Positions 1 to 64,000 of a stretch of DNA of 64,000 nt are shown in pieces. The stretch is from Calditrichales bacterium. Its GTDB lineage: Bacteria > Calditrichota > Calditrichia > Calditrichales > J004. How positions within the stretch are numbered: position 1 is the first letter of the stretch; every line of letters starts with the position of its first letter. The notes beneath the pieces were generated by a model. It ran no database searches. It had not been told where the DNA came from and saw only the letters and a list, made by a program, of their open reading frames with translations. The stretch covers positions 10,733 to 74,732 of the forward strand of contig WGCN01000013.1 of assembly GCA_015493745.1 (NCBI GenBank), written 5' to 3'. The translations under genes and the position numbers were made by a program.

Positions 1-307
1 GAAAGGCCGGAGGGTCGTATATGGCTTTTAAAGAACGGGGATAGGCTTCATCCCAATAGCTGATCAGGCTGGCCCGGGTTTGCCTTAGGTAGTTCAGTTG
101 TCTTTTAACAAAATCCTCATTTACGCTCCCCTTTATCAGTTGGGCCCGTTTTTTATCAATGCCCTCCAACTGCATCAACTGCCGGGGAGAGCTGTCCAGC
201 ACCGCTTCGGCACTGCCCAGACCGCCGATCAATTTGCGCATCAAGGCCGGACCGATACCCGGGATGGAAAACAAAGCCAGCAGGGCTTCAGGGGATGAGG
301 CGTTCAT
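1..307 (-). CDS. dprA: DNA processing protein DprA/Smf, N-terminal part (gene runs off the left edge)
   Basis: Not in the ORF track because there is no stop in the window. Hand translation of the reverse strand from ATG 307-305 gives MNASSPEALLALFSIPGIGPALMRKLIGGLGSAEAVLDSSPRQLMQLEGIDKKRAQLIKGS...YWDEAYPRSLKAIYDPPAF. The GIGP helix-hairpin-helix-like N-terminus and the YP..L..I.DPP motif are typical of DprA. ATGA start/stop overlap with obg. Confidence 0.7.
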   Translation of the reverse strand, partial: MNASSPEALLALFSIPGIGPALMRKLIGGLGSAEAVLDSSPRQLMQLEGIDKKRAQLIKGSVNEDFVKRQLNYLRQTRASLISYWDEAYPRSLKAIYDPPAF

Positions 308-1308
308 CAGGTTTCATCCGTTTTTTCCTGTTCATCCGCTTGCAGAATAAGTTCATGCAAGCGATCCAATAGGGTATCAAGGTTTTTACCGGTCACCGAC
401 GATATAGCCACCTGAGGCACTTTAAGCGGCAAGAGCGGCGGCTCTTCCTCTCCCAATACATCCGTTTTGGTGAGGGCGATCATAAACGGTTTCAGCGCCA
501 GAACGGGGCTGTAGCTTTCCACCTCGTTTTGCAATATTTTCAGTTGCTCCAGCGGTTCCGCTTCGTCGCTGATATCTATCATATACAGTAAAACGCGGGT
601 ACGCTCCACATGCCTTAAAAACTGATGTCCCAACCCCTTGCCTGTATGGGCGCCCTCTATCAGCCCCGGAATATCGGCCATGACAAAGCTGGAGAACTCA
701 CGATAGTTGACTATACCCAGATTGGGCTGCAGAGTGGTAAAAGGATAGGCGGCTATTTTAGGCCGGGCCTTCGATATGCGGGAGAGCAAAGTGGACTTCC
801 CGGCATTGGGGAAACCGACCAGTCCCACATCGGCGATGCTTTTCAACTCCAGTTCCAGTTCACGCATCTCTCCGGGCTTGCCCACTTCCCACTCCCGCGG
901 GCTTTGATGGGTGGCCGTGGCATAACGGGCGTTACCCTTGCCGCCGCGCCCGCCCTTTGCCACCACAAAGGTCTGACCGTCATAGGTAAAGTCCACCAGG
1001 ATACGGTCTTCTTCTACATCGCGGACAATGGTGCCCACCGGTACCTCAAGCAGAATATCCGCCCCCTTGCGGCCATGTTTGTTGGAACCCATGCCGTGCT
1101 GACCGCGCTTAGCCTTATATTCACGGCGGTAGGTAAAGTCCCGCAGGGTATGCAGGTTTTTACTGGCCCGCAGGGTTATGGAACCGCCCCGGCCGCCATC
1201 CCCTCCGTCGGGGCCGCCCTTATCAATAAACTTTTCCCGGTGAAAACTCATACACCCGCTGCCGCCCTGCCCGGCGATAACCCGTGTTTTTACAAAATCT
1301 ATAAACAT
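307..1308 (-). CDS. obg: GTPase Obg/CgtA
   Basis: 333 aa. Glycine-rich Obg fold (GGSGCMSFHREKF...GGPDGGDGGRGGS). G1 GFPNAGKST, G3 DIPGLIEGA, TKTD. ATG start verified at 1308. Confidence 0.95.
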   Translation of the reverse strand: MFIDFVKTRVIAGQGGSGCMSFHREKFIDKGGPDGGDGGRGGSITLRASKNLHTLRDFTYRREYKAKRGQHGMGSNKHGRKGADILLEVPVGTIVRDVEEDRILVDFTYDGQTFVVAKGGRGGKGNARYATATHQSPREWEVGKPGEMRELELELKSIADVGLVGFPNAGKSTLLSRISKARPKIAAYPFTTLQPNLGIVNYREFSSFVMADIPGLIEGAHTGKGLGHQFLRHVERTRVLLYMIDISDEAEPLEQLKILQNEVESYSPVLALKPFMIALTKTDVLGEEEPPLLPLKVPQVAISSVTGKNLDTLLDRLHELILQADEQEKTDET

Positions 1309-1506
1309 ATGTTCTTCTAACTTTATTAAATGATACTCCCAACGGACACGCTGAAATTACAGGCACCCGTCAACAGGAAATATAAGTCTGTTTTTAGTGT
1401 TTAAAAAGATAAAATATTCCGGGAGTCCGGCAAGAAATCAAATAAACAAAACAGCCCGCCCCTTACGACAAGCAGTAAAAATGGCTAAAAAACCCCGATT
1501 ACGCTT

Positions 1507-2457
1507 CTAATCCAAAGTGCCGGTCAAACTGATCCTGTGCGTGCCTCCCAAAAGGTCATAATCGGAATAGGCATAATCAAAGCGGAAGTTATTGTAATAC
1601 AATGCCAAACCACCGGAAACGCCACCAAATTGTGTGCCGCGCAGTTCATCGCTCAGGTCACGGTTCAAGGCGTTGTCATAGCCCAGGCGGAAGCGCAGGT
1701 TCTCACTCAGCTTAAACTCACCACCGACGGAGAAACGCTTAATGTAGTCACCAAAACTTTCAACGGGATCGGCCAGGCGATTAAGGCTCAGGGCAATGGT
1801 TAGCGGTAAATGGGCCAGCTCCTTGGAAAAGCCCAGCCGTATATCCAGCGGCAGCCTGTCCTTTACATTTCCATAATACTCAAAATTGGTTCCCAGGTTG
1901 TTAACCGCAACTCCCAGACGGATACCCTCATCATAGGGTACCTGCCATAACAGACCGAAATCAAGCGCAACGGCGGAAGCATTGTAGGATTCGATCTGGG
2001 AAAAAATATATTTAAGGGTAACGCCATAACTCAACCCTTTTTGCAACATATCCGAAAGACTGAGATTCAGACTGACATCATTGGCGGAAAAGGTATTGCC
2101 GGTTTCACGGGCAAAGCTGTTGGTTTCTTTAAATTCACCGTAATTTATATAGCTGATCAGGGCACTGACCACGCCCAGCCCTTCAATACGTTGCGTATAG
2201 CCGGCCAGCCCGCCGTTGATATCCAGCAGATATTTATTGACGGCAAAGGTATATTGCGGCTTTTCACTCAGGGCCATTCCCGCCGGATTGACAAGCATCG
2301 TACCCACATCATTGGAAAAGGTAACAAAAGCGCCACCCGTGGCCACCGTACGCGGATAAAAATCGGTACGTAAAAATTCAAAGGAACGGGTCAGCGGCGT
2401 TCCGGCATGAGCGGAAGTGATTATGAGCAGCAGTCCTGCCATCAGGTATTTTTTCAT
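1507..2457 (-). CDS. PorV/PorQ-family outer-membrane beta-barrel protein (paralogue 1 of 4)
   Basis: 316 aa. Signal peptide MKKYLMAGLLLIITSAHA. N-terminal GGAF...D...NPAGMA motif shared with ORFs 7735, 41336 and 62181. Alternating beta-strand pattern throughout. ATGA overlap with the murI stop (2454-2457). Confidence 0.7.
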   Translation of the reverse strand: MKKYLMAGLLLIITSAHAGTPLTRSFEFLRTDFYPRTVATGGAFVTFSNDVGTMLVNPAGMALSEKPQYTFAVNKYLLDINGGLAGYTQRIEGLGVVSALISYINYGEFKETNSFARETGNTFSANDVSLNLSLSDMLQKGLSYGVTLKYIFSQIESYNASAVALDFGLLWQVPYDEGIRLGVAVNNLGTNFEYYGNVKDRLPLDIRLGFSKELAHLPLTIALSLNRLADPVESFGDYIKRFSVGGEFKLSENLRFRLGYDNALNRDLSDELRGTQFGGVSGGLALYYNNFRFDYAYSDYDLLGGTHRISLTGTLD

Positions 2458-3317
2458 TGTTCAACCTTCGGACTTAAAAGTTTTTCAATACGATCATTTT
2501 GTTCAACCAGGAAATTTTCAAAGTCGACACGTTTTAGGTGAGCTAAAGGTTCGCCCAGGAATCGGGCGCCGATATCCGCGAACTTCTGCGGAATATCGCT
2601 GACATAAAAACGGTCTTCGCCCGGACGCGTACCTTTATGCTCAAGTTTAAGTTGTTTTAATGTTTCGCGCACATAATACGCCGTTTCATAGCCCGAGTCA
2701 ATCAAATGTACGTCCGGGCCGGTTACTTTTCGGATACTTTCGGCCAACAGGGGATAATGGGTGCAGCCCAGGATAAGGCTGTCTATCTCCGCATTTAAGA
2801 CCGGATCAAGGTATTTGTGCAGGGTCATCATGGTCACCGGATCATCCAGCCATCCCTCCTCCACCAGGGGTACCAACAGCGGACAATCCCTGGCCACAAC
2901 CGTAAAGTCCGGGTCCTGTGCCTGAATAGCCTCCGTATAGGCCCCGCTGCGCACGGTGGCGCTGGTGCCCATGATCAGGGTCTGTTTCTTTTTAGAATGC
3001 CTGATCGCGGCCAGTGCGCCGGGGCGGATAACGCCGGTTACCGGAACAGGCAGGCGCTTTTTTAAAACATCCATAGCCAGGGCCGATGCCGTGTTGCAGG
3101 CAACGACGATCATCTTAACATCAAATTGCAGTAAAAAGGCCGCATCCTCGATGGCATACCGCTCAATAAGTTTTTTTGATTTGGTGCCGTATGGAATCCG
3201 GGCCGTATCTCCAAAATATATCAGTTGCTCATTGGGAAGCAGCTTTCTCAATTGTCTTAAAACGGTCAGGCCGCCTATTCCCGAATCGAATATCCCTATG
3301 GGGCGCGTCTCTTTCAT
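2454..3317 (-). CDS. murI: glutamate racemase
   Basis: 287 aa. IGIFDSGIGGLTVL, catalytic Cys motifs VVACNTAS and LGCTHYP. ATGA overlap with the upstream amidase stop. Confidence 0.95.
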   Translation of the reverse strand: MKETRPIGIFDSGIGGLTVLRQLRKLLPNEQLIYFGDTARIPYGTKSKKLIERYAIEDAAFLLQFDVKMIVVACNTASALAMDVLKKRLPVPVTGVIRPGALAAIRHSKKKQTLIMGTSATVRSGAYTEAIQAQDPDFTVVARDCPLLVPLVEEGWLDDPVTMMTLHKYLDPVLNAEIDSLILGCTHYPLLAESIRKVTGPDVHLIDSGYETAYYVRETLKQLKLEHKGTRPGEDRFYVSDIPQKFADIGARFLGEPLAHLKRVDFENFLVEQNDRIEKLLSPKVEQ

Positions 3318-4858
3318 ATGGCTGCTTCAATATCCTTTTTATATTTGCGTATTCCCTCGAAAATCGCTTCGGCCATTTTTTGCTGCATGGAACGCTTGCG
3401 AAGCAAAGCCGCCTCATACCTGTTGGAAATGAATCCCATTTCAATCAATATATTGGGCATGGTAGCCCCGACCATCACCCAAAAACGGCCCTGCCGCACA
3501 CCGCGGGAGTGCAGCCCCAGGGGTTTCATTTTTTTGGCCATCGAGCTTTGCACCACGGAAGCCAAATACTGGCTTTGACGAATAAACGCGCTTTGGGCCA
3601 TTGTTGCAAGGATAAAATTAACCCCCTTATAGCGTTGCTGATCATGGGCTTCTTCAAACTGAATGGAGGCATTTTCCTTAAGTACCACGTTTTGGGCCTG
3701 GCGGTTTTTATCCTGATCCGCACTCAGGAAATAGGTTTCGAACCCCTTAGCCTTCTCGTTCGGGTTGCTGTTGCAATGCAGGCTGATAAAAATTTTTCCC
3801 CGCTTTTCATTGGCGAACTGGGTACGACGCCATAAAGGTATAAAAACATCGCTGTTACGCGTAAAAACCACCTTGATATCGGGGAAATTCTTTTTTATGA
3901 TTTTACCCAGCTTTAAACCGACGCCGAGTACGATATCCTTTTCCTTAATGCCCCCTTTTCCAATGGCGCCCGGGTCTTTTCCGCCATGGCCGGGATCAAT
4001 AACGATGGTATCTATCAGCCATTCCCGCTTTTGTTTTTCCAGGATGGTTTCATTCCGGGCCTGCGTCTTTACCTTTTCCGAGGAACGCAGGTTTACAACT
4101 ATTTCATGCTCTTCCGGATGGAGAATGAGTTCCTTACTCAGAATGCGCTTTTTCAGTTTAAAGGCCAGGGAAACCACCTGATCCAATGGAATAACTTCCA
4201 CCTTGCTGATCAGCCCCTGCGGTTTTATCCGCGCGGCCAGGTCTTCCGGTACCGTTCCACCGAGGATATCGATATGAAACCAACCGTTGGCCACCTTAAG
4301 CGTAATATCTTTTTCCGGAAAATTCTCGGCAACCTTTATGGTAATAACCGTACCGTTTTCCTTCGACTTCAACCCCACCCGTAAAATATTTGAATCATGT
4401 GGTTTGAAGATGGATAGAACCTTTTGAGAAGGATCAAAGGATATCCGCCGGGCCGTATTCTCCGAAAAGAGAAAGGTCATCATTTTAAGGGGTACCCAAA
4501 GTGTCTGATCCCGCCATATGGGGAAAAAGGAGCTTTGGATAACCTTCTCGTTTAAAATGACAAAATTATTGTCCGAGGTAAAAGTTGCCTTATCCGGCCC
4601 AAGATAAAGCACACACTTTTGTCGTTGTTCATTGGTATAAATGCCATAGCCTGTTTTCAGCGAGAATTCGTCCAAACGAACGTAATATAGTCCGTTTTCT
4701 TCGATGGCCGATATTTTATGCTCCTGGGCGCTGCCATCTTCTTCACGAAGGGTAATCTGAATATCTTGATTGGGCTTCAGGGAGAGCAAAAAGAACATGC
4801 TCAGAATCAGTGACAACAAGATCGGAAACAAAGAGCGGCGGCGTTGGCATCTTTTCAT
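3314..4858 (-). CDS. N-acetylmuramoyl-L-alanine amidase (Amidase_3, AmiC-like, with N-terminal AMIN-like region)
   Basis: Track ORF is 3314..4996. I prefer the internal ATG at 4858 (MKRCQRRRSLFPILLSLILSMFFLLSL, a signal or anchor sequence). Catalytic region IVIDPGHGGKDPGAIG...ISLHCNS...IEMGFISN. Confidence 0.85.
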   Translation of the reverse strand: MKRCQRRRSLFPILLSLILSMFFLLSLKPNQDIQITLREEDGSAQEHKISAIEENGLYYVRLDEFSLKTGYGIYTNEQRQKCVLYLGPDKATFTSDNNFVILNEKVIQSSFFPIWRDQTLWVPLKMMTFLFSENTARRISFDPSQKVLSIFKPHDSNILRVGLKSKENGTVITIKVAENFPEKDITLKVANGWFHIDILGGTVPEDLAARIKPQGLISKVEVIPLDQVVSLAFKLKKRILSKELILHPEEHEIVVNLRSSEKVKTQARNETILEKQKREWLIDTIVIDPGHGGKDPGAIGKGGIKEKDIVLGVGLKLGKIIKKNFPDIKVVFTRNSDVFIPLWRRTQFANEKRGKIFISLHCNSNPNEKAKGFETYFLSADQDKNRQAQNVVLKENASIQFEEAHDQQRYKGVNFILATMAQSAFIRQSQYLASVVQSSMAKKMKPLGLHSRGVRQGRFWVMVGATMPNILIEMGFISNRYEAALLRKRSMQQKMAEAIFEGIRKYKKDIEAAI

Positions 4859-5022
4859 GTGAATATTTTTTTTCTTAAAGTGTAGGAATAGAAACAAATA
4901 CTGCAATAACACGTCTGCTTGTACGAAACGAACAAAAATTGTTTCCCCAATTGTATAACAGATGATAAATTTAGTAAACCTGTCCTTTGTAAGCAACGAA
5001 AGGCGGGATACAGGAGCAACTT

Positions 5023-5928
5023 ATGTCAATACTCGATGTTTCGCATATTTCTAAAAGCTATGGTGATCACAAGGCCGTCGATGATATTTCTTTTTCCCTG
5101 GAAAAGGGTTCTGTTTATGGAATTCTAGGCCCAAACGGTGCCGGTAAAACGACGACCATTCGCATGGTCATGAATATTATCATTCCCGATTCCGGAGATA
5201 TAAACCTTTTTGGCCAAAAACTCTCCGAGGATTTAAAGAACCGTATCGGTTATTTACCGGAGGAGCGTGGCTTATATCCTAAAATGAAAGTGATTGATAT
5301 GCTTGTTTTTCTCGGTGAACTTCACCTTATGAAAAACTCAGAAGCTTTCAACAAGGCCACCAGCTGGCTCGGCCGTCTGGGCCTGAAAGAACATGCGAAC
5401 AAAAAAGTTGAAGAATTGTCAAAAGGGATGCAACAAAAAGTGCAGATTATCGGCAGTCTTCTTCATGATCCCGATCTGATCATTCTCGATGAACCCTTTT
5501 CCGGCCTGGACCCCGTTAACACAAATTTGATTAAAGATATTATTTTAGAGATGAAAGCCAGCGGCAAGGCGATTATGTTAAGCACACATATGATGGAAGC
5601 CGCCGAAAAACTATGTGATCAGATTATGATGATAAACCATGGTCATATTGTTTTGGAGGGTGCCTTACAGCCTGTCCTCGAGGCGCACGGTACCAGTTCT
5701 ATTCAGGTGGAATACACAGGCAACGCCGGTTTTGTCCGTGAACTGCCCATGGTTGAAACAGCCGATATTTACAGTAACTATTTTGAAGTCCGTTTAAAGG
5801 ATCATCAAAACCGGAACATGTTTATCGAAGAGTTAATAAAAAAAATTGACATCCACTCCTTCAAAACCATGCAATCCAGCCTTAATGAAATTTTTATACG
5901 CTTAGCCGGAGAAACACCTAATGAATAA
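5023..5928 (+). CDS. ABC transporter ATP-binding protein (ABC-2/NatA-like)
   Basis: 301 aa. Walker A GPNGAGKTT, signature LSKGMQQK, Walker B LIILDEP. AGGAG 6 nt upstream of the ATG. Confidence 0.9.
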   Translation: MSILDVSHISKSYGDHKAVDDISFSLEKGSVYGILGPNGAGKTTTIRMVMNIIIPDSGDINLFGQKLSEDLKNRIGYLPEERGLYPKMKVIDMLVFLGELHLMKNSEAFNKATSWLGRLGLKEHANKKVEELSKGMQQKVQIIGSLLHDPDLIILDEPFSGLDPVNTNLIKDIILEMKASGKAIMLSTHMMEAAEKLCDQIMMINHGHIVLEGALQPVLEAHGTSSIQVEYTGNAGFVRELPMVETADIYSNYFEVRLKDHQNRNMFIEELIKKIDIHSFKTMQSSLNEIFIRLAGETPNE

Positions 5929-7186
5929 GATAATAACCATCATAAAAAGAGAGTATAAAGAAACCGTTTTAAAAAAGGGATTTATCATTCTGACACTTCT
6001 CATTCCGGTGTTGATGATCGGTTTTACCATAGTGCCCGCACTTTTGGTACAGATGGAGACCGATACACCTTCAACCATCAGCGTTGTTGATGACAGCGGT
6101 TTAATCGGCGCTGCTTTGCAGAGTACATTAAATGACACACTTAAAAACGGTCAACCCAAATTTATCTTCAATGTTATTCACCCCGGCGGTAAACCGGAAG
6201 ATGTCCTTTCCTCACAAAAAGCCTTAATCGAAAAGGAAGTCATCGATGGCTTTTTATATATCCCGGTAAATGTAGCCGACAGCAACCGGATTGAATATTA
6301 TGCCCGAAATGTCAGTGATTTTCAAACGAACCGGACTCTTAAGAATGCCGTGGAAAAAATCATTATCGATCAACGTTTAAAAAGCAGCGGTTTTGATCCG
6401 GCCATTGTACAGGAGCTTACTCATGATATAAAGCTGCGTACCATTAAAATACAAAAGGGTGGCAAGGAAACCGATGCCGATTTTTCCAGCGAATATTTTT
6501 CTACATTTATTTTCGTTTTAATACTCTACATGACTTTAATTATGTATGGTAATAGTATTATGAGGTCTATAATACAGGAAAAAACAAATAAGGTTGTGGA
6601 AGTTATTCTTTCCAGTGTCAAACCGATTCAACTTATGGCCGGCAAAATATTGGGGCAGGGTCTTGTTGGACTGACACAGTATTTTATTTGGGTTCTTGTC
6701 GGTCTTGTATTAACCCTGAGCGGTGGCTCTCTGATCCAGATTGAGGGAAATAATCTGCTAAACTTCTCCGCCGGTACGCTGATATGGTTTATTATTTATT
6801 ATGTCCTGGGATACTTTTTATATTCCGCCATGTACTCCATCGTTGGCGTGGCAACCACCACCGATCAGGAGGCACAACAGGCTTCCATGCCCATTACCCT
6901 GCTACTCGTGGTTCCCTTGCTGGTTTTAACCACCCTTGTTAAAAATCCCGATAGCAGCCTTATTATTGGCTTGTCCTATGTGCCTTTTTTCTCTCCCATC
7001 ATCATGTTTGCCCGTATCAACATGAGCAGCCCCGCCCCCATGGAGCTTATACTTTCCCTGCTTATTCTGGTAGGAACGATTATCTTCATGATCTGGCTGG
7101 CGGCCAAGGTTTATCGTATGGGCATTTTAATGACCGGAAAAAGGGCCAATTTACCGGAGATTATGCGCTGGATACGCGCCAGGTAA
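5921..7186 (+). CDS. ABC-2 type transporter permease (NatB-like)
   Basis: 421 aa. One N-terminal TM helix, a large extracytoplasmic loop, then about 5 C-terminal TM helices. 8-nt overlap with the ATPase gene. Confidence 0.85.
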   Translation: MNKIITIIKREYKETVLKKGFIILTLLIPVLMIGFTIVPALLVQMETDTPSTISVVDDSGLIGAALQSTLNDTLKNGQPKFIFNVIHPGGKPEDVLSSQKALIEKEVIDGFLYIPVNVADSNRIEYYARNVSDFQTNRTLKNAVEKIIIDQRLKSSGFDPAIVQELTHDIKLRTIKIQKGGKETDADFSSEYFSTFIFVLILYMTLIMYGNSIMRSIIQEKTNKVVEVILSSVKPIQLMAGKILGQGLVGLTQYFIWVLVGLVLTLSGGSLIQIEGNNLLNFSAGTLIWFIIYYVLGYFLYSAMYSIVGVATTTDQEAQQASMPITLLLVVPLLVLTTLVKNPDSSLIIGLSYVPFFSPIIMFARINMSSPAPMELILSLLILVGTIIFMIWLAAKVYRMGILMTGKRANLPEIMRWIRAR

Positions 7187-7211
7187 GAAGATTATTATAC
7201 AGGAAACCAAG

Positions 7212-7250
7212 GCCGCATAAATCAATCGTTGAATTATGCGGCTTTTTTTT
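7212..7250 (+). terminator. rho-independent terminator of the ABC operon
   Basis: Stem GCCGCATAA (7212-7220) pairs with TTATGCGGC (7234-7242) and is followed by T8 (7243-7250). Confidence 0.75.
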
Positions 7251-7684
7251 ACTTATACCTATTAGCTTTCTTAGGAAAAGGATCTGAATTGTTCAGGTAG
7301 AGTATTTGTCATAAAATTACCCCGATCGAATAAATGTTACTCCTCATTTCTAATGATTAATAAGTCCTCCCTGGTCCATAATGGCATGAAAATTAAGGCA
7401 GTACTATCTTTTTCTTCCGATATTATTGTCCGCAGTTTAATACCATGATTATCCGCCTGAAAATAAAAAAATCAACAGTTTTATAAAGATTTAACATAAA
7501 ACTCTCTGAGAGCTGAGTTTCCGGATACATGGTGAGTAAAAAATATATATAACAGTAATCAATCATCCGTTTTATGACCAAGATTCTGGTTTTCGACGAT
7601 AGCAAGCGGTTTTTACAACAGGCAAGAGAAATTGATGCAAAAAATTAGAGACAATGGATTTAAACAAATTGGTTTATGAAAGGC

Positions 7685-7718
7685 AAAAAAAAAAAGCCCC
7701 GGAGTTCCGGGGCTTTTT
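7685..7718 (-). terminator. rho-independent (bidirectional) terminator downstream of the PorV-like gene 7735..8772
   Basis: A11 tract (7685-7695), then stem GCCCCGGA/TCCGGGGC (7696-7713), then T5. On the minus strand the hairpin is followed by a U11 run. Confidence 0.75.
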
Positions 7719-7734
7719 AGTTTTAAGCGGATAC

Positions 7735-8772
7735 TTAGAAGCTGACTTTAATGGAGAACAAATTGTTTCCGTCAAAGTATTGCGAATCACGATAGGAATA
7801 ATCGAGGTTCAGTTTCACATCACCGAGAGTGTAGTTAAAACCACCACCCAGGGTAAAGCGATACAGTTGAGCTTCCGCATCAAGGTCCGTTGCATAAATA
7901 TAACCGCCACGCAGGGCCACCATGTTATTCCAAATATACTCACCGCCAAAACGGAAGTTATCGGAACCATAGTTATAGTTGTTAAAATTGGTGAACAATG
8001 TCAAAGCATTTTCATTGTCAATGCTTACGGCATAGGACATACCAATTTCAAAACTACCCGGCAGGTTGTCAATTTGAGCTTCCCGGTTCAGGAAGTCGGA
8101 GAAAGTAGCCCCGTCAACTTCTACGGCCTGCTTATTTAAGCCACTACCGCTGTATTGAAGTGAGGAACCGATATTACGCATAACCACACCAAAGGAAAGG
8201 CCTTCAAAGCCAGCCAGGTTGGCATATTGAATACCTGCGTCAAAGGCAATAGCCGTTGCGCCGGCACGATCAATACTTTCACTGATGACCTTGGCCGTTA
8301 CACCAACCTGAATAACATCCGTTAAACGGTTAGCATAAGTTAATCCCAGGGTGAAGAAGGTCGGCGAGAAAGTACCACCACCTGCTCCGTCCGGGTCGGT
8401 TACTGTCGTTACAGGAATATCACCGAAATCAAATGCTTTCAGAGATACACCAATGTTACCAAAACCACCCATATTGGCACCAATGGCCATGTAGTTAACG
8501 GCAACATCATTAAAGATATTCATGGTTGAGAAAACACCCGAAGCGTTTCCACTCATGTTAGACAAACCGGCGGGATTCCAGGAAATTCCGTCGATGCCCT
8601 CTACCGTAGAGATATTCGCCCCTGCCATGGCAAGGTAGCGCGCACCTACCGGTACTACTGTTTGCATACCGCCTGCTGTACCATAACGGGCGGGATCCCC
8701 GGCAAAGCTTAGCTGTATGGCCAGTAAACTAAACAGTATAATTTTAGATATTTTTTTAAAATTATTTATCAT
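7735..8772 (-). CDS. PorV/PorQ-family outer-membrane beta-barrel protein (paralogue 2 of 4)
   Basis: 345 aa. Signal peptide ...LLAIQLSFA. Motif GARYLAMAGANISTVEGIDGISWNPAGLS. C-terminal ...LFSIKVSF (aromatic terminus). AGGAG 7 nt upstream of the ATG. Confidence 0.75.
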   Translation of the reverse strand: MINNFKKISKIILFSLLAIQLSFAGDPARYGTAGGMQTVVPVGARYLAMAGANISTVEGIDGISWNPAGLSNMSGNASGVFSTMNIFNDVAVNYMAIGANMGGFGNIGVSLKAFDFGDIPVTTVTDPDGAGGGTFSPTFFTLGLTYANRLTDVIQVGVTAKVISESIDRAGATAIAFDAGIQYANLAGFEGLSFGVVMRNIGSSLQYSGSGLNKQAVEVDGATFSDFLNREAQIDNLPGSFEIGMSYAVSIDNENALTLFTNFNNYNYGSDNFRFGGEYIWNNMVALRGGYIYATDLDAEAQLYRFTLGGGFNYTLGDVKLNLDYSYRDSQYFDGNNLFSIKVSF

Positions 8773-8817
8773 TTCTGACTCCTTTTAAGACTCTCACTTT
8801 ATATAAACAAACCATTT

Positions 8818-11800
8818 TTAGAAGAACTCCAGTTGTTGTCTTCTTTGAATAATAAACAGTTTGAGTACCTTAGTTGCGCTACTGCCATCCGAAAGAGTCA
8901 TATCAACATGAGCAAAATACATACCGCTGGCCACAGGCAGGGCATTGTCATTCCGCAGATCCCATTTCAGGAACTGACTCGTGTTGTTAGACGGTGTTTC
9001 CAGCTTACGTACCTGCTCACCGGCGAGGTTAAAGATACGAATAGTAGCTTTTTTCGGCACATGATAGAAGGTTACGAATCTATCAAAGCGGCCGGATTCC
9101 TGAGAGTTGCCCGCATAATAGGGATTCGGGAATACAGTAACTTTATCAGCGTCTTCTCTTTCCAGGGCAATGGACTGTTCCACAGCCGGAGCATCAAAGA
9201 CGAACTTATCAGCGGCGGAGTTTACGTGATTGGCGTATACGTTAAACTCAAACGGGGCCAACAGATAACTACGCGTACCACGGGCTTGCGGCCAGATGGC
9301 ATAAAGCACATCGGCTATGGGACCCCAGTTTACGTTGTCATAGTCGGCACCTTCATTATAGTCGCTGTTCATGATAAAGGTATATTCACGTCCACCCAGA
9401 TCGGCAAAGTTTGAGTCGTTTATAGCCCAGCCCATATCCCAGAGCAGGTTGGCGTTACCGTTACTGGCATCCTCTACGAAACAAACGTTGATTTGACGAG
9501 GCGGATCCTGTTCCATGTCAAAAGCGGCAAAGGGCATATCGCCAATACCACCGGCAGGATAACCCAGGTCGCGACGGTAAGTTTGGCCCTTGGACCATCT
9601 GTCGGGGAACTGAGTCTTACTGGCAGCCACAACATCAGCGGTAGGACGTCCCACAGCGCTTCCTGTTGTATCGGCAGCCCAGAACAGGGTTACATTGGTA
9701 TATTCGGTCGGATCGGTGATGGTACTGCCAAAGAAATTGGCACCGAGATCCATACCGCCGAAGAAATATCCACCGCCCCAGTTAACGCCGGAGAACCAAC
9801 GGTTACCGGTGTAATCCCAGTCATTGATGCCCGGAGGAGGTCCAAAGACCTTTACTTGCAGACCATCAACGATCGGTGCATCATTACCTGTAGCACCGCT
9901 CGGATACTGCAATTGACCGTCAAGTACTGTTGTTTGGGTAGTGGAATCTCTTAATCCCCAAACGGTTTCACCGTAATTGGCGGAATTGGTATCTGTTTCG
10001 GTATAGAAAAATACGCTGTAGGTATGACCGGTCGTTTTGGCCGGGTCAACCACGACGATTTCCACGGAACCGTCACTCACCCCTTCGTGCGATACGGCCA
10101 GGGTGGAACCTGCTTTTCCTTCAACACGCTTACCGGGAGACGGTGACTGTGTTTGAACAGGAATAACGATCAGGGAAGACTCGAGAGCCTTATCCTGAAT
10201 CAGTTGCGGATCCGGGTTGTAGTTGTAAGCGGTTACCGCAAAATAATAGGTATTTCCGGGGAACAACGCTTCGCCGGTCAGATAGTTTTTATCAACAACA
10301 AAATAGCGTTTAACGCCGTTGTCTTTACCAAACTGTACCGGTACGGTTTTTGTAGTTCCATATTCTTCAAGGAACTTGGGTTGTTCAATGGTGGTCACAC
10401 CATCAACAAGGTCAAAAGTACCGATCAGCTGTGTTTTTGCATCCAAACCAAAGCTAAGCTGATAAACATTGTATCCCTGGAATGAATATTCCGTGGAATC
10501 ACTATCAGCATACTTTGTGTTTTCGGTGCGGCTCACAGCTTCGGCATCATCACCCCAGCTCAGAACGATGGTATTCTCAAAAGGACTGGCCACAACCTGC
10601 GGCGCGGGAGGCGCTTTGGGAATAGTGGCAAACAGATCATCATACAGTTTTTGAGCCAGTTTATCAGTTTCTTTAACCTGTACAACAGAGTTAATGTAGT
10701 CGGAACCGCTACCACCGATAACGGCAACAACGATTTCCTGCTCATCTCCGGGAGCCATGGTGAAAGGTCCGGTGGAAAGGCTCATACGGCGGTCAGCGGG
10801 GGCAAAGTTGGCGCCTTGACCGTCCAGATCACCGGTTCCCGTGGCGGGATCACCGTCAAGCGGGAACTTTGTTACCTCACCGGTTGCGCGATGGGTGAAC
10901 GGTGTGGGGTTATCAACCTCCGTATTGGTAATAAAACCACGCAGCAGGTTATACCACTCAAGAGTACCATTATAGTTACCCAGTTGGGGATCACTCCACT
11001 CGGTGTTACCGGCGGAGAAATAACCAAAAGAGGTCATCGGGATGTTTACTTTACCCGGTCCTACTTTTTTCAGATTGAAAACGGCATAATCCTCGGCATC
11101 GTCAATACCATTGTGGTTGATGTCCTGACCGGCAACGCCGTCTACGATGGGGCCTTGAAAAAAGTCATAACCCATGGCGGAAGGTGCCACGCCAAAACGA
11201 TCAAATTCATCATCATTCGGGCCGCCATTATAGGCAAAACCTAAGCCAAGATCAGGGTCACAACCTACAAGGTCGTCTGTATAGTTACCCACATCCGGGT
11301 CGCACCACTGTGCCACATACATGCTGTCAAAGGTAACATCGGACTTGTTGATCAATTTATATTTTTTGAACATCAATTGTCCCAGGCGGGCGTCTTTTTG
11401 GTTGTAGCCCCACATGGTTACCTGAAGCTCGATACCCATGGGATCGGAACCATACAACTGGGTTGTACGTCCGGCGTCGGAGTCGTCAACGACAAAGAAT
11501 ACGACCTGATCGGCGCTGGCGATACCGGGATAATCCCCTTTATTGGGATCGGCCATGCCATTCTCATCGAGAACAGGATCATAGGCGCCGTTATCATTTA
11601 CGTCAATATAAGGAGCACCTTCGGCTACCGGCCAGTTTTTCCAATCCAGCTTATATTGCTCGATGATCTGGTCGGCCTGTTCTTCCGTAACGGACTCCAG
11701 AGGCACTTCGAAAAACTCGGAAGCGTCCTCTTTTACCTGGGCACGCGTCAACGAAGCCCAGTCGGAACGGATACGATAGATTTGATCAAAAACAGCCGCG

Positions 11801-12153
11801 GTACCGGTTCGATAGGTAGAACCCCCTACCTGAATACGAGTGCCTGTACCATCAGCATTGGGAACCAAGGCCCCCCAAACCACGCCATCTTCATAGATCA
11901 CGTTGGATGTTCCACGGGGATAAATACCGCCGCCATTGCCATTGGGATCGATACCGGATTTACCGTCATAGTAAAGCCAGTAGGCCCAGTTATTAATATT
12001 AGACAAGGTACGGGTCGGGTTCAACGCGGACGTTTTATAAAAACTCTGCGTACTCCGAGCATTCTCGGGCCCCTTCGCGTACAGGGAGCCTATTGTTATC
12101 AATAAGAACAGGCTCATTATTAGAATAGTAAAATTCAATGATTTTCGGTTCAT
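8818..12153 (-). CDS. large secreted protein of unknown function with T9SS type-A-like C-terminal sorting domain
   Basis: 1111 aa. Signal peptide (…LLITIGSLYA). No catalytic motif recognised. The C-terminal ~100 aa (VTVFPNPYYAGNS...ATIRIFNLAGEQV...ASGMYFAHVDM...KLFIIQ) fit the CTD/FlgD-Ig pattern. 34 nt after the TonB-dependent receptor gene and 45 nt before the PorV-like gene. Confidence 0.8.
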   Translation of the reverse strand: MNRKSLNFTILIMSLFLLITIGSLYAKGPENARSTQSFYKTSALNPTRTLSNINNWAYWLYYDGKSGIDPNGNGGGIYPRGTSNVIYEDGVVWGALVPNADGTGTRIQVGGSTYRTGTAAVFDQIYRIRSDWASLTRAQVKEDASEFFEVPLESVTEEQADQIIEQYKLDWKNWPVAEGAPYIDVNDNGAYDPVLDENGMADPNKGDYPGIASADQVVFFVVDDSDAGRTTQLYGSDPMGIELQVTMWGYNQKDARLGQLMFKKYKLINKSDVTFDSMYVAQWCDPDVGNYTDDLVGCDPDLGLGFAYNGGPNDDEFDRFGVAPSAMGYDFFQGPIVDGVAGQDINHNGIDDAEDYAVFNLKKVGPGKVNIPMTSFGYFSAGNTEWSDPQLGNYNGTLEWYNLLRGFITNTEVDNPTPFTHRATGEVTKFPLDGDPATGTGDLDGQGANFAPADRRMSLSTGPFTMAPGDEQEIVVAVIGGSGSDYINSVVQVKETDKLAQKLYDDLFATIPKAPPAPQVVASPFENTIVLSWGDDAEAVSRTENTKYADSDSTEYSFQGYNVYQLSFGLDAKTQLIGTFDLVDGVTTIEQPKFLEEYGTTKTVPVQFGKDNGVKRYFVVDKNYLTGEALFPGNTYYFAVTAYNYNPDPQLIQDKALESSLIVIPVQTQSPSPGKRVEGKAGSTLAVSHEGVSDGSVEIVVVDPAKTTGHTYSVFFYTETDTNSANYGETVWGLRDSTTQTTVLDGQLQYPSGATGNDAPIVDGLQVKVFGPPPGINDWDYTGNRWFSGVNWGGGYFFGGMDLGANFFGSTITDPTEYTNVTLFWAADTTGSAVGRPTADVVAASKTQFPDRWSKGQTYRRDLGYPAGGIGDMPFAAFDMEQDPPRQINVCFVEDASNGNANLLWDMGWAINDSNFADLGGREYTFIMNSDYNEGADYDNVNWGPIADVLYAIWPQARGTRSYLLAPFEFNVYANHVNSAADKFVFDAPAVEQSIALEREDADKVTVFPNPYYAGNSQESGRFDRFVTFYHVPKKATIRIFNLAGEQVRKLETPSNNTSQFLKWDLRNDNALPVASGMYFAHVDMTLSDGSSATKVLKLFIIQRRQQLEFF

Positions 12154-12187
12154 TTGTTACCTCACAATTAGTTTACATCTACTCTTC

Positions 12188-15163
12188 TTAGTAGGTAAGT
12201 TTTACGCCGAAGAAAATTTGCCGCGGCTGACCAAACAGCTCAAGGCCTAGCTGACTACGATAAGCACCGCCGTTATCCAAAACGATGGCCTGATACATAT
12301 CGCGGTACTGAGGACCGAGTTGCTCAATATTTTGGCCGGACAATTCCGGGTTAGTTAAATAACCATCATCCGTGGCGCTGCCTGTTTTCTGATAAACATT
12401 GATAACGTTTTTAGTGTTAAACAGATTATTTATACGTACATAAAATGTAGCGTCAATCTGATCGGTAACATTAAGGGTTTTATCCAGGCGTAAGTCCGTA
12501 ACAAAATTCCAGGGAGTTGTCGAGCTGTTCAGCGGTTCCAGAGCGGAACGGGAACGTGTATCGGACATGTAATCCACACCGGCGGTGTAAGGATCAACCT
12601 GTCCACCCGGAGGGGCTGTTACGAGAGTATAAGGGTGACCGGAATTGAAGGTAAAGAGCAGATTGGCTCCAAAGTTTTCCAAAACAGGTCCGCCATCACC
12701 CTTGCCAAAACGATAATCTAGGTTAATGGAACCGCGATGACGCTGAGCGTAATCCAGCGGCGACAGGATCGTCGGCAGATTGGCGTCGCGCTCGGCGGCG
12801 GAGATAAAGGAAGTACTACCGGAACCGGTACCTTCGGCATCGGTGTAGGTATAGTTAAACTGAGCCTGCAAACGCTGATAACGGCGCAGGGTCATTTTAA
12901 ATTCAAGACCTTTGGTTGTGGCAAAGTCACCATTTACAAGACGGTTATAAACCTGACTTGCGGCATCTCTATTCGGCTTTTGACGAACCGTCTGAACCTG
13001 ACCCTTGATATTACGATAGAAACCGGTAATATCAAAAGCGGCATAGTCGGACAACTGACGACGGAAACCCACTTCATAGTTGGTGGTACGAACCGGATCC
13101 AGACCAAAACCGACGGCACGCAGAGCAAAACCGCCCACGGTAATAATGTTACTGGCGGTTCTTTCACTGGTGTAAATCTGGTTCAGGCTGGGCATCTGGG
13201 CAAATTTACCGTATTGCAGATAGAATACGGTTTTCTCATCCACGGGGAAGGAGAAACCCAAACGCGGGCTAACCAGAACGAAAGGATCCATGTCCCTCCA
13301 CTCACTGGCCAGAATCTGACTGGTATTCTTATCAAATTTAACATCAGCCGGGTCACGCAGACGGCGGTCATCGGGATCAAAATAATCCAAACGCAGACCG
13401 GCATTGATGATCAGATCATCATACTCGATTTTATCCTGCAGGTATAAAGCGCCAAATATGGGCTTTTTCGGGGCCAGGGCCACGCTACCGTCGGAATAGG
13501 TTTTGGCATCATCAATGCTATTGCCATAAATATCATAACCATAGGAGTCAACGCCACCGTTTTGGTTCCAGACATTGACCGGTACATTATTAACGCCACC
13601 GTAAGTGGTAATACCAAACCTGTTACCATAGGACGGATCGGCCGCGAAGAGCATTACACTGGGAGCGATATCAAAATAGCGTACCGTATAGGCCTTAACC
13701 TCGGCACCGGCTTTGATCTCATGGTGACGACCCAACTGGGAAGTCAGATTAAACGAACCGGAAAAATAACTTTGATCCAGTTTTCTGTAGAAATTACTAG
13801 GGGCTCCTTTTCTGGAGAAAGGAATACCATTAAGAACATAGTTAAAGTCAGGACGCCAGGCATCGCGATAGGTAGCGCCATGGGCGGCTACTTTAGAGCT
13901 GTCATACCAGGACATCCAGTCATTACCCAGATAGCTGTCACCACGCTCAATCGTGGAACTGAAAGCACCCAAATTCACTTCATAGAAGGTGGTCGGGGAA
14001 AGGATATGCGTCATCTTAGCCGATACCAGGTAAGAATTCAGATCGTCATATACTTCGCGGTCGCGAAGAATGTTCAGCCAGGGGGCCCCATCCGTATAAG
14101 TTCTACGGGTATTAAAGGCGCCGGAAACACGAAAGTTGATCGGATTAAAATCAAAACTGATCGTTCCGTTTAACGCATAACGGTTGCTTTGATTTCGGGG
14201 GGTAAAACCATCCGGATAACTGAGATTAACCGTATCCGTTCTGGTTCTGTTCGGGTTGGCGTCTATAAGGTTGTTAAAGGTAAAGCCTTTGCCAAAACGT
14301 ACTTCGTCATCACCCTGAAAGTAGTTTTCACCGGCGATATAGAATTTAATCTTATCACCCATGATCGGCCCGCTTAATGTAACAACGCCGATTCTGTGCT
14401 GATAGGAGTAGGTATCAAGGAATTTTTCACCTTCGGCGGCAAATCCATCCAACTGATAGTCAAGAGAAGCACGGAAATCGCTGGTACCGGACTTTAACTG
14501 GGTACGGATAATACCGGAGTTGGCACCGCCAAACTCGGCACTGTATCCACCGGTCAAAACCTGAGTTTCCTCCACAGCATCCTGAATGATGTATACAGCG
14601 TTTGTGTTGGACAAGGCGCTGGAAGTGGAAGCTCCGTCGAGATAATACCCAACTTCATCGGAACGGCCGCCACGAATGTGAACAACACCGTCCTGAACAA
14701 CCACACTGGGCTGCAGGGCCAGGAAATTATTCAAACCGCGAACGGGAATACTTTCCAAATCCTTCGAGGTGATCAATGAATAACTTTGGGTAACGTTTTT
14801 TTCCACCAGGGGACGTTCACTGACAACAACAACGGCATCTGTTTCCAGTACCTGCTGGCTCAGTTCGAAATCCACGTTGGTGGTAACACCCGCCGAGACA
14901 CGGACGCCTTCTTTAATCACGTCCTGATAGCCAACGTAGTTGGCGCGTATTTTATAAGTAGCAACCGGTACGTTGAGAACGACATAATAACCATCCACGT
15001 CGGTCATGGCTCCCAGGGAAGTTCCCTCAAGAATCACGTTCACGCCGACCAACGGCTCACCGGTATCCTTATCCTGGATAAAGCCGGTAATTTTACCTGA
15101 TGATTGCGCGAAAAGCGACAATGGAATAGTTATAAATAAAAACAGAAGTAACCTTCTTAACAT
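12188..15163 (-). CDS. TonB-dependent receptor with N-terminal carboxypeptidase-regulatory-like domain (SusC/RagA-style architecture)
   Basis: 991 aa. Signal peptide. CarboxypepD_reg-like segment GKITGFIQDKDTGEPLVGVNVILEGTSLGAMTDVDGYYVV...YKIRANYVGY. Plug region VEKNVTQSYSLITSKDLESIPVRGLNNFLALQPSV. Long barrel ending FFGVKLTY. AGGAGG 5 nt upstream of the ATG. Confidence 0.9.
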   Translation of the reverse strand: MLRRLLLFLFITIPLSLFAQSSGKITGFIQDKDTGEPLVGVNVILEGTSLGAMTDVDGYYVVLNVPVATYKIRANYVGYQDVIKEGVRVSAGVTTNVDFELSQQVLETDAVVVVSERPLVEKNVTQSYSLITSKDLESIPVRGLNNFLALQPSVVVQDGVVHIRGGRSDEVGYYLDGASTSSALSNTNAVYIIQDAVEETQVLTGGYSAEFGGANSGIIRTQLKSGTSDFRASLDYQLDGFAAEGEKFLDTYSYQHRIGVVTLSGPIMGDKIKFYIAGENYFQGDDEVRFGKGFTFNNLIDANPNRTRTDTVNLSYPDGFTPRNQSNRYALNGTISFDFNPINFRVSGAFNTRRTYTDGAPWLNILRDREVYDDLNSYLVSAKMTHILSPTTFYEVNLGAFSSTIERGDSYLGNDWMSWYDSSKVAAHGATYRDAWRPDFNYVLNGIPFSRKGAPSNFYRKLDQSYFSGSFNLTSQLGRHHEIKAGAEVKAYTVRYFDIAPSVMLFAADPSYGNRFGITTYGGVNNVPVNVWNQNGGVDSYGYDIYGNSIDDAKTYSDGSVALAPKKPIFGALYLQDKIEYDDLIINAGLRLDYFDPDDRRLRDPADVKFDKNTSQILASEWRDMDPFVLVSPRLGFSFPVDEKTVFYLQYGKFAQMPSLNQIYTSERTASNIITVGGFALRAVGFGLDPVRTTNYEVGFRRQLSDYAAFDITGFYRNIKGQVQTVRQKPNRDAASQVYNRLVNGDFATTKGLEFKMTLRRYQRLQAQFNYTYTDAEGTGSGSTSFISAAERDANLPTILSPLDYAQRHRGSINLDYRFGKGDGGPVLENFGANLLFTFNSGHPYTLVTAPPGGQVDPYTAGVDYMSDTRSRSALEPLNSSTTPWNFVTDLRLDKTLNVTDQIDATFYVRINNLFNTKNVINVYQKTGSATDDGYLTNPELSGQNIEQLGPQYRDMYQAIVLDNGGAYRSQLGLELFGQPRQIFFGVKLTY

Positions 15164-15345
15164 ATCTACCTCCTATATGGGTTATTAGACAAAGACGAGA
15201 AAACAACAGATTTACCTTTACCTCATAGAAGCCCTCCTGTGAGTATATTTTCAAAATGAATTATGTATAATATTGGTTAGGTACATTGGGGGGAAGATTC
15301 CCAATGATTGTGCAAGGTAAGGGTTTTAACTAAGTATGTCAAATG

Positions 15346-15360
15346 ATTTCAGCGCCTCTT
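15346..15360. repeat. direct repeat copy 1 (ATTTCAG-CGCCTCTT) in the receptor upstream region
   Basis: 15 nt identical to 15534-15550 apart from a 2-nt GG insertion in the other copy. A GC-rich core in an AT-rich spacer. On the minus strand it sits immediately upstream of a TTGACA hexamer. Confidence 0.6.
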
Positions 15361-15533
15361 TACAAAATTGAGGCAATCACTTTATTTTTTCTAAATTATT
15401 GATTTTTAAAGTATAATTTACATACAAAATATTGACATTTTTTAGCTCTTTTCCGCTTATAACCCTGTAAAATAAAGCCATTTTTATTCCTCTACATAAT
15501 AAAACCGGACAAAAAACACCTTTATAGCGAATA

Positions 15534-15550
15534 ATTTCAGGGCGCCTCTT
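15534..15550. repeat. direct repeat copy 2 (ATTTCAGGGCGCCTCTT)
   Basis: See copy 1. Lies about 190 nt further upstream relative to the minus-strand receptor gene, next to a CCTTTA/TAAAGG hairpin (15551-15567). Confidence 0.6.
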
Positions 15551-15569
15551 CCTTTAAACAATAAAGGAC

Positions 15570-15597
15570 AAAAAAAAAGCGGCTTAAGAAAACCGCT
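15570..15597 (-). terminator. rho-independent terminator after lipoprotein gene 15616..16173
   Basis: Minus-strand RNA AGCGGUUU-UCUU-AAGCCGCU forms an 8-bp stem (one G-U) with a tetraloop, followed by U9. Confidence 0.65.
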
Positions 15598-15615
15598 TTT
15601 AATTTTTAACTGTCT

Positions 15616-16173
15616 TTACAAACTATCCAGTTCCTCCAGCTTTTCCAGAAGGATACGTGCAATATCCGGATCACTGACACTGGCGCTGAAGGTGCTGTCT
15701 AACAGCTTTATCTTTTCGATACATTTACTGTAATTTACCAGGTGGAAATAACCGGCCGCCTGCAGCCAGAGCAGATCTTCGGCATTAAAGGACGTATAGT
15801 GTACAAAACTGTAGCTGCTTTCAGCGGACAATACAATATCCGCCCTCTCGATACTTTTGCTGTAATTGCCTATGGCCCATAAGGCGAGGCTCCAGCCGGC
15901 ATTACTGTCAATCCGTTGTTCACCGGCGTTTTCCTCAAACTTTCCTTCGGCATAGTTTAGCGAGTCCAGAAAAAGCGCGCTCCAGGCCGCTCCTTCCGTC
16001 GCTTCCGGTGAATTCAATTTTTCAAAATCTTTCAGGGCCTGTTCATAGTCCCCCTGTTCAAACACCGTCCAGGCATCTTCCACCGTCGGCGGATTGTCTG
16101 AATCCGTAGCTCCACCGCAAGCGCTCAAGGCCACGGCAATTGTTATAAATAAAAGACTTTTAATTGTTTTCAT
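15616..16173 (-). CDS. hypothetical lipoprotein (helical, TPR-like)
   Basis: 185 aa. Lipobox in MKTIKSLLFITIAVALSACGG. Helical repeat-like composition. 24 nt downstream of the BNR protein gene. AGGAG upstream. Confidence 0.7.
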   Translation of the reverse strand: MKTIKSLLFITIAVALSACGGATDSDNPPTVEDAWTVFEQGDYEQALKDFEKLNSPEATEGAAWSALFLDSLNYAEGKFEENAGEQRIDSNAGWSLALWAIGNYSKSIERADIVLSAESSYSFVHYTSFNAEDLLWLQAAGYFHLVNYSKCIEKIKLLDSTFSASVSDPDIARILLEKLEELDSL

Positions 16174-16197
16174 CTTTTTCTCCTGTCATTTTATAGC

Positions 16198-19100
16198 TTA
16201 GCGTACCAACAGCATTTTTCTGGAAATTCGCGTATTACCCGCCTGAAGGGTATACACATACAATCCGCTGGCCACCTGCCGTCCCTGGTGGTTGATTCCT
16301 TTCCACTGAACGGTGTAAAAACCGGCATCCTGCACCCCATTCACCAGAGTAGTGATTTCACGACCCAGCATATTATAGACGGTTACCTTAACCTGAGCGG
16401 TCGACGGAATTTGATAACGGATCGTTGTCGTAGGATTAAACGGGTTCGGGAAATTCTGCTCCAGATTAAAAGTTTCGGGAACGGCAACGGCATCCGGGTT
16501 ATAAAAAACCGCGTACTGTCCATATCCGGGAAGCAAAGCCTCCACCCGGCCGTTATTTCCATAACCGCCGACATACTGCCAGTCCCCGCTCACATATTGA
16601 TAGACCCCGATCCGGCCTTCCTCAAAGTCGCCGAACTCTTCGGAAATACTCTGTACCGCGGCATCATCATAAGTGAAAGGCAGGGAAAGGACTCCTGTCA
16701 GTCCGGCATTGCCGTCGATATTTAAAATTTCACCCAGGCGTATCATATCCCCCTCATCCGCATTGGCGGAAGCTGCCAACTGCGTCAGCCGGTCGGAAAA
16801 AGAGGTCACCACATATCCGGGCGAAGCCACGGAAGAGGCGCTGATACGAACAGGCTCCCTTCCGTCAGGCAGGGAAATACTCTGCACACCTGTTTTGGTC
16901 AGCGAGGATATGGCGTAGGTTTCAACCAATTCGCTGGTCGCGCCAAACTGATTCCTGGCCGAAACGGTTACTTTTAAACTGCCGGTATCTTTTAATTTAT
17001 ATTTTGTGGCATACACAAAACTTGAGCTTCCTATGTAGCTCATCAGGTCATTTGACGCTACCTTTGTACCGTCGCCCTTAGTCAGTTCATAACTGATCTC
17101 CGGGTTTACGCCAAGCTTGATATCGCTCACCAGGTAAGATCGCAGGTTTGCCTTAACCACCTCGGCGGCCAGCATCCCCAAGGCTATATCCGGTGAGGCC
17201 GTCGAGTTTATGGTTACGCTCCTGCTGTTTTCACGTACTTTTCCGTTTTTATAGGCTAAAAGGGATATTTTCACCTTGCCGCTCAACGTTTTCGGTGTAG
17301 GGACGGTAAATACCGTATCCACCGTCGCCTTTACCGACCCAACCACGGCCAGTTTATTTGTCCCGGCCCAAATCACGGTGGAGTCGGAGGCAAAGCGCAT
17401 CTTTAAGGAGAACTTTATATCTCCGTCGGAGTCCTGTGTAATGGAAGAAATCAAGGGCGCGTAGGGCTTATCCTCCGTCAATTGCGGAATGGTTATCGAC
17501 CAGACTCCCCGGCCATGGGTAGCCACCACGATCTGATCCTCAACCTCCTTTAACTGCCATATTGAAGCCGCCGGCATACCATAATCGGCAAAATGCCAAC
17601 TGGCCCCGCCGTCGGTGGTTTCAAAAAGCCCGATCTCCGTACCGGCCCACATCATATCCGTGTCAAAGGGCATAACCAACAGGTCGTATACCGCCACATT
17701 GGGAAAGCCGGCCGTGGAAACGCCGTTGGAATACCCGGAGATATCAATCCACGTTTGTCCCAAATCCGTGGTTTTCAGGATTTTGGGCGCATTGTCAAAG
17801 GAGAACATGACATAGGCGGTTGAATCGGAAACAGGATCCGTGGACATGCCACTGATCCGCCCCAGGGTAATGCCGGCATAATTATTTACCGGCTGAAAGG
17901 TCTCTCCTTCATCGGTGGAAACAAATATCCTGCCGGTGGAGCTCATACGATCACCGGCCCATACAATATTCGGATTAACCTTGGACACTTTCACATTGGA
18001 AAAGCTGCCTCCTGCCGTCCAGGCCTCATTCTCGATCACCTTGGTCACCCAGGTCTTGCCAAAATTCGTGGATTTATAAACACCCCGTGATGAAACGGCA
18101 AAAAGCATATCCGGCTTAATCTGTGAACCGGTTATTTTTGTGATAAACGGATCGGTATTGGAAGAACCGCGATTGGAGACACTCCAGGTTTTTCCTCCAT
18201 CCACGGAACGTTCCAGGTTGCCAAACTGCCAACTGCCGATCATTTTTTTAGGATCATTAAAATGCCATACCACATTAAAACCATCGGCGTTGACCGAGAA
18301 TTGTCCGTAGTTCCACTCGGAACTGCTGTCGGGGTCTTCGTTGGAATACCAGGTGCCGTTATCCTGAGCACCGGCCAGGTAGGCATTGGCTCCCGGCTTT
18401 TTATCCACACCGTAATACTGGGTGGAATTTATGCCGACAGTTCGAACCCAGCGCGCATCCAGGGTGGTGGCATAGGCTACGCCGCCGTCATTGGCATTGA
18501 TCAGCCCATAGCTGCCGTCCGTGTTTTTAAAAGCTTTCAGGTTATGATGATCCACATGAGCCCCATGAGCCTGTGAGAAATTTTCCGCCAGACGTGTGAC
18601 GGAAGAATTGACCACTTCGCCATAAAGTATTTGCAGATTGGCTTCCGAAGAAGGAAGGTTGTCATTATCAAAAGGGGTGGAGCCCGGTGATACCGGCCAG
18701 TAAAAATAAAGCAGTTTATCCAGATGGCCGCCGTTCCGGGCTATGTTCTCGTTGGGATTTTGCGCGTCATAGGTATAACCGCTGATAAAGACATACTGCC
18801 GGGTTTCAAGATCGTTGGAATAGTTAAAGACGCTGTCCCGATCCTGATCACGAAAGGAGACCATCAGCTGACGATTGTTGGTAATATCCCAGGCCTCAAA
18901 GGGAATATCGACATAATCGACATAGGTATACTGGGAAGTCGGTACGCCGGAGGTGGAACCTTCCGGCACGGTAAAACGGTGCGCTTTTTGTCCTTTTCCG
19001 GGACCAAAACGCAGTTCAACGGAAACGAAATCGGAATCGGCCAGGCTAGGCGCGTTCTCATCCTTACCGTCTGAGTAATAAAAACCGTTGAAATTTTTAT

Positions 19101-20478
19101 TGCTAAAGTTGACCGTATTTAAAAAGTCAGTGGTATTATTGCGTATTATGTCATACACCTTGGATTCACGGGTGACCACCAGTGCCGTATCGGTCAGATT
19201 GATGGTGTAAACCTGAACTCCGCCCACATAAAGTTTAAACTTGTTTTCCGGGTCCACCATGATGGTGTTATCATACCATCCTTGTCCGTTCAGCCAGTCG
19301 GGATCGCTGCCGCTGTCCTTGGCCAGGGCCCAGCTGCTGCCGGCATCAAAACTTACATACAGTACGGAATTATTGCTGCCCCCTTCGGCGGCGGCATACA
19401 CCAGGTTGGTGTCCTGCTCCGTCATGGCCAGTTCCAGTCGTCCGCCCAAATCGGCCAGTGATCCGGCCACCACTTCCCAGCTTTCCCCGGCATCCAGTGA
19501 TCTTATAATACCCACACCGTTTACGGAGGCGAACTGCGTTTTAAAGTTAAGTGGATTGGCTATCAGGTGCTGGATGCGGGCATTGGTTCCGTGGGTATAT
19601 TTCTGTTCCCAATTCAAACCACCGTCAACCGACTTCATAATTACCGAACGATAATCCGAAGTATAGATACCGCCATTGGAGCAAATCAATACCACATCGG
19701 GATTGTCGGGGTCTACAATCACCCGGTTAATATTTACAAATTGGGGATTTTCTGTCGTCGAACTCAGCAGCTTCCAGCTTTCACCGCCATCGGTGGATTT
19801 CAGAACACCGTTTCCATTTATCTGATCCGTGTTAAAAAAGCCTTCACCCGTACCGGCGTAAATGATATCCGGGTTTGAGGCCGGCTGGGCAAAATAGGAG
19901 ATAGCCAGCAGGGGCAGGTCTTCGGTTTTGGCCTTCCAGGTTTGTCCGGCATCCGTGCTTTTCCAGATACCGCCCCCAACCGTACCGGCCAGCCAGGTAT
20001 TGTTGGTCGGGTCACCGGCATCTACAAGCAGGCCGCGTGTTCTGCCCGGCACATTACTGGGGCCCCTCTCTACAAACTGCAATGATGAGAATGCCGTTTT
20101 TTTGAAAGTTCGGGGGTTCTGTTTTTGGGCCTCCAGGGCCTTATCCAGGGCGCGTAAACGGTAATTCAATCCATAGCCCGGATTCTCTTCTCCCTCGCGG
20201 GTACGGATGTCATGATAAAATTTTGCAAACATATCCGGACGGTTGGTTTTTATTTTTCCGGCACGCAGCTTTTCCAGCTTCTGAATATGGTTTTGTAAAA
20301 CCGCCCAATCGGCCGTTCCCCGCCTGGTCTGTTTCAATTCGGCTTTTAAAACCACAATCTGTTCAGTCAAACTCTGGGCAGCCGTGGTTTTTTCCGTAAA
20401 CGGATCATCAAGCAGCCAGTAGCCGCTGCCAAGACCGATAGCTATTAAAGCCAAAAGATAAAATGTTTTACGCAACAT
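16198..20478 (-). CDS. BNR/Asp-box repeat (sortilin/Vps10- or Ycf48-like beta-propeller) protein with T9SS type-A C-terminal domain
   Basis: 1426 aa. About 10 Asp-boxes ([80 protein letters not shown]). Canonical CTD [22 protein letters not shown]...[25 protein letters not shown]. N-terminal hydrophobic anchor plus a coiled-coil-like segment. Confidence 0.85.
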   Translation of the reverse strand: [1426 protein letters not shown]

Positions 20479-20668
20479 TATTCCCCCTTATTGTAATTCA
20501 ATCGTTTTAGCGCTTACCATCTCTAGATAAACGCTTATTATTTTTATTTATTTCTATCTCTATACGGTTTGTCACAATCATACTCCCGGTATTTTAACAC
20601 ATCGGGGGCTCCACTTCACGGGTACAAATCAAAATAAAGAAACTTTTAAACAAAATTATCCATAAACA

Positions 20669-20710
20669 TAAAAAAAGAACAAACCTCCTCGGACATAGCC
20701 CGAAAAGAAG
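20669..20710 (-). terminator. possible rho-independent terminator after the metalloprotease gene
   Basis: Minus-strand CUUCUUUUCGG...CCGAGGAGG forms a stem of about 9 bp including 3 G-U pairs, followed by UUUGUUCUUUUUUU. A weak stem. Confidence 0.35.
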
Positions 20711-20712
20711 TT

Positions 20713-22917
20713 TTACTTTAATACCACCACCTTTTTAAATACCGCTTTTTTACCACCGGTGATACGTACAATATAAAAGCCCGAGGCTACTCTTGTCCCT
20801 TGCAGGTTACGGCCGTCCCACAAAAACAAACCCCGTCCCTGATCATCGATCTCATTGTAAACCAACCGGCCCAGCACGTTAAAAACCGAAAATTCCACAC
20901 GTCCCCCCCCATTTGCCTCATACTCAATGGTCAATGGATTCTCCGAGGGAACATAAGGCACGGGATAAACCTGGATATTGTCGATATCAATATTACCCGA
21001 CGAGCGGCCGGAATAAGGTGCCGCCACCTCCAGCTTTATCATCCAGATACCATCGAGAGAACCGCTGCCGGTTTTAAAATTTTTCAGGGGTAAAAACGTG
21101 GAGGTGGCGTTCTGTCTCAGATAGGAGCGCCCGCTGTAATTTTTTTCTATAGCCGCCGAAGTTTCATAGCCCATGGTGCCTTCCTGCGGATAATATACCC
21201 CCACATCCAGAAAATCGTTTTTCATCCGGAGTTGTTTGATGTTCTCCACATCCACACTGGCCCACCCCCCGCGCAGGGGATTTTCCAGTATCACCTTTTT
21301 ATATGCGGGCCGACCGCCCAGGGCCAAGGCACGATCGTATATTTGTATTTCCACGGCACCGCTGCTGCTATAGTTATAAAAGGAAACTGTTTTGATAAAA
21401 GTGGAATCCCGGGGGGCGATATAGTGGATGGCGTTGGTGGCGCCGTCGGAGCCAATAACAAAAGTGGGCTTATCCGAACCGTACTCCAGAGTAATCAAAT
21501 CATATTTTTGCCGGCCCGAAACATCCAGGGCAATGACATCATTGGTGCCGGAAATATTAAAAAAGCCCAACTCCAGCGTATGAACCTCGCCGCTTAGATC
21601 AAACTGCTTCAGGGGAAAAAGCGGTGTTTCCAGCCAGGCGGTTCCCCCCAAACCAAAGGCATTATAATAAACCGGACCGGAAAAGGGGCGGCCTTGCGCA
21701 ACGGTAACGGAGTCGCCGTTGGTCAGCTCCACCAGGCGCATGGCGTAAGAAGCCACGGGCCAGGATTTATTTTGCGGGTATTCCGTGATCCGCTCCGCCG
21801 GAGAAGCGCGCAAATACTGTAAGGCACTCCACCGGAAACTATAGTCCGGGGTGTTAAGCGGATCATTACTCATCAATGTTTTGAAAAAATTTTCCAGCAC
21901 GGCAACAAAAGAAACGCCGTTTTGCGCGTTCAGCGCCCTGTTCACGCCAACAACTCCGTGTGTCGCTTCCTGAACTATGGCGCGGATGGTAGTGCGTCCG
22001 TAACGTTCATATAAAAAATAGCTCCACAGGGCCACCCGCGAATAGTGTGGCAGGGGATCATCATCATTCCAGTCGGTCATGGAAAGGTCGCTGTTATTCA
22101 AATACCTTTCGGGAGAACGCAAACCGTAACCGCACAGATAACTGGCCAGTTCGGACAGGCCTTCGTTAACCCAGCTTTCCTCACCCGGATCATAGTTGTA
22201 ATGGATCAGGTGTTGAAATTCATGGGCCACGGTTCCCAAAACAGCCTCCGGTTTATAAATCGGATCGCGCTTATCATTATAGATGCCGGGATAAGTGTCA
22301 ATATAGAGAATGTCGGTTTTATTGGAACCGGGCTGGGTCGTTTGATCATAGGAGAAGAAGAAGCCACCGACAAAATTACCACTGCCGTCATAACCATCCT
22401 GTATATCGGTCATTAAAAAATGCGTCCGCCCGCTGCCGTCAATATTGGGCGGCTGACCAAAGGACCATTCATTGATGGCCACAATGCCCTTGTTGGGATC
22501 CAGACTGCCCTGGGGTGTGGAATATAAGAGGTCTTGCAACACATCATCGACCACCTGTTGGGTTACATGGCTGTTCTCCCACTCGCTGTCCTGCACCCAG
22601 ATGCGGATATCCCCATCCTTGCCGCGCAGGGTGGCCGTTACATCATCAAAGAAAGGTGAATCCTTTGACTTGTCGATATTGTATACCTTAAAGGTGTGGC
22701 TGTCACCCGGATTATCCGGTATCGCCGCGGTCTTGGAAAAAGTGAAGGTTTGCAGATCACTATATGCGGCGGGATTCGTTTTGCGCAGGGCGGCCATGTG
22801 CGTTTCCATTTCCGTGACGGAGGGAAGCATGGGGGTGCCTGAAATTCTGGGTTCATTAAAAAAAGATTGGGCCGCGGCTAAAAACGGAACAAGCGTCAAA
22901 AGAAGAAATCGATTCAA
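20713..22917 (-). CDS. secreted zinc metalloprotease (gluzincin, MA clan) with T9SS C-terminal domain
   Basis: 734 aa. HEFQHLIHYNYDPGEESWVNEGLSE gives HExxH plus a downstream NEG glutamate. CTD VYPVPYVPSENPLTIEY...VASGFYIVRITGGKKAVFKKVVVLK. The annotated start codon is TTG (22917) and the start is uncertain. Confidence 0.8.
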   Translation of the reverse strand: MNRFLLLTLVPFLAAAQSFFNEPRISGTPMLPSVTEMETHMAALRKTNPAAYSDLQTFTFSKTAAIPDNPGDSHTFKVYNIDKSKDSPFFDDVTATLRGKDGDIRIWVQDSEWENSHVTQQVVDDVLQDLLYSTPQGSLDPNKGIVAINEWSFGQPPNIDGSGRTHFLMTDIQDGYDGSGNFVGGFFFSYDQTTQPGSNKTDILYIDTYPGIYNDKRDPIYKPEAVLGTVAHEFQHLIHYNYDPGEESWVNEGLSELASYLCGYGLRSPERYLNNSDLSMTDWNDDDPLPHYSRVALWSYFLYERYGRTTIRAIVQEATHGVVGVNRALNAQNGVSFVAVLENFFKTLMSNDPLNTPDYSFRWSALQYLRASPAERITEYPQNKSWPVASYAMRLVELTNGDSVTVAQGRPFSGPVYYNAFGLGGTAWLETPLFPLKQFDLSGEVHTLELGFFNISGTNDVIALDVSGRQKYDLITLEYGSDKPTFVIGSDGATNAIHYIAPRDSTFIKTVSFYNYSSSGAVEIQIYDRALALGGRPAYKKVILENPLRGGWASVDVENIKQLRMKNDFLDVGVYYPQEGTMGYETSAAIEKNYSGRSYLRQNATSTFLPLKNFKTGSGSLDGIWMIKLEVAAPYSGRSSGNIDIDNIQVYPVPYVPSENPLTIEYEANGGGRVEFSVFNVLGRLVYNEIDDQGRGLFLWDGRNLQGTRVASGFYIVRITGGKKAVFKKVVVLK

Positions 22918-22937
22918 TAAAAACCCCGGAAATAATA

Positions 22938-23276
22938 TTAGTGTGTAATTTCAGGATAGACCTGTGCCAGCTTATCCAGTTCATCGTCGGTCAGGAAGTC
23001 AAACTCAATACCCACATGCCGGGTTCCCTCATCAAAAGCCTTAACGTTTCGGATATGGCCGACGGTCTTTACCAGGTCATCCCCCACGGCAACGACCACC
23101 TCAACCTTTAACCCAACCTCCATATCATGATCGCTACGGATGCCGATACCGGTACGGCTGATATCAAGCGTCAGGGCCATGCCCTCGTCAAAAACGCGGT
23201 CATCGGCGTCATAAAGGCGATAGGACACAAAATTTTGCGATCCGATACGTTTAGATTCACGTCCTTCGAACTCCAT
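22938..23276 (-). CDS. PilZ domain protein (putative c-di-GMP receptor)
   Basis: Track ORF extends to 23396 and would overlap the upstream gene. I prefer ATG 23276 (MEFEGRESKRIG...). It has both canonical PilZ motifs, RxxxR (RESKR) and D/NxSxxG (DISRTG). Confidence 0.75.
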   Translation of the reverse strand: MEFEGRESKRIGSQNFVSYRLYDADDRVFDEGMALTLDISRTGIGIRSDHDMEVGLKVEVVVAVGDDLVKTVGHIRNVKAFDEGTRHVGIEFDFLTDDELDKLAQVYPEITH

Positions 23277-23362
23277 CTCATCTTCTCCCTGTTTAACAGA
23301 CAAAACTAAACTTATAAATCTCAGGCCTGTGCTCATCCGCGGGCAAGGCCTTTTACAAAAGG

Positions 23363-23602
23363 CTAATCCAGGATGGCGCTCAGTTCCCGGCTCCAATCCG
23401 GCTGCTGCTCCGGCCAGCGTTCCAGTTCGCGTCTTATGAGATTGATTTTTGCCTCGGGCGCCAGTTTACGATTCAGATAGAAATAGTAATTGTCATGATA
23501 GCGTACCAGGCCGCCTTTAAAATTTCCGCGATCCGACTTTACCGGAATATCATTATTTTCAAGAAGGGCGATCAATTTCTGAAGTTTTTGTTCCTGCGTC
23601 AT
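23363..23602 (-). CDS. hypothetical small protein (79 aa)
   Basis: ATG verified. No motif recognised. Sits co-directionally between manC and the PilZ gene. Confidence 0.5.
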   Translation of the reverse strand: MTQEQKLQKLIALLENNDIPVKSDRGNFKGGLVRYHDNYYFYLNRKLAPEAKINLIRRELERWPEQQPDWSRELSAILD

Positions 23603-23659
23603 ATCTTATCCGTTTTTAAGACCGGACTTAATATCCTTAACAATGGCTTGCAACGCAAA

Positions 23660-24742
23660 TCAGAGATACTGGGTTAAATCCTTGATCTTAAGTTTATCCA
23701 CGATTTCCTTTACGCGCTGTGAGCTTTGTCGTTTGCAAAGCAAAATGGTGTCTTCGGTTTCAACCATGATCAGGTCATGAACATCTATGGCCGCCACCAG
23801 CTTCCCTCCGGAGGTATAGAAAAAGTTGTTTTTAGAGTCCAGGGTCATGGGAATGGCCTGCATGTGCGCATTCTCGTCTTTTGTTTTGGGGGAGATGTTA
23901 TACACCGCCTCCCAGGAGCCGACATCGTTCCAGTTAAATTCCGCTTCAATCACCCGCACCTGTCCGGCATTTTCCATAATGCCGTAATCGATCGATTTCG
24001 GCCGGATGGAACTGTACATATGTTCAATGGCGGCCGCCATGTTTTCCGTGTCCAGTGCCGCCTCCACCTCCGGAAGCATTTCATACATATCCGTCATCTG
24101 GCGCTGAAACTCATCCATAATGGCCTTCACCGTCCAGACAAAGATACCGCTGTTCCAGTAAAAGTCGCCGCTTTCCAAAAAACGGGCGGCCGTTTCCATG
24201 TTGGGTTTTTCGGCAAAGGTCTTTACCTTGTAGATCGGGTAACGGGAAACGCAGCAGGGCTCCTCTTCCCGCTGGATATAACCGTAACCGGTTTCGGGAT
24301 AACCGGGTTTAATGCCCAGGGTCATCAAAACATCCGAGTCGCGGGCATGATCCACCGCGCTGCGTATGATATCACGGAAAGCCTCGTCATCACCGATCAT
24401 ATGATCGGCGGGAACCACAACGGAGACAGCCGCGTCACCGCCGCTGCGCTTACGGATAATGGCCGAAGCCAGGGCGATGCAGGGGGCGGTATTACGGCCA
24501 AAGGGTTCGGCGATGATATTTTTTTCAGGAAGACCGGGCAATTGGGCGGCCACCTTTGTCACCAGATGCGCGCCGGTGATGATCAATATTTTTTCCGGCG
24601 TCGTCAGTTTTACCACGCGGTCATAGGTTTCCTGCAACATGGTTTTTTCACCGGTGATTTTTAAAAGTTGCTTCGGAGTCTCAAACCGGCTGAGCGGCCA
24701 AAAACGGGTACCCGCGCCACCGGCCATTAAAACTATATACAT
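23660..24742 (-). CDS. manC: mannose-1-phosphate guanylyltransferase
   Basis: 360 aa. MAGGAGTRFWPLSR...PKQLL nucleotidyltransferase signature. GAGGA SD. Confidence 0.9.
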   Translation of the reverse strand: MYIVLMAGGAGTRFWPLSRFETPKQLLKITGEKTMLQETYDRVVKLTTPEKILIITGAHLVTKVAAQLPGLPEKNIIAEPFGRNTAPCIALASAIIRKRSGGDAAVSVVVPADHMIGDDEAFRDIIRSAVDHARDSDVLMTLGIKPGYPETGYGYIQREEEPCCVSRYPIYKVKTFAEKPNMETAARFLESGDFYWNSGIFVWTVKAIMDEFQRQMTDMYEMLPEVEAALDTENMAAAIEHMYSSIRPKSIDYGIMENAGQVRVIEAEFNWNDVGSWEAVYNISPKTKDENAHMQAIPMTLDSKNNFFYTSGGKLVAAIDVHDLIMVETEDTILLCKRQSSQRVKEIVDKLKIKDLTQYL

Positions 24743-24761
24743 ATATTCCTCGAGTTAGTAT

Positions 24762-25565
24762 TTAAAGTGTAATCCGACCCTGATAAACAATCCCGGCCGG
24801 GCCTTGCAGCCACAGGCTTCCGTCCCGCTTCTTGAAACGAAAAGAACCGCCCGGCATGTTTATATCGACCGCCGTGGCCGATGGTTCAATCATTTTTATA
24901 AAAATCAAACCAACGGCGGAGACACCGGTACCACAGGAGAGGGTTTCCTCTTCCACGCCTCTTTCATAGGTGCGCATTTCAATCTTTCCGTCCTCTATGT
25001 AAAAAATATCCACATTTACACCCCGGGGCTTAAAATAGGGATGATAGCGCAGATAAGGGCCTGTTGCTGCCAGGTCAAACGCCGCCACCGGCTGATTCAG
25101 CCACAAAACCGCATGGGGCACACCGGTATTCAGAAAATAAAGACGCCTTACCTGTGGGGGGAGTTTGAACAATGAGGCCTGCGGTTCTTCAATCTGCGCA
25201 TCGGATAAAATCTCCACCTCCACCGAGCTATCGTTAACCCGACCCTGATGCCGGCCGTCATCGGCCTCAAAGCTGAGCCAGACATCTTTTTCAATCCACC
25301 CCAGTTCGCGGGCCAGCCATAAAGCACAGCGCGCGCCGTTGGCACACATTTCCCCGCGGCTGCCATCGGCATTGTAATAGTGAAACTTAAAAGAGGTCTC
25401 CCCTCCCGATTCCAGAACAATCAATCCGTCCGCGCCCACGCCAAAGTGCCGGGCGCACAGGGCGCGTATGCGTGCCGGCGATACGGGAACAGACATCTGC
25501 GAAGCCGTAAACAGAATAAAGTCGTTTCCGTTGGCCTGCATCTTGTAAAAAGTCACTTTACTCAT
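24762..25565 (-). CDS. dapF: diaminopimelate epimerase
   Basis: Internal ATG 25565 (MSKVTFYKMQANGNDFILF) preferred over the track start at 25616. Catalytic Cys motifs MCANGARC and SCGTG. Confidence 0.9.
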   Translation of the reverse strand: MSKVTFYKMQANGNDFILFTASQMSVPVSPARIRALCARHFGVGADGLIVLESGGETSFKFHYYNADGSRGEMCANGARCALWLARELGWIEKDVWLSFEADDGRHQGRVNDSSVEVEILSDAQIEEPQASLFKLPPQVRRLYFLNTGVPHAVLWLNQPVAAFDLAATGPYLRYHPYFKPRGVNVDIFYIEDGKIEMRTYERGVEEETLSCGTGVSAVGLIFIKMIEPSATAVDINMPGGSFRFKKRDGSLWLQGPAGIVYQGRITL

Positions 25566-25673
25566 AACGTCCGAATATATTATGGTGATTAAAATTAAAA
25601 ACGGGGATGATGTCACTAAGGGCCTGTTCCTGACGGCCGCCAGGGAAGCCGACAGAGTGGTGCCCCCCTCCCG

Positions 25674-27362
25674 TCATGGCAGGGGAATAACGATCCCCGA
25701 CTTCTCCCAGCGCTTACGGATCGATACCGTATCCCGGCTGACATGAAAGATTTCGCTAAACCGGAACGGTTTAATGGAACCGGGAGTGAAAACACTGTTG
25801 CTGTCCCTGTCGGCAAAAGCGGAAAGCTTATACTGTCCTTCTTCAAGATAGCGGAATTCAAAATCAGGGCCGTTTATGCGTTGTTGCCGGCGCTGCCTGC
25901 GGCCCTGCACCGGTTCGATCGTCACCACATAGGGCGGGGGTATCCGGGTTTTTATACGGCCTTTCAGGGAACCGAAGTCGTTGTCGGATTTTACTTTAAA
26001 GACCATATGCGTCGCGCTATCCTTAAGGGCGCGGCCAAAACCGTCCCTGATCAGGGTGGTGTCCATGGAAAAAGTATAGCTGCTGTCGCCGGTCAAAGGT
26101 TGCAGCGGCTCCAGTGTCACCCTGTCCGGGGAGTCGGAACGCAGATGATAGCGGATCGTATCCCGGCCTTGTAAAAAGGCCAAGGCGCGCTTTAATCCCA
26201 TCCGGCTGTTTTGAGACAGAGGCAGACTAAACCGGAGCCTGATTACGTCAAGCGGATGAACAGCCCGCGCGCTGTCGGCCGGGAAGCGTTTTTTTAAACG
26301 GAAGGGGATTTGAAAAGGTTTGGCCGAAGCATTAAAGAAAAAGGAACTGTCGGGAACGGTCTGCGCCAGCGAATCCTTAAGTCCGGTAAAGCGGGCCATA
26401 TACCGGCGCCCGCTGTCCTGAACAGCGGTGAACAAAGCCAATCCGCCGGGATAGTGGTTCCATTGATAGCAGGGTAACGGTTTTCCGCCGGCACTGTCTG
26501 TAATTTGTATTTGACTTAGGGAATCGAAAAAAAGAGTACGACTGGTTTTTACGATAAGCTGCCGGTTATTTATGGCACGTATTGAAAATATGGACGGCAG
26601 ACTGGTATCCTGAACGGCGGGACGCATATTCAGCTTTTCCATCAGCGTGGTTGCGGCCCCGACACGCACATCTTTTGCAGGAAGGGCCACCTTTTCGCGG
26701 GGGATATCGGCCAGCAGGTTATTATTGGCATCGGCAACGGCCAGCACGCGATAGAGCCCCGGCTTAAGATTTCTCAGGCGGAAGCGGCCCTGCCGGCCTG
26801 TTTTACTGATGTAGAGAGCCGTATCCTTAAAGAACATGGGATTAACCCGCGTGCTATCCATGAGATAGGCCATGACCGTGTAGCTTTCCCGCTCCTTCAG
26901 GCCGAAAACCTGTCCCTCAATCTCTCCCCGGTCAATATGACTGCCCGTGGCAAAGGCCAGCGTATAGGCCTGATCCAGTCCGTTGCCGCGCAGGTCTTTC
27001 AACCCGGTACCCAGGGTAACCACATAGGTAATATCCGGGGTGAGACTGTCCTTCAGTTGGATGGTCAGTTCATCATAACCGTCCCAGCTCCAGTTAAATG
27101 GAATGGGCGGAGAGATAAAAAGATTTTTAGCGATGGAGTTTCTGTCCATCATTTCGGAAAAAGAAAAACGGATGTACTGCAAATGATGTACATCCGTTGA
27201 ATCCTGTTGCGGAAAGGAAAAAACAACCGACGGAGCGGTTTTATCTTCCGGGCCGCCTTTTAACCCGCCCTTAACGGCGCAGGTCAACAACAAAGCGCTT
27301 ATCAGCCATGTGCTTATAGCTATAAGTATCCGACGCATGGACATAGCGAAAACGCGCCCCAT
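25674..27362 (-). CDS. Ig-like (SbsA/Big_5-type) domain lipoprotein, function unknown
   Basis: 562 aa. Lipoprotein-like signal (...ALLLTCAVKGG). KTAPSVVFSFPQQDSTDV...RFSFSEMMDRNS resembles Big_5 Ig-like domains. Starts 17 nt after rplS. Confidence 0.65.
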   Translation of the reverse strand: MGRVFAMSMRRILIAISTWLISALLLTCAVKGGLKGGPEDKTAPSVVFSFPQQDSTDVHHLQYIRFSFSEMMDRNSIAKNLFISPPIPFNWSWDGYDELTIQLKDSLTPDITYVVTLGTGLKDLRGNGLDQAYTLAFATGSHIDRGEIEGQVFGLKERESYTVMAYLMDSTRVNPMFFKDTALYISKTGRQGRFRLRNLKPGLYRVLAVADANNNLLADIPREKVALPAKDVRVGAATTLMEKLNMRPAVQDTSLPSIFSIRAINNRQLIVKTSRTLFFDSLSQIQITDSAGGKPLPCYQWNHYPGGLALFTAVQDSGRRYMARFTGLKDSLAQTVPDSSFFFNASAKPFQIPFRLKKRFPADSARAVHPLDVIRLRFSLPLSQNSRMGLKRALAFLQGRDTIRYHLRSDSPDRVTLEPLQPLTGDSSYTFSMDTTLIRDGFGRALKDSATHMVFKVKSDNDFGSLKGRIKTRIPPPYVVTIEPVQGRRQRRQQRINGPDFEFRYLEEGQYKLSAFADRDSNSVFTPGSIKPFRFSEIFHVSRDTVSIRKRWEKSGIVIPLP

Positions 27363-27379
27363 CTCCTCCGTAAAGAGGT

Positions 27380-27718
27380 TTATCTTTCTTTAATACGGGC
27401 GGCTTTACCGCGCAGTTCACGCAGATAGTAAAGCTTGGCACGCCGTACTTTACCGCGTCTAACCACATCGATTTTGGCAATACGCGGTGAGTTCAGCAAA
27501 AAGATACGCTCAACACCCACGCCATGAGAAATTTTGCGAACGGTAAAAGTGCTGTTGATACCGCCGCCACGCATTTTGATAACAACGCCCTGAAAAAGCT
27601 GAATACGTTCTTTGTCGCCTTCAACCACGCGTACGTGAACAGCCACCGTATCCCCGGGGCGAAAATCGGGGTTATCGCTTTTCAGTTGATCGGCAGCTAC
27701 TTGATGTAAAATGTCCAT
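27380..27718 (-). CDS. rplS: 50S ribosomal protein L19
   Basis: 112 aa. [29 protein letters not shown]. Confidence 0.95.
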
Positions 27719-27745
27719 TTTTAAATCCCAGGTTAATATTTCTTG

Positions 27746-28438
27746 TTACTCATTAATTTTTTTCAATAAATCGGGTCGCAATTTTTTGGTCAATTCCATG
27801 CGTTTTTCATTCCGCCAATTCTCTATTCGCTCATGATGTCCGGATGTCAGCACCTCCGGTACCCGTAAATGGCGGTAAGTTTCCGGACGGGTGTAATAGG
27901 GAGCGTCCAGCCAGCCTTCCTGAAAGGAGTCACTCCAGGCCGAATCGATATCCTTCAGCACATTGGGCAGCAGACGCACGATACTGTCGGTAATGACCAG
28001 CGCCGCTATCTCGCCGGAGCTTAGCACAAAGTCCCCGATGGAGACATCTTCAATCTTATAAAGACTGTAGAGCCGTTCATCCACCCCTTTGTAATGCCCG
28101 CATAAAAAAATCAAATGTTCATCCAGGCTCAGCTCGGTCGCTTTTTTCTGATCGAACGTACGGCCGCGGGGAGTCATCATCATAATACGCGCCGCGTTCA
28201 GATCGTTTTCCCCGGCAATTTTTTGCAGGCAACGGTCAAAGGGTTTGACCTTTAAAACCATGCCCGGCCCGCCGCCATAGGGATAATCATCTATGGTTTT
28301 ATGACGGTCATCGGCATAGTCCCGCAGGTTATGAACCGTGATCGAAACCGCGCCGGCCTCCCGGCCTTTTTTTATTATGCTTTGTTGCAGCGGTTCTTCC
28401 AGTATGCCCGGAAAACCGGTGATGATATCTATACGCAT
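27746..28438 (-). CDS. trmD: tRNA (guanine37-N1)-methyltransferase
   Basis: 230 aa. YGGGPGMV and the typical TrmD C-terminus. Confidence 0.95.
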   Translation of the reverse strand: MRIDIITGFPGILEEPLQQSIIKKGREAGAVSITVHNLRDYADDRHKTIDDYPYGGGPGMVLKVKPFDRCLQKIAGENDLNAARIMMMTPRGRTFDQKKATELSLDEHLIFLCGHYKGVDERLYSLYKIEDVSIGDFVLSSGEIAALVITDSIVRLLPNVLKDIDSAWSDSFQEGWLDAPYYTRPETYRHLRVPEVLTSGHHERIENWRNEKRMELTKKLRPDLLKKINE

Positions 28439-28451
28439 GTCATAGAACAGA

Positions 28452-28952
28452 TTATTCCAGCAGGCCCTCTATTTCACGGATGATCATCATCCCGCCTGCG
28501 GTATCCACCTTTTTTATAAACTCTTTTGTGGCCGGCAACAAATGTTCCCGGCCCTTTTGATCTTCAAGCACATACAGATCCTGGCCCGGATAGTTGTGAA
28601 CATCCCTGATAACCCCCAGGCTTTCGCCACGGGTATTGACCACCTTCATGCCTATTAGCTGATGGTGATAATAGGAATCACTATCCGGCAAGGGGAACAA
28701 CTCGCTTTCTTCAACATAAAGGAATGCATTTCGATATTTTTCCGCCTGATCGCGATCGTCGATTCCCTGAATTTTAAGAAAGGCAAAGTCACCTTTCACC
28801 CGCGCCTTTTCCACAAAACAAAGCCGCTCTTCCTGTTCTTTCAGGAAGAAAGACTTCAACTGCAAAAAGCGCTCGGGGAAAGAGCTGATAATTTTGACTT
28901 TAAGTTCACCATGTATGCCCTGGGGCTTTACAACTTGTCCGATGACAAACAT
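28452..28952 (-). CDS. rimM: 16S rRNA processing protein RimM
   Basis: 166 aa. GQVVKPQGIHGELKV N-terminus and a PRC-barrel C-terminus. Conserved position between the KH gene and trmD. Confidence 0.9.
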   Translation of the reverse strand: MFVIGQVVKPQGIHGELKVKIISSFPERFLQLKSFFLKEQEERLCFVEKARVKGDFAFLKIQGIDDRDQAEKYRNAFLYVEESELFPLPDSDSYYHHQLIGMKVVNTRGESLGVIRDVHNYPGQDLYVLEDQKGREHLLPATKEFIKKVDTAGGMMIIREIEGLLE

Positions 28953-28964
28953 GATGACCGGTAC

Positions 28965-29195
28965 CTATTCCAAAATTTCAAGGACAGCGCGTTTACCCGC
29001 TTTTGCAGACGCCGCGGACAGCAGTGTACGAATGGATTTTGCCGTTTGACCTCGTTTTCCGATGACCTTGCCCAGATCGCCGTCTCCGACCCGAAGCTCA
29101 TAGACGGTGACACGTTCGCCTTCCACTTCAGTAACCTGAACTTCTTCGGGCTTGTCCACCAGATGCTTCGCGATAAATTCAACAAACTCCTTCAT
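28965..29195 (-). CDS. KH-domain RNA-binding protein (YlqC/UPF0109)
   Basis: Internal ATG 29195 ([12 protein letters not shown]...) with AGGAGG about 9 nt upstream. GXXG motif in [16 protein letters not shown]. The track start at 29297 would overlap rpsP. Confidence 0.85.
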
Positions 29196-29253
29196 AACGA
29201 GATGCCTCCTAAATAGTTTGGACCAAATTCGCTGTATCACAAAAGTACGCTTT

Positions 29254-29742
29254 TTATTCAGCTGAATCTTTAGGTGCGGAGTCTTCGGCCGGAGCATCCT
29301 CTACGGCTTCGGCGGGAGCGGCGGCCTCTTCGGCGGCGGCTTCCGGCTCGGCGGTTTTGGCGGCTTTGGCCTTCTCTTTGGCGGCCTGTGCTTTTTTGGC
29401 TTCCAGACGTTTCAGGCTTTCTTCCTTTTGACTTTGCCAGGCTTGCAGTTCCGAAGCAATCCGGGCTTCATCGGCGCCTTGCTTTATCAGGGTCCACTTC
29501 AACCATAAGCCTTTGCCACGCAGCAGACTTTTTACGGTATCGGTAGGCTGGGCCCCCACGGATAACCAATGCAACACTCTGTCTTCCTTATAGTCCACCG
29601 TATGCGGCTGGGCTATAGGATCATAGGTTCCCACATTTTCAATAAAACGACCGTCACGCGGGGCGCGGCTATCGGCAGCAACTATTCTGTAATAAGGCCG
29701 CTTCTTACGTCCCATACGCATCAATCTTAACTTAACAGCCAA
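29254..29742 (-). CDS. rpsP: 30S ribosomal protein S16 with Ala/Glu/Lys-rich C-terminal extension
   Basis: Using TTG at 29742 gives (M)[20 protein letters not shown], the consensus S16 N-terminus, with GGAGG 6 nt upstream. The track start (TTG 29748) leaves no SD spacing. The C-terminal ~70 aa are low complexity. Confidence 0.9.
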
Positions 29743-29757
29743 AATCAACCTCCAATT

Positions 29758-31089
29758 TTACATAAAATTTAATGGCATTCCCCGAAGACCCTTACCGGAT
29801 CTTCCCTTCATTTGTTTGATCATCTTTTTCATCTGGTCATATTGTTTGACCAATTGATTTACATCCTGTACCCGTGTACCGCTGCCCCGGGCAATCCGTT
29901 TACGACGGCTGCCGTTGAGGATTTGCGGCTTATTACGCTCTTCCCGCGTCATGGAATGAATGATGGCTTCCGTGCGTGAAAAGGCCTTGGGATCTACTTT
30001 TACATTTTTCATCTGCGCCCCCATCCCCGGGATCATACCCAACAGGTTTTCCAGGGGGCCCATCTTTTTAATCTGCTGCAACTGCATCAGAAAATCTTCC
30101 AGCGTAAACTCATTTTTGCGCAGGCGTTCTTCCAGCTTGGCGGCCTGTTCCTGGTCTATGGTTTCCTGTGCTTTTTCCACCAGGCTGACCACATCGCCCA
30201 TACCCAATATCCGCGAAGCCATACGATCGGGATAAAAGGCCTCGATCGATTCGGCGTTGGGTTTTTCGCCGATACTCATAAACTTGATCGGCTTACCGGT
30301 AACGGCCCGTATGGAAAGTGCCGCGCCACCGCGGGTATCACCGTCCATCTTGGTCAATACCACGCCGTCGTAGTTCAACCGGCTGGCAAATTCACTGGCG
30401 GTATTTACCGCATCCTGCCCGGTCATGCCGTCGGCCACAAACAAAATTTCATGCGGACGAACACGGTTTTTAACATTTACCAGTTCGCGCATCATTTCCT
30501 GATCCACATGCAGGCGGCCGGCCGTATCCAAAATCACCGTATCACACATCTGTTTGCGGGCGGCGCTTACGGCATTCATGCCAATACGGACGGGATCGCC
30601 GATACCTTCGTCATAAACAGGCACATTGAGGCTTTGCCCCAGCACCTTAAGCTGTTGAATGGCCGCGGGCCGGTAAACATCCAAGGCCGCCAACAACGGC
30701 TTGCGTCCGCGTTTTTGCAGCCAGGCGGCCAACTTGGCCGTAAAAGTGGTTTTACCGGAACCTTGCAGTCCGGCAACCATGATGATGGTAGGCGGGATTC
30801 CCGCGCTCTTGATCTGCGTATTTCTGGTACCTAACAGGGCCACCAGCTTGTCGTTAACTATCTTGACGATCATCTGGCCGGGGGTCACGCTTTTCAGCAC
30901 TTCTTCCCCGACGGCTTCCTTTTGCACCTCGTCAATAAAGTCTTTTACGACTTTATAATTTACATCGGCCTCCAACAGAGCGCGTCGGATTTCTTTAAGG
31001 GCGTCAGCAATATTCTTCTCGGTCAGCTTGCCATATCCGCGTAGTTTGCGTAGCGTCGACTCGAGTTTTCCGCTTAGATCTTCCAGCAT
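29758..31089 (-). CDS. ffh: signal recognition particle protein Ffh
   Basis: ATG 31089 (MLEDLSGKLESTLRKLRG). The track start at 31104 is a TTG. GLQGSGKTT, DTAGR, TKMDGD. Met-rich M domain. Confidence 0.95.
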   Translation of the reverse strand: MLEDLSGKLESTLRKLRGYGKLTEKNIADALKEIRRALLEADVNYKVVKDFIDEVQKEAVGEEVLKSVTPGQMIVKIVNDKLVALLGTRNTQIKSAGIPPTIIMVAGLQGSGKTTFTAKLAAWLQKRGRKPLLAALDVYRPAAIQQLKVLGQSLNVPVYDEGIGDPVRIGMNAVSAARKQMCDTVILDTAGRLHVDQEMMRELVNVKNRVRPHEILFVADGMTGQDAVNTASEFASRLNYDGVVLTKMDGDTRGGAALSIRAVTGKPIKFMSIGEKPNAESIEAFYPDRMASRILGMGDVVSLVEKAQETIDQEQAAKLEERLRKNEFTLEDFLMQLQQIKKMGPLENLLGMIPGMGAQMKNVKVDPKAFSRTEAIIHSMTREERNKPQILNGSRRKRIARGSGTRVQDVNQLVKQYDQMKKMIKQMKGRSGKGLRGMPLNFM

Positions 31090-31125
31090 CGGTTCCGTAT
31101 CCAATTCAAACGATTATGACCGGCA

Positions 31126-31154
31126 AATATACAACAGAATGGGGGGAGGTGCAA
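31126..31154 (-). promoter_or_regulatory. candidate sigma70-type promoter upstream of ffh
   Basis: Minus strand reads TTGCAC, 17 nt, TATATT, about 37 nt upstream of the ffh ATG. Confidence 0.35.
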
Positions 31155-31259
31155 TTTAATATGATTTCCCATTACGTTTACTTTTGCAGGGTCTGATTCT
31201 CGGATATAATTTGCACATTAAAATTGACGTTTCCAAAGAATTATTTTTTTTGAAACATT

Positions 31260-32612
31260 TTAACTGCCGTCTGCCGTTTCCCCGGCCTTTTTTTCCATCA
31301 GTGCGGCAAAGCTGCCGTCCGGCCCCTGTTGCGGAAAGGTGCGTATATATCCTTCGCCGCTATGAAAAAGTTCCGGTATCACCCGCTCCGGGGGTTTTAT
31401 AAGGCGCGCCTCCTTAAAACCTTCCACAACAGCTTCATTTTCCATGGGATCGATGCTGCATGTGCTGTATACCAGACGCCCGTCATCCTCCAGATGCTCC
31501 CAGGCGCTTTGCAATATTTCCCGTTGTAATGTGGCAAAGGCCTCCATCTCGTTCCGGGATCGTCGCCATTTTATATCGGGATGCTTGCGTATGATTCCCT
31601 GCGCGCTGCAGGGCACATCGGCCAGAATTTTATTAAAGCTCTTCCTGAAGGGTAAAGCCCGGGCATCCGCGGCCACCAAAAAGCCTTCCACCCCCAAACG
31701 CTTCATATTACCACGAACGGTGCGCAGACGGTTCAGGTCATTATCCACGGCCACGGCGATTTTCAAATCCGGCTGTTCTTCCAGGGCCTGTGTAAACTTC
31801 CCGCCCGGTGCCGCGCAGACATCCAAAAAACGATCGCCTGCCTTTAAGTCCAGTAAACGTACCGGAACGGAGGCGCTTTCATCCTGTACCGAACAAAAGC
31901 CGGCGTCAAAACCTTCCGCCTCTTCTATCTTGCGGATGCTGTCCACCTTGAAGTGCCGGGTTGAAAGCGCCGAACGGCGATAAGGTATGCCCAGGGCTTC
32001 CAGTTCCCGCTCAAAATGCTGACGATCCATTTTCCGGGGGTTATGGCGCAATACCGGCTGCGGCGTGCGATTTAGGTTGATGAGAATTTCCTCGGTGAAA
32101 TCCTCGCCCCAGGTTTCCAGATAATGGCTGACCATCCAGCGGGGAAATGAATAGCTTATGGCCAGACGCTCCACCGTATCCCCGATACGGGCGGGATCGA
32201 GCTTGTCCTCTTCCCTTAAATAGCCGCGCAACATGGCATTTACCAGACGTACCGCCCTTTCGCCCAGCACATCGCGCGTATCCTGCACCCAGCCGTTTAC
32301 GCGGCGCGGCGCTTCGTCACGCTCATCGGACAAGTCAAACAGGGCCAGGCGCAACCATAACTTTGTTTTTTTCTCCATCTGGTGCTTACCCTTGTACAGC
32401 CGGCCAATCTGCCAGTCCAGCAACATTCGGTGGCGTATGGCGCCGCGCACCAGGCGGCGCACCTGTCGCGGGCGCGCCGACGGGTCAAACTCCAGCCAGC
32501 GCTGTTCCACGCTATCCAGCCGCTCACGGGTTTTCTCAAATTCCAGGACAACCTGAAAAGCCAGGGGGCGCTCACCAAGGGGCGCTGTAACACTTATTTT
32601 TTTCCGGGACAT
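31260..32612 (-). CDS. rsmB: 16S rRNA (cytosine967-C5)-methyltransferase
   Basis: 450 aa. NusB-like N-terminus. SAM site DVCAAPGGKF. Catalytic motifs DVPCSAQG and YSTCS. Confidence 0.85.
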   Translation of the reverse strand: MSRKKISVTAPLGERPLAFQVVLEFEKTRERLDSVEQRWLEFDPSARPRQVRRLVRGAIRHRMLLDWQIGRLYKGKHQMEKKTKLWLRLALFDLSDERDEAPRRVNGWVQDTRDVLGERAVRLVNAMLRGYLREEDKLDPARIGDTVERLAISYSFPRWMVSHYLETWGEDFTEEILINLNRTPQPVLRHNPRKMDRQHFERELEALGIPYRRSALSTRHFKVDSIRKIEEAEGFDAGFCSVQDESASVPVRLLDLKAGDRFLDVCAAPGGKFTQALEEQPDLKIAVAVDNDLNRLRTVRGNMKRLGVEGFLVAADARALPFRKSFNKILADVPCSAQGIIRKHPDIKWRRSRNEMEAFATLQREILQSAWEHLEDDGRLVYSTCSIDPMENEAVVEGFKEARLIKPPERVIPELFHSGEGYIRTFPQQGPDGSFAALMEKKAGETADGS

Positions 32613-32626
32613 GAACCATCCATTCT

Positions 32627-33406
32627 TTATAATATTTTTAAGCGAACATCCCGGGGACGGGGTATCGCTGCTTTTTTCAGACTAACGGGTTTAAGCCGGA
32701 CATCCCTCAGGCCGTATTCCGCGCACAGGGCCTGGCCCAGCTCAAGACGGTTGTAACTGTTTTTTCCCGCCAGATGGAAACGGCCTTTTTTCCGGGCCAG
32801 AGTGATTTCCCATATCTTACGGGCCGCCGCCATGGTTGGTACAGGTGTACGAACTTCATCATAAAACAGGGGGATATCAAGATTATTTTCCGCCCGCTCC
32901 AGAAACCAGTCGACAAAATTCTTTTTATGGGGTGAGCGCCCCAACAACAGCGCCAGCCGCACTACCGCCCCCTCGCGGACGGCCCGTTCACCCGCGTATT
33001 TGCTTTTCCCGTAAACATTGATGGGCGCCGGGCTGTCATCCGGCGCGTAGGGCGCGTGTTCGCCGTCGAAGACGATATCGGTGGAAAGATAGACAAGGTG
33101 GGCTTTCTTTTCCGCGCACCAGTCCGCCAGTTCGGCGGTGGCTTCTCCGTTGATGCGCATGGCTTTTTGCGGCTCCTGCTCACATTGCGCCAGGGAAGAT
33201 ATGGCGGCGGTATGAATGACCGCATCGACATCAACATCCCGCAATGCCGGGGCCACCTCTTTTTGTAAGTCCAGAGAGATCACGGGGAAACGGTATTGGT
33301 TTTTCCGGCCGGGACGCAGGGTTCCCCAAAGTTCCACGCCGGCGGGAAGGGTTTGCAACAGGTGCCAGGCCACATAGCCGTTGACGCCGCTAATCAGAAC
33401 ACGCAT
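32627..33406 (-). CDS. SDR-family NAD(P)-dependent reductase, RmlD-like (dTDP-4-dehydrorhamnose reductase family)
   Basis: Internal ATG 33406 (MRVLISGVNGYVAWHL). YGKSKYAGE catalytic YxxxK. STDIVFDG. Confidence 0.75.
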   Translation of the reverse strand: MRVLISGVNGYVAWHLLQTLPAGVELWGTLRPGRKNQYRFPVISLDLQKEVAPALRDVDVDAVIHTAAISSLAQCEQEPQKAMRINGEATAELADWCAEKKAHLVYLSTDIVFDGEHAPYAPDDSPAPINVYGKSKYAGERAVREGAVVRLALLLGRSPHKKNFVDWFLERAENNLDIPLFYDEVRTPVPTMAAARKIWEITLARKKGRFHLAGKNSYNRLELGQALCAEYGLRDVRLKPVSLKKAAIPRPRDVRLKIL

Positions 33407-33407
33407 T

Positions 33408-34157
33408 TTAAAAACGGGCCATAAGCCCCAGAGTAACGGCGGGGGCACTACCGGGTGTATCCACAAAAAAACGATACTCCGCTCCCCGGGCCAGACGGTT
33501 GTTGTGGCGGCGTGTCAGGCGGATGCTGTTAACGGCGCTGACCAGATGGTTGAGCAGAATGGCCGAGGCATAGATCAGGCGGCGATCTTTAATGGCTGAG
33601 GCTTTCAGACGTTTCAGATCATAGGTCAGCCGGTTGTCCGTGGCGTCCCACTGCCAGACGGTCTGTTCCGGGTCATAGAGGCGCTCCGGACGGCGATCCT
33701 GAAGACGTTTTTCATTAAACGCATACACATCATCGAACTTCCCGATATCTATCCAAAACTGATCATCCTTATCCCCGCTGCCCTTCACCCCGGCATGAAC
33801 GCCGGCATAGGCCTGATAGTCGCTGCGCAGACTGTTATAATAGCTGTTATTAAAAAGCAGCGCTCCCCAGGCGGCAATCTCCACCCCCAGGAAAAATTGG
33901 GCTTGTCCCGTTTCTCCCGCATAGTATTCCCCGGCTCCCGGCAAAACCAGGCTTAACAAAAGGGCCACCCCCGTGGACTTGGTCCCTTCCCGGGTGCCCG
34001 CCGGCATGGCGGAAGCAAAGCCGGTACCGGAGACATCTTTTTCCAGGCTGTCCGCGCTTATCAGGCTCAGGTTGGAATAGTGCAGGGCCAGCGGCGACTG
34101 GGCCGTTCCCATGGTGACAAAAAGGATGAGGGTTAAAACCAGAATGTGTAGTTTCAT
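33408..34157 (-). CDS. hypothetical envelope protein, paralogue B (PGAGE-Y motif family)
   Basis: 249 aa. Signal peptide. Shares KS...A.L.S.V.PGAGE.YA and LNHL.SA motifs with 34166..35122. C-terminal Phe. Confidence 0.65.
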   Translation of the reverse strand: MKLHILVLTLILFVTMGTAQSPLALHYSNLSLISADSLEKDVSGTGFASAMPAGTREGTKSTGVALLLSLVLPGAGEYYAGETGQAQFFLGVEIAAWGALLFNNSYYNSLRSDYQAYAGVHAGVKGSGDKDDQFWIDIGKFDDVYAFNEKRLQDRRPERLYDPEQTVWQWDATDNRLTYDLKRLKASAIKDRRLIYASAILLNHLVSAVNSIRLTRRHNNRLARGAEYRFFVDTPGSAPAVTLGLMARF

Positions 34158-34165
34158 AAATCGCC

Positions 34166-35122
34166 TTACCAGTTAAACTGCAATCCATACATGGGCAGCA
34201 CCTCCCCCGCGTAATAACGGGATTGTCCATAGAGCCGCACATGCAGGTCTTTATTGTAATTATTGGCCGTCAACGCGGCATCGATGGCACTGCCCAGGTG
34301 ATTAATCAAAACAACCCAGCTCAACGTGGCGGCCGTATGGTAAAAATCATTACTCTGATTGCGAATGGTTTTATAGCGGGCCACATCTTCCGTCAGATTG
34401 TTCAGGCTGGCCGGGTTATCATAATAATTCCAGTTATTGCCCAGTTCCTGCCACCCCACGCCAAACTGAATCAGATATTTATAGATCATTTCATAATACT
34501 GCTGTGTTTTGGTCCTTGGCAGTTCATGGGTAAATCCATAGTAATTGCCATGGGTTTCCCAATAGCGTAAACGCTCGATATTGGCGTCGACGTCGGCCTG
34601 GTTTAAAATGCCGTTGGCATCGGTTTGCAGGGGCGGGCCGTCCCAGTCATTGTTTTCGGTGGCCAGTTTATAAACCTTGCTCCAGTAGCGTTTTTCATCC
34701 CAGCGGTTATCGGCCAGGGTACGCATCTCACGATCCTTCGCATCGCCACGGCCCTGGTAACTGATGTATCCGGATATCAACAGCACTTCGGCCAGGGCAA
34801 AGGCGGCCGCTTTCCAATATGACTCGGCATAGGCTTCACCGGCGCCGGGCACCACCGCCGAGAAAAGGGCCGCCAACGCCGGAGACTTTCTTTCCCCGGC
34901 CTTTTCCCCGGTTTGAAAATGCGTTTCCATATCATTGAGCAAAATGCTCTTTTCATCACCTGTATACCATAGTGAGGCAGGCAGACTGCCAGCGGGAGCC
35001 GGCACTTCCCTGACTTCATCCCCGGTGAGCATGGCCACCCGGAATGCCGTTCCCGGCCCGCCGGCAAATAAAGGCAGGGCCACCACGCCCAGCCACAGGC
35101 ACACGGATTTAAATCTATTCAT
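34166..35122 (-). CDS. hypothetical envelope protein, paralogue A (PGAGE-Y motif family)
   Basis: 318 aa. Signal peptide. SAVVPGAGEAYAESYWKAAAFALAEVLL hydrophobic segment. LINHLGSAIDA. C-terminal ...YGLQFNW. Confidence 0.65.
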   Translation of the reverse strand: MNRFKSVCLWLGVVALPLFAGGPGTAFRVAMLTGDEVREVPAPAGSLPASLWYTGDEKSILLNDMETHFQTGEKAGERKSPALAALFSAVVPGAGEAYAESYWKAAAFALAEVLLISGYISYQGRGDAKDREMRTLADNRWDEKRYWSKVYKLATENNDWDGPPLQTDANGILNQADVDANIERLRYWETHGNYYGFTHELPRTKTQQYYEMIYKYLIQFGVGWQELGNNWNYYDNPASLNNLTEDVARYKTIRNQSNDFYHTAATLSWVVLINHLGSAIDAALTANNYNKDLHVRLYGQSRYYAGEVLPMYGLQFNW

Positions 35123-35277
35123 TTTTCCCCCGTCGGTTAAGTGTCAATAAAAGAAAGAGATCGCTTTCCCCTAATTAACACCTTATCAATATATCTTACA
35201 GTCCCATTCTTCAACTCTACCCGTTTTTTCGCCATATTGCAAAAGGAAGAGTCGCTTGTTTCCGCCCATACAGCAGC

Positions 35278-38200
35278 CTATCTCAGACGTGCCCGCACCG
35301 CCGTGTTGTCACGCATGCCCGCCGCCCGTTCACGCAGATCGAAATCGAACAGGACCCCCATATAATAGCGCCACTCGCGCGGATAAGTGACCGGGCCGTT
35401 ACGGGCCACATCCAGGGGCCAGGCGGCCTGAACAAAAATACGTGTCGGAAACATGTTATAGGAATAGGTATCCAGCCTCAGCTCCATACCCACATCTCTT
35501 TTAAAATCCCTAAAGTCCACCCGCGTTTCATTAAAGGCGTTGCCCGCCTCAAAAAAGAGCCCGGCAAAAAGCTTGTCAAAACGTAAATGCCCCAAACGCC
35601 AGTTTAGCCCGCGGCTGATGGGAAAGCGGTAATTCAACGCCCCGATCAGTTTCTGCCGCCCTTCGATACTGTAAAAAGGATACCCTTTTAAACCGATCAG
35701 ACCACCGGCAAAATAGTTAAAAAAACTGGCCACCGGACGATCGATATAGCCGCTTTTTAAACTGATTCCCAGGGCATGCTGTTCCAGCCAGGGATTGGCC
35801 AGGTACAACTCCCCGTTAAATTCCAGACTGTTAAAGCTATACCGCTTGAATTCCTCCAGACCCAGTTGCCGGTTGGTGGAAAATCCCTGCAGGAAATCAT
35901 TATCCTCATAACCGTACTTAAAAAAGAGATAGTAACCCGATGACGGGTTAACCGCGGCATAGCGGTCTTCTCCCAACCGATCCAGAATAAGTTTAAAGTG
36001 CAGCGCCTGACCGCGTAAATAATCATAGCGAATGGTCGGCACATAGAGAAGACCATCCGTGGGCGTGTTCAGCGTTAACGGATCCAACTGTGCCGAATAG
36101 CGGCTGCCGGTATAGGTCAGGCTGAGATGCATCTTTTCCAGGGGAATATAGCTGACGCCGAAACTGTATTGCAACAGGTTAAAACCGACATTGCGCACAC
36201 CGCGCACCACATAGCCGCGATCCAGTTCCAGGGTATCCTTGATATTGGCGGAAGAGTTGTAAAACTCGGCAAAAAAGGTGGGCGCCAGTTTTTTATACTC
36301 GGCATAGGCATACAGGTCATAATCCAGGTCTTTGTTTGCCGATACTCCGGCCACCAGGCTGAGCTGATCGAGCACATCGGAACTGGTTACATAAAATCCG
36401 GGCTTAATGGTACCGTAGTCAATGAACAGACGCGGTAGAATTTGTGTGCGGGTAAAGGTGGTTTTATAGGGACGCGTCTGATACACCGGTATGACATCAT
36501 CATTAAAATTCTTTTCCGGCACGGAAGCCGGATAGTTTTCATCATAGCGGGCCAGGGTTTTATCCAACGGATGGGGATTTTCCATGAAGGCCAGCTTATA
36601 GCCGATACTGTCGTAACAGGCATAAACCAGCTCTCCGGCGGGGTTTACCGAGGGCATAAAGGCTCCGCCGGTTACATTGGTCAATAACTCCGGTTTTCCA
36701 TTATTATGGCGCAGGCGATAGATGTTATAGATCCCCGTGGTACTGGCGGCATAATAGAGCCACTGACCGTCGGGGCTGTAAACGGGATAACGCAACTCCT
36801 CCTCGGCCTGCAGCAACAGGCTGAACTCCCCGGAATCCATATCATACCGGCCGATGTTGCGGCCATATTCCACGGCGGTGCCAAACACAATCCGCCGGCC
36901 GTCGGGACGCCAGCGGGGATGATAGATCTGACGGCCATCCTCAAAAGCCAGCAGTTGTTTCAGCTCATCGGCCCGGACACGCACATCGCGCTGATAGATC
37001 GTTTTTGCCTTATGCTTTAACAGCTTACCCGTGGTAACATCAAAAGCGACCTCTAGCCAGGCGTTTCCTTCCATGTCCCCCGGCAGATGCAGCACGTTCA
37101 GGGCATGCAACCCATCGGTTGAGCTGACAAAGGCGATCGAGCGTCCGTCCGGCCCAAAGGATGGATTCGATCCCCGCAGACCGTAACTTAGCCGTATCTC
37201 CCGTTCCTTTTCCGTATCCCACAGATAGAGATCGTTGAGGGAAGACATATGCCGGTTACGATCCTGCCGGGCATAAACCAGGTAGCGGCCATCGGGCGAC
37301 CAGGAAAGCGAGGATGAAACGCCGCGTACGGGTAACTCTTTCTTATCGCCTGTTTTCCTGTCCCAGAGGAGGATGCGGTTTTGAGAAAAATAATCGCGGC
37401 CCTTGTTGCTCACCCAGGCCACACGCCCGCCGGCGGGATCGAAAACCGGGTAGAGGTTGGCAAAACCCTCTTTTTCAATCAGGCGGCCCTTAACCTCATG
37501 GGCACGGATGCTTTCGGTCTGCCGGGTATAGCGTTGCCAAAGTTGCCGTTTCCAGCGTTGATACAGGCTGTCCACCGGGGTTCCGGTGGCTTCCTCTATG
37601 GCCCCGTCAAAGGTATAGCTGCTCCAGTGACTATCGATTTCCGTAATATCCGAAAGCACCTTTTCCCCATACTGCTCTACCAAAAAATTAACAAAGGAAA
37701 AACCCTGATTATAACTGGATTCGTTACCATGGCTGGTTTTACCAAAAATGGACATCTCGTTAAGCGTCAGTAAGCGGTTATACAACACACGGTCGCGCAA
37801 AATCATCTCCCGGTGCGGATCGCGATAGTCATAACGGGCCTTATCGTTTTGATGCTGGGCGGTCCCCTCGGCAAACCAGACCGGCATGTTCACCGAGCTG
37901 ACCGGATAGGAAACCAAAACATTGGGGAAACCGCGCACCACATCTTTTCGCCGTTCCTTTTCATAGCCAAACCACTGAATAAAGCCGTAGGGAAAGGTCA
38001 TGCTGGATTTTATTATCTTTTGAATGTTGACCATATGCGTAAACTCATGGGTCAGCACATCGCGCAGCCAGTTCTTGGTTCCGCGCATCACATAATCCAG
38101 ATTGGTGGCCCAAATCTCGACTTTATTGTTAAAAAAGAAAGCGCCGCCGTTGGAATAGTCGTCCGTATCCCGCAGAATCAGGTGCAGCTTGTCCTTGGGC

Positions 38201-38424
38201 TTAAAATCATAGGCATCGGTAACGGCGGGGTAAATCTCCTCGATGATCCTGGCCGCTTTAAAAGCCGTTCGTTCCGTGCCCTGATGATAATGCACCGTAA
38301 AGTGTTCCGTATCAAAGGAGCGCCATTCCAGCTCGGGGTGATTATATTGGTCATAAAGCTGGGCCCGGGCGGTTCCGCCTAAAAAGGCGAGTAACAGAAG
38401 AAGAGGAAGAAGGCGTTTTATCAT
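35278..38424 (-). CDS. multidomain envelope protein: gluzincin-like HExxH region, TolB-type (PD40) beta-propeller repeats and a C-terminal beta-barrel-like region
   Basis: 1048 aa. Signal peptide. VLTHEFTHMV...WFAEGTAQ. PD40-like repeats (WSPDGRYLVYA, FGPDGRSIAFVS, WRPDGRRIVFG, YSPDGQWLYYA). The last ~400 aa are rich in alternating aromatic beta-strands. The start codon overlaps the stop of the upstream gene at 38424. Confidence 0.8.
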   Translation of the reverse strand: MIKRLLPLLLLLAFLGGTARAQLYDQYNHPELEWRSFDTEHFTVHYHQGTERTAFKAARIIEEIYPAVTDAYDFKPKDKLHLILRDTDDYSNGGAFFFNNKVEIWATNLDYVMRGTKNWLRDVLTHEFTHMVNIQKIIKSSMTFPYGFIQWFGYEKERRKDVVRGFPNVLVSYPVSSVNMPVWFAEGTAQHQNDKARYDYRDPHREMILRDRVLYNRLLTLNEMSIFGKTSHGNESSYNQGFSFVNFLVEQYGEKVLSDITEIDSHWSSYTFDGAIEEATGTPVDSLYQRWKRQLWQRYTRQTESIRAHEVKGRLIEKEGFANLYPVFDPAGGRVAWVSNKGRDYFSQNRILLWDRKTGDKKELPVRGVSSSLSWSPDGRYLVYARQDRNRHMSSLNDLYLWDTEKEREIRLSYGLRGSNPSFGPDGRSIAFVSSTDGLHALNVLHLPGDMEGNAWLEVAFDVTTGKLLKHKAKTIYQRDVRVRADELKQLLAFEDGRQIYHPRWRPDGRRIVFGTAVEYGRNIGRYDMDSGEFSLLLQAEEELRYPVYSPDGQWLYYAASTTGIYNIYRLRHNNGKPELLTNVTGGAFMPSVNPAGELVYACYDSIGYKLAFMENPHPLDKTLARYDENYPASVPEKNFNDDVIPVYQTRPYKTTFTRTQILPRLFIDYGTIKPGFYVTSSDVLDQLSLVAGVSANKDLDYDLYAYAEYKKLAPTFFAEFYNSSANIKDTLELDRGYVVRGVRNVGFNLLQYSFGVSYIPLEKMHLSLTYTGSRYSAQLDPLTLNTPTDGLLYVPTIRYDYLRGQALHFKLILDRLGEDRYAAVNPSSGYYLFFKYGYEDNDFLQGFSTNRQLGLEEFKRYSFNSLEFNGELYLANPWLEQHALGISLKSGYIDRPVASFFNYFAGGLIGLKGYPFYSIEGRQKLIGALNYRFPISRGLNWRLGHLRFDKLFAGLFFEAGNAFNETRVDFRDFKRDVGMELRLDTYSYNMFPTRIFVQAAWPLDVARNGPVTYPREWRYYMGVLFDFDLRERAAGMRDNTAVRARLR

Positions 38425-41270
38425 CAGTGTACCACAAGAATCTTAATAATTTTACTTTCTGTTTTACCACCGGCCTCGGCCCTTACTTCGCAAAGATAAA
38501 CTCCGGAAGCCACATTGCCCACCTGCCACTCCACCTCGTTATAGCCGTTCAGACTGCCGGGCGCGACAAACTCATCCACCATAAATCCGGAACCGTCAAA
38601 AATACGTATGGTTACAATGGCTCCCTGCGTCAGGTAGTATCGGATGCGGGTTTTGTTGTTTTTGGCCGGATTGGGGTAATTGTAGACACGTTTCGCATCC
38701 AGGATAAAACGGGGCGAACTGTTGATGGCGCCGGGGCGGAGTGGAAGGGCGCTGTGTGCGGCGTCTCCCCTAACTCCGTTCCACAGTACTTTAAAATCAT
38801 CGCTTGCGGGCAGTTCCCAGCCATAAACAAAACCGCTGTCGGTAACAACAACAAGTTCGGCCGCCGCATCGTCATCCCATTGCACGATACGGGCATTTTG
38901 CGAAACCTGCCCCCCGGCAACCAAAGGGAATCCCTCCAGGGGAAGCGCCGAGGCATCATAGCCGTACACAACGCCTTTATTGCTGACCGCGAATATACGC
39001 ACGGCCTTTTCCTTATCCTGCAACAACAGAGGTACTCCCGCAAAGTTCTCATCCGTATCCGGGGCCAGGCTTACGGGAAAACCGCTCAGTAAAACCCCGT
39101 TCAGTTGAAAGGCATACAGTTCTTTATCCCGCGCAAATACAAAATCAACAATACCATTGCCGTCTACATCGGCAGTGGCAAAACCGTGATCCAGTGAGTC
39201 GGCAATATCAAAAGAGACCCTGCCGCTTTCCACGGAGGAGAAACGACGCTCCCTGTTATCAAAACGCACTTCGCGCAGGGCGCCGTCGGCATCGTAAAAA
39301 AGGCGGCTGAAGTCAAAGGCGTCGCTGCTGTTCTCCGGCAGGGTAAAGCCGGGCGTGGCATCCCTGAGGGCAATATTGTAATCGATGACCTCTTTCTGTC
39401 CGTCCCAGGCAATTTTCAACAGCTGGCGCCCGGCGGGGATAAATAGCCCCTCCGTGCCGGCAACGGGAAGACCGCTGACGCCTGAGAGAGCCAGCGGAGA
39501 GAACAAAGGTTGTGCCGGGGACGTCAGCGGAGCCGCCAGTGGATAGGCAAAAAGAGAATCCCCGGATACAATGATCAGGGCATCATAAAAGCCGTTTTCA
39601 TTCCTGTCGGCCAGGGTAAGCGAAACCGGAGGGGAAACCGGTAGCGGCCAGCTTACGGAATCGGTTTCGGAAAGGACGGTCAGCCGACCATTGTCCGTCA
39701 ACACAAAAAGGTGGTCCCCGGCGGCATTTTCGATGGCGCCGGCGGTAAAGGCCAGGGGCCCGGACGGCAGTGTCCGGGGAAAACCGGTTTCAAAATATTC
39801 CCGTTCAAAGGAAAAGGTCATGCGGTCGCCAAAGGCTTCACCGAAGTCGAAGATTTTAACTCCCGTAGGCGCGCGCCGGCGGTAGGAATTGCTGTTGGGG
39901 GTGCTGCCGGCCGAAAACTCATTTTTATACACCGGAGAGGGATTGGATTTATACCAAAAGTCGATGGGCGTACCCAGCTCCGATTGAAATCCGGCGTCGA
40001 GGATGGAATAGGCCTGGCCGATATCCTGGCTGCCGTCGGCCTCTTCCAGATCCACGGCCCGGTGGGCGGGATCGTCATTGATAAACCCCTCGGCCTGTTC
40101 GCGGATAACGGAGCGATCGATATGCCAGATAAGCATGCCCGCGCCGCCAAGACCCCAGTCGTAATTTTCCACAGCCAGCAAAACCCCGCTGGAATCGGAA
40201 ACGGTGATGCGATCGGCCAGATAGGTTTGCAACACCTCCATATAATTGGCCGTTGTTTCCCGGTCTCGGGAGAGCTCGAACTGCAAACTGTCCAGATAAA
40301 CCGAACGGTCGCCCCGGTATTCCAACAGGAAGGACTCGTCCTCATTAAGCGGTATTTCATATATGGAGGGTTCCGAGCCATTTTGCAGATAGCGCGGCAA
40401 TTGCAGGGAGGAGGCGGAAGTTGTTATTTTCCGGGCCTGCTCCCAGTTTACAGCTAAACGGTTAAAGGCGCTTGGCGGGGCCGGAATCAGTCCGGCGGCA
40501 TTAAGCAGCCCGACATCCATCAGGCCAAAACGGCCCACGCCGGATCGTCCTTCGCGCACGCTGACCAGGTCTTTCATCCCCAGATAAGAGCCGATATTGG
40601 AAACCACAAAACCGGTCAGCGCCAGATCGTAACCGGCCTGGTTTTGTGTTTCGGGCAGGAGAACTCCCCGGGTTACGGTAAAACGGCCGTCATCCACGGA
40701 GATACCGTTAAAATCCGCCCCCAGGTTATCCTTAAGAAATTTTGGGGTCAAAAAGAGCGAGGGAATATCCTGGGGGGTCTCATCAAACCCCAGATCCACA
40801 TCGCGCCCTACCCCGGCGTGAAAAATCATTACCAGGTCGTAGTCGGCAAAGGTCAGGGCGGAATCTTCATCGGCCAGAAGGATTGCGTCCCGGAACAGGC
40901 GGGCCACTCCTTCATCAATGGCGGCGTTGCTGGTATTGGGATTGTAAAAGGCCATCTCATTGGGCAGCGTATAGGCCGCATTCAAGCCCCGGGGGAAGAT
41001 CGTCCCCTTAATGCGTACCTGCCCGCTGGAGACCGCGTTAAAATAGTTGTCGGCGGCAATAATCTGATCGTTAAAATAGGTACGGTTATGGGGCGCCGGG
41101 TCAATGGCAAAGGGACGGGTGGTAACCGTATCGATCATAAACCGGCCATTGCCCGTGGTCAGGCTGTTATTGTCCTCCTGGAACTGGACACGCAAAACAG
41201 CGATACGCACCGTCGTGGCGGAATGCGCCCACAGGGATAAAGTAAGCAGAAGCAGTATTATGCGTTTCAT
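38424..41270 (-). CDS. M6 (immune-inhibitor-A)-like secreted protein with degenerate active site, FG-GAP-like repeats and T9SS type-A C-terminal domain
   Basis: 948 aa. Signal peptide. N-terminus VRIAVLRVQFQEDNN and MIFHAGVGRD resemble M6-family proteins. At the expected HExxH position the sequence reads GFVVSNIGSYLGMKDL. DVDGNGIVDF. CTD VYNYPNPAKNNKTRIRYYL...VASGVYLCEVRAEAGGKTESKIIKILVVH. Confidence 0.75.
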   Translation of the reverse strand: MKRIILLLLTLSLWAHSATTVRIAVLRVQFQEDNNSLTTGNGRFMIDTVTTRPFAIDPAPHNRTYFNDQIIAADNYFNAVSSGQVRIKGTIFPRGLNAAYTLPNEMAFYNPNTSNAAIDEGVARLFRDAILLADEDSALTFADYDLVMIFHAGVGRDVDLGFDETPQDIPSLFLTPKFLKDNLGADFNGISVDDGRFTVTRGVLLPETQNQAGYDLALTGFVVSNIGSYLGMKDLVSVREGRSGVGRFGLMDVGLLNAAGLIPAPPSAFNRLAVNWEQARKITTSASSLQLPRYLQNGSEPSIYEIPLNEDESFLLEYRGDRSVYLDSLQFELSRDRETTANYMEVLQTYLADRITVSDSSGVLLAVENYDWGLGGAGMLIWHIDRSVIREQAEGFINDDPAHRAVDLEEADGSQDIGQAYSILDAGFQSELGTPIDFWYKSNPSPVYKNEFSAGSTPNSNSYRRRAPTGVKIFDFGEAFGDRMTFSFEREYFETGFPRTLPSGPLAFTAGAIENAAGDHLFVLTDNGRLTVLSETDSVSWPLPVSPPVSLTLADRNENGFYDALIIVSGDSLFAYPLAAPLTSPAQPLFSPLALSGVSGLPVAGTEGLFIPAGRQLLKIAWDGQKEVIDYNIALRDATPGFTLPENSSDAFDFSRLFYDADGALREVRFDNRERRFSSVESGRVSFDIADSLDHGFATADVDGNGIVDFVFARDKELYAFQLNGVLLSGFPVSLAPDTDENFAGVPLLLQDKEKAVRIFAVSNKGVVYGYDASALPLEGFPLVAGGQVSQNARIVQWDDDAAAELVVVTDSGFVYGWELPASDDFKVLWNGVRGDAAHSALPLRPGAINSSPRFILDAKRVYNYPNPAKNNKTRIRYYLTQGAIVTIRIFDGSGFMVDEFVAPGSLNGYNEVEWQVGNVASGVYLCEVRAEAGGKTESKIIKILVVH

Positions 41271-41299
41271 GCGGTTTTCGGTATTTCGGTAATATGTGT

Positions 41300-41326
41300 A
41301 AAAAAAGCCCCGTTTACACGGGGCCG
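41300..41326 (-). terminator. rho-independent terminator between the PorV-like gene and the M6-like gene
   Basis: Minus strand has stem GCCCCG-UGUAAA-CGGGGC followed by U7, 10 nt after the PorV-like stop. Only about 30 nt remain before the next ATG (41270). Confidence 0.65.
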
Positions 41327-41335
41327 GGTATTTTT

Positions 41336-42430
41336 TTAGAAATGAACAGCCAGCGAATATCGAATGGTATCGGAGAGGGGGCTGTCTTTGTCGTCGGAGA
41401 TATATCCAAAGTCAAAGTTGAATATATTGTATTTCAGACCGGCGCCAAAAGTCAGGAACTGACGGCCGCCAAAGTTTTTATTTTCATAAAAATAGCCCGT
41501 TCTGAGAGCGATCAAGTCGCCATACCAGTATTCCAGACCCAGGGAGTGGGTGATGGCGTTCAGACGATCGGAAAAACGGCCCTTAAACCAGCTGGAATAA
41601 AAAGCGGCGGTGATAAAATTCTCCGCTTTATCCCCATCGCGCCGGTAAAGCGGTTTGTTGGCGTCGTAGGTGACGGTCATCTTGTTAAACTCATCATCGA
41701 TCAGCTTATAGGCGATTCCGATGCGCAGGTTGGTGGGCAGGGGATCGGACTGGGCCTCGTCATTATAAAAAATGGCCGGCCCGAAGTTGGACATATTGGC
41801 GCCAAAGGTCAGTCGGTTTTCAAAAATCTCATAATCCGGCATCCACATAACGCCTACATCTACCGCCACGCCGGTGGCCCGGCCGTTGGTGCTTTCGTTA
41901 CCCACGTTTATACTTTCGGGGGCCAGCTCGCTGCGGATAATCTTCAGATTAACCCCGATACCCAGGTTGGACTTTAGCTGGGTGGCATAGGATAAGGTAA
42001 AAGCATATTCCTGCGAACGGAAACGGTCATATTCCTGACCGGTGGTGCTGGTGGCTACGTTTTCGCCTAGATTAAGAAAGGTGATGCCCGCGCCCAGCAT
42101 GCCGATGCCATCCACATAGTAACGGGCAGCCAGGAAATCATAGAACAGATCGCTAAAGTTAAATTGCGGCAACCACTTGGCATGCATCAGGGAAACCTCA
42201 CCCCGGGAATCTATCTCGGGATCAACATACTGAAACGCCAGTCCGGCCGGGTTCCAGTAAACGGCCGTGGCATCATCGGCCAGGGCCACGCCGGATTCAC
42301 CCATACCGCCGGAACGGGCGCCGGGATTAATCAATAAAAACGGAACCGCCGCTTCACCGGGGCCCTGCGCATAAAGCAGGGACGAGAAGCTCATCAGCAG
42401 GGTAAACATCAAGAATAAGCGTTTAAACAT
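41336..42430 (-). CDS. PorV/PorQ-family outer-membrane beta-barrel protein (paralogue 3 of 4)
   Basis: 364 aa. Signal peptide ...LLYAQGPG. GARSGGMGESGVALADDATAVYWNPAGLAF. Ends ...RYSLAVHF. AAGGAGGA SD. Confidence 0.8.
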   Translation of the reverse strand: MFKRLFLMFTLLMSFSSLLYAQGPGEAAVPFLLINPGARSGGMGESGVALADDATAVYWNPAGLAFQYVDPEIDSRGEVSLMHAKWLPQFNFSDLFYDFLAARYYVDGIGMLGAGITFLNLGENVATSTTGQEYDRFRSQEYAFTLSYATQLKSNLGIGVNLKIIRSELAPESINVGNESTNGRATGVAVDVGVMWMPDYEIFENRLTFGANMSNFGPAIFYNDEAQSDPLPTNLRIGIAYKLIDDEFNKMTVTYDANKPLYRRDGDKAENFITAAFYSSWFKGRFSDRLNAITHSLGLEYWYGDLIALRTGYFYENKNFGGRQFLTFGAGLKYNIFNFDFGYISDDKDSPLSDTIRYSLAVHF

Positions 42431-42449
42431 TGGAAATCCTCCTTAAAAT

Positions 42450-42496
42450 AAAAAAACCGGTTAAATGGAAAGCCTACCTGTTCCACTTAACCGGTT
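42450..42496 (-). terminator. strong intrinsic-terminator-like hairpin in the leader of the PorV-like gene
   Basis: Minus strand AACCGGUUAAGUGGAA-(loop)-UUUCCAUUUAACCGGUU forms a stem of about 16 bp followed by U7, then AUUUUAAGGAGG and the ATG. Confidence 0.7.
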
Positions 42497-42557
42497 TAAT
42501 GAGTGCCGGGATATAAGCTGCCTGTTAAAGGTAGTACTTTCCTAATATTCTTCAAAA

Positions 42558-42569
42558 CAAGTACAATTA
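42558..42569 (-). repeat. 12-nt direct repeat TAATTGTACTTG, copy 2 (inside the leader)
   Basis: Exact 12-mer also present at 42656-42667. Confidence 0.6.
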
Positions 42570-42629
42570 AAAATCAAGTTCCTTTAACAAACGACTTATA
42601 TGCTTTTCTCCAAAATTTGTTTAGGTCAA

Positions 42630-42658
42630 AATATAAAGTGACCACTCTCATAAGTCAA
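42630..42658 (-). promoter_or_regulatory. near-consensus sigma70-type promoter (TTGACT, 17 nt, TATATT)
   Basis: -35 at 42653-42658 and -10 at 42630-42635, spacer exactly 17 nt. Located 30 nt downstream of the accA stop. Confidence 0.5.
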
Positions 42659-42667
42659 GTACAATTA
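42656..42667 (-). repeat. 12-nt direct repeat TAATTGTACTTG, copy 1 (overlaps the -35 hexamer)
   Basis: Exact 12-mer repeated 98 nt downstream at 42558-42569. Possible operator pair. Confidence 0.6.
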
Positions 42668-42688
42668 TGCCCGCCGGAGTTGGCAGGC

Positions 42689-43654
42689 TTACTCTACAAA
42701 GGCACCCATACTACTGTACTTTTCCAACCTTTGTTCAATAAGTTTATCCGTCGGTAGTTTTAACAATTCCTTTAGATGGGAAACGATGGCTTTTTTTACC
42801 GCCTGTGCGGCCAAATCGGGATCATTGTGGGCTCCGCCCTCGGGCTCCGCGATAACCTCATCCACGATTTTCAGTTTGACCAGATCGGGAGCGGTAACCT
42901 TCATCGCTTCGGCGGCCTGCGGCGCCTTGGCCGCATCCCGCCACAGGATGGCGGCGCAGCCTTCCGGGCTGATAACCGAATACCATGCATTTTCCAGCAT
43001 GAGGATCCGGTCTCCCACGCCAATGCCCAGGGCACCGCCGGAAGCTCCCTCGCCAATCACCACGGTGATGATCGGCACCGGCAAACGGGCCATCTCGAAC
43101 AGGTTGCGGGCAATGGCCTCGGCCTGTCCCCGTTCCTCGGCCCCCAGGCCGGGATAGGCGCCCGGGGTATCGATCAGAGTGATGACCGGCTTGTTAAACT
43201 TGGCGGCCAGCTCCATCACACGCAGGGCCTTGCGGTAACCCTCGGGATTGGGCATGCCAAAATTACGGTGAAGATTGCTTTTGGTATCACGCCCTTTCTG
43301 CTGCCCGATGATAACCACAGAGTATTTATCCAAACGCGCCATGCCGGAAACGATGGCATGGTCATCGGCAAAACGGCGGTCCCCAAACAGCTCATCAAAG
43401 TAACTGGTCATGCGTGAAATATAATCGAGAGAATAGGGGCGCTTGGGATGACGGGCCAGTTGCACCCGCTGCCAGCGGCTGAGGTTGTTGTATATTTCCT
43501 TGCGCAACTCGGCGGCTTTTTCCTCAAGGCGTTTTATATCATCGCTAAGATCCATCCCGGTTTTTTCGGCGTAGGCATGCATCTCTTTTATTTTTTCTTC
43601 CAGCTCATGTACCGGCTTTTCAAACTCCAGTACCACTTTGGCATCTGAGGACAT
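42689..43654 (-). CDS. accA: acetyl-CoA carboxylase carboxyltransferase alpha subunit
   Basis: 321 aa. LARHPKRPY..., [12 protein letters not shown], typical AccA length and termini. Confidence 0.95.
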
Positions 43655-43668
43655 AATATTTCCCGCGT

Positions 43669-44394
43669 TTATAGTTTATTAAACATACTGGCAAACCGCA
43701 GTTTCCATACCAGAAAGATGGCTTCCCACATAATTGACTTGGACAGTTTGGATACACCTGCCACCCGGTCGATGAAGATAATAGGAATCTCTTTAATACG
43801 AAAACCTTTTTTCCAGGCCCGGAAGGTCAGCTCGATCTGAAAAGCGTAGCCGTTGGATTTAATTTCCTTGAAATTAATACTTTCCAAAACTTCACGGCGG
43901 AAGCACTTAAAACCGCCCGTGGCGTCCTGCACGGGTAAACCGGTGGCGATGCGTGAATACATATTGGCAAAGTAACTGAGCAACAGACGGCGCAAGGGCC
44001 AGTTGACCACATTAACCCCCTTGATATAGCGCGAGCCCAGAACCAGGTCATAATTTTCAATATTCTTCAGAAAAGCGGGGATTTCCTTGGGGTCATGGGA
44101 AAAGTCGGCATCCATTTCAAAAAGAAAATCATAGCCTTTGGACAATCCATACTTAAACCCGGCGATGTAGGCACTGCCCAGGCCCATTTTCCCCGGGCGG
44201 CTTAACAGATGAACCCGGCTATTATTTTGCTGTATCTCTTTCACCAAATCGGCCGTGCCATCGGGTGAGTTATCGTCCACGAATAGTATGTGCGCTTCGG
44301 GCTGATAGCGGTGAATGGCCTCCACAAGTTGCCGGACATTTTCACTTTCATTATAGGTGGGAACAATTATCAGCGCTTTGGAGGCATCAACCAT
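43669..44394 (-). CDS. polyprenol-phosphate mannose synthase (DPM1/Ppm1-like GT2)
   Basis: 241 aa. [31 protein letters not shown]. 8-nt overlap with rfbD. Confidence 0.85.
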
Positions 44395-45289
44395 GGCTAT
44401 CCACCAATCTTATTTTTAATCGTTGCAGGCCGGAAGGAACATCCCCCGGTTCCCAATCGATACGGTTCACCAGCTTATCGATAACAAAGGAAGAGTTCAT
44501 GGGCCTCGGCGCCAGTTGCTGCAGTTGATCGCTGGTGATCTGTTCAATCAGACCGGCATCAAAACCAAAAACATCGGCAATTTTCAAGGCAAAATCGTAC
44601 CTGCTGACAGTCTCGGAACCACTCACATGGAACAGACCGTACTCCCGTCTTTCCAGCAGGCGGTATATACTTTCACTCAGATCATCCACATAGGTCGGGT
44701 TGCCGGTTTGATCGGTAACCACCCTAATATTTTTGGCCGATGACAAACGGCTGATAACCCAGGTGGCAAAGTTGTGTTTAAGGTCTTTGCCATAGCCGTA
44801 CAACACCTGCGTGCGGGCTATGATATGCTGAAAAGGACATTGCTCAACGATTTTTTCCGCGGCCAGTTTGCTGCGGGCGTAATTACCGGACGGACGGGGT
44901 TCATCTTTTTCCGTATAGTTGCCCTCATGGCCGTCAAAAACATAGTCCGTGGATACTTGTACCAGTACCGGCTCAAACCCTACACAGCTATCAATAATAT
45001 TTTCAACGGCGCGCACATTGCTGGCCCAGCACCCTTCCGGGTCTTTCTCGCAACCATCGACATCGGTATAGGCGGCGGCATTGACAATAATATCCGGACG
45101 GTGCCGATCCAGAAAATCCTTCATGCCGGCCCGGTTGCTCATATCGACCGATGTGTATCTTTCATCGGCCAGGCTGCTTTTGTTTTCAGCCCCCCGGCTG
45201 GCGGCATACAGGTCATATCTGTTTTTGAAACGTTCAACTATGCTTTGTCCCAGAAGACCGTTCGAACCAAAAACTACAAGTTTATTCAT
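44387..45289 (-). CDS. rfbD: dTDP-4-dehydrorhamnose reductase
   Basis: 300 aa. [10 protein letters not shown] Rossmann motif. [17 protein letters not shown] (YxxxK). Confidence 0.85.
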
Positions 45290-45352
45290 CCATTATCCAT
45301 TGGCGTTAAAAAGAGAAAGGAAATTTAGCAAATTGAACCATTTACTGCAATC

Positions 45353-45814
45353 TTATGAAAGCCTGCTTCCGCTTTCCTTAAAGGTCTTCAGACGACGGGC
45401 CATGGATTCATCGGTTAAACTGAAAAGCTGCGCGGCAAAAACCACGGCATTGCGCATTCCGGCTTTACCGACGGCAAAGGTGGCCACCGGCACACCCGCG
45501 GGCATTTGCACCGTGGAGAGCAAGGCATCCACGCCATCCAACACACCGCCGGGCAGGGGCACCCCCAAAACGGGTAATGTGCTGTGGGCGGCTACCGCTC
45601 CGGCCAGATGAGCGGCCATGCCGGCCGCGGCAATGATGGCGCTATATCCTTTTTCCCGGGCTTCCCGGCAGAAGGCGCTCACCTTGTCCGGATTGCGGTG
45701 GGCGGAGCTTACCTGTACGTCATACTCCAGATTAAAATATTCCAAATAGCTTTTTGCCGCATCCACAAAGGGCAAATCGCTTTTGCTACCTAATAAAATG
45801 GCTATCCTGGGCAT
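45353..45814 (-). CDS. purE: 5-(carboxyamino)imidazole ribonucleotide mutase
   Basis: 153 aa. [22 protein letters not shown]. Confidence 0.9.
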
Positions 45815-45863
45815 CTTGTTTCCTGTGGTTTGTTGATTTTCGTTTACTTGAATTCCGCGGCTT

Positions 45864-46916
45864 TCACGGCCCGTCCTGTTTCAGGCTGTCCTTTGGGGCG
45901 GCGAATGAAAAGGTGTGGGCGATCACTTCCAGTTGATCCAGAAACGGTGTTTTCTTTTTACTGGGGGCCATCACCGAAAGATCCAGTGCATAGTACGGCC
46001 CCTGCCCTTCCTTTTTAAAATAATAGGTACGGAACGGACCGCCCACAAGCAGCCCGGGGTTGACCCATGATCCGCTTATTTTAATGGCTTCTTCCCCGTT
46101 GAAGGTCACCGTATCCATAATGACATCCTCGGTAACCACCGTATCTCCGCTATAGTATTTTTTAGCCATGCGGTCCCGCTCGGCGATAAAATCCAGGCGC
46201 CCGGGCTGCGCGGGCAGGCTGTCGGCCCGCCACACGGAAAGGGAACGATCCGGGGAGATGCGCCGCAGCCAGATATATTGTGTGGCCGGATCGCTGGTGG
46301 CTAAAAAGTAGTCGTGCTGCACCCGGATACGATAGCCAAAGGTCTCGGCAATAATATCTTCCACCTCAAACTGCTCAGCCGTATCGAACATGGTTCTTTC
46401 AAGACGGGCAAAGTATTTTTTCCGGAAGCGTTCCAGCATTTCCCGGCGCAGACGCTTGAACTGGAGTTTGAAGGTGGGTACATCCCGGGCCATCATAAAC
46501 AGGCTTATCTGATGCCGGGCAAAGAGGTCATCCTTAAAAAAGTAAAAGTTTTTATCTTCGTTGACGTTCTTTATAAACTCCGCCGGTATCACCTTTAACA
46601 GATAGTCATTCACCTCGGAACCGGGCCGGGTGGTGCCGATAAAAAAGAGGTTCATGCGCATATTATAGGCCTCCAGTTCCCGCAAAGGTTTCCAGGTAAC
46701 TATAAAACTGCGCTCGGCCTTGGGGGTGGCCACAAAATCATTAAAGTAAAGTTCGACATCCCTGCCGACTTCATTCCACAACAAAGAATCGGCGAAGACA
46801 AAAACACGGTGTTGCAGGCCCAGGCTTTCGGGACGCATGTCCAGATTGCATTGCCACGTCAGCATAGCACTTACCAGAACCGTCAGGGCGGTAAATGTCT
46901 TATAAACTTTCTTCAA
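45864..46916 (-). CDS. hypothetical lipoprotein (DUF4837-like by recollection)
   Basis: The track start (46976) is a TTG deep inside the upstream gene. TTG at 46916 gives (M)KKVYKTFTALTVLVSAMLTWQC, a plausible lipoprotein signal. The family name is a weak recollection. Confidence 0.55.
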   Translation of the reverse strand: MKKVYKTFTALTVLVSAMLTWQCNLDMRPESLGLQHRVFVFADSLLWNEVGRDVELYFNDFVATPKAERSFIVTWKPLRELEAYNMRMNLFFIGTTRPGSEVNDYLLKVIPAEFIKNVNEDKNFYFFKDDLFARHQISLFMMARDVPTFKLQFKRLRREMLERFRKKYFARLERTMFDTAEQFEVEDIIAETFGYRIRVQHDYFLATSDPATQYIWLRRISPDRSLSVWRADSLPAQPGRLDFIAERDRMAKKYYSGDTVVTEDVIMDTVTFNGEEAIKISGSWVNPGLLVGGPFRTYYFKKEGQGPYYALDLSVMAPSKKKTPFLDQLEVIAHTFSFAAPKDSLKQDGP

Positions 46917-47883
46917 TGGCTTCAATCTCCTTCTGTTTGGATTTTTTACGCTGAACCATAAACAAAAATCCACCAAAAATGGATATGAACATGGGAATGA
47001 TAACGTTCATGAAAGATAGAGAAATCGCACCGGCATTAGCAACACCTACTTTGCTTAAAAAGAAAATATAGCCCCCGTCACGAAAACCGACGCCGTTGAT
47101 CGAGGGCAACATGGTTAAAAGAAAGGTAACCGGAACCACAAGGAAAAGGTAGACCAGTCCCACCTTAAGCTGAAAGGCCCATACCAGGGCCCAATTCATT
47201 AAAACGATTGACGCCTGCGAAAGTACCGAAAGAACAAAAACGGACAAAAGAACGCCGCGTCGGTCTTTTAACATATGTATGGCGCCGATCATTTTATTAA
47301 ACCGCTCCCCGATACGCAGCAGGGTAAAACGGTCGAACAGGCGTAAAAGGAATTTAAAGGGCCGGTCCCGGAACATGAGAACAAAAAAGATGATTATGGC
47401 CACGAAAAGCACTATGGTCATGATCATCAGCCGGCTGTCCCGGTAAAAACGGCTGACATAAAAAAGGGCCAGGATGGACAGGAACAGGGTGGCCGCAATA
47501 CCCAGCAACCGTTCGATAATCACCGAGGAAAAGGCCAGGGTTCGGTCATCGGACTCATCCGCCACCCGGTAAATACGCACGATATCCCCGCCGATACTGG
47601 TTGGCAGAAAGTTGTTAAAAAACATACCGATCAGGTAGATACCGTAAAGACGGGACAGGCCGTATTCCAAGTGAAAGGCTTGCAAAACGATCTGCCAGCG
47701 CCAGGCCAGAAAGCCAACGCTGACAAACCCGGCGATCAGGGCATAGAACAGATAGACCAGGCGATCCTGACTATAGACATTACCCAATACCTGCAATACC
47801 TGCCGCGGATCGGAAATCCAAACCAGATAAGAGAACAGACCCAGCGAAATCCCCACTTTAAGGAGATTCTTGAGTAAACGCAT
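46900..47883 (-). CDS. UPF0104 / lysylphosphatidylglycerol-synthase-TM-like (flippase-like) membrane protein
   Basis: 327 aa with about 8 TM helices. FFNNFLPTSIGGDIVR motif typical of the TIGR00374 family. 3 nt after the DUF2723 gene. Confidence 0.75.
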   Translation of the reverse strand: MRLLKNLLKVGISLGLFSYLVWISDPRQVLQVLGNVYSQDRLVYLFYALIAGFVSVGFLAWRWQIVLQAFHLEYGLSRLYGIYLIGMFFNNFLPTSIGGDIVRIYRVADESDDRTLAFSSVIIERLLGIAATLFLSILALFYVSRFYRDSRLMIMTIVLFVAIIIFFVLMFRDRPFKFLLRLFDRFTLLRIGERFNKMIGAIHMLKDRRGVLLSVFVLSVLSQASIVLMNWALVWAFQLKVGLVYLFLVVPVTFLLTMLPSINGVGFRDGGYIFFLSKVGVANAGAISLSFMNVIIPMFISIFGGFLFMVQRKKSKQKEIEAIEESL

Positions 47884-47886
47884 CCC

Positions 47887-50529
47887 TTAGTTCTTTAATC
47901 GCGATTCCAGTTGGCGTTTCATTTGCAGCGCCGCCCGATCGCCCGGATGGGTTTCCAGCCATTTATCCAAAGCGCCAATGGCTTTATCCAATTGATTGGA
48001 AAGCTCGTAGGCATTTACCAGTAAACCGACGGTTTCCGCGCTGTTGGGGTTGGCTTCGTAGGCTTTTTCCGCCAAACGCGCCGCCTGAGCGGGTTCCTGA
48101 ACATTCATCATCAAAACACGGGCAATACTTAAAATCTTGCGCGGTCGACTTTCCCGGGCCAACACCGTATCCACATAGGAAGAATCCAGCATGATCCTGA
48201 AAGCATCCCGGTAGTCCGTCAACAATGAGCGTCCCCAGGGAATTACCGTCTCGGGTATCTGTTCATCCATATAGTCCAGTAACCGGGCCATTTTTGTTTT
48301 GTCCTGTTCCACACGGGCATAATACTCGGCCAGTTGGATGAATGCCGTACGGTAGTTCTGCAACAGGCTTATGATACTGGGATTGTAATAAACATCCGGG
48401 TCCTGAAAGCGGTAACGGTAAGCCTGCGTCAGGTTGCGTTCGATTCTTTGCGGGTCTATGGCCCAATCCTTGAAAGGAACCACCTTTAAAACCAAACCTT
48501 CCATGCGCATATATTCCGAAAGGCCGCCCACCAGATTGTCCCGGGGGACGGTGGTGGCAAAATATACCGGTTTTTTCCAGCGATTGGCTGTCAAAATATT
48601 CAGAATCATAAAATCCTGAACACGCAGAAAATTGTAAGGCCCGCTGGTAAAAGTGGGCTTGACGCGGAATTTAATTTCCTTGGGCGGAGCCACCGGTATT
48701 CGGCGGAAGGAGGACGCATACTCCTTAAGGGTGCTGTCCGCCACATAGGGAGGTACCTTAAGGGTTACATCCTGTGTTTTCCAGGGCATCAGCGTGATAT
48801 TCTTTATCATATCGTCGCTCATGTTCATCGGCACGCGCGGTTTCAGATCGCGCAGCTGCTCGATGTACCAATCCGTGTTTAACAGACTGAGGTTTACAAT
48901 CCGCACATCGGTGCGCACACCTTCCACCTCCTGCAAATACCACAGGGGAAAGGTGTCATTATCCCCGTTGGTGAACAGGATGGCGTTGGGCTCGCAGGAC
49001 ATTAGCATATTGTAGGAATAGTCCGCCGCCACATAATTGCCGCTGCGGTTATGTGTTTTATAATTCTTGGCCAGCATTTGTATGGGAGAAGCCAACATAA
49101 GAACCACAAAGGTGGCCAGCATGATACCGGAACCGATTTTTTGGGTTTTATCCTTGAACGATTCCCGTATCATCTCCATGATACCGGCAAAGCCCAGCCC
49201 GACCCAAATACTAAAGGCAAAAAAACTGCCCACGTAACTATAGTCCCTCTCCCGCGGTTGCGGATCCGGCTGATTGAGATAGAGAATGATGGCCAGACCG
49301 GTGGCAAAGAACAAGGCCAGTACCGCCAGGGCATGCTTCGGGTCCCCCCGGAAGTGAAAGATCATCCCCAACAGGCCTATCAACAGGGGCAGACCCAGGA
49401 ACTGCCAGTTCCACCGACCGCTTACGGGGTCCATGCCCACAAACTGCCACAGAAAATAGCGGCTATACATTTTATTAACCTGATACTTCCAAAAGAACTC
49501 ATTGACACTGGCATACTGCCTGCCATTGGGGGAAGATTTCCAAATCTGGGTACGGTTAAAGGGACTGCTTTCGCCATACTGTTCGCGGTTGATGTAGCTT
49601 AAAAATTTCTCCGCCGTTTCGGGATTGTTTTCATCAATATTGGGATTCAGGCTGGAACGGATTACAATCATGGCATAGCTGGAGTAACCGATCATGATCA
49701 GCGTCAGGGATAGCATGATAAAACTGAGCAGGTGGCGTTTTTGGGTGACGGCATAATAGGCGCCGGCCAATACCGCGGCAAAAACAATAAACAGCCAGTA
49801 AAAACCGCCACGGGCCACCAGCGGGAGATACTTAACCACCCCCGGATAGATAACGGCCATGATAACCACCGTTATCACGGTCATAATAATAAAGTTTTTG
49901 GTGTTGAACTCATAGCGCTTATAAAAATAGATCATGGCCACAAAGGGGATGGCCAGCACATTCAGCAAATGCACCGAAATGGCCAGACCCACCAGATAGG
50001 CTATCATCAACAGATATTTCTCGTTGTTTTCTTCTTCGGATTTTTCCGCCCATAACAGGGAGAGCCACACCAGCAGGGCCGTGAAAAGCATCGAGGCGGC
50101 ATAGACTTCCGCTTCCGCGGAATTAAACCAGAAACTGTGGGTAAAAGCAAACGTGAGCGAACCGATTATACCGGAAAAAATGGCGGTTTGCCAATCCTCG
50201 GTGGATTCCAGCTTGCCGCCTTTCCACTCACGCACCAGTTGCACGATGGAAAGATAAAGGAACATAATGGTCAGGGCGCTGGAGATCACGGAAATCATAT
50301 TAACACGGAAAGCCACATCACCGGGGATGGGCAGCATACTGAAGACCCGTCCCACCAGCAGAAAAAGAGGCGATCCCGGCGGGTGGGGCACGGCCATCCT
50401 GAAGGCGGTGGCGATAAACTCTCCACAATCCCAAAAGGAAACGGTCGGCGCCACGGTCATGGTATAAATCACCAGCGTAAAAAGCAGGATCAGACCCGCT
50501 ACAATTCGGTTCGTTTTAATCCAGTCCAT
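47887..50529 (-). CDS. DUF2723-family GT-C-fold glycosyltransferase (TMEM260/PMT-like) with C-terminal TPR region
   Basis: 880 aa. N-terminal SFWDCGEFIATAFRMAVPHPPGSPLF motif. About 11 TM helices in the first ~480 aa. Soluble C-terminal half ends in TPR-like helices. Confidence 0.8.
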   Translation of the reverse strand: MDWIKTNRIVAGLILLFTLVIYTMTVAPTVSFWDCGEFIATAFRMAVPHPPGSPLFLLVGRVFSMLPIPGDVAFRVNMISVISSALTIMFLYLSIVQLVREWKGGKLESTEDWQTAIFSGIIGSLTFAFTHSFWFNSAEAEVYAASMLFTALLVWLSLLWAEKSEEENNEKYLLMIAYLVGLAISVHLLNVLAIPFVAMIYFYKRYEFNTKNFIIMTVITVVIMAVIYPGVVKYLPLVARGGFYWLFIVFAAVLAGAYYAVTQKRHLLSFIMLSLTLIMIGYSSYAMIVIRSSLNPNIDENNPETAEKFLSYINREQYGESSPFNRTQIWKSSPNGRQYASVNEFFWKYQVNKMYSRYFLWQFVGMDPVSGRWNWQFLGLPLLIGLLGMIFHFRGDPKHALAVLALFFATGLAIILYLNQPDPQPRERDYSYVGSFFAFSIWVGLGFAGIMEMIRESFKDKTQKIGSGIMLATFVVLMLASPIQMLAKNYKTHNRSGNYVAADYSYNMLMSCEPNAILFTNGDNDTFPLWYLQEVEGVRTDVRIVNLSLLNTDWYIEQLRDLKPRVPMNMSDDMIKNITLMPWKTQDVTLKVPPYVADSTLKEYASSFRRIPVAPPKEIKFRVKPTFTSGPYNFLRVQDFMILNILTANRWKKPVYFATTVPRDNLVGGLSEYMRMEGLVLKVVPFKDWAIDPQRIERNLTQAYRYRFQDPDVYYNPSIISLLQNYRTAFIQLAEYYARVEQDKTKMARLLDYMDEQIPETVIPWGRSLLTDYRDAFRIMLDSSYVDTVLARESRPRKILSIARVLMMNVQEPAQAARLAEKAYEANPNSAETVGLLVNAYELSNQLDKAIGALDKWLETHPGDRAALQMKRQLESRLKN

Positions 50530-50618
50530 AAAGAATGTATTCCCAATTAACGTTTAAAAGTAAGCAAGCACGGAAAGTAGTAAATCCATAGAACCATATC
50601 AAGCTAAAAACAGTTCCG

Positions 50619-50646
50619 TAAATATTTGAAAATCCGGGGATGTCAA
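50619..50646 (-). promoter_or_regulatory. candidate sigma70-type promoter (TTGACA, 16 nt, TATTTA) upstream of the DUF2723 gene
   Basis: -35 at 50641-50646 and -10 at 50619-50624, about 90 nt upstream of ATG 50529. Confidence 0.4.
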
Positions 50647-50713
50647 TACAAAAAACCGCTGCCTGATATATTCTGTCCGGGGCTATTATCCCTTTCCCTT
50701 TTCTATTTTGTAT

Positions 50714-51763
50714 TTAGTTTTTTTCCCGGCGAAAGCTTTTGATACAGCGGTAGGGCATCATTTTGCGCACAAAGTGATCGATAACCACGCTGCCGGGATA
50801 CATGTTGCGGATAATGGCGCTATCGCTGACCCTGCGCCCGGACTGTACCGCCCTTCTCTTCCGCCAGATAAAAACCGGATGGGTAAACACAAACAGCAGG
50901 GCATCGAGCACCGCGCGGGAACGTTTACCGTCCCACATCAGGATATCGGCCAAAACCGTGGCCATTTCAAAAAGGACACGAACGGGAAAAAAGAGTATCA
51001 GAGACCGCAGGGCATAGTTTTTCAGCATCATTATCAGATTGTTACGGTGGTTCAGATACATTTTACGCTGGTTATCGCTGCGCAGGGTGTATCCGGAGTA
51101 GTGATAGATATGGGTGTCGTAACACACCACATTGCGGTAACCGGCCAGCTGGGCCCGCCAATTCCAGTCGATTTCTTCCTGGTGGGCAAAAAAATCTTCA
51201 TCCAGCAGGCCGATTTCATCAGCGACCGTTTTGCGCAACAACAATGCGCAACCGGAAGTCCAGAACACCTGTCCTTCCATGTTGTCATACTGCCGCCGGT
51301 CTTTTTCCACCGTGTCAAATATGCGTCCGCGGGCAAAGGGATAGCCAAACCAGTCCATTTCCCCCCCGGCGCCGCCGGAATAATCAAAGTAGTCATGATC
51401 CTGTATGGAAATGATTTTGGGTTGCACGGCACCAATCGTCTTATCGGCATGAATGGTGTTATACATCTCCCGCAAAAAATTCTCCGGCATGACCGTATCG
51501 TTGTTTAACAACAAAACAAAAGGAGAGGCGGCCATTTCCAGGCCCTGATTACAGGCCCCGGCATAGCCCTTATTCTCGCTGTTTTCAATCAACCGCACCT
51601 GCGGATAATTGCGGCGCACAAAGTCCGGGCTGCCGTCGGTGGAGCCGTTATCGATTAACAGAGTCTCAAAATCCTTAAAACTGTTCCGGTACAGGGAATC
51701 CAGACAGTCTTTTAGAATGTCGATGCCGTTATAATGGGGAATTACAATGGTTATACTTGCCAC
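50714..51763 (-). CDS. family 2 glycosyltransferase
   Basis: 349 aa. GTG start. TIVIPHYNG, IDNGSTDGS, LLNNDT (DxD-like). Confidence 0.85.
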   Translation of the reverse strand: MASITIVIPHYNGIDILKDCLDSLYRNSFKDFETLLIDNGSTDGSPDFVRRNYPQVRLIENSENKGYAGACNQGLEMAASPFVLLLNNDTVMPENFLREMYNTIHADKTIGAVQPKIISIQDHDYFDYSGGAGGEMDWFGYPFARGRIFDTVEKDRRQYDNMEGQVFWTSGCALLLRKTVADEIGLLDEDFFAHQEEIDWNWRAQLAGYRNVVCYDTHIYHYSGYTLRSDNQRKMYLNHRNNLIMMLKNYALRSLILFFPVRVLFEMATVLADILMWDGKRSRAVLDALLFVFTHPVFIWRKRRAVQSGRRVSDSAIIRNMYPGSVVIDHFVRKMMPYRCIKSFRREKN

Positions 51764-51773
51764 GGATTTTCCA

Positions 51774-53867
51774 TCAGCTAATGTTAAAAATTTTAATTTT
51801 TTCCTTATATTCCGCCGCCACCTTTTTTCTCAACGCCTTATGCTGTTCGTGACGCAGGTGGGGATCATTTTTCACCAAGCGGAAGGCATCCCGCCGGGCA
51901 TTTTCCAGCACCTCCCGGTCGCGGATGGGATTGGCCACATTAAAAGCGGGCATCCCGCTTTGCCGGGTACCGAAAAAATCCCCCCAGCCGCGCAACTCCA
52001 GATCTTTTTCGGCAATAACAAAACCGTCGTTGGTCTCGGTCATAATGCGTATGCGCTCACGGGCAATCTCTCCGATATTGTAGGGGGTCTTCAGGATGCA
52101 ATAGGATTGCAGACCGCTGCGCCCCACTCTTCCGCGCAGTTGATGCAGTTGCGCCAGGCCGAAGCGCTCGGCATGCTCGATCACCATGATCGTGGCCTGC
52201 GGCACATCCACCCCCACCTCGATAACCGTGGTGGCCACCAGCACATCCGTTTCCCCGGCGTTAAACTTTCGCATCACCTCTTCCTTTTCGGCGCTCTTCA
52301 TCCGGCCATGCAACAAGCCGACCCGCGCGCTTTTCAGGGGGCCTTCCCGCAAGAACTCAAAGGCCTCCGCCGCCGCCTTTAAATCCAGCTTTTCACTTTC
52401 CTCCACCAGCGGATAAACGATATAGGCCTGTTCACCGGCCCGCACCCGCTCCAGAATGAACTGATATAACTTCCCGGCCTGATTGTCATAACGCCAAACG
52501 GTGCGTATGGGTTTGCGGCTTTTGGGCAACTCATCCATAATGGAAACATCCAGCGAGCCATAGGCCGTCATGGCCAGGGTACGGGGAATGGGCGTGGCGG
52601 TCATGACCAGGGTATCCACTTCCCGCCCCTTATACATCAAAGCGCCACGCTGCATCACCCCAAAGCGATGCTGCTCATCGATGATCACCAAACCAAGGCG
52701 GGCAAACTCAACGGTCTCCTGAGATACGGCATGGGTCCCCACCACAAAAAGAGGTTGCTCCGTCCGGATTTGCGCCAGAATCTCATTACGCACCCGGCTG
52801 CCTTGTCCGCCCACGAGCAACAGCACGTTTACGTCAAAGGGCTCCAGCATACGGCGGATGCTCAGATAGTGCTGTTCGGCCAGTATCTCCGTCGGGGCCA
52901 TCATGGCCACCTGAAAGCCGTTATCCAGCGCCGTCAGGGCCGCCATCAGAGCCACCAGGGTTTTACCGGCCCCCACATCGCCCTGCAACAGGCGGTTCAT
53001 GCTTTTTTCCCGGCGCATGTCCTCCCGTATTTCGCGGATGACACGCTTTTGGGCGCCGGTCAACTCGAAGGGCAGGGCCTCATACAGTTGTTTTAGTTTC
53101 CGGCTGGGCCGGACAAAGGCGATGCCTTTCGGTTTTTCACCGGCATGCTTTTTATGCAGGGCAAACAAAATCTGCAGGAAGAAAAATTCTTCATAAATAA
53201 AACGGTCGCGGGCGGCATCCAGCGTGCGGGCATCCTGCGGAAGATGCATATTTTTATAAGCGGCATCGAGATCCGGGAACCCGTAGTGTGTCCTTATCTC
53301 CTCCGGCAGATGCTCGTCAAAGCTCAACAGCTTTTTTTCAAAGATTTGTTTAAACAAACGGCGAAAGGTATGGGTATTGATACCCGCCTTTTTAAAATCC
53401 TCGCTGCCGGGATAGAGCGGAATGATGACCCCCGTCTTCTGAATGGCATCCAGATCCAGCTCCCCCAGCCGGTCATAGTCGGGATGGCTCATGGAGTAAC
53501 CCCGGAAAAAGGAGACCTTGCCGGACAGGGAGACCCACTCGCCGATGGTAAACAGGTTCTTGAAAAAATTGATGGAATTAAACCACACCGCCTCGACAAA
53601 CCCAAAACCATCGCTGACGGTAATACTGAAAAAGGGTCTACGCCCGCGCCGGATACCGGCCGATTCCACCTTGCCGATAACCGTCGCCTCCTGGTTTTCC
53701 TGCAGGGCATCCATGCGTACAATATTCCGGCGGTCGATATAGCGTCGGGGGAAAAAGTGGAGCAGTTGCCTCAGATCGTCCAGGCCGTGTTTGGCCAGCA
53801 CCTCCGCCCGGCGCGGGCCGATTCCTTTAAAATAGGTTATATCAAAGGGTTCATAGGAAATACTCAT
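51774..53867 (-). CDS. recG: ATP-dependent DNA helicase RecG
   Basis: 697 aa. Wedge-domain N-terminus, GDVGAGKT, DEQHRFG, QLRGRVGR. Confidence 0.95.
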   Translation of the reverse strand: MSISYEPFDITYFKGIGPRRAEVLAKHGLDDLRQLLHFFPRRYIDRRNIVRMDALQENQEATVIGKVESAGIRRGRRPFFSITVSDGFGFVEAVWFNSINFFKNLFTIGEWVSLSGKVSFFRGYSMSHPDYDRLGELDLDAIQKTGVIIPLYPGSEDFKKAGINTHTFRRLFKQIFEKKLLSFDEHLPEEIRTHYGFPDLDAAYKNMHLPQDARTLDAARDRFIYEEFFFLQILFALHKKHAGEKPKGIAFVRPSRKLKQLYEALPFELTGAQKRVIREIREDMRREKSMNRLLQGDVGAGKTLVALMAALTALDNGFQVAMMAPTEILAEQHYLSIRRMLEPFDVNVLLLVGGQGSRVRNEILAQIRTEQPLFVVGTHAVSQETVEFARLGLVIIDEQHRFGVMQRGALMYKGREVDTLVMTATPIPRTLAMTAYGSLDVSIMDELPKSRKPIRTVWRYDNQAGKLYQFILERVRAGEQAYIVYPLVEESEKLDLKAAAEAFEFLREGPLKSARVGLLHGRMKSAEKEEVMRKFNAGETDVLVATTVIEVGVDVPQATIMVIEHAERFGLAQLHQLRGRVGRSGLQSYCILKTPYNIGEIARERIRIMTETNDGFVIAEKDLELRGWGDFFGTRQSGMPAFNVANPIRDREVLENARRDAFRLVKNDPHLRHEQHKALRKKVAAEYKEKIKIFNIS

Positions 53868-54568
53868 CAGGACTTAGGGCGGCCCGCCAACTGCTGGCCG
53901 GAAATGATGCCATCATCCATGGTAATCAACCGATGGGCGTTTTCGGCCATATGTTCATTGTGCGTTACAATTAACAAGGTTTGGCCCAATTCACGGTTCA
54001 GCTCCAGCAACAGGTGATACAGCGCCTCTCCGCTTAACTTATCCAGATTGCCGGTGGGCTCATCCGCCAGCACGATCTGCGGTTTGTTGATCAGGGCCCG
54101 GGCCACGGCCACCCGCTGGCGTTCCCCGCCGGAAAGCTCGCGCGGTTTGTGGCTCATTCTGTCTTTAAGGCCAACCCGTTCCAGCAACTCCAGGGCATAC
54201 GCTTTATCGGCATTTTTTTCATCCCGGATCATGGAAGGGATAAGAACGTTTTCCAGGGCCGAAAATTCCGGCAATAAATGATGGAACTGAAAAACAAAAC
54301 CGATGGTGTCATTACGCATGTGCGCCATACCCGGTTTGTCCAGTTCCGAGACATCCTGTCCGCGGATCCATAAACGGCCGCTATCGCTGCGATCCAGCAT
54401 ACCCACGATATGCAGCAAAGTGCTTTTGCCCACACCCGAGGGGCCCATGATCACCGCCACTTCACCGCTACGCACTTCCAGGTTGACGCCTTTAAGCACC
54501 TCCACCTTTTGCGGACCGCTTTGGTAGCTTTTATACACATTCTCGGTTTTTACAGCAAATTCAGACAT
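53867..54568 (-). CDS. lolD: lipoprotein-releasing ABC transporter ATP-binding protein
   Basis: 233 aa. GPSGVGKST, LSGGERQRVAVARAL, LADEPTGNLD. The stop overlaps the recG start. Confidence 0.9.
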   Translation of the reverse strand: MSEFAVKTENVYKSYQSGPQKVEVLKGVNLEVRSGEVAVIMGPSGVGKSTLLHIVGMLDRSDSGRLWIRGQDVSELDKPGMAHMRNDTIGFVFQFHHLLPEFSALENVLIPSMIRDEKNADKAYALELLERVGLKDRMSHKPRELSGGERQRVAVARALINKPQIVLADEPTGNLDKLSGEALYHLLLELNRELGQTLLIVTHNEHMAENAHRLITMDDGIISGQQLAGRPKS

Positions 54569-54571
54569 AAA

Positions 54572-55804
54572 CTACTCATATCGTATGGCCTCTACCGGCT
54601 CCAGTTGCGAAGCTTTATAGGCGGGGTAAACGGATGACAGAAGACTCAGTATCAGGGCAATCGATGCGATGTAGACAAAATCCGGCCACTCCAATTCCAC
54701 GGGAAAGGCATTGATCAGGTAAACATCCGACGGCAGGGTGAACACTTCGAACTTGATTTGAATGATGGCGATCAGATAACCGACAAAGCTGCCGATGGCC
54801 GTACCGGTCAATCCCACATAAATGCCTTCATACATAAAAATGCGCATTATCTGTTTGGAAGTGGCCCCCATCGCTTTCAGAATACCGATCTCCCGGGTTT
54901 TATCCATCACCAGCATCACCAGTGAGCTGACGATATTAAAAGCCGCCACCATGATGATCAGGCTCAGGATAACCATGGCGATCCATTTCTCGATTTCCAT
55001 CCAGGAGAAGAGGGATTTATGCATTTCGAACCAGGTCATCGACACATAGGGATAACCGAGGGTTTCCGTAATCTCCTTGCCGACCGCCGCCGCTTTTTTA
55101 TAATCATCCAGCTTTATCTCCAGCCAGGTGGCCCCCGGCATGTTAAACAGCTCCTGCCCATCCTTTAGCGAGATAAAGGAGAATACTTTGTCATACTCGT
55201 AATAACCGAACTCCACCAGTCCGGCCACATAAAACTGCATCACGCGCGGTTGGGCAAAAAAGCCCCCCTGTTCCGGCATGTAGCCGATGGAGACAATGTC
55301 ACCGATATTCAGCGCCAACAGTTCATCGGCCAAAAATTTGCCCAGGATGATACCCGGCATTTCATGGCCGTTTATTATCCGCGGCGAGAAATCCAGCTCG
55401 CCGTAGATGATTTTATTCCTTATCTCCGTTACATCATCGGCGGTATTGATATCGATGGCTTTGATGGCCGTGGGACGTTGTTTTGTTTTGGATTTGATCA
55501 CCCCTTCCGAATAGATGGTCGGCGTAACCGCCAGCACATGTTTATTCTTACGGATGATGTTCATCACCGAATCGGGCCTGGCGATATTTTCGGTAAAGTA
55601 TTTCCGCACCCGCAGATGGGCATCGGCGCCGATAAGCCGGGTACGTACCTCTTTTTCAAAACCGTTTTCCACGGACAGGGTTAACACCAGCGCCATCACC
55701 CCAATGGCGATGCCGGCTATGGAAACATAGGTGATGATGGATATAAAACCCGTTTTACGCTTGGCCCGCAGATAGCGTCGGGCTATAAATGATTCTATGG
55801 ACAT
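54572..55804 (-). CDS. lolC: lipoprotein-releasing ABC transporter permease (LolC/E family)
   Basis: Internal ATG 55804 (MSIESFIARRYLRAKRK). MacB-PCD periplasmic domain plus FtsX C-terminus. The track start at 55846 overlaps lysS. Confidence 0.9.
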   Translation of the reverse strand: MSIESFIARRYLRAKRKTGFISIITYVSIAGIAIGVMALVLTLSVENGFEKEVRTRLIGADAHLRVRKYFTENIARPDSVMNIIRKNKHVLAVTPTIYSEGVIKSKTKQRPTAIKAIDINTADDVTEIRNKIIYGELDFSPRIINGHEMPGIILGKFLADELLALNIGDIVSIGYMPEQGGFFAQPRVMQFYVAGLVEFGYYEYDKVFSFISLKDGQELFNMPGATWLEIKLDDYKKAAAVGKEITETLGYPYVSMTWFEMHKSLFSWMEIEKWIAMVILSLIIMVAAFNIVSSLVMLVMDKTREIGILKAMGATSKQIMRIFMYEGIYVGLTGTAIGSFVGYLIAIIQIKFEVFTLPSDVYLINAFPVELEWPDFVYIASIALILSLLSSVYPAYKASQLEPVEAIRYE

Positions 55805-55805
55805 A

Positions 55806-57299
55806 TTATTTGCTTTCCGGTCGCATTTGCGGGAAGAAGAGTACATCCCGGATGCTGGATTGATTGGTCATCAGCATGGTCAGGCGATCTATGCCGATCC
55901 CCAGGCCCGCCGTCGGGGGCATGCCGTATTCAATGGCCCGCAGAAAATCCTCATCGAGAACCTGCGCCTCTTCATCCCCGCGGTCACGTAATTTCATCTG
56001 ATCTTCAAAGCGCCGGCGCTGATCGATCGGATCATTGAGCTCACTAAAGGAGTTCCCGATCTCCTTGCCGCCGATAATCGGTTCAAACCGCTCCACCAAA
56101 CCGGGTTTGGAACGGTGTTTTTTTGCCAAAGGCGACATCTCCACCGGATGATCGATGATGAAGACGGGCTGGATCAGTTTTGGTTCCACATATTCACCGA
56201 AGATTTCATCAACGATTTTGGCGGCTCCCATATCGGGGGAAAGCTCGACATTAAGCTCTTCGGCGATCTTTCTCAACTTCGCCTCATCCAGGGAAGAAAC
56301 ATCCTTGCCGGTATATTTTTCTATGGCTTCCAGAATGGGCAGGCGCGTCCAGGGTGGCGCCAGGTCGATCTGATGACCGGCAAACTCTATTTTAGACGTA
56401 CCATGCACCTCCATGGCGATGTGATTGAACATCTGCTCCACAAACTCCATCATCCAGTTATAATCCTTATAGGCCACATACAGCTCCACCTGGGTAAATT
56501 CCGGGTTATGAAAGCGGTCGATGCCTTCATTGCGGAAATCCTTGGCAAATTCATAAACCCGGTCAAAGCCGCCCACGATCAGCCGTTTCAGATAAAGCTC
56601 ATTGGCGATCCGCAGATAGAGCGTCATATCCAATGTGTTGTGATGGGTTTTAAACGGACGCGCCGCCGCCCCGCCATAGATGGGCTGCAAAACCGGCGTT
56701 TCCACCTCCAGGAAGTCATGCTTGTTTAAAAAATCACGCATGGCGGTTATAATTTTGGAACGCTTCACAAAAACATCCTTGACATGCGGATTGACCACCA
56801 GATCCACATAACGCTGGCGATAGCGCAGTTCCTTATCCGCAAACTGATCATAAATGATTTTTTTACCATCCTCGATCTTTTCCTTGGCAATGGGCAGGGG
56901 ACGAATGGACTTGGATAGCAGTTCCAGAGAAGAAGCAAACACGGACACTTCACCGGTTTTTGTTTTCTTTACCGTACCCTTTACGCCGATAAAGTCGCCG
57001 ATATCCAGGCTTTTAAACAAGGCATAGCGGTCGGTCCCCACAACGTCCCGGGCGATATAGAGCTGAATGCGCCCCTGCATATCCTGAATATGGCAAAAAC
57101 TGGCCTTACCCATTTTACGCACGGCCATGATGCGTCCGCTTACGGCAACTTCCTTACCCTCCAGTTGCTCAAAGTTCGCCACAACTTCAGCCGACTGATG
57201 GCTGCGATCGAAGGAATAGGGATAGGGATTGATTCCCTCGTCATAAAGCTGTTGCAGTTTTTCTTTTCTTACTTTTACAAGTTGATTGACATCTTCCAC
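55806..57299 (-). CDS. lysS: lysine--tRNA ligase (class II)
   Basis: 497 aa. GTG start with GGAG 7 nt upstream. [14 protein letters not shown]. 12 nt after prfB, the same prfB-lysS order as in E. coli. Confidence 0.95.
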
Positions 57300-57311
57300 T
57301 TTTTACTCCAC

Positions 57312-58413
57312 TTAACTGTTTCCAAAATTGACCAGGTATGATTTTATAAAGGCATCGATATCACCGTCCATTACCGCCTGGGTATTGCTGGTTTCTTCAT
57401 TGGTGCGGTGATCCTTAACCATGTTGTAGGGATGAAAAACATAGCTGCGAATCTGGCTGCCCCAGGCAATATCCTTTTTCGCGCTCTCCATCTCCTTATA
57501 TTTTTCCTTTTGCTCCTCCAACTGTTTTTGATAGAGCTTGGCCGCCAGAATTTTCATGGCATTGGCCCGGTTTTGATGTTGCGACCGTTCGTTTTGGCAT
57601 TGCACGACAATGCCCGTGGGTAAATGGGTTATGCGAATGGCCGAGTCGGTCTTGTTCACATGCTGACCGCCGGCGCCGCTGGCCCGGTAGGTATCCACGC
57701 GCAAATCGGCCGGATTAATCTCGATATCTATGCTCTCATCAATCTCCGGCAACACAAACACCGAGGCAAACGACGTGTGTCTTCTTTTGTTCGAATCAAA
57801 GGGTGAAATACGCACCAGGCGGTGCACACCGGCCTCGGCCTTCAGATAGCCATAGGCGTAGGTGCCCTGTATTTCGATGGTTACACTTTTTATACCCGCT
57901 TCATCCCCGGATTGCAGATCCATTATTTCCGTTTTAAAGCCTTTTCTTTCCGAATAGCGCAGATACATGCGCATAAGCATTTCCGCCCAGTCCTGGCTTT
58001 CCGTTCCGCCCGCGCCGGGATGGATGGTTAATATGGCATTGTTTTTATCATGCTCGCCGCCCAGCATGCGTTTAAATTCAAGCTCCGAAACCGCTTTTTT
58101 CAGATCGGACAGCGCTTTTTCAAAATCCTTTTCTATTTCGGGATCGGGGGATTCTTCATTCATCTCCAGTAAAATCTGGGCATCTTCCGCATGGCTTTTG
58201 GCCTGATTCCAGGCCTCTATCCAATCCTTACGGCTGTTTATCTCCGCATATATCTGTTTTACCGCTTTTTTATCATCCCAAAAACCGTCGGCCGTGGTTC
58301 GGGCTTCCAGCCCGGCAAGTTCTTTTTCTTTTGTATCCAGGTCAAAGATGCCTCCGCAGATCGGAAAGCTTCACGGAAAGGGATTTAAATAACTGGACAA
58401 GGTCATTATTCAT
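57312..58413 (-). CDS. prfB: peptide chain release factor 2 (requires programmed +1 ribosomal frameshift)
   Basis: The track shows only 57312..58163. Hand translation from ATG 58413 gives MNNDLVQLFKSLSVKLSDLRRHL then an in-frame TGA. Shifting +1 at CTT TGA C continues DLDTKEKELAGLEARTTADGFWDDKKAVKQIY... into the track ORF. SPF and GGQ motifs are present (RISPFDS, SGAGGQHVNKTDSA). Confidence 0.9.
58341..58355 (-). other. RF2 autoregulatory +1 frameshift site
   Basis: Minus strand reads GGAGG CAT CTT TGA C. The internal SD-like GGAGG (58351-58355) lies 3 nt before the CTT slippery codon (58345-58347), followed by UGA (58342-58344) and then C. Confidence 0.85.
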
Positions 58414-58497
58414 GGTTTATGTTCTTTATAATTACTGGTAAAAGATGGGTAATTTAGGGGATATAAAAAATGCAGGCAAGAAAAGAGGCATATAAAT

Positions 58498-58525
58498 AAA
58501 AAAAGCTGCCCGAAACCGGACAGCT
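58498..58525 (-). terminator. rho-independent terminator ending the six-gene envelope operon
   Basis: Minus strand AGCUGUCCGGUUUCGGGCAGCU forms a stem of about 9 bp with one mismatch, followed by U7. Confidence 0.6.
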
Positions 58526-58546
58526 TTATAAAAATTTTGGCACTTA

Positions 58547-59683
58547 TTAGAAGTCACCGCCTTCATCTTCAAGAATTTGTTTCAACTCTTCCAGTTCCTG
58601 TTCGGCGGCTTCGCGCTCTTCCTGGAGCTTATCGAGTTCTTCCTTGATATTTTCGGATTTTTCACGTTCCTCGATAATTTCCTGGAAAAACTCCACGCGC
58701 TTGTTAAACTGTTTTTGCTGAACAGCGGCCGGACTGTTTCCAACGGCATCGGTGAGAGGAAGCAGGGTCAGTTCAAAACCCAGGTGTGCTTTCCAGGCCG
58801 TATAGTTCGGCAGACCGACGCTTTCATACTTGTTAACACCCACACTTTCATCCACATCGGAACTGACACGGATATCAACGCCCAGGTTAAAATTGAACCA
58901 GCTAAACGGCTTATACTTTATGCTGGGGGTCAGGTATGTCCAGTTTTCACGGGCATATACAAACTCATCGGGCTGGGTAAGATAGCTTAAGCCAAAGACT
59001 TCCAGTTGAAAATCAAACATATCGGTCGGGTATACAAAGCCGATGGCATAATTCAAGGCATTGGAGTTAACCGTGGCAAATTTATCCTTATACACTTCGG
59101 TACCGGCCTCATTGTAGTTCCACCATCCCACGGTAAGGTGAGCGCTCAGGCTGCGATCGGGAAGATAGGGATCGGCGTAGTAGGACAAAATACCGCTGAC
59201 GCCATACTCAACCGCGCCACTGGCATAGTAGGTAAAAGGGTAGTTATGATCTTCACCCAGGGGGAAGCGTGTGCCCACCGTAAAACCGGCGTACATGCTT
59301 CTGTCGGCAAAGTCAAAGGAGCCGACTTTGGCAAAAACGCGGATATCATCCGGGAGATTGTATTCATTCGGAGTGTGGGTATCCTGGTAAAGACCGGGAA
59401 TAACGGTAATATCAAAATGATCGACAACTCCGTAGGTCAGAGACAGGGCGCTGTTGACCAGCCAATAGTTGGCCGCTTTGAAATTCGCCGGCTTCAAAGT
59501 CTGATTACCGACAAACTCGGCAAGCTTGGTAAAAAAGTTCATATCCGTCCGCACTTCAAACCGTCCCGGCTCAAAAGTACGTGCCGTTTGAGTATTTAAT
59601 AAACTTTTACTGCCTGTCGGCGCTTGTGCAAAAGTTAGTGAAAAAAGTGCGCTTATCAGCAGATAGTAGCTGATTCTTTTCAT
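58547..59683 (-). CDS. outer-membrane beta-barrel protein with C-terminal charged coiled coil (paralogue 2)
   Basis: 378 aa. Signal peptide ...LFSLTFAQA. Beta-strand-rich body. C-terminus EEREKSENIKEELDKLQEEREAAEQELEELKQILEDEGGDF. AGGAGG SD. Confidence 0.7.
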   Translation of the reverse strand: MKRISYYLLISALFSLTFAQAPTGSKSLLNTQTARTFEPGRFEVRTDMNFFTKLAEFVGNQTLKPANFKAANYWLVNSALSLTYGVVDHFDITVIPGLYQDTHTPNEYNLPDDIRVFAKVGSFDFADRSMYAGFTVGTRFPLGEDHNYPFTYYASGAVEYGVSGILSYYADPYLPDRSLSAHLTVGWWNYNEAGTEVYKDKFATVNSNALNYAIGFVYPTDMFDFQLEVFGLSYLTQPDEFVYARENWTYLTPSIKYKPFSWFNFNLGVDIRVSSDVDESVGVNKYESVGLPNYTAWKAHLGFELTLLPLTDAVGNSPAAVQQKQFNKRVEFFQEIIEEREKSENIKEELDKLQEEREAAEQELEELKQILEDEGGDF

Positions 59684-59713
59684 TGCGACCTCCTAAACAT
59701 GATAGAGACGTTT

Positions 59714-60859
59714 TTATTCATCATCTAATAATTTTTTAAGTTCTTCAATTTCCTTCTCGGCATTCTTACGAATACTCCTGAGGTTTTCAATTTCGTCCTG
59801 GACGGCTTCGGCTTTTTCCTTCTCTTCAATGACGGTTTCAAACAGTTCTACCTGTTTTTTGGCCTTGGCCTGCTGATAATTTATAACACTTGTTTTTTCC
59901 GAGGAAAGAACATTCAGATTGACATTAAAACCCATGTGTACCCGCCAGTCGGGAAAGTTGGGCGGCAGATCGACGGTGGAGCTGATATCGGGAATACCGC
60001 TGGTATTATTTCGGTCAGCGGGTGAAACACGAAAATCCATACCAAAATCGGTGGAGAGCCATTTAAAAGGCTTATAACGGATGCTGGGCGAGATAAAAGC
60101 CCACTCTTCCGCGCTATAGACATAGGGGTCTGGCTGCTGAATAAACAGTATACCGGTCAATTCCATCCTGAAATCAAACAATCCGGTGGGATAGCTGAAA
60201 GCCAGGGCCATGCGAAAATCACTGGAATTTACGGTGGCCTTCAAGGTATTGCCATTGGGATAGGTATACAGGGTGGTTCCCAACTCATTATAATTCCACC
60301 AACCGGCGTTAAAGTGTGCGTTAAACCCGCGCTCGGGCAGATAGGGATCGGCATAGTATGAAACGGCATACATAAAGGCATACTGAAAAGAAGCCGGAGC
60401 AAACTCGGTAAAAGGATAGTTATGCACCTCACCCGTCGGGAAACGGAAACTGGTTAAAAAACCCTGGGAAAAGTGATTACGTCCGAATTTAAATCCGCCG
60501 GCCTTGACGGTCAGAAAGATATCATCTGGGAAATTAAATTCATTGGGGTAATGGGTATCCTGATAGGCGCGCACGGCCAGGGTTGCATCCAGATGTTCCA
60601 TTATGCCATAGGTAAAAACGGCGTTACCGGCCACCAGCCAGTAGTTCACCGCCTGAAAATTGGCCGGTGTCAGGCCCTGTCCGATAAAATCGCCAACCTT
60701 AGAGTAAAAGTTCATTTCACTGTAAATACTCAACTGTCCGGGCTCATAGGTACGCCCTGTTTGAGTATAGTAAAATGTCCTTTCACCATTGGGCAATTGC
60801 GCAAAGGACAACTGAACTAATATGAAAAAACTGAGAATTGTAACAATGTTCTTTTTCAT
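59714..60859 (-). CDS. outer-membrane beta-barrel protein with C-terminal charged coiled coil (paralogue 1)
   Basis: 381 aa. Signal peptide ...LVQLSFAQ. About 70 of 136 residues are identical to 58547..59683 in a gap-free hand-aligned block (PANF.A.NYWLV...YQDTH.PNE.N.PDDI...HNYPFT...SYYADPYLP.R...GWWNYNE.GT.LY). C-terminus EEKEKAEAVQDEIENLRSIRKNAEKEIEELKKLLDDE. Confidence 0.7.
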   Translation of the reverse strand: MKKNIVTILSFFILVQLSFAQLPNGERTFYYTQTGRTYEPGQLSIYSEMNFYSKVGDFIGQGLTPANFQAVNYWLVAGNAVFTYGIMEHLDATLAVRAYQDTHYPNEFNFPDDIFLTVKAGGFKFGRNHFSQGFLTSFRFPTGEVHNYPFTEFAPASFQYAFMYAVSYYADPYLPERGFNAHFNAGWWNYNELGTTLYTYPNGNTLKATVNSSDFRMALAFSYPTGLFDFRMELTGILFIQQPDPYVYSAEEWAFISPSIRYKPFKWLSTDFGMDFRVSPADRNNTSGIPDISSTVDLPPNFPDWRVHMGFNVNLNVLSSEKTSVINYQQAKAKKQVELFETVIEEKEKAEAVQDEIENLRSIRKNAEKEIEELKKLLDDE

Positions 60860-60927
60860 TCAAGACTCCTACAGTCTTTTTTAAGCATAAAGGTGAAAAA
60901 TTTAAACAAAAACCTCGTAATAAGAAA

Positions 60928-61416
60928 CTATTTCACACGTGATGCTAAAACAAACACGTTTGCAATAATAGCTAAATCTCGCATTAAACCGACAAATCTT
61001 GAAAAAATATCCTGAATACTTCCGGCGACGATTATGGTATCCCCCGGTTGTAGCTGAGGTAACAAACTGTTATCACCGGTTTTCAGGAATTGTTCGATGT
61101 CAACTTTAATAACTTCCTGGTTCTTCCGTACGATCCGAACGTCATTCATCCGCGCCGTACTCAGAGGGCCCCCGGCTGATGATATTAAATCGATCAGGGT
61201 GTAGAAACTGGGAATACTGTAAATGCCCGGTCGACCCACATGCCCCCATAAATTGACATTTACTAAAAGTATATCGCCACTTCCGAGGATATATTGAGCA
61301 GGTTTATCAGAAAATTGTGAAGATGCCGCATTAAATTGCGGTACCTGGTCAAAAGATTGTGCAAAAGAGAAATTAAATGCGCCTATAACAAAAAAAATGA
61401 GTAGCGTTTTTTTCAT
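60928..61416 (-). CDS. small polysaccharide-export-like protein (Poly_export/SLBB, mini-Wza)
   Basis: 162 aa. Signal peptide. YILGSGDILLVNVNLWGHVGRPGIYSIP (Poly_export motif) and LQPGDTIIVAGS (SLBB end). C-terminal hydrophobic helix LAIIANVFVLA. The start abuts the upstream stop. Confidence 0.7.
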   Translation of the reverse strand: MKKTLLIFFVIGAFNFSFAQSFDQVPQFNAASSQFSDKPAQYILGSGDILLVNVNLWGHVGRPGIYSIPSFYTLIDLISSAGGPLSTARMNDVRIVRKNQEVIKVDIEQFLKTGDNSLLPQLQPGDTIIVAGSIQDIFSRFVGLMRDLAIIANVFVLASRVK

Positions 61417-62184
61417 TTAGTTACCCCAATCAATAGAAAAAGTAGCCCAGTCCGATTCAGATCCATTGTGAAGCGGGTCCCCCGCCAGCAAGTCGACACG
61501 CCACCTGTACTCAACATCATCTTGAAAAACCTGTAGCTCCCGGTTATTCATTGTATATGTAAATTGTGTTTGTCCAAAGCCACCTTGCAGGGGATTTTCC
61601 ATGTACAGATAGACCAATTCCCTGAAATTGGCACCAATCAGGCGTTCAATGCGGAATATATAGCCGTTTGGAAAAGCATCAGAAGGAACGTTAAAGGTAA
61701 ATCCTAAACTATCCGGTTTAACTACCCGCCCTTTTGGAAAACCCGGTGTCGCTTTGGGCAATAAATTATACCAAACCGTATCCGAAGGCAAGCTCTCTTT
61801 TCCCTCATCATTCACGGCGGTTATAAAATAGTAATACTTTGTAAAAATAGACAGGGAATCCAGATCCACAAAAGTGGTGTCATCGTTATTTTCCGCTTCC
61901 TGCTGCCCGATAAAGCGATAGTTGGCCAGCCCTTGCGGATCCTGGGAACGGTATATTTTATATCGGGCCACCCCTTGCGTTGAGGGCTGGCGGTACCACA
62001 TGATACGTATGGCATTTTCACGACGCGCCACGGCGTCAATACCGCGCTCATTTAAGGTTGTATCCGCCCCGGCTTCTTTTTGCACCATCCGCGGCGCATC
62101 CGGCGCCTTGGAGGTATCGGATCCCGTGGGCGTACACGCCCACATCAGCCCGGCAAGCACTAAGATGTAAAAAACTTTTTTCAT
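61417..62184 (-). CDS. lipoprotein with fibronectin-type-III-like domain(s)
   Basis: 255 aa. Lipobox in VLAGLMWACTP. IRIMWYRQPSTQGVARYKIYRS...YYYFITAVNDEGKESLPS is FN3-like. ATGA overlap with the PorV stop. Confidence 0.7.
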   Translation of the reverse strand: MKKVFYILVLAGLMWACTPTGSDTSKAPDAPRMVQKEAGADTTLNERGIDAVARRENAIRIMWYRQPSTQGVARYKIYRSQDPQGLANYRFIGQQEAENNDDTTFVDLDSLSIFTKYYYFITAVNDEGKESLPSDTVWYNLLPKATPGFPKGRVVKPDSLGFTFNVPSDAFPNGYIFRIERLIGANFRELVYLYMENPLQGGFGQTQFTYTMNNRELQVFQDDVEYRWRVDLLAGDPLHNGSESDWATFSIDWGN

Positions 62185-63173
62185 AATTGAAATAATAATG
62201 ATATCCTATAGGTATTTCCCAGATCATGGCTCTGATAGGCTATGTCTGTACGTAATTTCCAAATATATAACCCCATGCCGGCCGTAAAGTTACTTTCATT
62301 AAGCCCGACACGCAGGGCAAGAAGTTGGTCATATAATAATTCGGCCCCAAAATGGCTGGCCCCTTCGTAGCGGCTGTCCAGATCAAAGGCAAAGGTAAAC
62401 TGACTGCTTACAAAATCCAGCGGTTGAATTATGGCAAAACCATATTTGAAATTACGTGAAATAACATCCGTCCGTTTGGAGGCGGTATCCCAGGTAAGCT
62501 TGGTTTCAAACAGATCCTGAGCATTTATTCCAAAAACCAATTTACCATAATTTTCATCATTAAACACATCATTCAGGCCTAATTTTATAATCATGCCCAA
62601 ATCCACACCGATGCCGTTTCCGGAATTGGTATCGATGCTTTCCCGAATCACCTTGATGTTACCGCCGAAGCCAAAATCTATGGGCAGTTCAAAATATTGC
62701 CAGCCTAAATCCACCAATACCTGTTTATATTTGGCAAAGCTGAAGACAAAAGCATCGCTGGCTGCGGAGAAATAACCGGTCGGCTCACCGATCAACTGAT
62801 CAAACTGGTCACCGTTAACACGGTCGTCATCGGGATTAAAGCCGGGATAGCGTGGAATATCATCCACGCTCAGGCGCATCCAGGAAGCGGAAATGGTTAC
62901 GCCGCCAAAAATGGGCATGGCCGCGCTTACAAAACTTTGGTTCTGCTGCTGATCAAACATATTGGCATACATGGAGGCTGCCTGAAAACTTTCAATAAAA
63001 GCCAGACCACTGGGATTCCAGTACCAGCCATAGGCGTCATCGGCAATGGCCACCGAAGCGCTGCCCATGCCCAGGGCCTTGGCGCCAACCCCTAATTCCA
63101 GAAATGAGCCGGCATATTCGCCGGCATTTATGCTGCTTGCATATATAATCAGAAGTGTTAATATTTTTCTCAT
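62181..63173 (-). CDS. PorV-type T9SS outer-membrane shuttle protein (paralogue 4 of 4; best PorV candidate because of its PorU-like neighbour)
   Basis: 330 aa. Signal peptide. GAKALGMGSASVAIADDAYGWYWNPSGLAF. Ends ...YRISLLFQL. ATGA overlap with the upstream CTD protein. Confidence 0.75.
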   Translation of the reverse strand: MRKILTLLIIYASSINAGEYAGSFLELGVGAKALGMGSASVAIADDAYGWYWNPSGLAFIESFQAASMYANMFDQQQNQSFVSAAMPIFGGVTISASWMRLSVDDIPRYPGFNPDDDRVNGDQFDQLIGEPTGYFSAASDAFVFSFAKYKQVLVDLGWQYFELPIDFGFGGNIKVIRESIDTNSGNGIGVDLGMIIKLGLNDVFNDENYGKLVFGINAQDLFETKLTWDTASKRTDVISRNFKYGFAIIQPLDFVSSQFTFAFDLDSRYEGASHFGAELLYDQLLALRVGLNESNFTAGMGLYIWKLRTDIAYQSHDLGNTYRISLLFQL

Positions 63174-64000
63174 TGAAGCCGCGCTATTTTAAGTTTCTTG
63201 GTCACATTAAATTTCTTACCGGTAAACTGGTCTTCAAACTCTGCCTTGATAAGCGCAAAATAAACGCCGTTGGCAACGTCATTGCCGTTATCATCGGAGC
63301 CATCCCATTCCAATTCATGATATCCGGTGTCCAGCAGCTTATCATCACTCTCCACATTGTTAGGCGCATGCAGCTGCTTGGAACGTATCAGATGCCCCGA
63401 TACCGTATAAATTCGCACACTCAAGCGGGAGAGGGGCCCGGTAAAACTGTTGGTATAGGATATGATGGTACTCTCGGCAAAAGGATTGGGATAGTTACCA
63501 TGTACTATAAGGTCATTTGATGCCGAGACGCTAAAAACACGCTCCACCTGCTGAACATTGCCATTGATATCCGATATGGAAATACTCAGGGAGTGATTAC
63601 CCCGTTCAAATTCCGGGGCCAGCAGCACGGCAATACTGTTGGCGCTTTCGATGGTGTCGGGTAAAACGATATCCGCATTGTCCAACACCACGTTATCCAG
63701 CTTGATTTCCAGACTTCCGTTCAGATCCACGCCGTTTTCATCCTGTAATAAAAAGGCCAGGGCCGGACGTGAACGCACCAGCATGTTATTGCGCAAGGGA
63801 CGACCGTTGGCGGTAATTTCAATTTGTGGCGCCTTACTGTCTTTAAAGCTAAACACACCATACAAGCCGTTTTGTGTTATCAAGGCCGTTAACCGGCTAT
63901 TGTCCCTCTCCGTGGCCACCTTTACCCATAAACCTAAATCGGGATTAAACCTGAAAAAGGAGATGGCTTCCCGTTCCGGCGGAGAATAGAGGGTTGCATC
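63170..64000 (-). CDS. C-terminal part of a large CTD-bearing protein, PorU (C25-type T9SS sortase)-like; gene continues beyond the right edge
   Basis: The reading frame is open from base 64000 (DATLYSPPEREAISFFRFNPDLGLWVK precedes the track GTG start). DSKAPQIEITANG...LLQDENGVDLNGSLEIKLD...GNHSLSISISDINGN resembles the pre-CTD region of PorU/C25 proteins as I recall it. CTD NYPNPFAESTIISY...VANGVYFALIKAEF. The catalytic domain is outside the window. Confidence 0.7.
   Translation of the reverse strand, partial: DATLYSPPEREAISFFRFNPDLGLWVKVATERDNSRLTALITQNGLYGVFSFKDSKAPQIEITANGRPLRNNMLVRSRPALAFLLQDENGVDLNGSLEIKLDNVVLDNADIVLPDTIESANSIAVLLAPEFERGNHSLSISISDINGNVQQVERVFSVSASNDLIVHGNYPNPFAESTIISYTNSFTGPLSRLSVRIYTVSGHLIRSKQLHAPNNVESDDKLLDTGYHELEWDGSDDNGNDVANGVYFALIKAEFEDQFTGKKFNVTKKLKIARLQ

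Follow-up and report, generated by a model that had tools for sequence, protein, structure and literature searches.

Introduction

Several PorV-like outer-membrane barrels have been described as cognate partners that hold uncleaved T9SS sorting domains, including PorQ with PorZ, PorV with PorU, and the PorP/SprF barrels with type B domains (PMC10202324, PMC10994853). In the attachment complex of Porphyromonas gingivalis, the sorting domains of PorZ and PorU are believed not to be cleaved and to remain on PorQ and PorV (PMC10202324). The SprB-SprF system of Flavobacterium johnsoniae is of the type B/PorP-SprF kind, in which the barrel has been proposed as the surface anchor of the cargo (PMC10202324). 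Among TonB-dependent transporters, an N-terminal extension followed by a plug and a barrel is found in about 28% of all members, including the Oar class (PMC6434023). In the SusC/SusD and RagA/RagB systems of Bacteroidota, the gene next to that for a transporter with an extension, a plug and a large barrel encodes a partner exposed on the surface, a helical lipoprotein of ~550 aa. In the TbpA/TbpB and LbpA/LbpB systems of Neisseria, a conserved TonB-dependent transporter is encoded alongside a far more variable surface capture protein; TbpB is a lipoprotein whose ligand is transferrin.

Here we describe a three-gene locus in a stretch of 64,000 nucleotides from a Calditrichales bacterium (GCA_015493745.1, WGCN01000013.1:10733-74732; hereafter the window). 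It encodes, in order, a TonB-dependent transporter (the receptor), a secreted beta-rich protein (BIG) and a barrel of the PorV/PorQ family (PorVL), and it represents a self-contained outer-membrane module that is widespread in Calditrichota and other FCB phyla. Like the P. gingivalis systems, the locus pairs a PorV/PorQ-family barrel with one T9SS cargo, and as in the type B systems the cargo gene adjoins that of its own PorV-like barrel. Unlike the P. gingivalis pairs, PorVL is neither PorQ nor PorV, both of which are encoded separately in the window, BIG is unrelated to PorZ or PorU beyond its sorting domain, this domain ends in an additional conserved aromatic tail, and the BIG-PorVL pair shares its operon with a TonB-dependent transporter. 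The triad differs from the type B systems in its type A variant sorting domain, in a barrel that scores as PorV/PorQ family, and in including a transporter. With SusC/SusD and RagA/RagB it shares a gene for a transporter of extension, plug and large barrel directly followed by one for a partner exposed on the surface, but its receptor fails the SusC/RagA model, BIG (1111 aa) is all-beta and would reach the surface by the T9SS and a barrel anchor rather than by lipidation, and a third gene is always present.

Organization and conservation of the locus

The three ORFs are all on the minus strand (Table 1), separated by gaps of 34 nt between receptor and BIG and 45 nt between BIG and PorVL. A 185-aa TPR-like gene lies upstream and is closed by a terminator at 15600..15575, and a strong terminator closes the triad. 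An earlier, sequence-only reading of this DNA had taken the three genes for one unit, and the shared strand, the gaps as it gave them and the terminators on both sides bear this out. Shine-Dalgarno-like sequences precede the start codons of the receptor (gene 1) and PorVL (gene 3), with AGGAGG ahead of the receptor ATG. Sigma-70-like matches in the leader at 15438..15410 and 15269..15242 are weak evidence for promoters, and the leader matched no riboswitch or other Rfam family. Comparison with a relative gave dN/dS of 0.02-0.04 at dS of 0.6-0.95. The T9SS core genes SprA and GldKLMN were absent from the scanned parts of the window, where PorV and PorQ were the only T9SS components to be found.

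Table 1. Features of the triad and of related proteins encoded in the window.
Feature	Coordinates	Strand	Basis
Intrinsic terminator closing the triad (strong)	7691..7718	-	12-bp stem, 7 G-C pairs, then T10
PorVL, 345-aa PorV/PorQ-family outer-membrane barrel	7735..8772	-	NF033709 158.4 bits, cut-off 90
BIG, 1111-aa secreted beta-rich protein	8818..12153	-	no Pfam/NCBIfam family except weak sorting-domain matches
BIG eight-residue C-terminal extension RRQQLEFF, residues 1104-1111	8821..8844	-	register fixed in family
BIG variant type A T9SS sorting domain, residues ~999-1111	8821..9159	-	TIGR04183 near cut-off, PorZ/PorU likeness
BIG replaceable cassette, residues ~669-981 (~310 aa)	9211..10149	-	alignment loss vs L004
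BIG FN3-like beta-sandwich region, residues ~515-668	10150..10611	-	strand pattern in model
BIG N-terminal beta-super-sandwich, residues 37-512	10618..12045	-	AlphaFold2 pLDDT 95.3, pTM 0.93
TonB-dependent transporter (receptor), 991 aa	12188..15163	-	Pfam CarbopepD_reg_2 + Plug
Receptor beta-barrel, residues 218-991	12191..14512	-	partial NCBIfam barrel matches, 688-794
Receptor plug, residues 122-217	14513..14800	-	PF07715 1.5e-8
Receptor N-terminal extension (carboxypeptidase-regulatory-like), residues 25-113	14825..15091	-	PF13715 6e-18, PF13620 8e-17
Leader/promoter region of triad	15164..15574	-	between upstream terminator and receptor start
Upstream-gene terminator, upstream edge of unit	15575..15600	-	11-bp stem then T run
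Near-canonical PorQ	1507..2457		212.8 bits, cut-off 220
Near-canonical PorV	41336..42430		247.9 bits, cut-off 250

Conservation of the triad, on which the sequence-only reading had made its proposal depend, holds across at least six FCB phyla, and the triad is conserved in hundreds of species. The order receptor-BIG-PorVL, on one strand and with small gaps, was found for 50 of the 55 BIG genes with both flanks present, and two further BIG genes show the same order with a frameshifted receptor. Of the 65 BIG genes for which sufficient sequence lies upstream, 57 are directly preceded by a receptor gene, at 590-2195 bits. Species-representative genomes yielded at least 560 matches, and the taxa include Calditrichota, Neomarinimicrobiota, Latescibacterota, Ignavibacteriota, Bacteroidota, Delongbacteria, Fidelibacterota and Handelsmanbacteria. 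Genes outside the triad vary from locus to locus, and in the loci with Pfam context no inner-membrane transporter, regulator or degradative enzyme was conserved beside it.

The receptor

The receptor plug scored 35.5 bits against PF07715, above the cut-off of 23.9; it is present in 33 of 34 orthologs and is the best-conserved part of the triad, with a median identity of 54%. A candidate TonB box, DAVVVVSERP (residues 109-118), is assigned by its position between the N-terminal extension and the plug, and an AERP consensus is conserved there. The window receptor gave no Pfam barrel match at E <= 0.01 and its NCBIfam barrel matches are only partial; among its orthologs, PF00593 is matched by 15 of 34 (best 1.9e-29). 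Profile matches in the PDB were to the N-terminal extension of RagA, the barrel of PhuR and the plug of Cir.

The description of this protein as SusC-style held for its general extension, plug and barrel architecture, but not for its family, as it scored 55.9 bits against the SusC/RagA model TIGR04056, for which the cut-off is 368.25, and was rejected as a member. The claim that no SusD-like gene follows the receptor stood, the next gene being that for BIG, which has no SusD Pfam match and an all-beta model. The N-terminal extension does match those of RagA and SusC, as would be expected if the triad were a SusC/SusD-type polysaccharide utilisation locus that had degenerated and shed its SusD. 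We find this explanation barely credible: the TIGR04056 match is confined to model positions 2-119, which are the N-terminal extension, a SusD gene adjoins the receptor in none of the 50 complete triads, and in the five triad loci with Pfam context the called genes include no SusD. Furthermore, CAZymes and regulators are not conserved nearby, and an arrangement that is stable across phyla is not a product of decay.

The architecture of the receptor is also that of Myxococcus xanthus Oar (PMC6434023), a likeness by architecture only. Oar is implicated in protein secretion, being needed for that of PopC, and the receptor could in the same way assist BIG or PorVL on the way to the surface; the PF25183 matches in 4/34 receptor orthologs and the lack of conserved import-related partners nearby would agree with such an outward or assembly role. 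This seems to us very improbable. An export route for BIG would exist already, because BIG ends in a T9SS sorting domain and PorV and PorQ are encoded in the same genome, and relatives of BIG with a canonical sorting domain manage without an adjacent transporter. Oar-type secretion is moreover a single example, and Oar, unlike the receptor, has neither a T9SS cargo nor a PorV-like partner.

PorVL and the PorV/PorQ family

Although PorVL belongs to the PorV/PorQ family (Table 1), it was rejected both as PorV proper (NF033710, 62.6 bits against an equivalog cut-off of 250) and as PorQ proper (NF033711, 78.4 bits against 220), and it is about equally far (32 bits) from the PorV and the PorQ of the window. 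Because the same window encodes these near-canonical proteins, we consider PorVL to be a third, dedicated paralog. Two findings strengthen the proposal that this barrel is dedicated to one cargo: PorVL exists as a third paralog in addition to housekeeping PorV and PorQ, and the variant sorting domain of the cargo occurs only where PorVL is present. The suggestion that PorVL is a PorV-family shuttle was correct as to the family, but PorVL is not PorV itself, and a role as a permanent anchor of the PorQ-PorZ type is likelier than one as a shuttle.

The PorV family is counted among the FadL-like barrels (PMC12578637), and a PorQ-like neighbour in locus L084 has a faint Toluene_X match. The unit might import hydrophobic or amphipathic compounds through a FadL-type channel, with the sorting domain of BIG cleaved as usual and BIG acting as a capture protein or enzyme that is released or loosely attached. 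We judge this to be quite unlikely, given that PorVL passes the PorV/PorQ family model and that its ortholog profile matches PorV (6h3i_F) at 1.8e-20, with CymD, at 0.006, as the sole further PDB match at E <= 0.01. Import through such a channel would also leave unexplained the conserved variant sorting domain and tail, which are absent outside triads.

Domain structure of BIG

BIG is a member of an undescribed protein family, for which more than 865 homologs were found. Its N terminus is signal-peptide-like and has no lipobox Cys. The AlphaFold2 model of the whole protein (pLDDT 87, pTM 0.70) is almost entirely beta. BIG has no Pfam match, and no enzyme family was found for it in Pfam, NCBIfam, profile or structure comparisons; a match to a known enzyme family unrelated to uptake had been named beforehand as an outcome that would count against the proposal, and none appeared.

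The N-terminal domain has ~55 invariant columns, including DPDxGxxxxDxxGxD and DRR, and its family comprises 5845 cluster representatives at E <= 1e-3. In Foldseek this domain gave weak partial matches (TMq 0.24-0.36), all to N-terminal domains without catalytic function in GH116, GH94, GH65 and GH149 enzymes. BIG was rejected as a super-sandwich glycoside hydrolase (GH116, GH94, GH65, GH15) as it has no catalytic (alpha/alpha)6 barrel, and a helical barrel is absent from the model. The lectin, CBM or SusD-like fold for which a search had been proposed was not found, this weak glycoside hydrolase super-sandwich likeness being all that emerged. The FN3-like region that follows carries the motifs GYNVYQ and YYFAVTAYNY and gave generic FN3 matches in a viral structure library.

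The sorting domain of BIG is best read as a conserved type A variant with an eight-residue aromatic tail. It scored 21.7 bits against TIGR04183, just under the cut-off of 23. Its best weak matches are the sorting domains of PorZ and PorU, which are the closest to it, and PorZ (5m11) is also the best PDB profile match of BIG. The domain carries an FPNPYY motif and the conserved lysines K1095 and K1098, and its median identity of 52% across triads is second only to that of the receptor plug. No PF18962 match was found in the window BIG; 14/38 BIG family members have one, canonical-tail relatives included. Assignment as type B was rejected, since the window BIG has no CHU_C (PF13585 / TIGR04131) match; weak CHU_C matches occur in 5/38 relatives. 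The register of the tail was nearly invariant in 114 sequences, with lysine at position -14 in 113, glutamine at -9 in 111, and aromatic residues at -1 in 113 and at -2 in 106. Neither the three other proteins with sorting domains encoded in the window nor the canonical-tail relatives of BIG have this tail. Where relatives combine the BIG N-terminal domain with an ordinary sorting domain, receptor and PorVL are both missing, in all of a small sample of six loci.

A replaceable cassette in BIG

Alignment by blastn with locus L004 gave nothing across window positions 9212..10147, while both flanks are 87-88% identical, and the BIG proteins share 10-20% identity within the cassette and ~95% outside it. 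Many other homolog pairs have N-terminal parts that are 84-96% identical and cassettes with no detectable similarity, and three cassette clusters were found. In a relative with an unalignable cassette the receptor is 97% and PorVL 96% identical, and the cassette therefore varies independently of both partners, as would suit an outward-facing part. Unlike the variation in TbpB and LbpB, that of BIG takes the form of a discrete swapped cassette.

Swappable cassettes are typical of surface proteins under diversifying selection, and the FN3- and Ig-like modules of BIG are typical of adhesins. BIG could accordingly be an adhesin, coat protein or enzyme that is merely anchored on PorVL, with the transporter an independent or structural neighbour that BIG does not feed. 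Comparison across loci directly supports the link between sorting domain and PorVL and the link between BIG and the receptor comes from gene order only, and additional BIG paralogs that have no receptor of their own occur in L001 and L033. On the other hand, an orthologous receptor family is coupled to BIG as tightly as PorVL is (57/65), canonical-tail relatives lose receptor and PorVL together, and it is hard to see how BIG and receptor would stay coupled across phyla if they had no function in common. We consider an anchoring role alone to be doubtful.

Proposed function of the module

The reading that we put forward, to which we assign an even chance, is that BIG is exported by the T9SS, held on PorVL, and serves as a capture partner for the transporter. 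BIG would pass the inner membrane via Sec and the outer membrane via the T9SS translocon. By analogy with PorZ on PorQ and PorU on PorV, its variant sorting domain would stay uncleaved on PorVL, and BIG would thus sit at the cell surface next to the transporter with which it is co-expressed. There it may capture a nutrient, probably polymeric or oligomeric, and pass it on for TonB-powered import. Conservation of the operon is what suggests BIG as a putative substrate-binding partner of the receptor; against the reading, no known binding or catalytic fold was recognised in BIG, the triad, unlike typical polysaccharide utilisation loci, has no conserved neighbours, the sorting domain of the window BIG falls slightly short of the TIGR04183 cut-off, and SprA and GldKLMN did not appear in the scanned parts of the window.

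With BIG as capture partner, the cassette would be the variable part that faces the environment, and could set ligand specificity or help to evade phages. BIG would functionally replace SusD or the surface-lipoprotein partner of other TonB-dependent systems, and the triad looks like a new way to attach a surface partner to a TonB-dependent transporter.

The triad is a conserved, autonomous module

The genes for the TonB-dependent transporter (the receptor), the large secreted protein BIG and the PorV/PorQ-family barrel PorVL are separated by gaps of 34 nt (receptor/BIG) and 45 nt (BIG/PorVL). The coordinates and gaps match the three-gene unit described in the sequence-only reading, as does the terminator after the last gene. 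Since terminator-like hairpins lie at both ends, the triad genes are bracketed. An Rfam scan found no element in the 410-nt leader and no riboswitch in the leader or the whole unit, the sole matches being terminator artefacts. The genes are real and under strong purifying selection: relative to L004, a locus from a Calditrichia MAG and the closest relative found (dS 0.6-0.95), dN/dS was 0.034 for the receptor, 0.021 for PorVL and 0.038 for BIG residues 1-660.

Features of the window
Feature	Position	Strand	Description
Receptor	12188..15163	-	991 aa
BIG	8818..12153	-	1111 aa
PorVL	7735..8772	-	345 aa
Terminator-like hairpin	7718..7691		directly past last triad gene; 12-bp stem and T run
Terminator-like hairpin	15600..15575		end of preceding TPR-like gene
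Near-canonical PorV	41336..42430	-	247.9 bits vs cut-off 250
Near-canonical PorQ	1507..2457	-	NF033711, 212.8 bits vs cut-off 220
T9SS-dependent M6-like inactivated metalloprotease	38424..41270	-	948 aa; after PorV; type A sorting domain; NF052323, 533 bits vs cut-off 600
TolB-like propeller or peptidase	35278..38424	-	1048 aa; next after the 948-aa protein
Two T9SS cargo genes	16198..22917	-	directly upstream of triad; 1426-aa BNR/sortilin-propeller and 734-aa HExxH metalloprotease-like proteins; ordinary sorting domains
GldA-like ABC ATPase and ABC-2 permease	5023..7186	+	between triad and amidase gene; ATPase TIGR03522, 214 bits vs cut-off 402
ORF run	58547..63919	-	378, 381, 162, 255 and 330 aa, up to partial sorting-domain protein
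Partial sorting-domain protein	63170..64000		window edge

Surveying one genome per species gave at least 560 loci with genes for BIG relatives, in Calditrichota, Neomarinimicrobiota, Latescibacterota, Ignavibacteriota, Bacteroidota, Delongbacteria, Fidelibacterota, Handelsmanbacteria and others. The three window proteins were then used as queries against the ORFs of 82 fetched loci, in which 55 BIG genes had sufficient flanking sequence on each side to be counted. Lack of conservation had been named beforehand as grounds for rejecting the proposal; instead, 50 of the 55 genes, from many phyla, are directly preceded by an orthologous receptor gene and directly followed by that for PorVL, all on one strand. 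In two more cases the receptor is broken by a frameshift, and the remaining three are two extra BIG paralogs of Caldithrix-type loci and one orphan (L066). The genes flanking the triad are wholly different from locus to locus, those around it in the window are housekeeping genes, and examination of flanking genes for substrate clues returned only unrelated housekeeping genes. As a module, the triad is autonomous and part of the core genome.

In two loci from Ignavibacteriales and Ignavibacteria MAGs (L047, L082), a second triad, with a receptor and then BIG, starts straight after the barrel gene of the first; tandem duplication of the module is therefore possible. At L001 (Caldithrix abyssi, 13072..19375) and L033 (11840..17393), the barrel gene of the triad is followed by two extra BIG paralogs. 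The first combines the sorting-domain core of BIG with a degenerate tail (...ASEQMH in L001, ...VTGE in L033) and has neither receptor nor barrel of its own, and the second is cut by the locus end; these paralogs may share the upstream barrel or be decaying. At the syntenic position of L084, from a Calditrichaceae MAG, the two upstream cargo genes of the window are absent and the ABC transporter pair has no counterpart. Near the other edge of the window, the ORFs of 378, 381, 255 and 330 aa had no Pfam match at E <= 1e-4.

The receptor lies outside SusC/RagA and the barrel is a third PorV/PorQ paralog

Pfam places a carboxypeptidase-regulatory-like extension at receptor residues 25-113 and the plug at 122-217, and the PF00593 TonB-dependent barrel model was matched by 15 of 34 receptor orthologs. 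Membership in SusC/RagA was ruled out, as the TIGR04056 score of 55.9 bits is far below the cut-off (368) and the match spans the N-terminal extension alone. About 28% of TonB-dependent transporters, the Oar class included, combine an extension, a plug and a barrel in this way (PMC6434023). The label "SusC-style" given in the sequence-only reading therefore describes the architecture correctly, fails as a family assignment and is loosely true at most. Despite the shared architecture, we consider an Oar-like outward or assembly role for the receptor very improbable.

PorVL scores above the PorV/PorQ family cut-off (158.4 bits vs 90) and below the equivalog cut-offs for both PorV (62.6 vs 250) and PorQ (78.4 vs 220), so that its earlier description as a PorV-like or PorV-family barrel is sound for the family and does not extend to PorV itself. 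Because the window encodes a separate near-canonical PorV and PorQ, from which PorVL is about equally distant (~32 bits each), PorVL is a third paralog. The equivalog scores and the presence of both genes elsewhere in the window rule it out as the housekeeping PorV or PorQ.

The window PorQ gene lies ~5 kb downstream of the triad, beyond amidase and glutamate racemase genes, and L084 has the same order of triad, amidase, racemase and PorQ-like gene, followed by Obg. The 948-aa metalloprotease-like protein encoded beside PorV recalls the porU-porV pairing and might take the place of PorU in this lineage.

BIG is beta-rich and belongs to a large family

The N terminus of BIG is signal-peptide-like and lacks a lipobox. 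The protein matches no Pfam family; its type A sorting domain falls slightly below threshold (TIGR04183, 21.7 vs 23), with the sorting domains of PorZ and PorU as nearest matches. More than 865 homologs were found at E <= 0.001 among the scored candidates, all named as hypothetical or T9SS sorting-domain proteins, with Calditrichota (Caldithrix abyssi Calab_2073 among them) and Marinimicrobia as their sources. The N-terminal domain (residues 37-512) is covered by no Pfam or NCBIfam model, and its family comprises 5845 cluster representatives at E <= 1e-3, falling to 1108 at E <= 1e-30. The domain is invariant in ~55 columns, an Asp-rich DPDxGxxxxDxxGxD motif among them, and sits at or near the N terminus in almost all full-length proteins among the matches listed.

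An AlphaFold2 model of BIG (pLDDT 87, pTM 0.70; alignment of 45 sequences) is almost wholly beta, and residues 37-512 modelled alone reached pLDDT 95 and pTM 0.93. The model contains no recognisable catalytic domain and no helical SusD-like fold, the latter having been raised earlier as a candidate for this protein. With the receptor outside SusC/RagA, we find a degenerate SusCD-type locus scarcely credible. A sequence search of the PDB returned the PorZ sorting domain and nothing else. Foldseek searches of the PDB with the full model and with the N-terminal domain yielded low-scoring, incomplete hits (TMq 0.24-0.36) on the non-catalytic super-sandwich found at the N terminus of GH116, GH94, GH65, GH149 and related enzymes, and otherwise only generic Ig or FN3 proteins. 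So faint a likeness to the accessory sandwiches of glycoside hydrolases does not justify calling BIG a glycan binder. PorZ and PorU were matched by the full model too, the sorting domain being the most likely cause, and viral structures gave generic FN3 matches and nothing more specific.

A variant sorting domain travels with PorVL and the receptor

The C-terminal register of BIG is fixed among 114 close homologs, with K at -14 in 113, Q at -9 in 111 and the terminal pattern [QE]-[IV]-[LVI]-x-[YF]-[YF]-COOH, in which the aromatic residue is present at -1 in 113 and at -2 in 106. The tail reaches eight residues past the end point of the three other sorting-domain proteins of the window. Ordinary type A sorting domains are reported to be poorly conserved (PMC10994853), in contrast to that of BIG.

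Conservation of triad parts (median identity to the window, 48 triads)
Part	Median identity
Receptor plug	54%
BIG sorting domain (second most conserved part of the system)	52%
Receptor N-terminal extension	47%
BIG N-terminal domain	47%
Receptor barrel	44%
PorVL	43%
BIG FN3-like region	42%
BIG residues 669-780	40%
BIG residues 781-981	29%

Some members of the wider superfamily share the N-terminal domain and end in ordinary tails (...RKMxLLK). Neither receptor nor PorVL was found next to such a relative at any of six loci (L086, L087/L088, L089, L090, L091, L092), and the tails of the two extra Caldithrix-type paralogs, which have no partners of their own, are degenerate. The variant sorting domain, PorVL and receptor therefore travel together. 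A FadL-like channel for hydrophobic compounds would leave this conserved domain and its tail unexplained, and we consider it very improbable. At L089 (2442..9339) and L090 (3..6818), ~1100-aa relatives with ordinary tails occur as tandem pairs without receptor or PorV-like barrel.

BIG carries a replaceable cassette

Protein identity between the window and L004 is 97% for the receptor, 96% for PorVL and ~95% for both BIG residues 1-660 and the sorting domain, whereas BIG residues ~669-981 cannot be aligned. The DNA matches at 88% over 15399..10148 and 87% over 9211..7674, and 9212..10147 has no match in L004. Likewise, many pairs among 88 homologs are 84-96% identical N-terminally and ~90% in the sorting domain with no detectable cassette similarity. 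The cassettes of the fetched loci form three clusters: that of the window occurs in all phyla, one is restricted to Calditrichota and one to Marinimicrobia and Fidelibacterota. In longer relatives with ordinary tails (1400-1970 aa; P0224, P0164, P0148; loci L086 and L087) the slot preceding the sorting domain is filled by propellers of the BNR/sortilin type or by modules of the PKD and dockerin types. At L087, genes for several BNR and sorting-domain proteins are clustered next to GH31 and alpha-amylase-like genes.

Co-variation of the cassette with the receptor or PorVL was ruled out, as these remain 97% and 96% identical across the swap; specific contact of the cassette with either is therefore unlikely. 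The cassette probably faces the environment.

A proposed model of T9SS-delivered surface capture

PorZ is described as keeping its sorting domain and being seated by it on PorQ, as is PorU on PorV, and type B cargo uses adjacent cognate PorP/SprF barrels as anchor (PMC10202324). The same review proposes that cognate PorV-like barrels shield sorting domains from cleavage (PMC10202324), and the translocon recognises substrates by their cognate carrier protein (PMC10994853). By analogy with PorZ-PorQ, PorU-PorV and SprB-SprF, which the triad resembles as cargo with cognate barrel, BIG would be exported via the T9SS, held on PorVL by its conserved variant sorting domain and tail, and then work with the transporter expressed alongside it, as the subunit that captures substrate at the surface. 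We regard this full model as evenly poised. Comparative evidence directly supports the putative link between sorting domain and PorVL, while a functional link between BIG and the receptor is suggested by gene order, near-invariant across phyla. PorVL acting only as an anchor, with a functionally independent receptor, would explain the first link and make that gene order hard to account for; we consider it unlikely, if a serious contender.

The pairing of a TonB-dependent transporter with a surface partner is shared with SusCD/RagAB and with TbpAB. The triad nevertheless tested outside SusC/RagA, PorV proper, PorQ proper and the type B system. The interpretation in the sequence-only reading is partly supported: the conserved single unit with its own barrel survives, the likeness to SusC only loosely. 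Searches of a paper library on the T9SS, PorV-like barrels, TonB-dependent receptors and these phyla gave no description of the triad, nor is it mentioned in the Caldithrix abyssi genome paper. The triad combines known kinds of part and is built on a large protein family without a description. More tentatively than the capture model itself, we propose an undescribed, phylum-spanning class of TonB-dependent uptake machine whose T9SS-delivered capture subunit would sit non-covalently on a dedicated PorV-like barrel through a specialised, uncleaved sorting domain, a counterpart of SusCD in FCB bacteria without SusD, with the cassette retuning capture or evading phages.

The triad would join T9SS cargo handling and TonB-dependent uptake, until now studied separately. 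It offers a sequence signature, a conserved tail seen only with the barrel, for the proposal that certain type A sorting domains are shielded and retained by cognate PorV-like barrels (PMC10202324). It also belongs to the core genome of environmental bacteria that are abundant and for the most part uncultured, among them Marinimicrobia, Calditrichota, Latescibacterota and Ignavibacteriota, and in which organic-matter acquisition is poorly known. The cassette is a clear example of a surface protein in which one module has been replaced, and it may mark an interface between phage and host or one that sets substrate specificity; if so, its exchange would change the captured ligand or evade phages that use BIG as a receptor.

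Follow-up and report, generated by a model that had tools for sequence, protein, structure and literature searches.

A conserved leader RNA with a predicted transcription terminator upstream of PorV genes in Calditrichia, KSB1 and unclassified MAGs

In the 64-kb stretch of DNA analysed here (the window), the gene for the outer-membrane protein PorV is preceded by a conserved, previously uncatalogued leader RNA of about 175 nt that is predicted to fold and to end in a transcription terminator. The leader most likely controls how much transcription reaches PorV, and the comparative evidence inclines us, with some reserve, towards reading it as a cis-acting transcription attenuator that constitutes a new RNA family. 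The layout of promoter, long helix, terminator, Shine-Dalgarno (SD) sequence and PorV was found in more than 30 loci; the loci analysed in detail number 22 and come from Calditrichia, KSB1 and unclassified MAGs. To our knowledge, regulation of type IX secretion (T9SS) has been described almost only in Bacteroidota, where it involves PorXY/SigP and ECF sigma factors, and we know of nothing on its regulation in Calditrichota or KSB1. If our reading is correct, transcription elongation sets the amount of the outer-membrane shuttle and probably also that of a conserved M6-like partner.

The PorV locus, its promoter and its terminators

All of the features described here lie on the minus strand. 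The accA gene (42689-43654) and a gene encoding a PorV/PorQ-family outer-membrane protein of 364 aa (41336-42430), recognized by profile matches, are separated by an intergenic region of 258 nt (42431-42688). The product of the second gene matches Pfam PF19572 at 1.2e-30 and scores 318 bits against the NCBIfam PorV_fam model (cutoff 90), while its score against the PorV equivalog, 247.9 bits, is just below the cutoff of 250. Its identification as PorV is based on the matched family models together with the T9SS context, the next gene encoding a cargo protein with a Por_Secre_tail. The sequence features that the initial annotation had listed for this locus were all recovered at its positions. 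The intergenic region has a predicted folding energy of -76.8 kcal/mol versus -54.3 +/- 4.6 kcal/mol for dinucleotide shuffles (z = -4.9), and none of 200 shuffles folded as well.

Directly 3' of the accA stop, the fold prediction places a hairpin (GCCUGCC..GGCGGGC, 42669-42688) without a U-tract; its conservation was looked for in two other loci (L007 and L019) and was absent. Since such a hairpin would be a non-canonical terminator, accA transcription may continue into the leader. The near-consensus promoter that had been claimed 30 nt past the accA stop is indeed present. A promoter scan gave a -35 hexamer TTGACT (42653-42658) and a -10 hexamer TATATT (42630-42635) separated by 17 nt, which together (42658-42630) match 10 of 12 consensus positions and form the top promoter-like site within 40800-43200; from these hexamers we infer a transcription start near 42623. 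Calditrichota and KSB1 use sigma-70-type promoters and SD sequences, and the promoter is shared among the leaders: TTGAC(A/T) occurs at the equivalent relative position in 21 of the 22, a conserved TAnA(A/T)T follows it after 16-19 nt, and the pair lies 22-43 nt upstream of the GC box that opens the leader RNA motif.

A repeat search found the 12-mer TAATTGTACTTG once overlapping the -35 hexamer (42656-42667) and a second time at 42569-42558. Exact direct repeats of at least 12 nt arose in about 2% of Markov-1 simulations of the region. The suggestion that the two copies are a pair of operator sites did not survive comparison, as they are not conserved: the first copy has two changes in L007 and L008, whose PorV loci are 95% identical, and the second is gone in L019.

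The leader ends in a hairpin, here called T, which according to the folds has a 5' arm AAACCGGUUAAGUGGAA (42481-42497), a loop (42480-42471) and a 3' arm UUCCAUUUAACCGGUUU (42470-42454) that runs into a U7 tract (arm and tract, 42450-42470). The stem has 17 bp and a predicted stability of -24.2 kcal/mol, and the U7 tract ends at 42450, 5 nt before the PorV SD sequence (AAGGAGG, 42438-42444) and 19 nt before the ATG at 42430. A G+C-containing hairpin followed by a U-tract is the form of an intrinsic (Rho-independent) terminator; a simple terminator scanner missed T because its loop exceeds 8 nt. All 22 leaders have a G+C-containing stem of 15-19 bp with U6-10 directly after it, at stabilities of -17 to -26 kcal/mol, and GGAGG is conserved after the U-tract.

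The distance from the U-tract to the PorV ATG is only 9-29 nt, so there is no room for a promoter between T and PorV. The locus thus has the arrangement expected of an attenuator, with a promoter upstream of the terminator and none between the terminator and the gene. Since T lies between the promoter and PorV, the PorV gene and the M6-like and MA/propeller genes after it would receive only transcripts that have read through T. The initial annotation had argued from the lack of a separate PorV promoter past the hairpin to attenuator or riboswitch logic, and the conserved unit, its covarying helices and an alternative helix (described below) back that argument. T is more than a distant terminator of accA, because it is kept in loci with a different neighbouring gene; the leader unit as a whole precedes PorV in Calditrichia, KSB1 and unclassified MAGs whatever the upstream gene.

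Genes for abundant outer-membrane proteins often have long structured 5' UTRs, ompA being one example, and PorV is itself an abundant protein of this class. The leader could in principle be a non-terminating structural 5' UTR that stabilizes or processes the mRNA, as in ompA or through an RNase III site in the basal helix P1, or that tunes translation, with the U-tract acting as a translation enhancer. The length of P1 would suffice for cleavage by RNase III, and the U-rich tract is placed just upstream of the SD sequence. We give this reading only a slim chance, since it conflicts with the canonical intrinsic-terminator signature in all 22 leaders and leaves selection for a mutually exclusive alternative helix unexplained. 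The leaders of ompA and of sRNA-targeted outer-membrane protein mRNAs resemble the PorV leader in having a long structured 5' UTR and an abundant outer-membrane product, but they lack the intrinsic terminator with U-tract that is universal in the PorV leaders analysed.

Beyond PorV, the terminator scan found a second hairpin resembling an intrinsic terminator (41299-41325), as had been reported. Its stem (41325-41306) has 8 bp, 6 of them G-C, and is followed by a U7 tract that ends at 41299, 28 nt before the next ATG (41270). Judging from our inspection of sequences and folds locus by locus, about 13 of 17 loci have a similar hairpin and U-run 3' of PorV. The next gene (38424-41270) was assigned by profile match and synteny to a T9SS-dependent M6-like (inactivated) metalloprotease homologue with a Por_Secre_tail (NF052323, 533 bits against a cutoff of 600), and it follows PorV in all 17 loci checked. 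The gene after that (35278-38424) overlaps its stop and, by profile matches, encodes a Peptidase_MA/beta-propeller (TolB-like) protein. The conserved hairpin after PorV and the conserved order of PorV and the M6-like gene plausibly fit a step-down in expression.

Helices of the leader

The alignment defines the 5' strand of P1 as an invariant box, GCAUAUAAGUCGUUUGUUAAAGG (42581-42603); the 3' strand, marked by compensatory changes, is CCUUUAACAGGCAGCUUAUAU (42511-42531). P1 comprises 21 positions (42601-42581 with 42531-42511), with one mismatch and three G.U pairs, and has a predicted stability of -22 to -35 kcal/mol across leaders. A 9-bp helix described earlier (42581-42589 with 42523-42531) is real as far as its pairing goes, and forms only the core of this longer helix. 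The inner GUACUU/AAGUAC helix was also found (42564-42559 with 42539-42534). It belongs, together with the second 12-mer copy, to a variable apical part of P1 (42532-42580) that differs in sequence and length between lineages, although the predictions usually place a local hairpin there. The full 21-bp P1, the invariance of its 5' box and the alternative helix to the terminator loop had escaped the initial annotation.

The 5' strand of P1, GCnUAUAAGnnGUUUGUUAAAGG, is nearly invariant across leaders, the invariant columns of the box being G1, C2, T4, A5, T6, A8, T13, T14, G16, T17, T18, A19, A20 and G22. The 3' strand has compensatory changes and many changes from U-A to U.G pairs, which occur on that strand only. 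This drift between A and G with G.U pairs kept indicates that the structure is one of RNA, transcribed from the PorV sense strand. For P1 and T together, 85.8% of positions pair, versus 31-56% when the partners are slid, and 16 pairs are altered on both sides; none of 500 shuffles reached the observed values. Conservation and covariation of the helices in related genomes, which had been proposed as a check, were therefore both found.

The 5' single-stranded part of the leader contains a purine box, GGAG (42608-42611), and almost every aligned sequence has GGAG or GAGG at a distance of 4-7 nt upstream of the GC in the conserved box. Attenuation by a leader peptide was considered and rejected, as the 22 leaders contain no conserved ORF with an SD sequence and a start codon. 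In 6 of the 22 there is no start codon after the SD-like AAAGG, the ORFs found elsewhere have 1-52 codons and are not conserved, and inspection showed no start-stop ORF after GGAG. The leader-peptide attenuators (trp, his, leu/phe) share with the PorV leader alternative hairpins that end in an intrinsic terminator, but the PorV leader has no conserved leader ORF. Interpretations of the box as CsrA-type GGA sites, as anti-SD pairing or as a -10-like pause were also discarded, none of these being consistently conserved on inspection.

The UAUA of the box is invariant even in leaders in which it is unpaired in the minimum-energy fold (L015-L018, L020 and L022). The invariance of GCnUAUA where unpaired suggests sequence-specific recognition beyond pairing, which would suit processive antitermination; the box, whether as RNA or (at a promoter-proximal pause) as non-template DNA, would recruit a factor that lets polymerase ignore both terminators. 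In the window, what appears to be one operon contains two serial terminators and leaves no space for internal promoters, and the M6-like and MA/propeller genes, which lack promoters of their own, could be expressed in this way. Candidate factors are NusG/UpxY/LoaP-like and Q-like proteins; alternatively the RNA itself could serve, as it does in put and EAR. NusG-family antiterminators that act on long 5' UTRs (UpxY) are known in the related phylum Bacteroidota, and NusG paralogues are common in the FCB superphylum, which includes the host.

Known leaders of this type (lambda nut/put, EAR of Bacillus eps, LoaP hairpins, the UpxY-dependent 5' UTRs of Bacteroides capsule genes and RfaH ops) resemble the PorV leader in that a long 5' leader with a conserved element is followed by terminators in an envelope or surface operon. 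However, the PorV leader has no similarity to ops, EAR or put, as judged by the absence of matches to Rfam, which presumably includes EAR- and JUMPstart/ops-type models, and the TATAAG of its box does not end in the T expected of a -10-like pause element. The covarying helix between P1 and the terminator loop has no counterpart in processive antitermination leaders, and processive antitermination alone would leave it unexplained. We consider this explanation quite unlikely.

That helix is central to the attenuator reading that we prefer. In it, the upper 3' strand of P1 pairs with the loop and upper stem of T. Its 5' strand, GGAAAGUACUACCU (42529-42542), overlaps the top of P1, and its 3' strand, AGGUAGGCUUUCC (42467-42479), consists of the T loop and upper 3' arm. 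The alternative helix of the window has 13 bp and -18.3 kcal/mol; in most Calditrichia-type leaders it has 12-16 bp and about -15 to -22 kcal/mol, with weaker versions in L017 and L070. Cognate partners pair at -13.7 kcal/mol versus -9.5 +/- 0.8 kcal/mol for permuted ones (0 of 20000 permutations were as low), 70.9% of positions pair versus 36-53% with partners slid, and the helix covaries across lineages. In L018, L020, L022 and L023 the partner is instead the T loop and the T 5' arm, a different register that, to judge from the sequences, leaves the logic unchanged. The alternative helix and the top of P1 rule each other out, and the helix likewise excludes the apical part of T, either directly or sterically. 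An earlier candidate for an antiterminator, pairing CCUUUAAC of the P1 3' strand with GUUAAGUGG of the T 5' arm, was weak, bulged and not conserved in L097 or the KSB1 type; the helix to the T loop and upper arm, which has much better support, took its place.

The conserved nucleotides that are unpaired in the fold containing P1 and T (UCUR CC and AGGUAG) are all explained by the alternative helix, which favours an RNA switch over a ligand pocket. A metabolite or ion riboswitch would work through a ligand bound, for example, at the junction of the terminator loop and P1, shifting the balance between termination and read-through. The three-helix alternative pairing and long-range loop contact are indeed like those of expression platforms and kissing-loop designs, and the leader is strongly conserved over phylum-level distances. 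The cobalamin riboswitch, for instance, has a kissing loop between its aptamer and its expression-platform hairpin, and there, as in the PorV leader, a covarying contact joins the regulatory hairpin, through its loop, to an upstream sensor element. The PorV leader differs in having no recognisable aptamer or ligand-pocket nucleotides and in that its regulatory hairpin is a transcription terminator, whereas that of the cobalamin type sequesters the RBS. Beyond P1, T and the alternative helix there are no conserved internal-loop or junction nucleotides, the interior of P1 is variable, and there was no Rfam riboswitch match. The element is also tied to a single structural gene, PorV, and not to a metabolic regulon. 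A riboswitch therefore seems even more improbable to us than a purely structural 5' UTR.

Distribution and specificity of the leader

The leader can be recognized with a covariance model (R1) or with the pattern GCNTATAAGNNGTTTGTTAAAGG. A first PorV homology search returned only relatives of at least 56% identity and did not widen the taxonomic range; a second search, with the PorV of L023, did. A further lineage has a diverged version of the leader (L023, L107, L108 and probably L109). Where PorV is directly behind PorU (L111 and L112) the leader is absent, suggesting that it accompanies those PorV genes that have their own promoter.

An unbiased DNA-pattern scan of metagenomes gave 81 matching stretches, 80 of which were read. 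The hairpin-plus-terminator architecture was present in 12 of these, and PorV was downstream in all 11 that had enough room; the other stretches were chance matches in coding sequence. The covariance model found one sense-strand copy per PorV locus, at 53-133 bits, and no comparable sense-strand match away from PorV in 434 kb that include the 64-kb window. Its remaining matches were antisense echoes of the PorV loci (about 19-47 bits) and weak matches in the chance-hit loci (at most 33 bits). The scores on the sense strand are far above those of the antisense echoes, which again places the leader RNA on the sense strand. Extra leader copies or a trans partner were sought in the 64-kb window and in all loci with the covariance model and a fuzzy search, and nothing came up apart from the PorV copy and the palindromic echo of that copy.

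These results bear on the earlier suggestion that the unit is an independent sRNA, which holds in so far as the unit has its own promoter and terminator. Such a stand-alone sRNA of about 175 nt would act in trans and would be served by the helices, with PorV made by constitutive leakage through the terminator. The promoter is near consensus, the terminator is strong and both are conserved; moreover, the terminator sequence and the 22-nt box are unusually conserved, as would be expected of a function in trans, and T is the thermodynamically preferred fold. The suggestion is weakened by the fact that the element is never found away from PorV, its terminator being always 9-29 nt from the start of a gene that has no other promoter. 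It also offers no accessible seed, as the most conserved stretch is buried in the 21-bp P1, which is atypical of sRNAs. We therefore regard a stand-alone sRNA as unlikely. A dual role, in which a cis-acting attenuator also releases an sRNA, is possible.

A match to a known element would have spoken against novelty, and none was obtained from Rfam 15. The best scores for positions 41000-43000 at E<=10 were 12-21 bits, compared with gathering scores of 37-90, and there were no matches in nine related loci at E<=1 or in the whole window at gathering thresholds. The literature that we consulted on PorV, T9SS and Caldithrix leaders, UTRs, riboswitches and sRNAs contained no description of such a leader. 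The leader would accordingly add a well-supported structured RNA family from uncultured phyla.

Proposed mechanism and relation to protein-dependent attenuators

In the attenuator that we propose, transcription from the near-consensus sigma-70-type promoter would yield an RNA of about 175 nt in which the long P1 with its variable apical hairpin is followed by the strong terminator T. P1 would serve as the anti-antiterminator, the alternative helix as the antiterminator and T as the terminator. By default, with P1 forming first and T afterwards as transcription proceeds, the outcome would be termination, producing a short RNA. A hypothetical trans-acting factor that holds the 5' box (GGAG...GCnUAUAAGnnGUUUGUUAAAGG) would favour read-through; a protein or an sRNA could play this part, or possibly RNA polymerase or a NusG-type factor. 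If the box were held during transcription of the 45-65-nt variable spacer, the P1 3' strand would be free to capture the terminator loop.

A simple equilibrium switch is not supported, since masking the 5' strand of P1 leaves T in the minimum-energy fold of 18 of the 22 leaders and yields the alternative helix in 4. Antitermination would therefore have to be kinetic or factor-assisted. In Calditrichia the overlap of the alternative helix with T is confined to the loop and the upper 3' arm; up to 13 bp of the lower T stem stay in place beside the U-tract and could still cause termination. It is also conceivable that the alternative helix is no switch but forms a pseudoknot in which both lower stems persist. 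A further point against the attenuator is that a core component of the T9SS would have a default-off terminator before its gene, for which no purpose is evident.

We put forward a fuller version of the proposal more tentatively, as one that falls a little short of probable. On this view the PorV leader would represent a riboregulator of a new class and the first case of control at the RNA level described for a component of type IX secretion. The switch would have three helices (anti-antiterminator, antiterminator and terminator) and, as its sensor, a 22-nt invariant box in place of a ligand pocket. A hypothetical trans factor (protein, sRNA or NusG-type antiterminator) would read this box and thereby determine how strongly PorV and the partner cargo genes are expressed in Calditrichota, KSB1 and related uncultured lineages. 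The leader is short and self-contained, and its invariant box offers a handle for finding the regulator.

The PyrR-controlled pyr leaders, trp/TRAP and the BglG/SacY RAT sites are protein-dependent attenuators with an anti-antiterminator, an antiterminator and a terminator. The PorV leader is like them in its three overlapping, exclusive helices, its strong terminator at the start of the gene and its possible protein-binding box. It differs in having no sequence similarity or Rfam match and in its target, an outer-membrane component of a secretion system. The putative antiterminator of the Calditrichia leader also captures the terminator loop and 3' arm, whereas those of the protein-dependent attenuators capture the 5' arm. 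For a leader the design is unusual, in that one helix strand hardly varies while a contact to the terminator loop covaries.

A structured leader between accA and the PorV gene

The window derives from a metagenome-assembled genome (MAG) of the Calditrichia (phylum Calditrichota). On its minus strand accA (42689-43654) is followed by a 258-nt intergenic region (42431-42688), a PorV/PorQ-family gene (41336-42430), a gene for a T9SS-dependent M6-like inactivated metalloprotease homologue with a Por_Secre_tail (38424-41270), and a gene for a Peptidase_MA/beta-propeller protein (35278-38424). PorV genes identical to this one are carried by contigs of GCA_011051485.1 and of other assemblies, and its closest relatives carry the labels Calditrichia or Calditrichaceae; the taxonomy of all loci is that of MAG labels throughout.

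All of the sequence elements described in the initial annotation were found in the window. The promoter, TTGACT-17-TATATT (42658..42630, minus strand), matches 10 of the 12 consensus positions, starts 30 nt past the accA stop as claimed, and is the top promoter-like site of the region. The 9-bp helix proposed earlier is real but is not the whole helix; it is the core of a basal helix, P1, that spans 21 positions with one mismatch and three G.U pairs (42601-42581 with 42531-42511, minus strand). The inner GUACUU/AAGUAC hairpin is also present in the leader. The intrinsic terminator, T, is a 17-bp hairpin with a 10-nt loop (42497-42481 with 42470-42454, minus strand) and a U7 ending at 42450, as had been expected ahead of the PorV SD, AAGGAGG, which lies 5 nt past the U7 end with the ATG at 42430. 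The intergenic fold is far more stable than that of shuffled sequence (z = -4.9). Both copies of an exact 12-mer, one overlapping the -35 hexamer and the two likened earlier to operator sites, are there, but the pair is not conserved even among the closest relatives. The direct repeat is nominally unusual at about 2% only, and we treat the pair as lineage-specific.

No terminator is obvious for accA itself, so accA transcripts may continue into the leader of PorV and stop at the leader terminator. A 7-bp G+C-rich hairpin without a U-tract lies immediately 3' of the accA stop (42669-42688, minus strand). T is more than a distant accA terminator, because accA is the immediate neighbour in the closest relatives only, lies 450-900 nt farther upstream in other Calditrichia, and was not found within 3 kb in PorV loci L016-L023. 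Several Calditrichia loci (L014 and L015, ~2700-2760, upstream of the leader promoter) have a small gene between accA and the leader, whose product ends ...(E)DDIPIML(I/L)xEAE and looks similar to Trm112/YcaR; the window lineage lacks it.

Conservation of the leader and its linkage to PorV

Nineteen PorV loci were fetched for comparison from one-genome-per-species contigs. In the Calditrichia loci, the KSB1 locus L020 and two loci of unclassified MAGs (L018 and L022), the 330 nt ahead of PorV follow one plan. A promoter, TTGAC(A/T)-16..19-TAnA(A/T)T, is followed about 25-35 nt later by GGAG and then by the 5' box, the nearly invariant 5' strand of P1, GCnUAUA(A)GnnGUU(U/C)GUUAA(A/C)GG. Next come 45-65 nt of variable sequence, the complementary strand and, after a short linker, a hairpin of 15-19 bp with U6-10; GGAGG and ATG lie 9-29 nt beyond the U-tract. 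The SD-like GGAG is conserved 4-7 nt upstream of the box, at 42608-42611 in the window and at the equivalent site in all leaders. No usable start codon follows it (NUA UAA), and it could contribute to the recognition site or serve as a ribosome or standby site. Leader-peptide attenuation was rejected, as there is no conserved leader ORF.

As a test independent of PorV, a metagenome collection was scanned with the 5' box alone. Of 81 matching stretches 80 were read, and 12 of these have both the complementary strand and a terminator; PorV is encoded in all 11 of the latter that have downstream sequence. The remaining 68 are chance matches within coding sequence. Twenty-one leaders were used to build a covariance model (E-values rough), which gave exactly one sense-strand match per PorV locus (53-133 bits) and no comparable one in the remainder of the 434 kb searched, the entire 64-kb window among them. 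Antisense matches, at about 19-47 bits, are palindromic echoes, and a few weak matches (<=33 bits) are located in chance-hit loci. To judge from these sequence comparisons, the leader element is conserved and PorV-specific.

A second homology search was started from the most distant locus, L023. A diverged yet recognisably homologous leader occurs in L023, L107 and L108 (GGAG-UUUnUAUAG-UUUCAUUUG(C/U)UAAGC..., P1, then a terminator), and L109 has another variant (GCGUAUACAAUUCGCUAAUCG ... terminator and U9). The L023 lineage, labelled Bacteroidia, has TTGACA upstream of the leader (L023:2600-2700, L107, L108) and CTT(T/C)TT..TG instead of TAnAAT at the -10 position, which may represent a -7 box of the Bacteroidota kind (TAnnTTTG type) or point to another sigma factor. 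The leader is absent where PorV directly follows PorU (Peptidase_C25), with spacers of 34-45 nt, in L111 and L112; in L113 PorV also lies behind the PorU C25 peptidase, with a 223-nt spacer and without the leader. These three loci come from some KSB1 or unclassified genomes. Leader presence correlates with PorV having its own predicted promoter.

Two incompatible pairings and a possible switch

The proposed check on related loci found the leader helices conserved and covarying, and RNAalifold recovered both P1 and T. In a 21-sequence leader alignment, approximate in the variable interior, P1 and T (38 pairs together) are paired to 85.8%, compared with 31-56% for partners slid 1-3 columns. Both sides have changed in 16 of these pairs, and none of 500 shuffles reached any of five structure measures, with phylogeny only partly corrected. 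Variation in P1 is asymmetric: the 5' strand is almost invariant, and the 3' strand changes from A to G, U-A becoming U.G (5-7 U.G pairs each at columns 13/100, 14/99 and 17/96). These would be A.C mismatches on the opposite strand, so the selected structure is RNA, transcribed in the PorV sense. An 84-aa GTG ORF antisense to the leader and the accA 3' end (42503-42757, plus strand) is probably spurious, given that conservation in the leader follows an RNA structure of the other strand. The GCnUAUA of the box is invariant even in leaders whose predicted fold leaves it unpaired (L015-L018, L020, L022), indicating a constraint other than P1 pairing.

A conserved loop is unusual for a terminator. 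The loop of T is conserved (AGGUAG in most Calditrichia) and complementary to a CUACCU that tops the 3' strand of P1, and the complementarity extends beyond. In the window this alternative helix (42542-42529, GGAAAGUACUACCU, with 42479-42467, AGGUAGGCUUUCC, minus strand) has 13 bp and -18.3 kcal/mol, against -5.8 +/- 2.4 with shuffled partners. Most Calditrichia-type leaders have a comparable helix of 12-16 bp and about -15 to -22 kcal/mol made from differing sequences, among them GGAUUCGUCUACC/GGUAGACAAUCC in L097 and GAAGAUCAUCCUUU/AAAGGAGGAUCUUC in L090; it is weaker in L017 (AAUCUGUC/GACGGAUU) and L070. When each lineage is represented once, the mean for cognate partners is -13.7 kcal/mol, compared with -9.5 +/- 0.8 for permuted ones, and 0 of 20000 permutations were as low (phylogeny only partly corrected). 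By alignment column the helix is 70.9% paired against 36-53% slid, an imperfect count as bulges shift. In L018, L020, L022 and L023 the P1 interior pairs instead with the terminator loop and 5' arm, over up to 22 bp (-28.9 kcal/mol) in L018.

The alternative helix takes nucleotides otherwise paired at the top of P1, and either takes the apical nucleotides of T or would sterically force its apical part open. It explains all conserved nucleotides unpaired in P1 and T. The upper terminator stem also covaries, so that the same nucleotides keep up two pairings that exclude each other, which, read from covariation, is the signature of a switch. All three helices may also coexist as a pseudoknot.

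In such a switch T would be the terminator, the alternative helix the antiterminator and P1 the anti-antiterminator. Since P1 emerges first during transcription and has a high stability (-22 to -35 kcal/mol), termination would be expected by default. For read-through, the 5' box would have to be occupied during transcription of the variable spacer, so that the P1 3' strand could reach the terminator loop and pair with it. Masking of the 5' strand left T as the minimum-energy fold in 18 of 22 leaders, and in Calditrichia its lower 13 bp lie outside the alternative helix; any effect must thus be kinetic or factor-assisted. Sequence analysis itself establishes the promoter, the helices (P1 and the alternative one), the terminator, the absence of space for a further promoter and the exclusive linkage to PorV. 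Alternatively, the leader may be a stabilising UTR, or the promoter-to-terminator unit may be a released sRNA, as suggested earlier.

The leader may be a riboswitch, but two points speak against a metabolite aptamer: outside the alternative helix no loop nucleotides are conserved, and the association is with a single gene. The Rfam 15 search advised earlier gave no family at gathering score in the whole 64-kb window, so that its models point to neither a riboswitch nor any other known RNA family there. In full-text literature searches, neither a PorV leader RNA nor any regulation of T9SS genes at the RNA level turned up. By its logic the leader is akin to protein-dependent attenuators (pyr/PyrR, for example) and to riboswitch expression platforms with loop contact, and by its context (envelope operon, serial terminators, FCB-group bacterium) to processive-antitermination leaders; it matched none of those families in the membership features that could be tested here. 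On these grounds we class it as a new RNA family that would use a known kind of mechanism.

Genes downstream of the leader

The second terminator reported after PorV is borne out by a terminator-like hairpin with U7 at 41325-41299 (minus strand). From reading of per-locus sequences and folds, a hairpin and U-run follow PorV in about 13 of 17 loci. The M6-like gene, with its T9SS sorting tail, comes directly after PorV in all 17 (L007-L023; 38424-42430 in the window), at 34-74% identity. With the hairpin common and this gene order kept, a drop in expression between PorV and its partner genes is plausible. The leader may alternatively be a recruitment site for processive antitermination, which would also explain the second terminator. 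The PorV/M6-like pair reaches lineages in which PorV is only about 41% identical, and a functional partnership between PorV and the M6-like product, rather than random cargo, is suggested.

Follow-up and report, generated by a model that had tools for sequence, protein, structure and literature searches.

A PorU-type sortase locus of Calditrichota with a conserved set of candidate accessory envelope genes

The DNA analysed here (the window throughout) is a 64,000-nt stretch from a Calditrichales bacterium (Calditrichota; J004; assembly GCA_015493745.1, contig WGCN01000013.1). From its right edge, six genes run in the same direction on the minus strand as far as a strong terminator (Table 1). 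Genes 1 and 2, and likewise genes 2 and 3, are joined by 4-nt overlaps of the ATGA type (63170-63173 and 62181-62184), genes 3 and 4 abut (61416/61417), and gaps of 68 nt and 30 nt separate the SLBB gene from barrel paralogue A and paralogue A from paralogue B. A preliminary description of this DNA had proposed this set of open reading frames, overlaps and gaps, and every one of them was recovered. The terminator that it placed at the end of the unit was also found, as a minus-strand hairpin that is the strongest terminator-like site within 57000-64000.

Table 1. Genes and other features of the window discussed in the text
Feature	Coordinates	Strand	Remarks
Gene 1, partial PorU ORF	63170-64000	-	276 aa visible; remainder past the window edge
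Gene 2, PorV/PorQ-family barrel	62181-63173	-	330 aa
Gene 3, FN3 lipoprotein	61417-62184	-	255 aa
Gene 4, SLBB protein	60928-61416	-	162 aa
Gene 5, barrel paralogue A	59714-60859	-	381 aa
Gene 6, barrel paralogue B	58547-59683	-	378 aa
Intrinsic terminator	58502-58527	-	11-bp stem, 6 GC pairs, 4-nt loop, T-rich tail; TTTTTATTTAT
Near-canonical PorV	41336-42430		
CTD protein	8818-12153		1111 aa; candidate PorZ-like
PorQ-like barrel	7735-8772		

The visible part of gene 1 encodes Ig-like/CARDB-type repeats and a type-A CTD (TIGR04183, 31.2 bits; cut-off 23), and matches positions 875-1094 of the PorU model NF033707 (E 1.2e-23). The full-length protein of 1674 aa was read from 99.9%-identical sequence; it is complete on L001-L006, which have 9-57 mismatches relative to the window across 10 kb. 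It scores 296 bits on the C25 peptidase family PF01364 and 321.6 bits on NF033707, under the cut-off of 420, and its His (GHG) and Cys (TCF) line up with the catalytic residues in both PorU (6za2) and RgpB (1cvr) of P. gingivalis. The proposal that this ORF is a C25/PorU-type protein ending in a type-A CTD is thus borne out.

Gene 2 had been described as a PorV-type barrel. Its product does belong to the PorV/PorQ family (NF033709, 101.4 bits; cut-off 90), but it is not PorV proper, as it reaches just 41.1 bits on NF033710 (cut-off 250) and is only 26% identical to the near-canonical PorV encoded elsewhere in the window; we therefore rejected it as the canonical PorV. Its score is higher on the PorV2 model NF052325 (96.4 bits) and lowest on the PorQ model (23.1 bits). 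The sortase likewise matches PorU2 (NF052324, 248.8 bits), below its score on the classical PorU model, and both PorU2/PorV2 matches lie far under the equivalog cut-offs of 450 and 325; our literature search found no paper on PorU2/PorV2. Judged from these profile scores, gene 2 is a divergent PorV/PorQ-family outer-membrane barrel paralogue. The window also encodes several type-A CTD proteins. The 1111-aa CTD protein, together with the neighbouring PorQ-like barrel, is a possible PorZ/PorQ-like pair, so that the accessory genes described below need not replace PorZ/PorQ.

Gene 3 had been predicted to encode an FN3-like lipoprotein. The fold and the lipoprotein assignment stand, but the structure model points to two FN3 domains and not one: the AF2 model is all-beta (pLDDT 89.8, pTM 0.82) and its best Foldseek matches are tandem FN3 pairs. 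By this model, gene 3 encodes a lipoprotein with two tandem FN3 domains. In profile searches it gave a weak match to Pfam fn3 (E 8e-4) and none to NCBIfam. Conservation of Cys17 is at least 90%, and the motifs ERGIDA, YRWRVD and GSESDW are invariant. We found only 32 homologues, and all but one of those examined lie directly after a PorU/PorV-like pair.

The product of gene 4 consists of a Sec signal peptide, a single beta-grasp SLBB domain (PF22461, 39.8 bits; PF10531, 37.0 bits; both above gathering cut-offs of 27) and a hydrophobic C-terminal helix (approximately residues 138-160). The preliminary description had called it a mini-Wza with a Poly_export/SLBB motif. The SLBB domain and the helix are present, but no Poly_export domain was detectable in the Pfam search and the protein has no lipobox and is not a lipoprotein; for these reasons we rejected membership of the Wza/OPX family. 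Among solved structures, the SLBB domain has relatives only in polysaccharide export proteins, aligning only with structures of class-3 OPX proteins and with domain 2 of Wza. Conservation within the protein is highest in the helix, where R146, D147, N153 and R160 are invariant. Over its best 19-residue window the Kyte-Doolittle value averages 1.75, as compared with about -0.1 for a 35-residue peptide of Wza domain 4 taken as a whole. Such hydrophobicity equals that of a transmembrane anchor, so that anchoring in the inner membrane is no less likely than a Wza-type pore. Identity of the protein across Calditrichota is 55-97%.

Genes 5 and 6 are paralogues (45% identity) with the same architecture. 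Barrel A has a signal peptide, a predicted 12-stranded outer-membrane beta-barrel and a C-terminal helix at residues 325-380 (AF2 pLDDT 79.8, pTM 0.71). The barrels and the heptad-like helix agree with the earlier prediction, and a 3-4 heptad core is conserved (E346, L360, R364, E370 and L374); the helix length, given earlier as about 40 residues, is approximately 56 in the AF2 model. Neither Pfam nor NCBIfam contained a matching family. In the PDB, the closest folds belong to FapF and NanC, which are also 12-stranded, at 6-10% identity. FapF, the Pseudomonas functional-amyloid channel, is the best match (Foldseek E 5e-7, TM-score by target 0.60) and likewise combines a 12-stranded barrel with a periplasmic coiled coil. 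However, the coiled coil is N-terminal in FapF and C-terminal here, the gene context differs, and sequence homology is undetectable (6-9% identity).

To place this arrangement in a wider perspective, synteny was scored at 76 Calditrichota-type species loci, with evaluable loci as denominators. The lipoprotein gene is present in 69/70, a PorV-like gene upstream of it in 65/66, PorU in 56/58 and a barrel in 66/66, and the order is kept though PorU identity drops to approximately 30%. One barrel follows the SLBB gene in 23 loci and two in 34, at a spacing of up to about 500 nt in some. The single barrel of deep-branching loci best matches paralogue B, which is the copy kept in single-barrel lineages. 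The conserved gene order that had been expected among relatives also extends beyond Calditrichota. In Marinimicrobia-type metagenome loci (L097-L108), PorU, PorV-like, lipoprotein and SLBB genes, the last with the same protein architecture, are found wherever the contig reaches far enough, and none has a barrel; L092 has the same four-gene order. A more distant relative (L109, 28% identity) has PorU, PorV-like and lipoprotein genes, then the contig ends. In a high-GC lineage the order is PorU, PorV-like, lipoprotein, barrel (L093, L095), with SprA_N approximately 4 kb upstream of the module in one case (L095). The full gene set is present in L096. The order is therefore conserved across at least two phylum-level lineages, with the number of barrels varying between 0, 1 and 2. 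Members of the barrel family also occur in unrelated neighbourhoods lacking PorU or SLBB genes (L084-L091); given this and its absence from the Marinimicrobia-type module, the family may represent a general type of outer-membrane protein, linked to the unit only sometimes.

The locus resembles P. gingivalis PorU-PorV-PorZ-PorQ and F. johnsoniae porU-porV in that a C25 sortase that has a His/Cys dyad and ends in a type-A CTD adjoins a PorV/PorQ-family barrel, and the same window also encodes CTD cargo and a near-canonical PorV. Unlike the P. gingivalis complex, the unit has no PorZ or PorQ equivalog, its PorU falls under the equivalog cut-off and is longer (1674 aa versus 1156 residues in chain 6za2_A), the adjoining barrel is not PorV proper, and the pair has three or four further genes in fixed association (FN3 lipoprotein, SLBB protein, coiled-coil barrels). 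No T9SS model in NCBIfam matched genes 3-6, and, as had been suggested, we know of no counterpart among described T9SS components. Pfam, NCBIfam, sequence and structure searches gave no match of the four proteins to a characterised family with an unrelated role. We consider it probable, though far from settled, that the locus encodes an undescribed accessory set of a PorU attachment complex and, with it, a form of the T9SS machinery for processing and attaching cargo that belongs outside Bacteroidota. This reading starts from what was observed, namely which domains the proteins have, how they are predicted to fold, how tightly the genes are coupled and how far their order is conserved.

A different division of the unit would assign only PorU and the PorV-like barrel to the T9SS, with the lipoprotein, SLBB protein and barrels forming a separate polysaccharide or glycolipid export or assembly device (a reduced OPX-plus-barrel translocon), whose co-transcription with PorU would reflect no more than a shared site of action, the cell surface. 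We regard this as distinctly unlikely. The SLBB domain does match OPX proteins (TIGR03027, EpsY, PDB 9n9a and 7xfd, Wza), the C-terminal helix follows the last SLBB domain as in Wza, and a barrel gene directly downstream of the SLBB gene recalls class-3 OPX proteins, which act with a separate beta-barrel (PMC9601211, PMC9603273). Furthermore, the nearest outgroup sharing the SLBB protein architecture (L083) follows an UpxY antiterminator, and one lipoprotein homologue (L094) lies within a polysaccharide biosynthesis cluster with Wzy_C, GT2, Bac_transf and UDP-glucose dehydrogenase genes. However, the SLBB protein lacks the Poly_export (PES) domain and has one SLBB domain, the barrels have 12 strands and a coiled coil instead of the 16-18 strands of PgaA/GfcD-like class-3 partners (PMC9603273), and loci of the Marinimicrobia type have no barrel in the module. 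Unlike OPX systems, the unit contains no Wzx, Wzy or PCP genes for polysaccharide synthesis or export in the window, and no PCP, Wzx, Wzy or ABC export genes occur in or beside it across approximately 90 loci. The lipoprotein start also overlaps the PorV-like stop in the window, L093 and L095.

It is unlikely, although less so, that the accessory proteins are purely structural, serving at the attachment complex to tether the outer membrane to the peptidoglycan or inner membrane, or to set its distance from them, with no direct part in transfer chemistry. The long, charged heptad helix with its conserved core would suit such a role, as would an SLBB helix hydrophobic enough for an inner-membrane stop-transfer anchor and a barrel family widespread in housekeeping neighbourhoods, as a general envelope protein would be; FapF reportedly trimerises via its periplasmic coiled coil. 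Yet Pfam and NCBIfam detected no peptidoglycan-binding domain (OmpA_C, LysM, SLH) in the four proteins, and the lipoprotein and SLBB protein are found almost nowhere but in PorU loci, which speaks for a PorU-specific role. That the adjacency has no functional meaning, being a locally inherited order of unrelated envelope genes, is disfavoured and very improbable. In part of Calditrichota, synteny extends to the neighbouring housekeeping genes prfB and lysS, so some order is kept by descent alone, but both are gone from the neighbourhood in a deep Calditrichota clade and in other lineages, where PorU-PorV-like-lipoprotein-SLBB persists. In addition, start and stop codons overlap, and the module reappears between other flanking genes in lineages with a PorU of only 24-30% identity.

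If the genes are indeed accessory to PorU, a PorU-type C25 sortase with its own type-A CTD would pair with its own divergent PorV/PorQ-family barrel, which probably holds it at the cell surface as PorV does in Porphyromonas. The fixed partners of this pair would be the two-FN3 outer-membrane lipoprotein and the small, putatively periplasmic one-SLBB protein with its conserved membrane helix, to which Calditrichota and the high-GC lineage appear to add a 12-stranded barrel, or two, whose C-terminal coiled coils would each extend approximately 8 nm into the periplasm. We infer that the partners form one envelope complex beneath PorU and the PorV-like barrel, most likely handling or presenting the glycan or glycolipid that would accept cargo from PorU. 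In P. gingivalis, PorU transfers cargo onto anionic LPS that PorZ delivers (PMC8545088); this chemistry, the SLBB relatives, the UpxY outgroup and the L094 cluster hint at a glycan link. The conservation of the SLBB helix and the invariant core residues of the coiled coil are signs of specific helix contacts. The helix of the SLBB protein may serve as its inner-membrane anchor, and the stalks of the barrels may extend toward that protein, in which case the assembly would span much of the periplasm. As such, these conserved PorU accessory genes would point to a version of the surface-protein attachment machinery that is undescribed in Bacteroidota.

Six minus-strand genes lie in close succession at the right-hand edge of the window, at exactly the coordinates where the preliminary description placed them (see table). 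The junctions were also as described: 4-nucleotide start/stop overlaps at 63170-63173 and 62181-62184 join the genes for a PorU-type sortase, a PorV-like barrel and a lipoprotein with FN3 domains, the lipoprotein gene abuts that of an SLBB-domain protein at 61416/61417, and gaps of 68 and 30 nucleotides precede two paralogous barrel genes. The predicted terminator is present and strong. Beyond it lie prfB, lysS, lolE, lolD and recG, and on contigs extending past the window edge a 1604-residue G8/CTD cargo protein and cdaA are encoded upstream of PorU. The prfB gene has the classical programmed +1 frameshift site (CGGAGG CAT CTT TGA C, near 58345), and a 283-residue ORF represents only its post-frameshift portion.

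Features of the window discussed in the text
Feature	Position	Strand	Remarks
PorU-type sortase, C-terminal part	63170-64000	-	
PorV-like barrel	62181-63173	-	
FN3 lipoprotein	61417-62184	-	
SLBB protein	60928-61416	-	
Coiled-coil barrel	59714-60859	-	
Coiled-coil barrel	58547-59683	-	
Intrinsic terminator	58527-58502	-	11-bp stem, 6 GC pairs, 4-nt loop, T-rich tail
prfB	57312-58412	-	
Post-frameshift ORF of prfB	57312-58163		
Glycosylation genes	43669-51763	-	between canonical PorV region and recG
Near-canonical PorV	41336-42430	-	NF033710 247.9 bits (cut-off 250); NF033709 318 bits
T9SS-dependent M6-like inactivated metalloprotease with CTD	38424-41270		downstream of PorV; NF052323 533 bits, below cut-off 600
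Peptidase-MA/TolB-like propeller protein	35278-38424		after M6-like CTD protein
Large type-A CTD protein	20713-22917	-	
Large type-A CTD protein	16198-20478	-	
CarboxypepD_reg+Plug outer-membrane protein	12188-15163	-	
1111-residue CTD protein	8818-12153	-	no Pfam match; C-terminus resembles PorZ and PorU CTDs
PorQ-leaning PorV/PorQ-family barrel	7735-8772	-	NF033709 158 bits; best equivalog PorQ, 78 bits

The window shows only the C-terminal part of the sortase, which carries a type-A C-terminal sorting domain (CTD; TIGR04183 31.2 bits, cut-off 23; PF18962 27.3 bits). The exact PorV-like protein occurs on 13 public contigs. Six of these were compared with the window over 10 kb and showed 9-57 mismatches, and the full-length PorU was read from a 99.9%-identical contig. 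In all six, the edge ORF encodes 1674 residues with a Peptidase_C25 domain (PF01364, 296 bits, E 5.9e-88, residues 617-993), a CARDB domain and the sorting domain. Pairwise alignment to PorU (6za2) and RgpB (1cvr) places the catalytic histidine in FFGHGGG, opposite NYAGHGG of Porphyromonas gingivalis PorU and NYTGHGS of RgpB, and the catalytic cysteine in SMTCFTG, opposite ATCDF and VACVNG. The C25 domain and His/Cys dyad dispose of the possibility that this ORF is ordinary CTD cargo. The full-length protein scores 321.6 bits against the PorU model NF033707, below the equivalog cut-off of 420 bits, and 248.8 bits against the PorU2 model; it is thus a diverged relative and no equivalog by the NCBI threshold. 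We conclude that it is a PorU-type sortase, with predicted CTD cleavage and transpeptidase activity on cargo.

The adjacent gene had been called a PorV-type barrel, which holds for the PorV/PorQ family as a whole but not for PorV proper. Residues 22-329 align with positions 4-325 of the 326 in subfamily model NF033709 (101.4 bits, cut-off 90), whereas the equivalog models give 96.4 (PorV2), 23.1 (PorQ) and 41.1 bits (PorV, NF033710, cut-off 250). The window encodes a separate, near-canonical PorV, to which the PorU-adjacent barrel is 26% identical. Given these scores and this identity, the PorU-adjacent barrel is a dedicated, divergent paralogue rather than 'the' PorV.

Further candidate components of type IX secretion (T9SS) are encoded in the window. 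The 1111-residue CTD protein and the PorQ-leaning barrel beside it could be a PorZ/PorQ-like pair; the same trio of PorQ-like barrel, CTD protein and CarboxypepD_reg+Plug protein adjoins the module in a high-GC locus, L095 (12352-19743). The window also encodes at least three additional type-A CTD proteins; two large proteins of this type, one with sortilin/BNR repeats, make T9SS-type cargo dense here. The glycosylation genes encode a polyprenyl-phosphate-type GT2, RmlD, a flippase-like membrane protein, a TMEM260-like protein O-mannosyltransferase with TPRs and another GT2.

The lipoprotein has 255 residues, folded in a confident AF2 model (pLDDT 89.8) as two tandem FN3 domains. Only 32 homologues turned up among 5.8 billion clusters; the lipobox cysteine is kept in at least 90% of sequences, and ERGIDA, YRWRVD and GSESDW stand out as invariant motifs. 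One outlying homologue, in L094 (962-12610), sits inside a polysaccharide biosynthesis cluster with Wzy_C, GT2, Bac_transf and UDP-glucose dehydrogenase genes and is preceded by an unannotated 476-residue protein that has a signal peptide and ends in Phe; PorU, SLBB and barrel genes are all absent within 10 kb of it.

The SLBB protein (162 residues) consists of a cysteine-free Sec signal peptide, a single SLBB domain (PF22461 39.8 bits, PF10531 37.0 bits, cut-off 27 for both) and a C-terminal hydrophobic helix. The two latter features agree with its earlier description as a 'mini-Wza' protein, but the Poly_export motif ascribed to it does not stand: PF02563 gave no match at E up to 1, and there is only a short YxLGxGD-like stretch ahead of the SLBB domain. 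Its relatives of solved structure are OPX proteins (Wza domain 2, class-3 OPX), aligned via the SLBB domain only, and the Poly_export domain that defines OPX proteins is missing here. Conservation peaks in the last 25 residues, where F138, R146, D147, N153 and R160 are invariant. In its best 19-residue window the helix has a mean Kyte-Doolittle value of 1.75, as hydrophobic as the signal peptide, and Wza_C (PF18412) does not match; for the Wza domain 4 peptide as a whole we take the mean to be about -0.1. The helix thus seems a better fit to a classical transmembrane anchor than to the amphipathic Wza_C helix, and from first principles one of such hydrophobicity should stop transfer in SecYEG and yield an inner-membrane anchor. 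With no lipobox, no Poly_export domain and transmembrane-like hydrophobicity, a Wza-like helical pore in the outer membrane is not the default reading. A relative with the SLBB domain and C-terminal helix (31% identity) is present in L083 (8972-10537), from a bin labelled Cytophagia, about 0.5 kb downstream of an UpxY-family antiterminator (NF033644, 139.9 bits) and just short of the contig end. Such antiterminators are the usual first genes of Bacteroidota capsule loci.

The two barrels, of 381 and 378 residues, are 45% identical to each other. The AF2 model (pLDDT 79.8) has 12 long strands followed by a helix at 325-380; Foldseek ranks FapF and NanC as the closest folds in the PDB, with 6-10% sequence identity. 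FapF likewise has a 12-stranded barrel, a likeness in architecture only: its coiled coil is N-terminal with a plug helix, whereas here the helix is C-terminal, and there is no detectable sequence homology. A profile search of PDB sequences returned coiled-coil noise only (GpsB, tropomyosin), and assignment to PorP/SprF, PorQ, PorG or OmpA-like proteins was ruled out, none of these families giving a match. The charged, heptad-like C-terminal helix of the preliminary description is borne out by a 3-4 hydrophobic core running from about residue 339 to 378 in 46 homologues, but at 56 residues it is longer than the 40 or so proposed; at 0.15 nm per residue it would span about 8 nm. In these homologues L360 (98%), R364 (98%), E370 (100%) and L374 (96%) show little or no variation, and two core positions are occupied by the conserved charged residues E346 and R364. 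An R-h-x-x-h-E trimerisation motif around R364 was considered and rejected, as the spacing does not fit.

Although no Pfam or NCBIfam model matches the barrels, their family is sizeable, with 229 representatives at 50% identity in an exhaustive profile search. The neighbourhoods of distant members are unrelated, and some of these members form tandem pairs. The barrels thus belong to a broader outer-membrane family, which certain lineages have brought into the PorU locus. In L088 (7685-11137), from a distant lineage, a gene for a 262-residue small-barrel-like protein precedes two barrel-plus-coiled-coil paralogues in tandem, with neither PorU nor SLBB genes nearby, so tandem duplication has occurred more than once in the family. 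In another member, P0250 (607 residues), a putative caspase (peptidase C14)-type C-terminal domain, recognised by eye, replaces the coiled coil.

Named homologues come from Calditrichota, including Caldithrix abyssi Calab_1377. A scan with the SLBB alignment, covering a single genome for each GTDB species, gave 77 loci, 76 of them of Calditrichota type (including a few bins with other taxon labels), and the remaining genes were scored by tblastn of the window proteins against the loci. Among the evaluable Calditrichota-type loci, the lipoprotein was present in 69 of 70, the PorV-like barrel in 65 of 66, PorU in 56 of 58 and a downstream barrel in all 66 (two barrels in 34 loci, one in 23). Identity to the window proteins falls to about 30% for PorU and ranges from 55 to 97% for the SLBB protein. 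As prfB and lysS follow in only part of the phylum, the module outlives its flanks.

Loci beyond Calditrichota were reached through distant lipoprotein homologues and a metagenome scan with a lipoprotein sub-alignment. A locus from a bin labelled Marinimicrobia (L092) has the lipoprotein and SLBB genes together with fragments of PorU, and twelve Marinimicrobia-type metagenome loci (L097-L108) have PorU, PorV-like, lipoprotein and SLBB genes wherever the contig reaches far enough, with no barrel within about 1.8 to 8 kb downstream. Their SLBB proteins retain the signal peptide, the SLBB domain and the hydrophobic C-terminal helix with a mid-helix Gln. More distantly (28% identity), L109 has PorU, PorV-like and lipoprotein genes before the contig ends. 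Two high-GC loci, L093 and L095, have PorU, PorV-like, lipoprotein and barrel genes and are missing the SLBB gene; in L095 the module lies about 4 kb from SprA_N, opposite a canonical PorV. All five kinds of gene are found in L096. The gene order anticipated from the window is therefore retained across Calditrichota, and its four-gene core also in Marinimicrobia-type loci: PorU with its own barrel of the PorV/PorQ family, the FN3 lipoprotein and the SLBB protein make up the constant part, to which the coiled-coil barrels are frequently added as a fifth element.

To our knowledge, nearly all that is understood of type IX secretion comes from Bacteroidota, and we know of its attachment step (PorU, PorV, PorZ, PorQ and anionic LPS) from one organism. 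The PorU of P. gingivalis cuts off the CTD and attaches cargo to anionic LPS, which PorZ delivers (PMC8545088). The sortase and barrel pair is common to the Bacteroidota attachment complex and the present locus, but the latter stays below the equivalog thresholds for PorU, PorV, PorQ, PorU2 and PorV2, and its other four proteins match no NCBIfam or Pfam T9SS model, PorZ and PorQ included, at E up to 1. Full-text literature searches turned up no relevant paper that treats accessory genes of this kind or T9SS in Calditrichota or Caldithrix, and nothing relevant on PorU2/PorV2, where text matches were superscript reference artefacts; the C. abyssi genome paper says only that Bacteroidetes-type gliding machinery is absent.

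Adjacency without meaning is an improbable way to read the locus. Given the overlapping reading frames and an order surviving at 24-30% PorU identity, the best reading of these sequences is instead that the set forms a functional unit. We favour a role for the accessory proteins in handling the glycan or glycolipid that serves as acceptor or in presenting it, or otherwise as a scaffold for the attachment complex on its periplasmic face. Three hints point to glycans: the sole family signal in these proteins is a polysaccharide-export-type SLBB domain, and the SLBB outgroup in L083 and the lipoprotein outgroup in L094 both lie in polysaccharide loci. Less probably, the same hints could be read as an independent small glycan export device; in the unit and its flanks, across the window and about 90 related loci, we found no PCP, Wzx, Wzy or ABC polysaccharide pathway genes. 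The proteins might also be a purely structural tether.

A trans-envelope arrangement, an idea raised at the outset, would be geometrically reasonable: in our version an inner-membrane-anchored SLBB protein would meet the 8-nm barrel stalks, and the two-FN3 lipoprotein would hang from the outer membrane. It is possible, if on balance unlikely, that the set is a new envelope-spanning T9SS sub-complex of non-Bacteroidota FCB phyla, in which SLBB oligomer and stalks would pass a lipid-linked glycan straight to the sortase at the surface. The anchored oligomer and outer-membrane stalks would then provide a periplasmic conduit or scaffold for the acceptor, and the job of PorZ and the A-LPS supply route would be done by an unrelated architecture.

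At this locus a PorU-type sortase is locked to three or four proteins lacking a described T9SS counterpart. The arrangement is conserved in Calditrichota as well as in a Marinimicrobia-like lineage, and both groups are abundant in marine sediments and the ocean. Large CTD-tagged proteins are encoded beside the module in members of both lineages, and protease-like cargo is encoded in the window. If the partners do work with PorU, they would define how secreted proteins are processed or anchored in these phyla, offer candidates for the parts that supply the sortase with acceptor, a step still poorly understood, and provide a marker gene set for spotting this T9SS variant in metagenomes.
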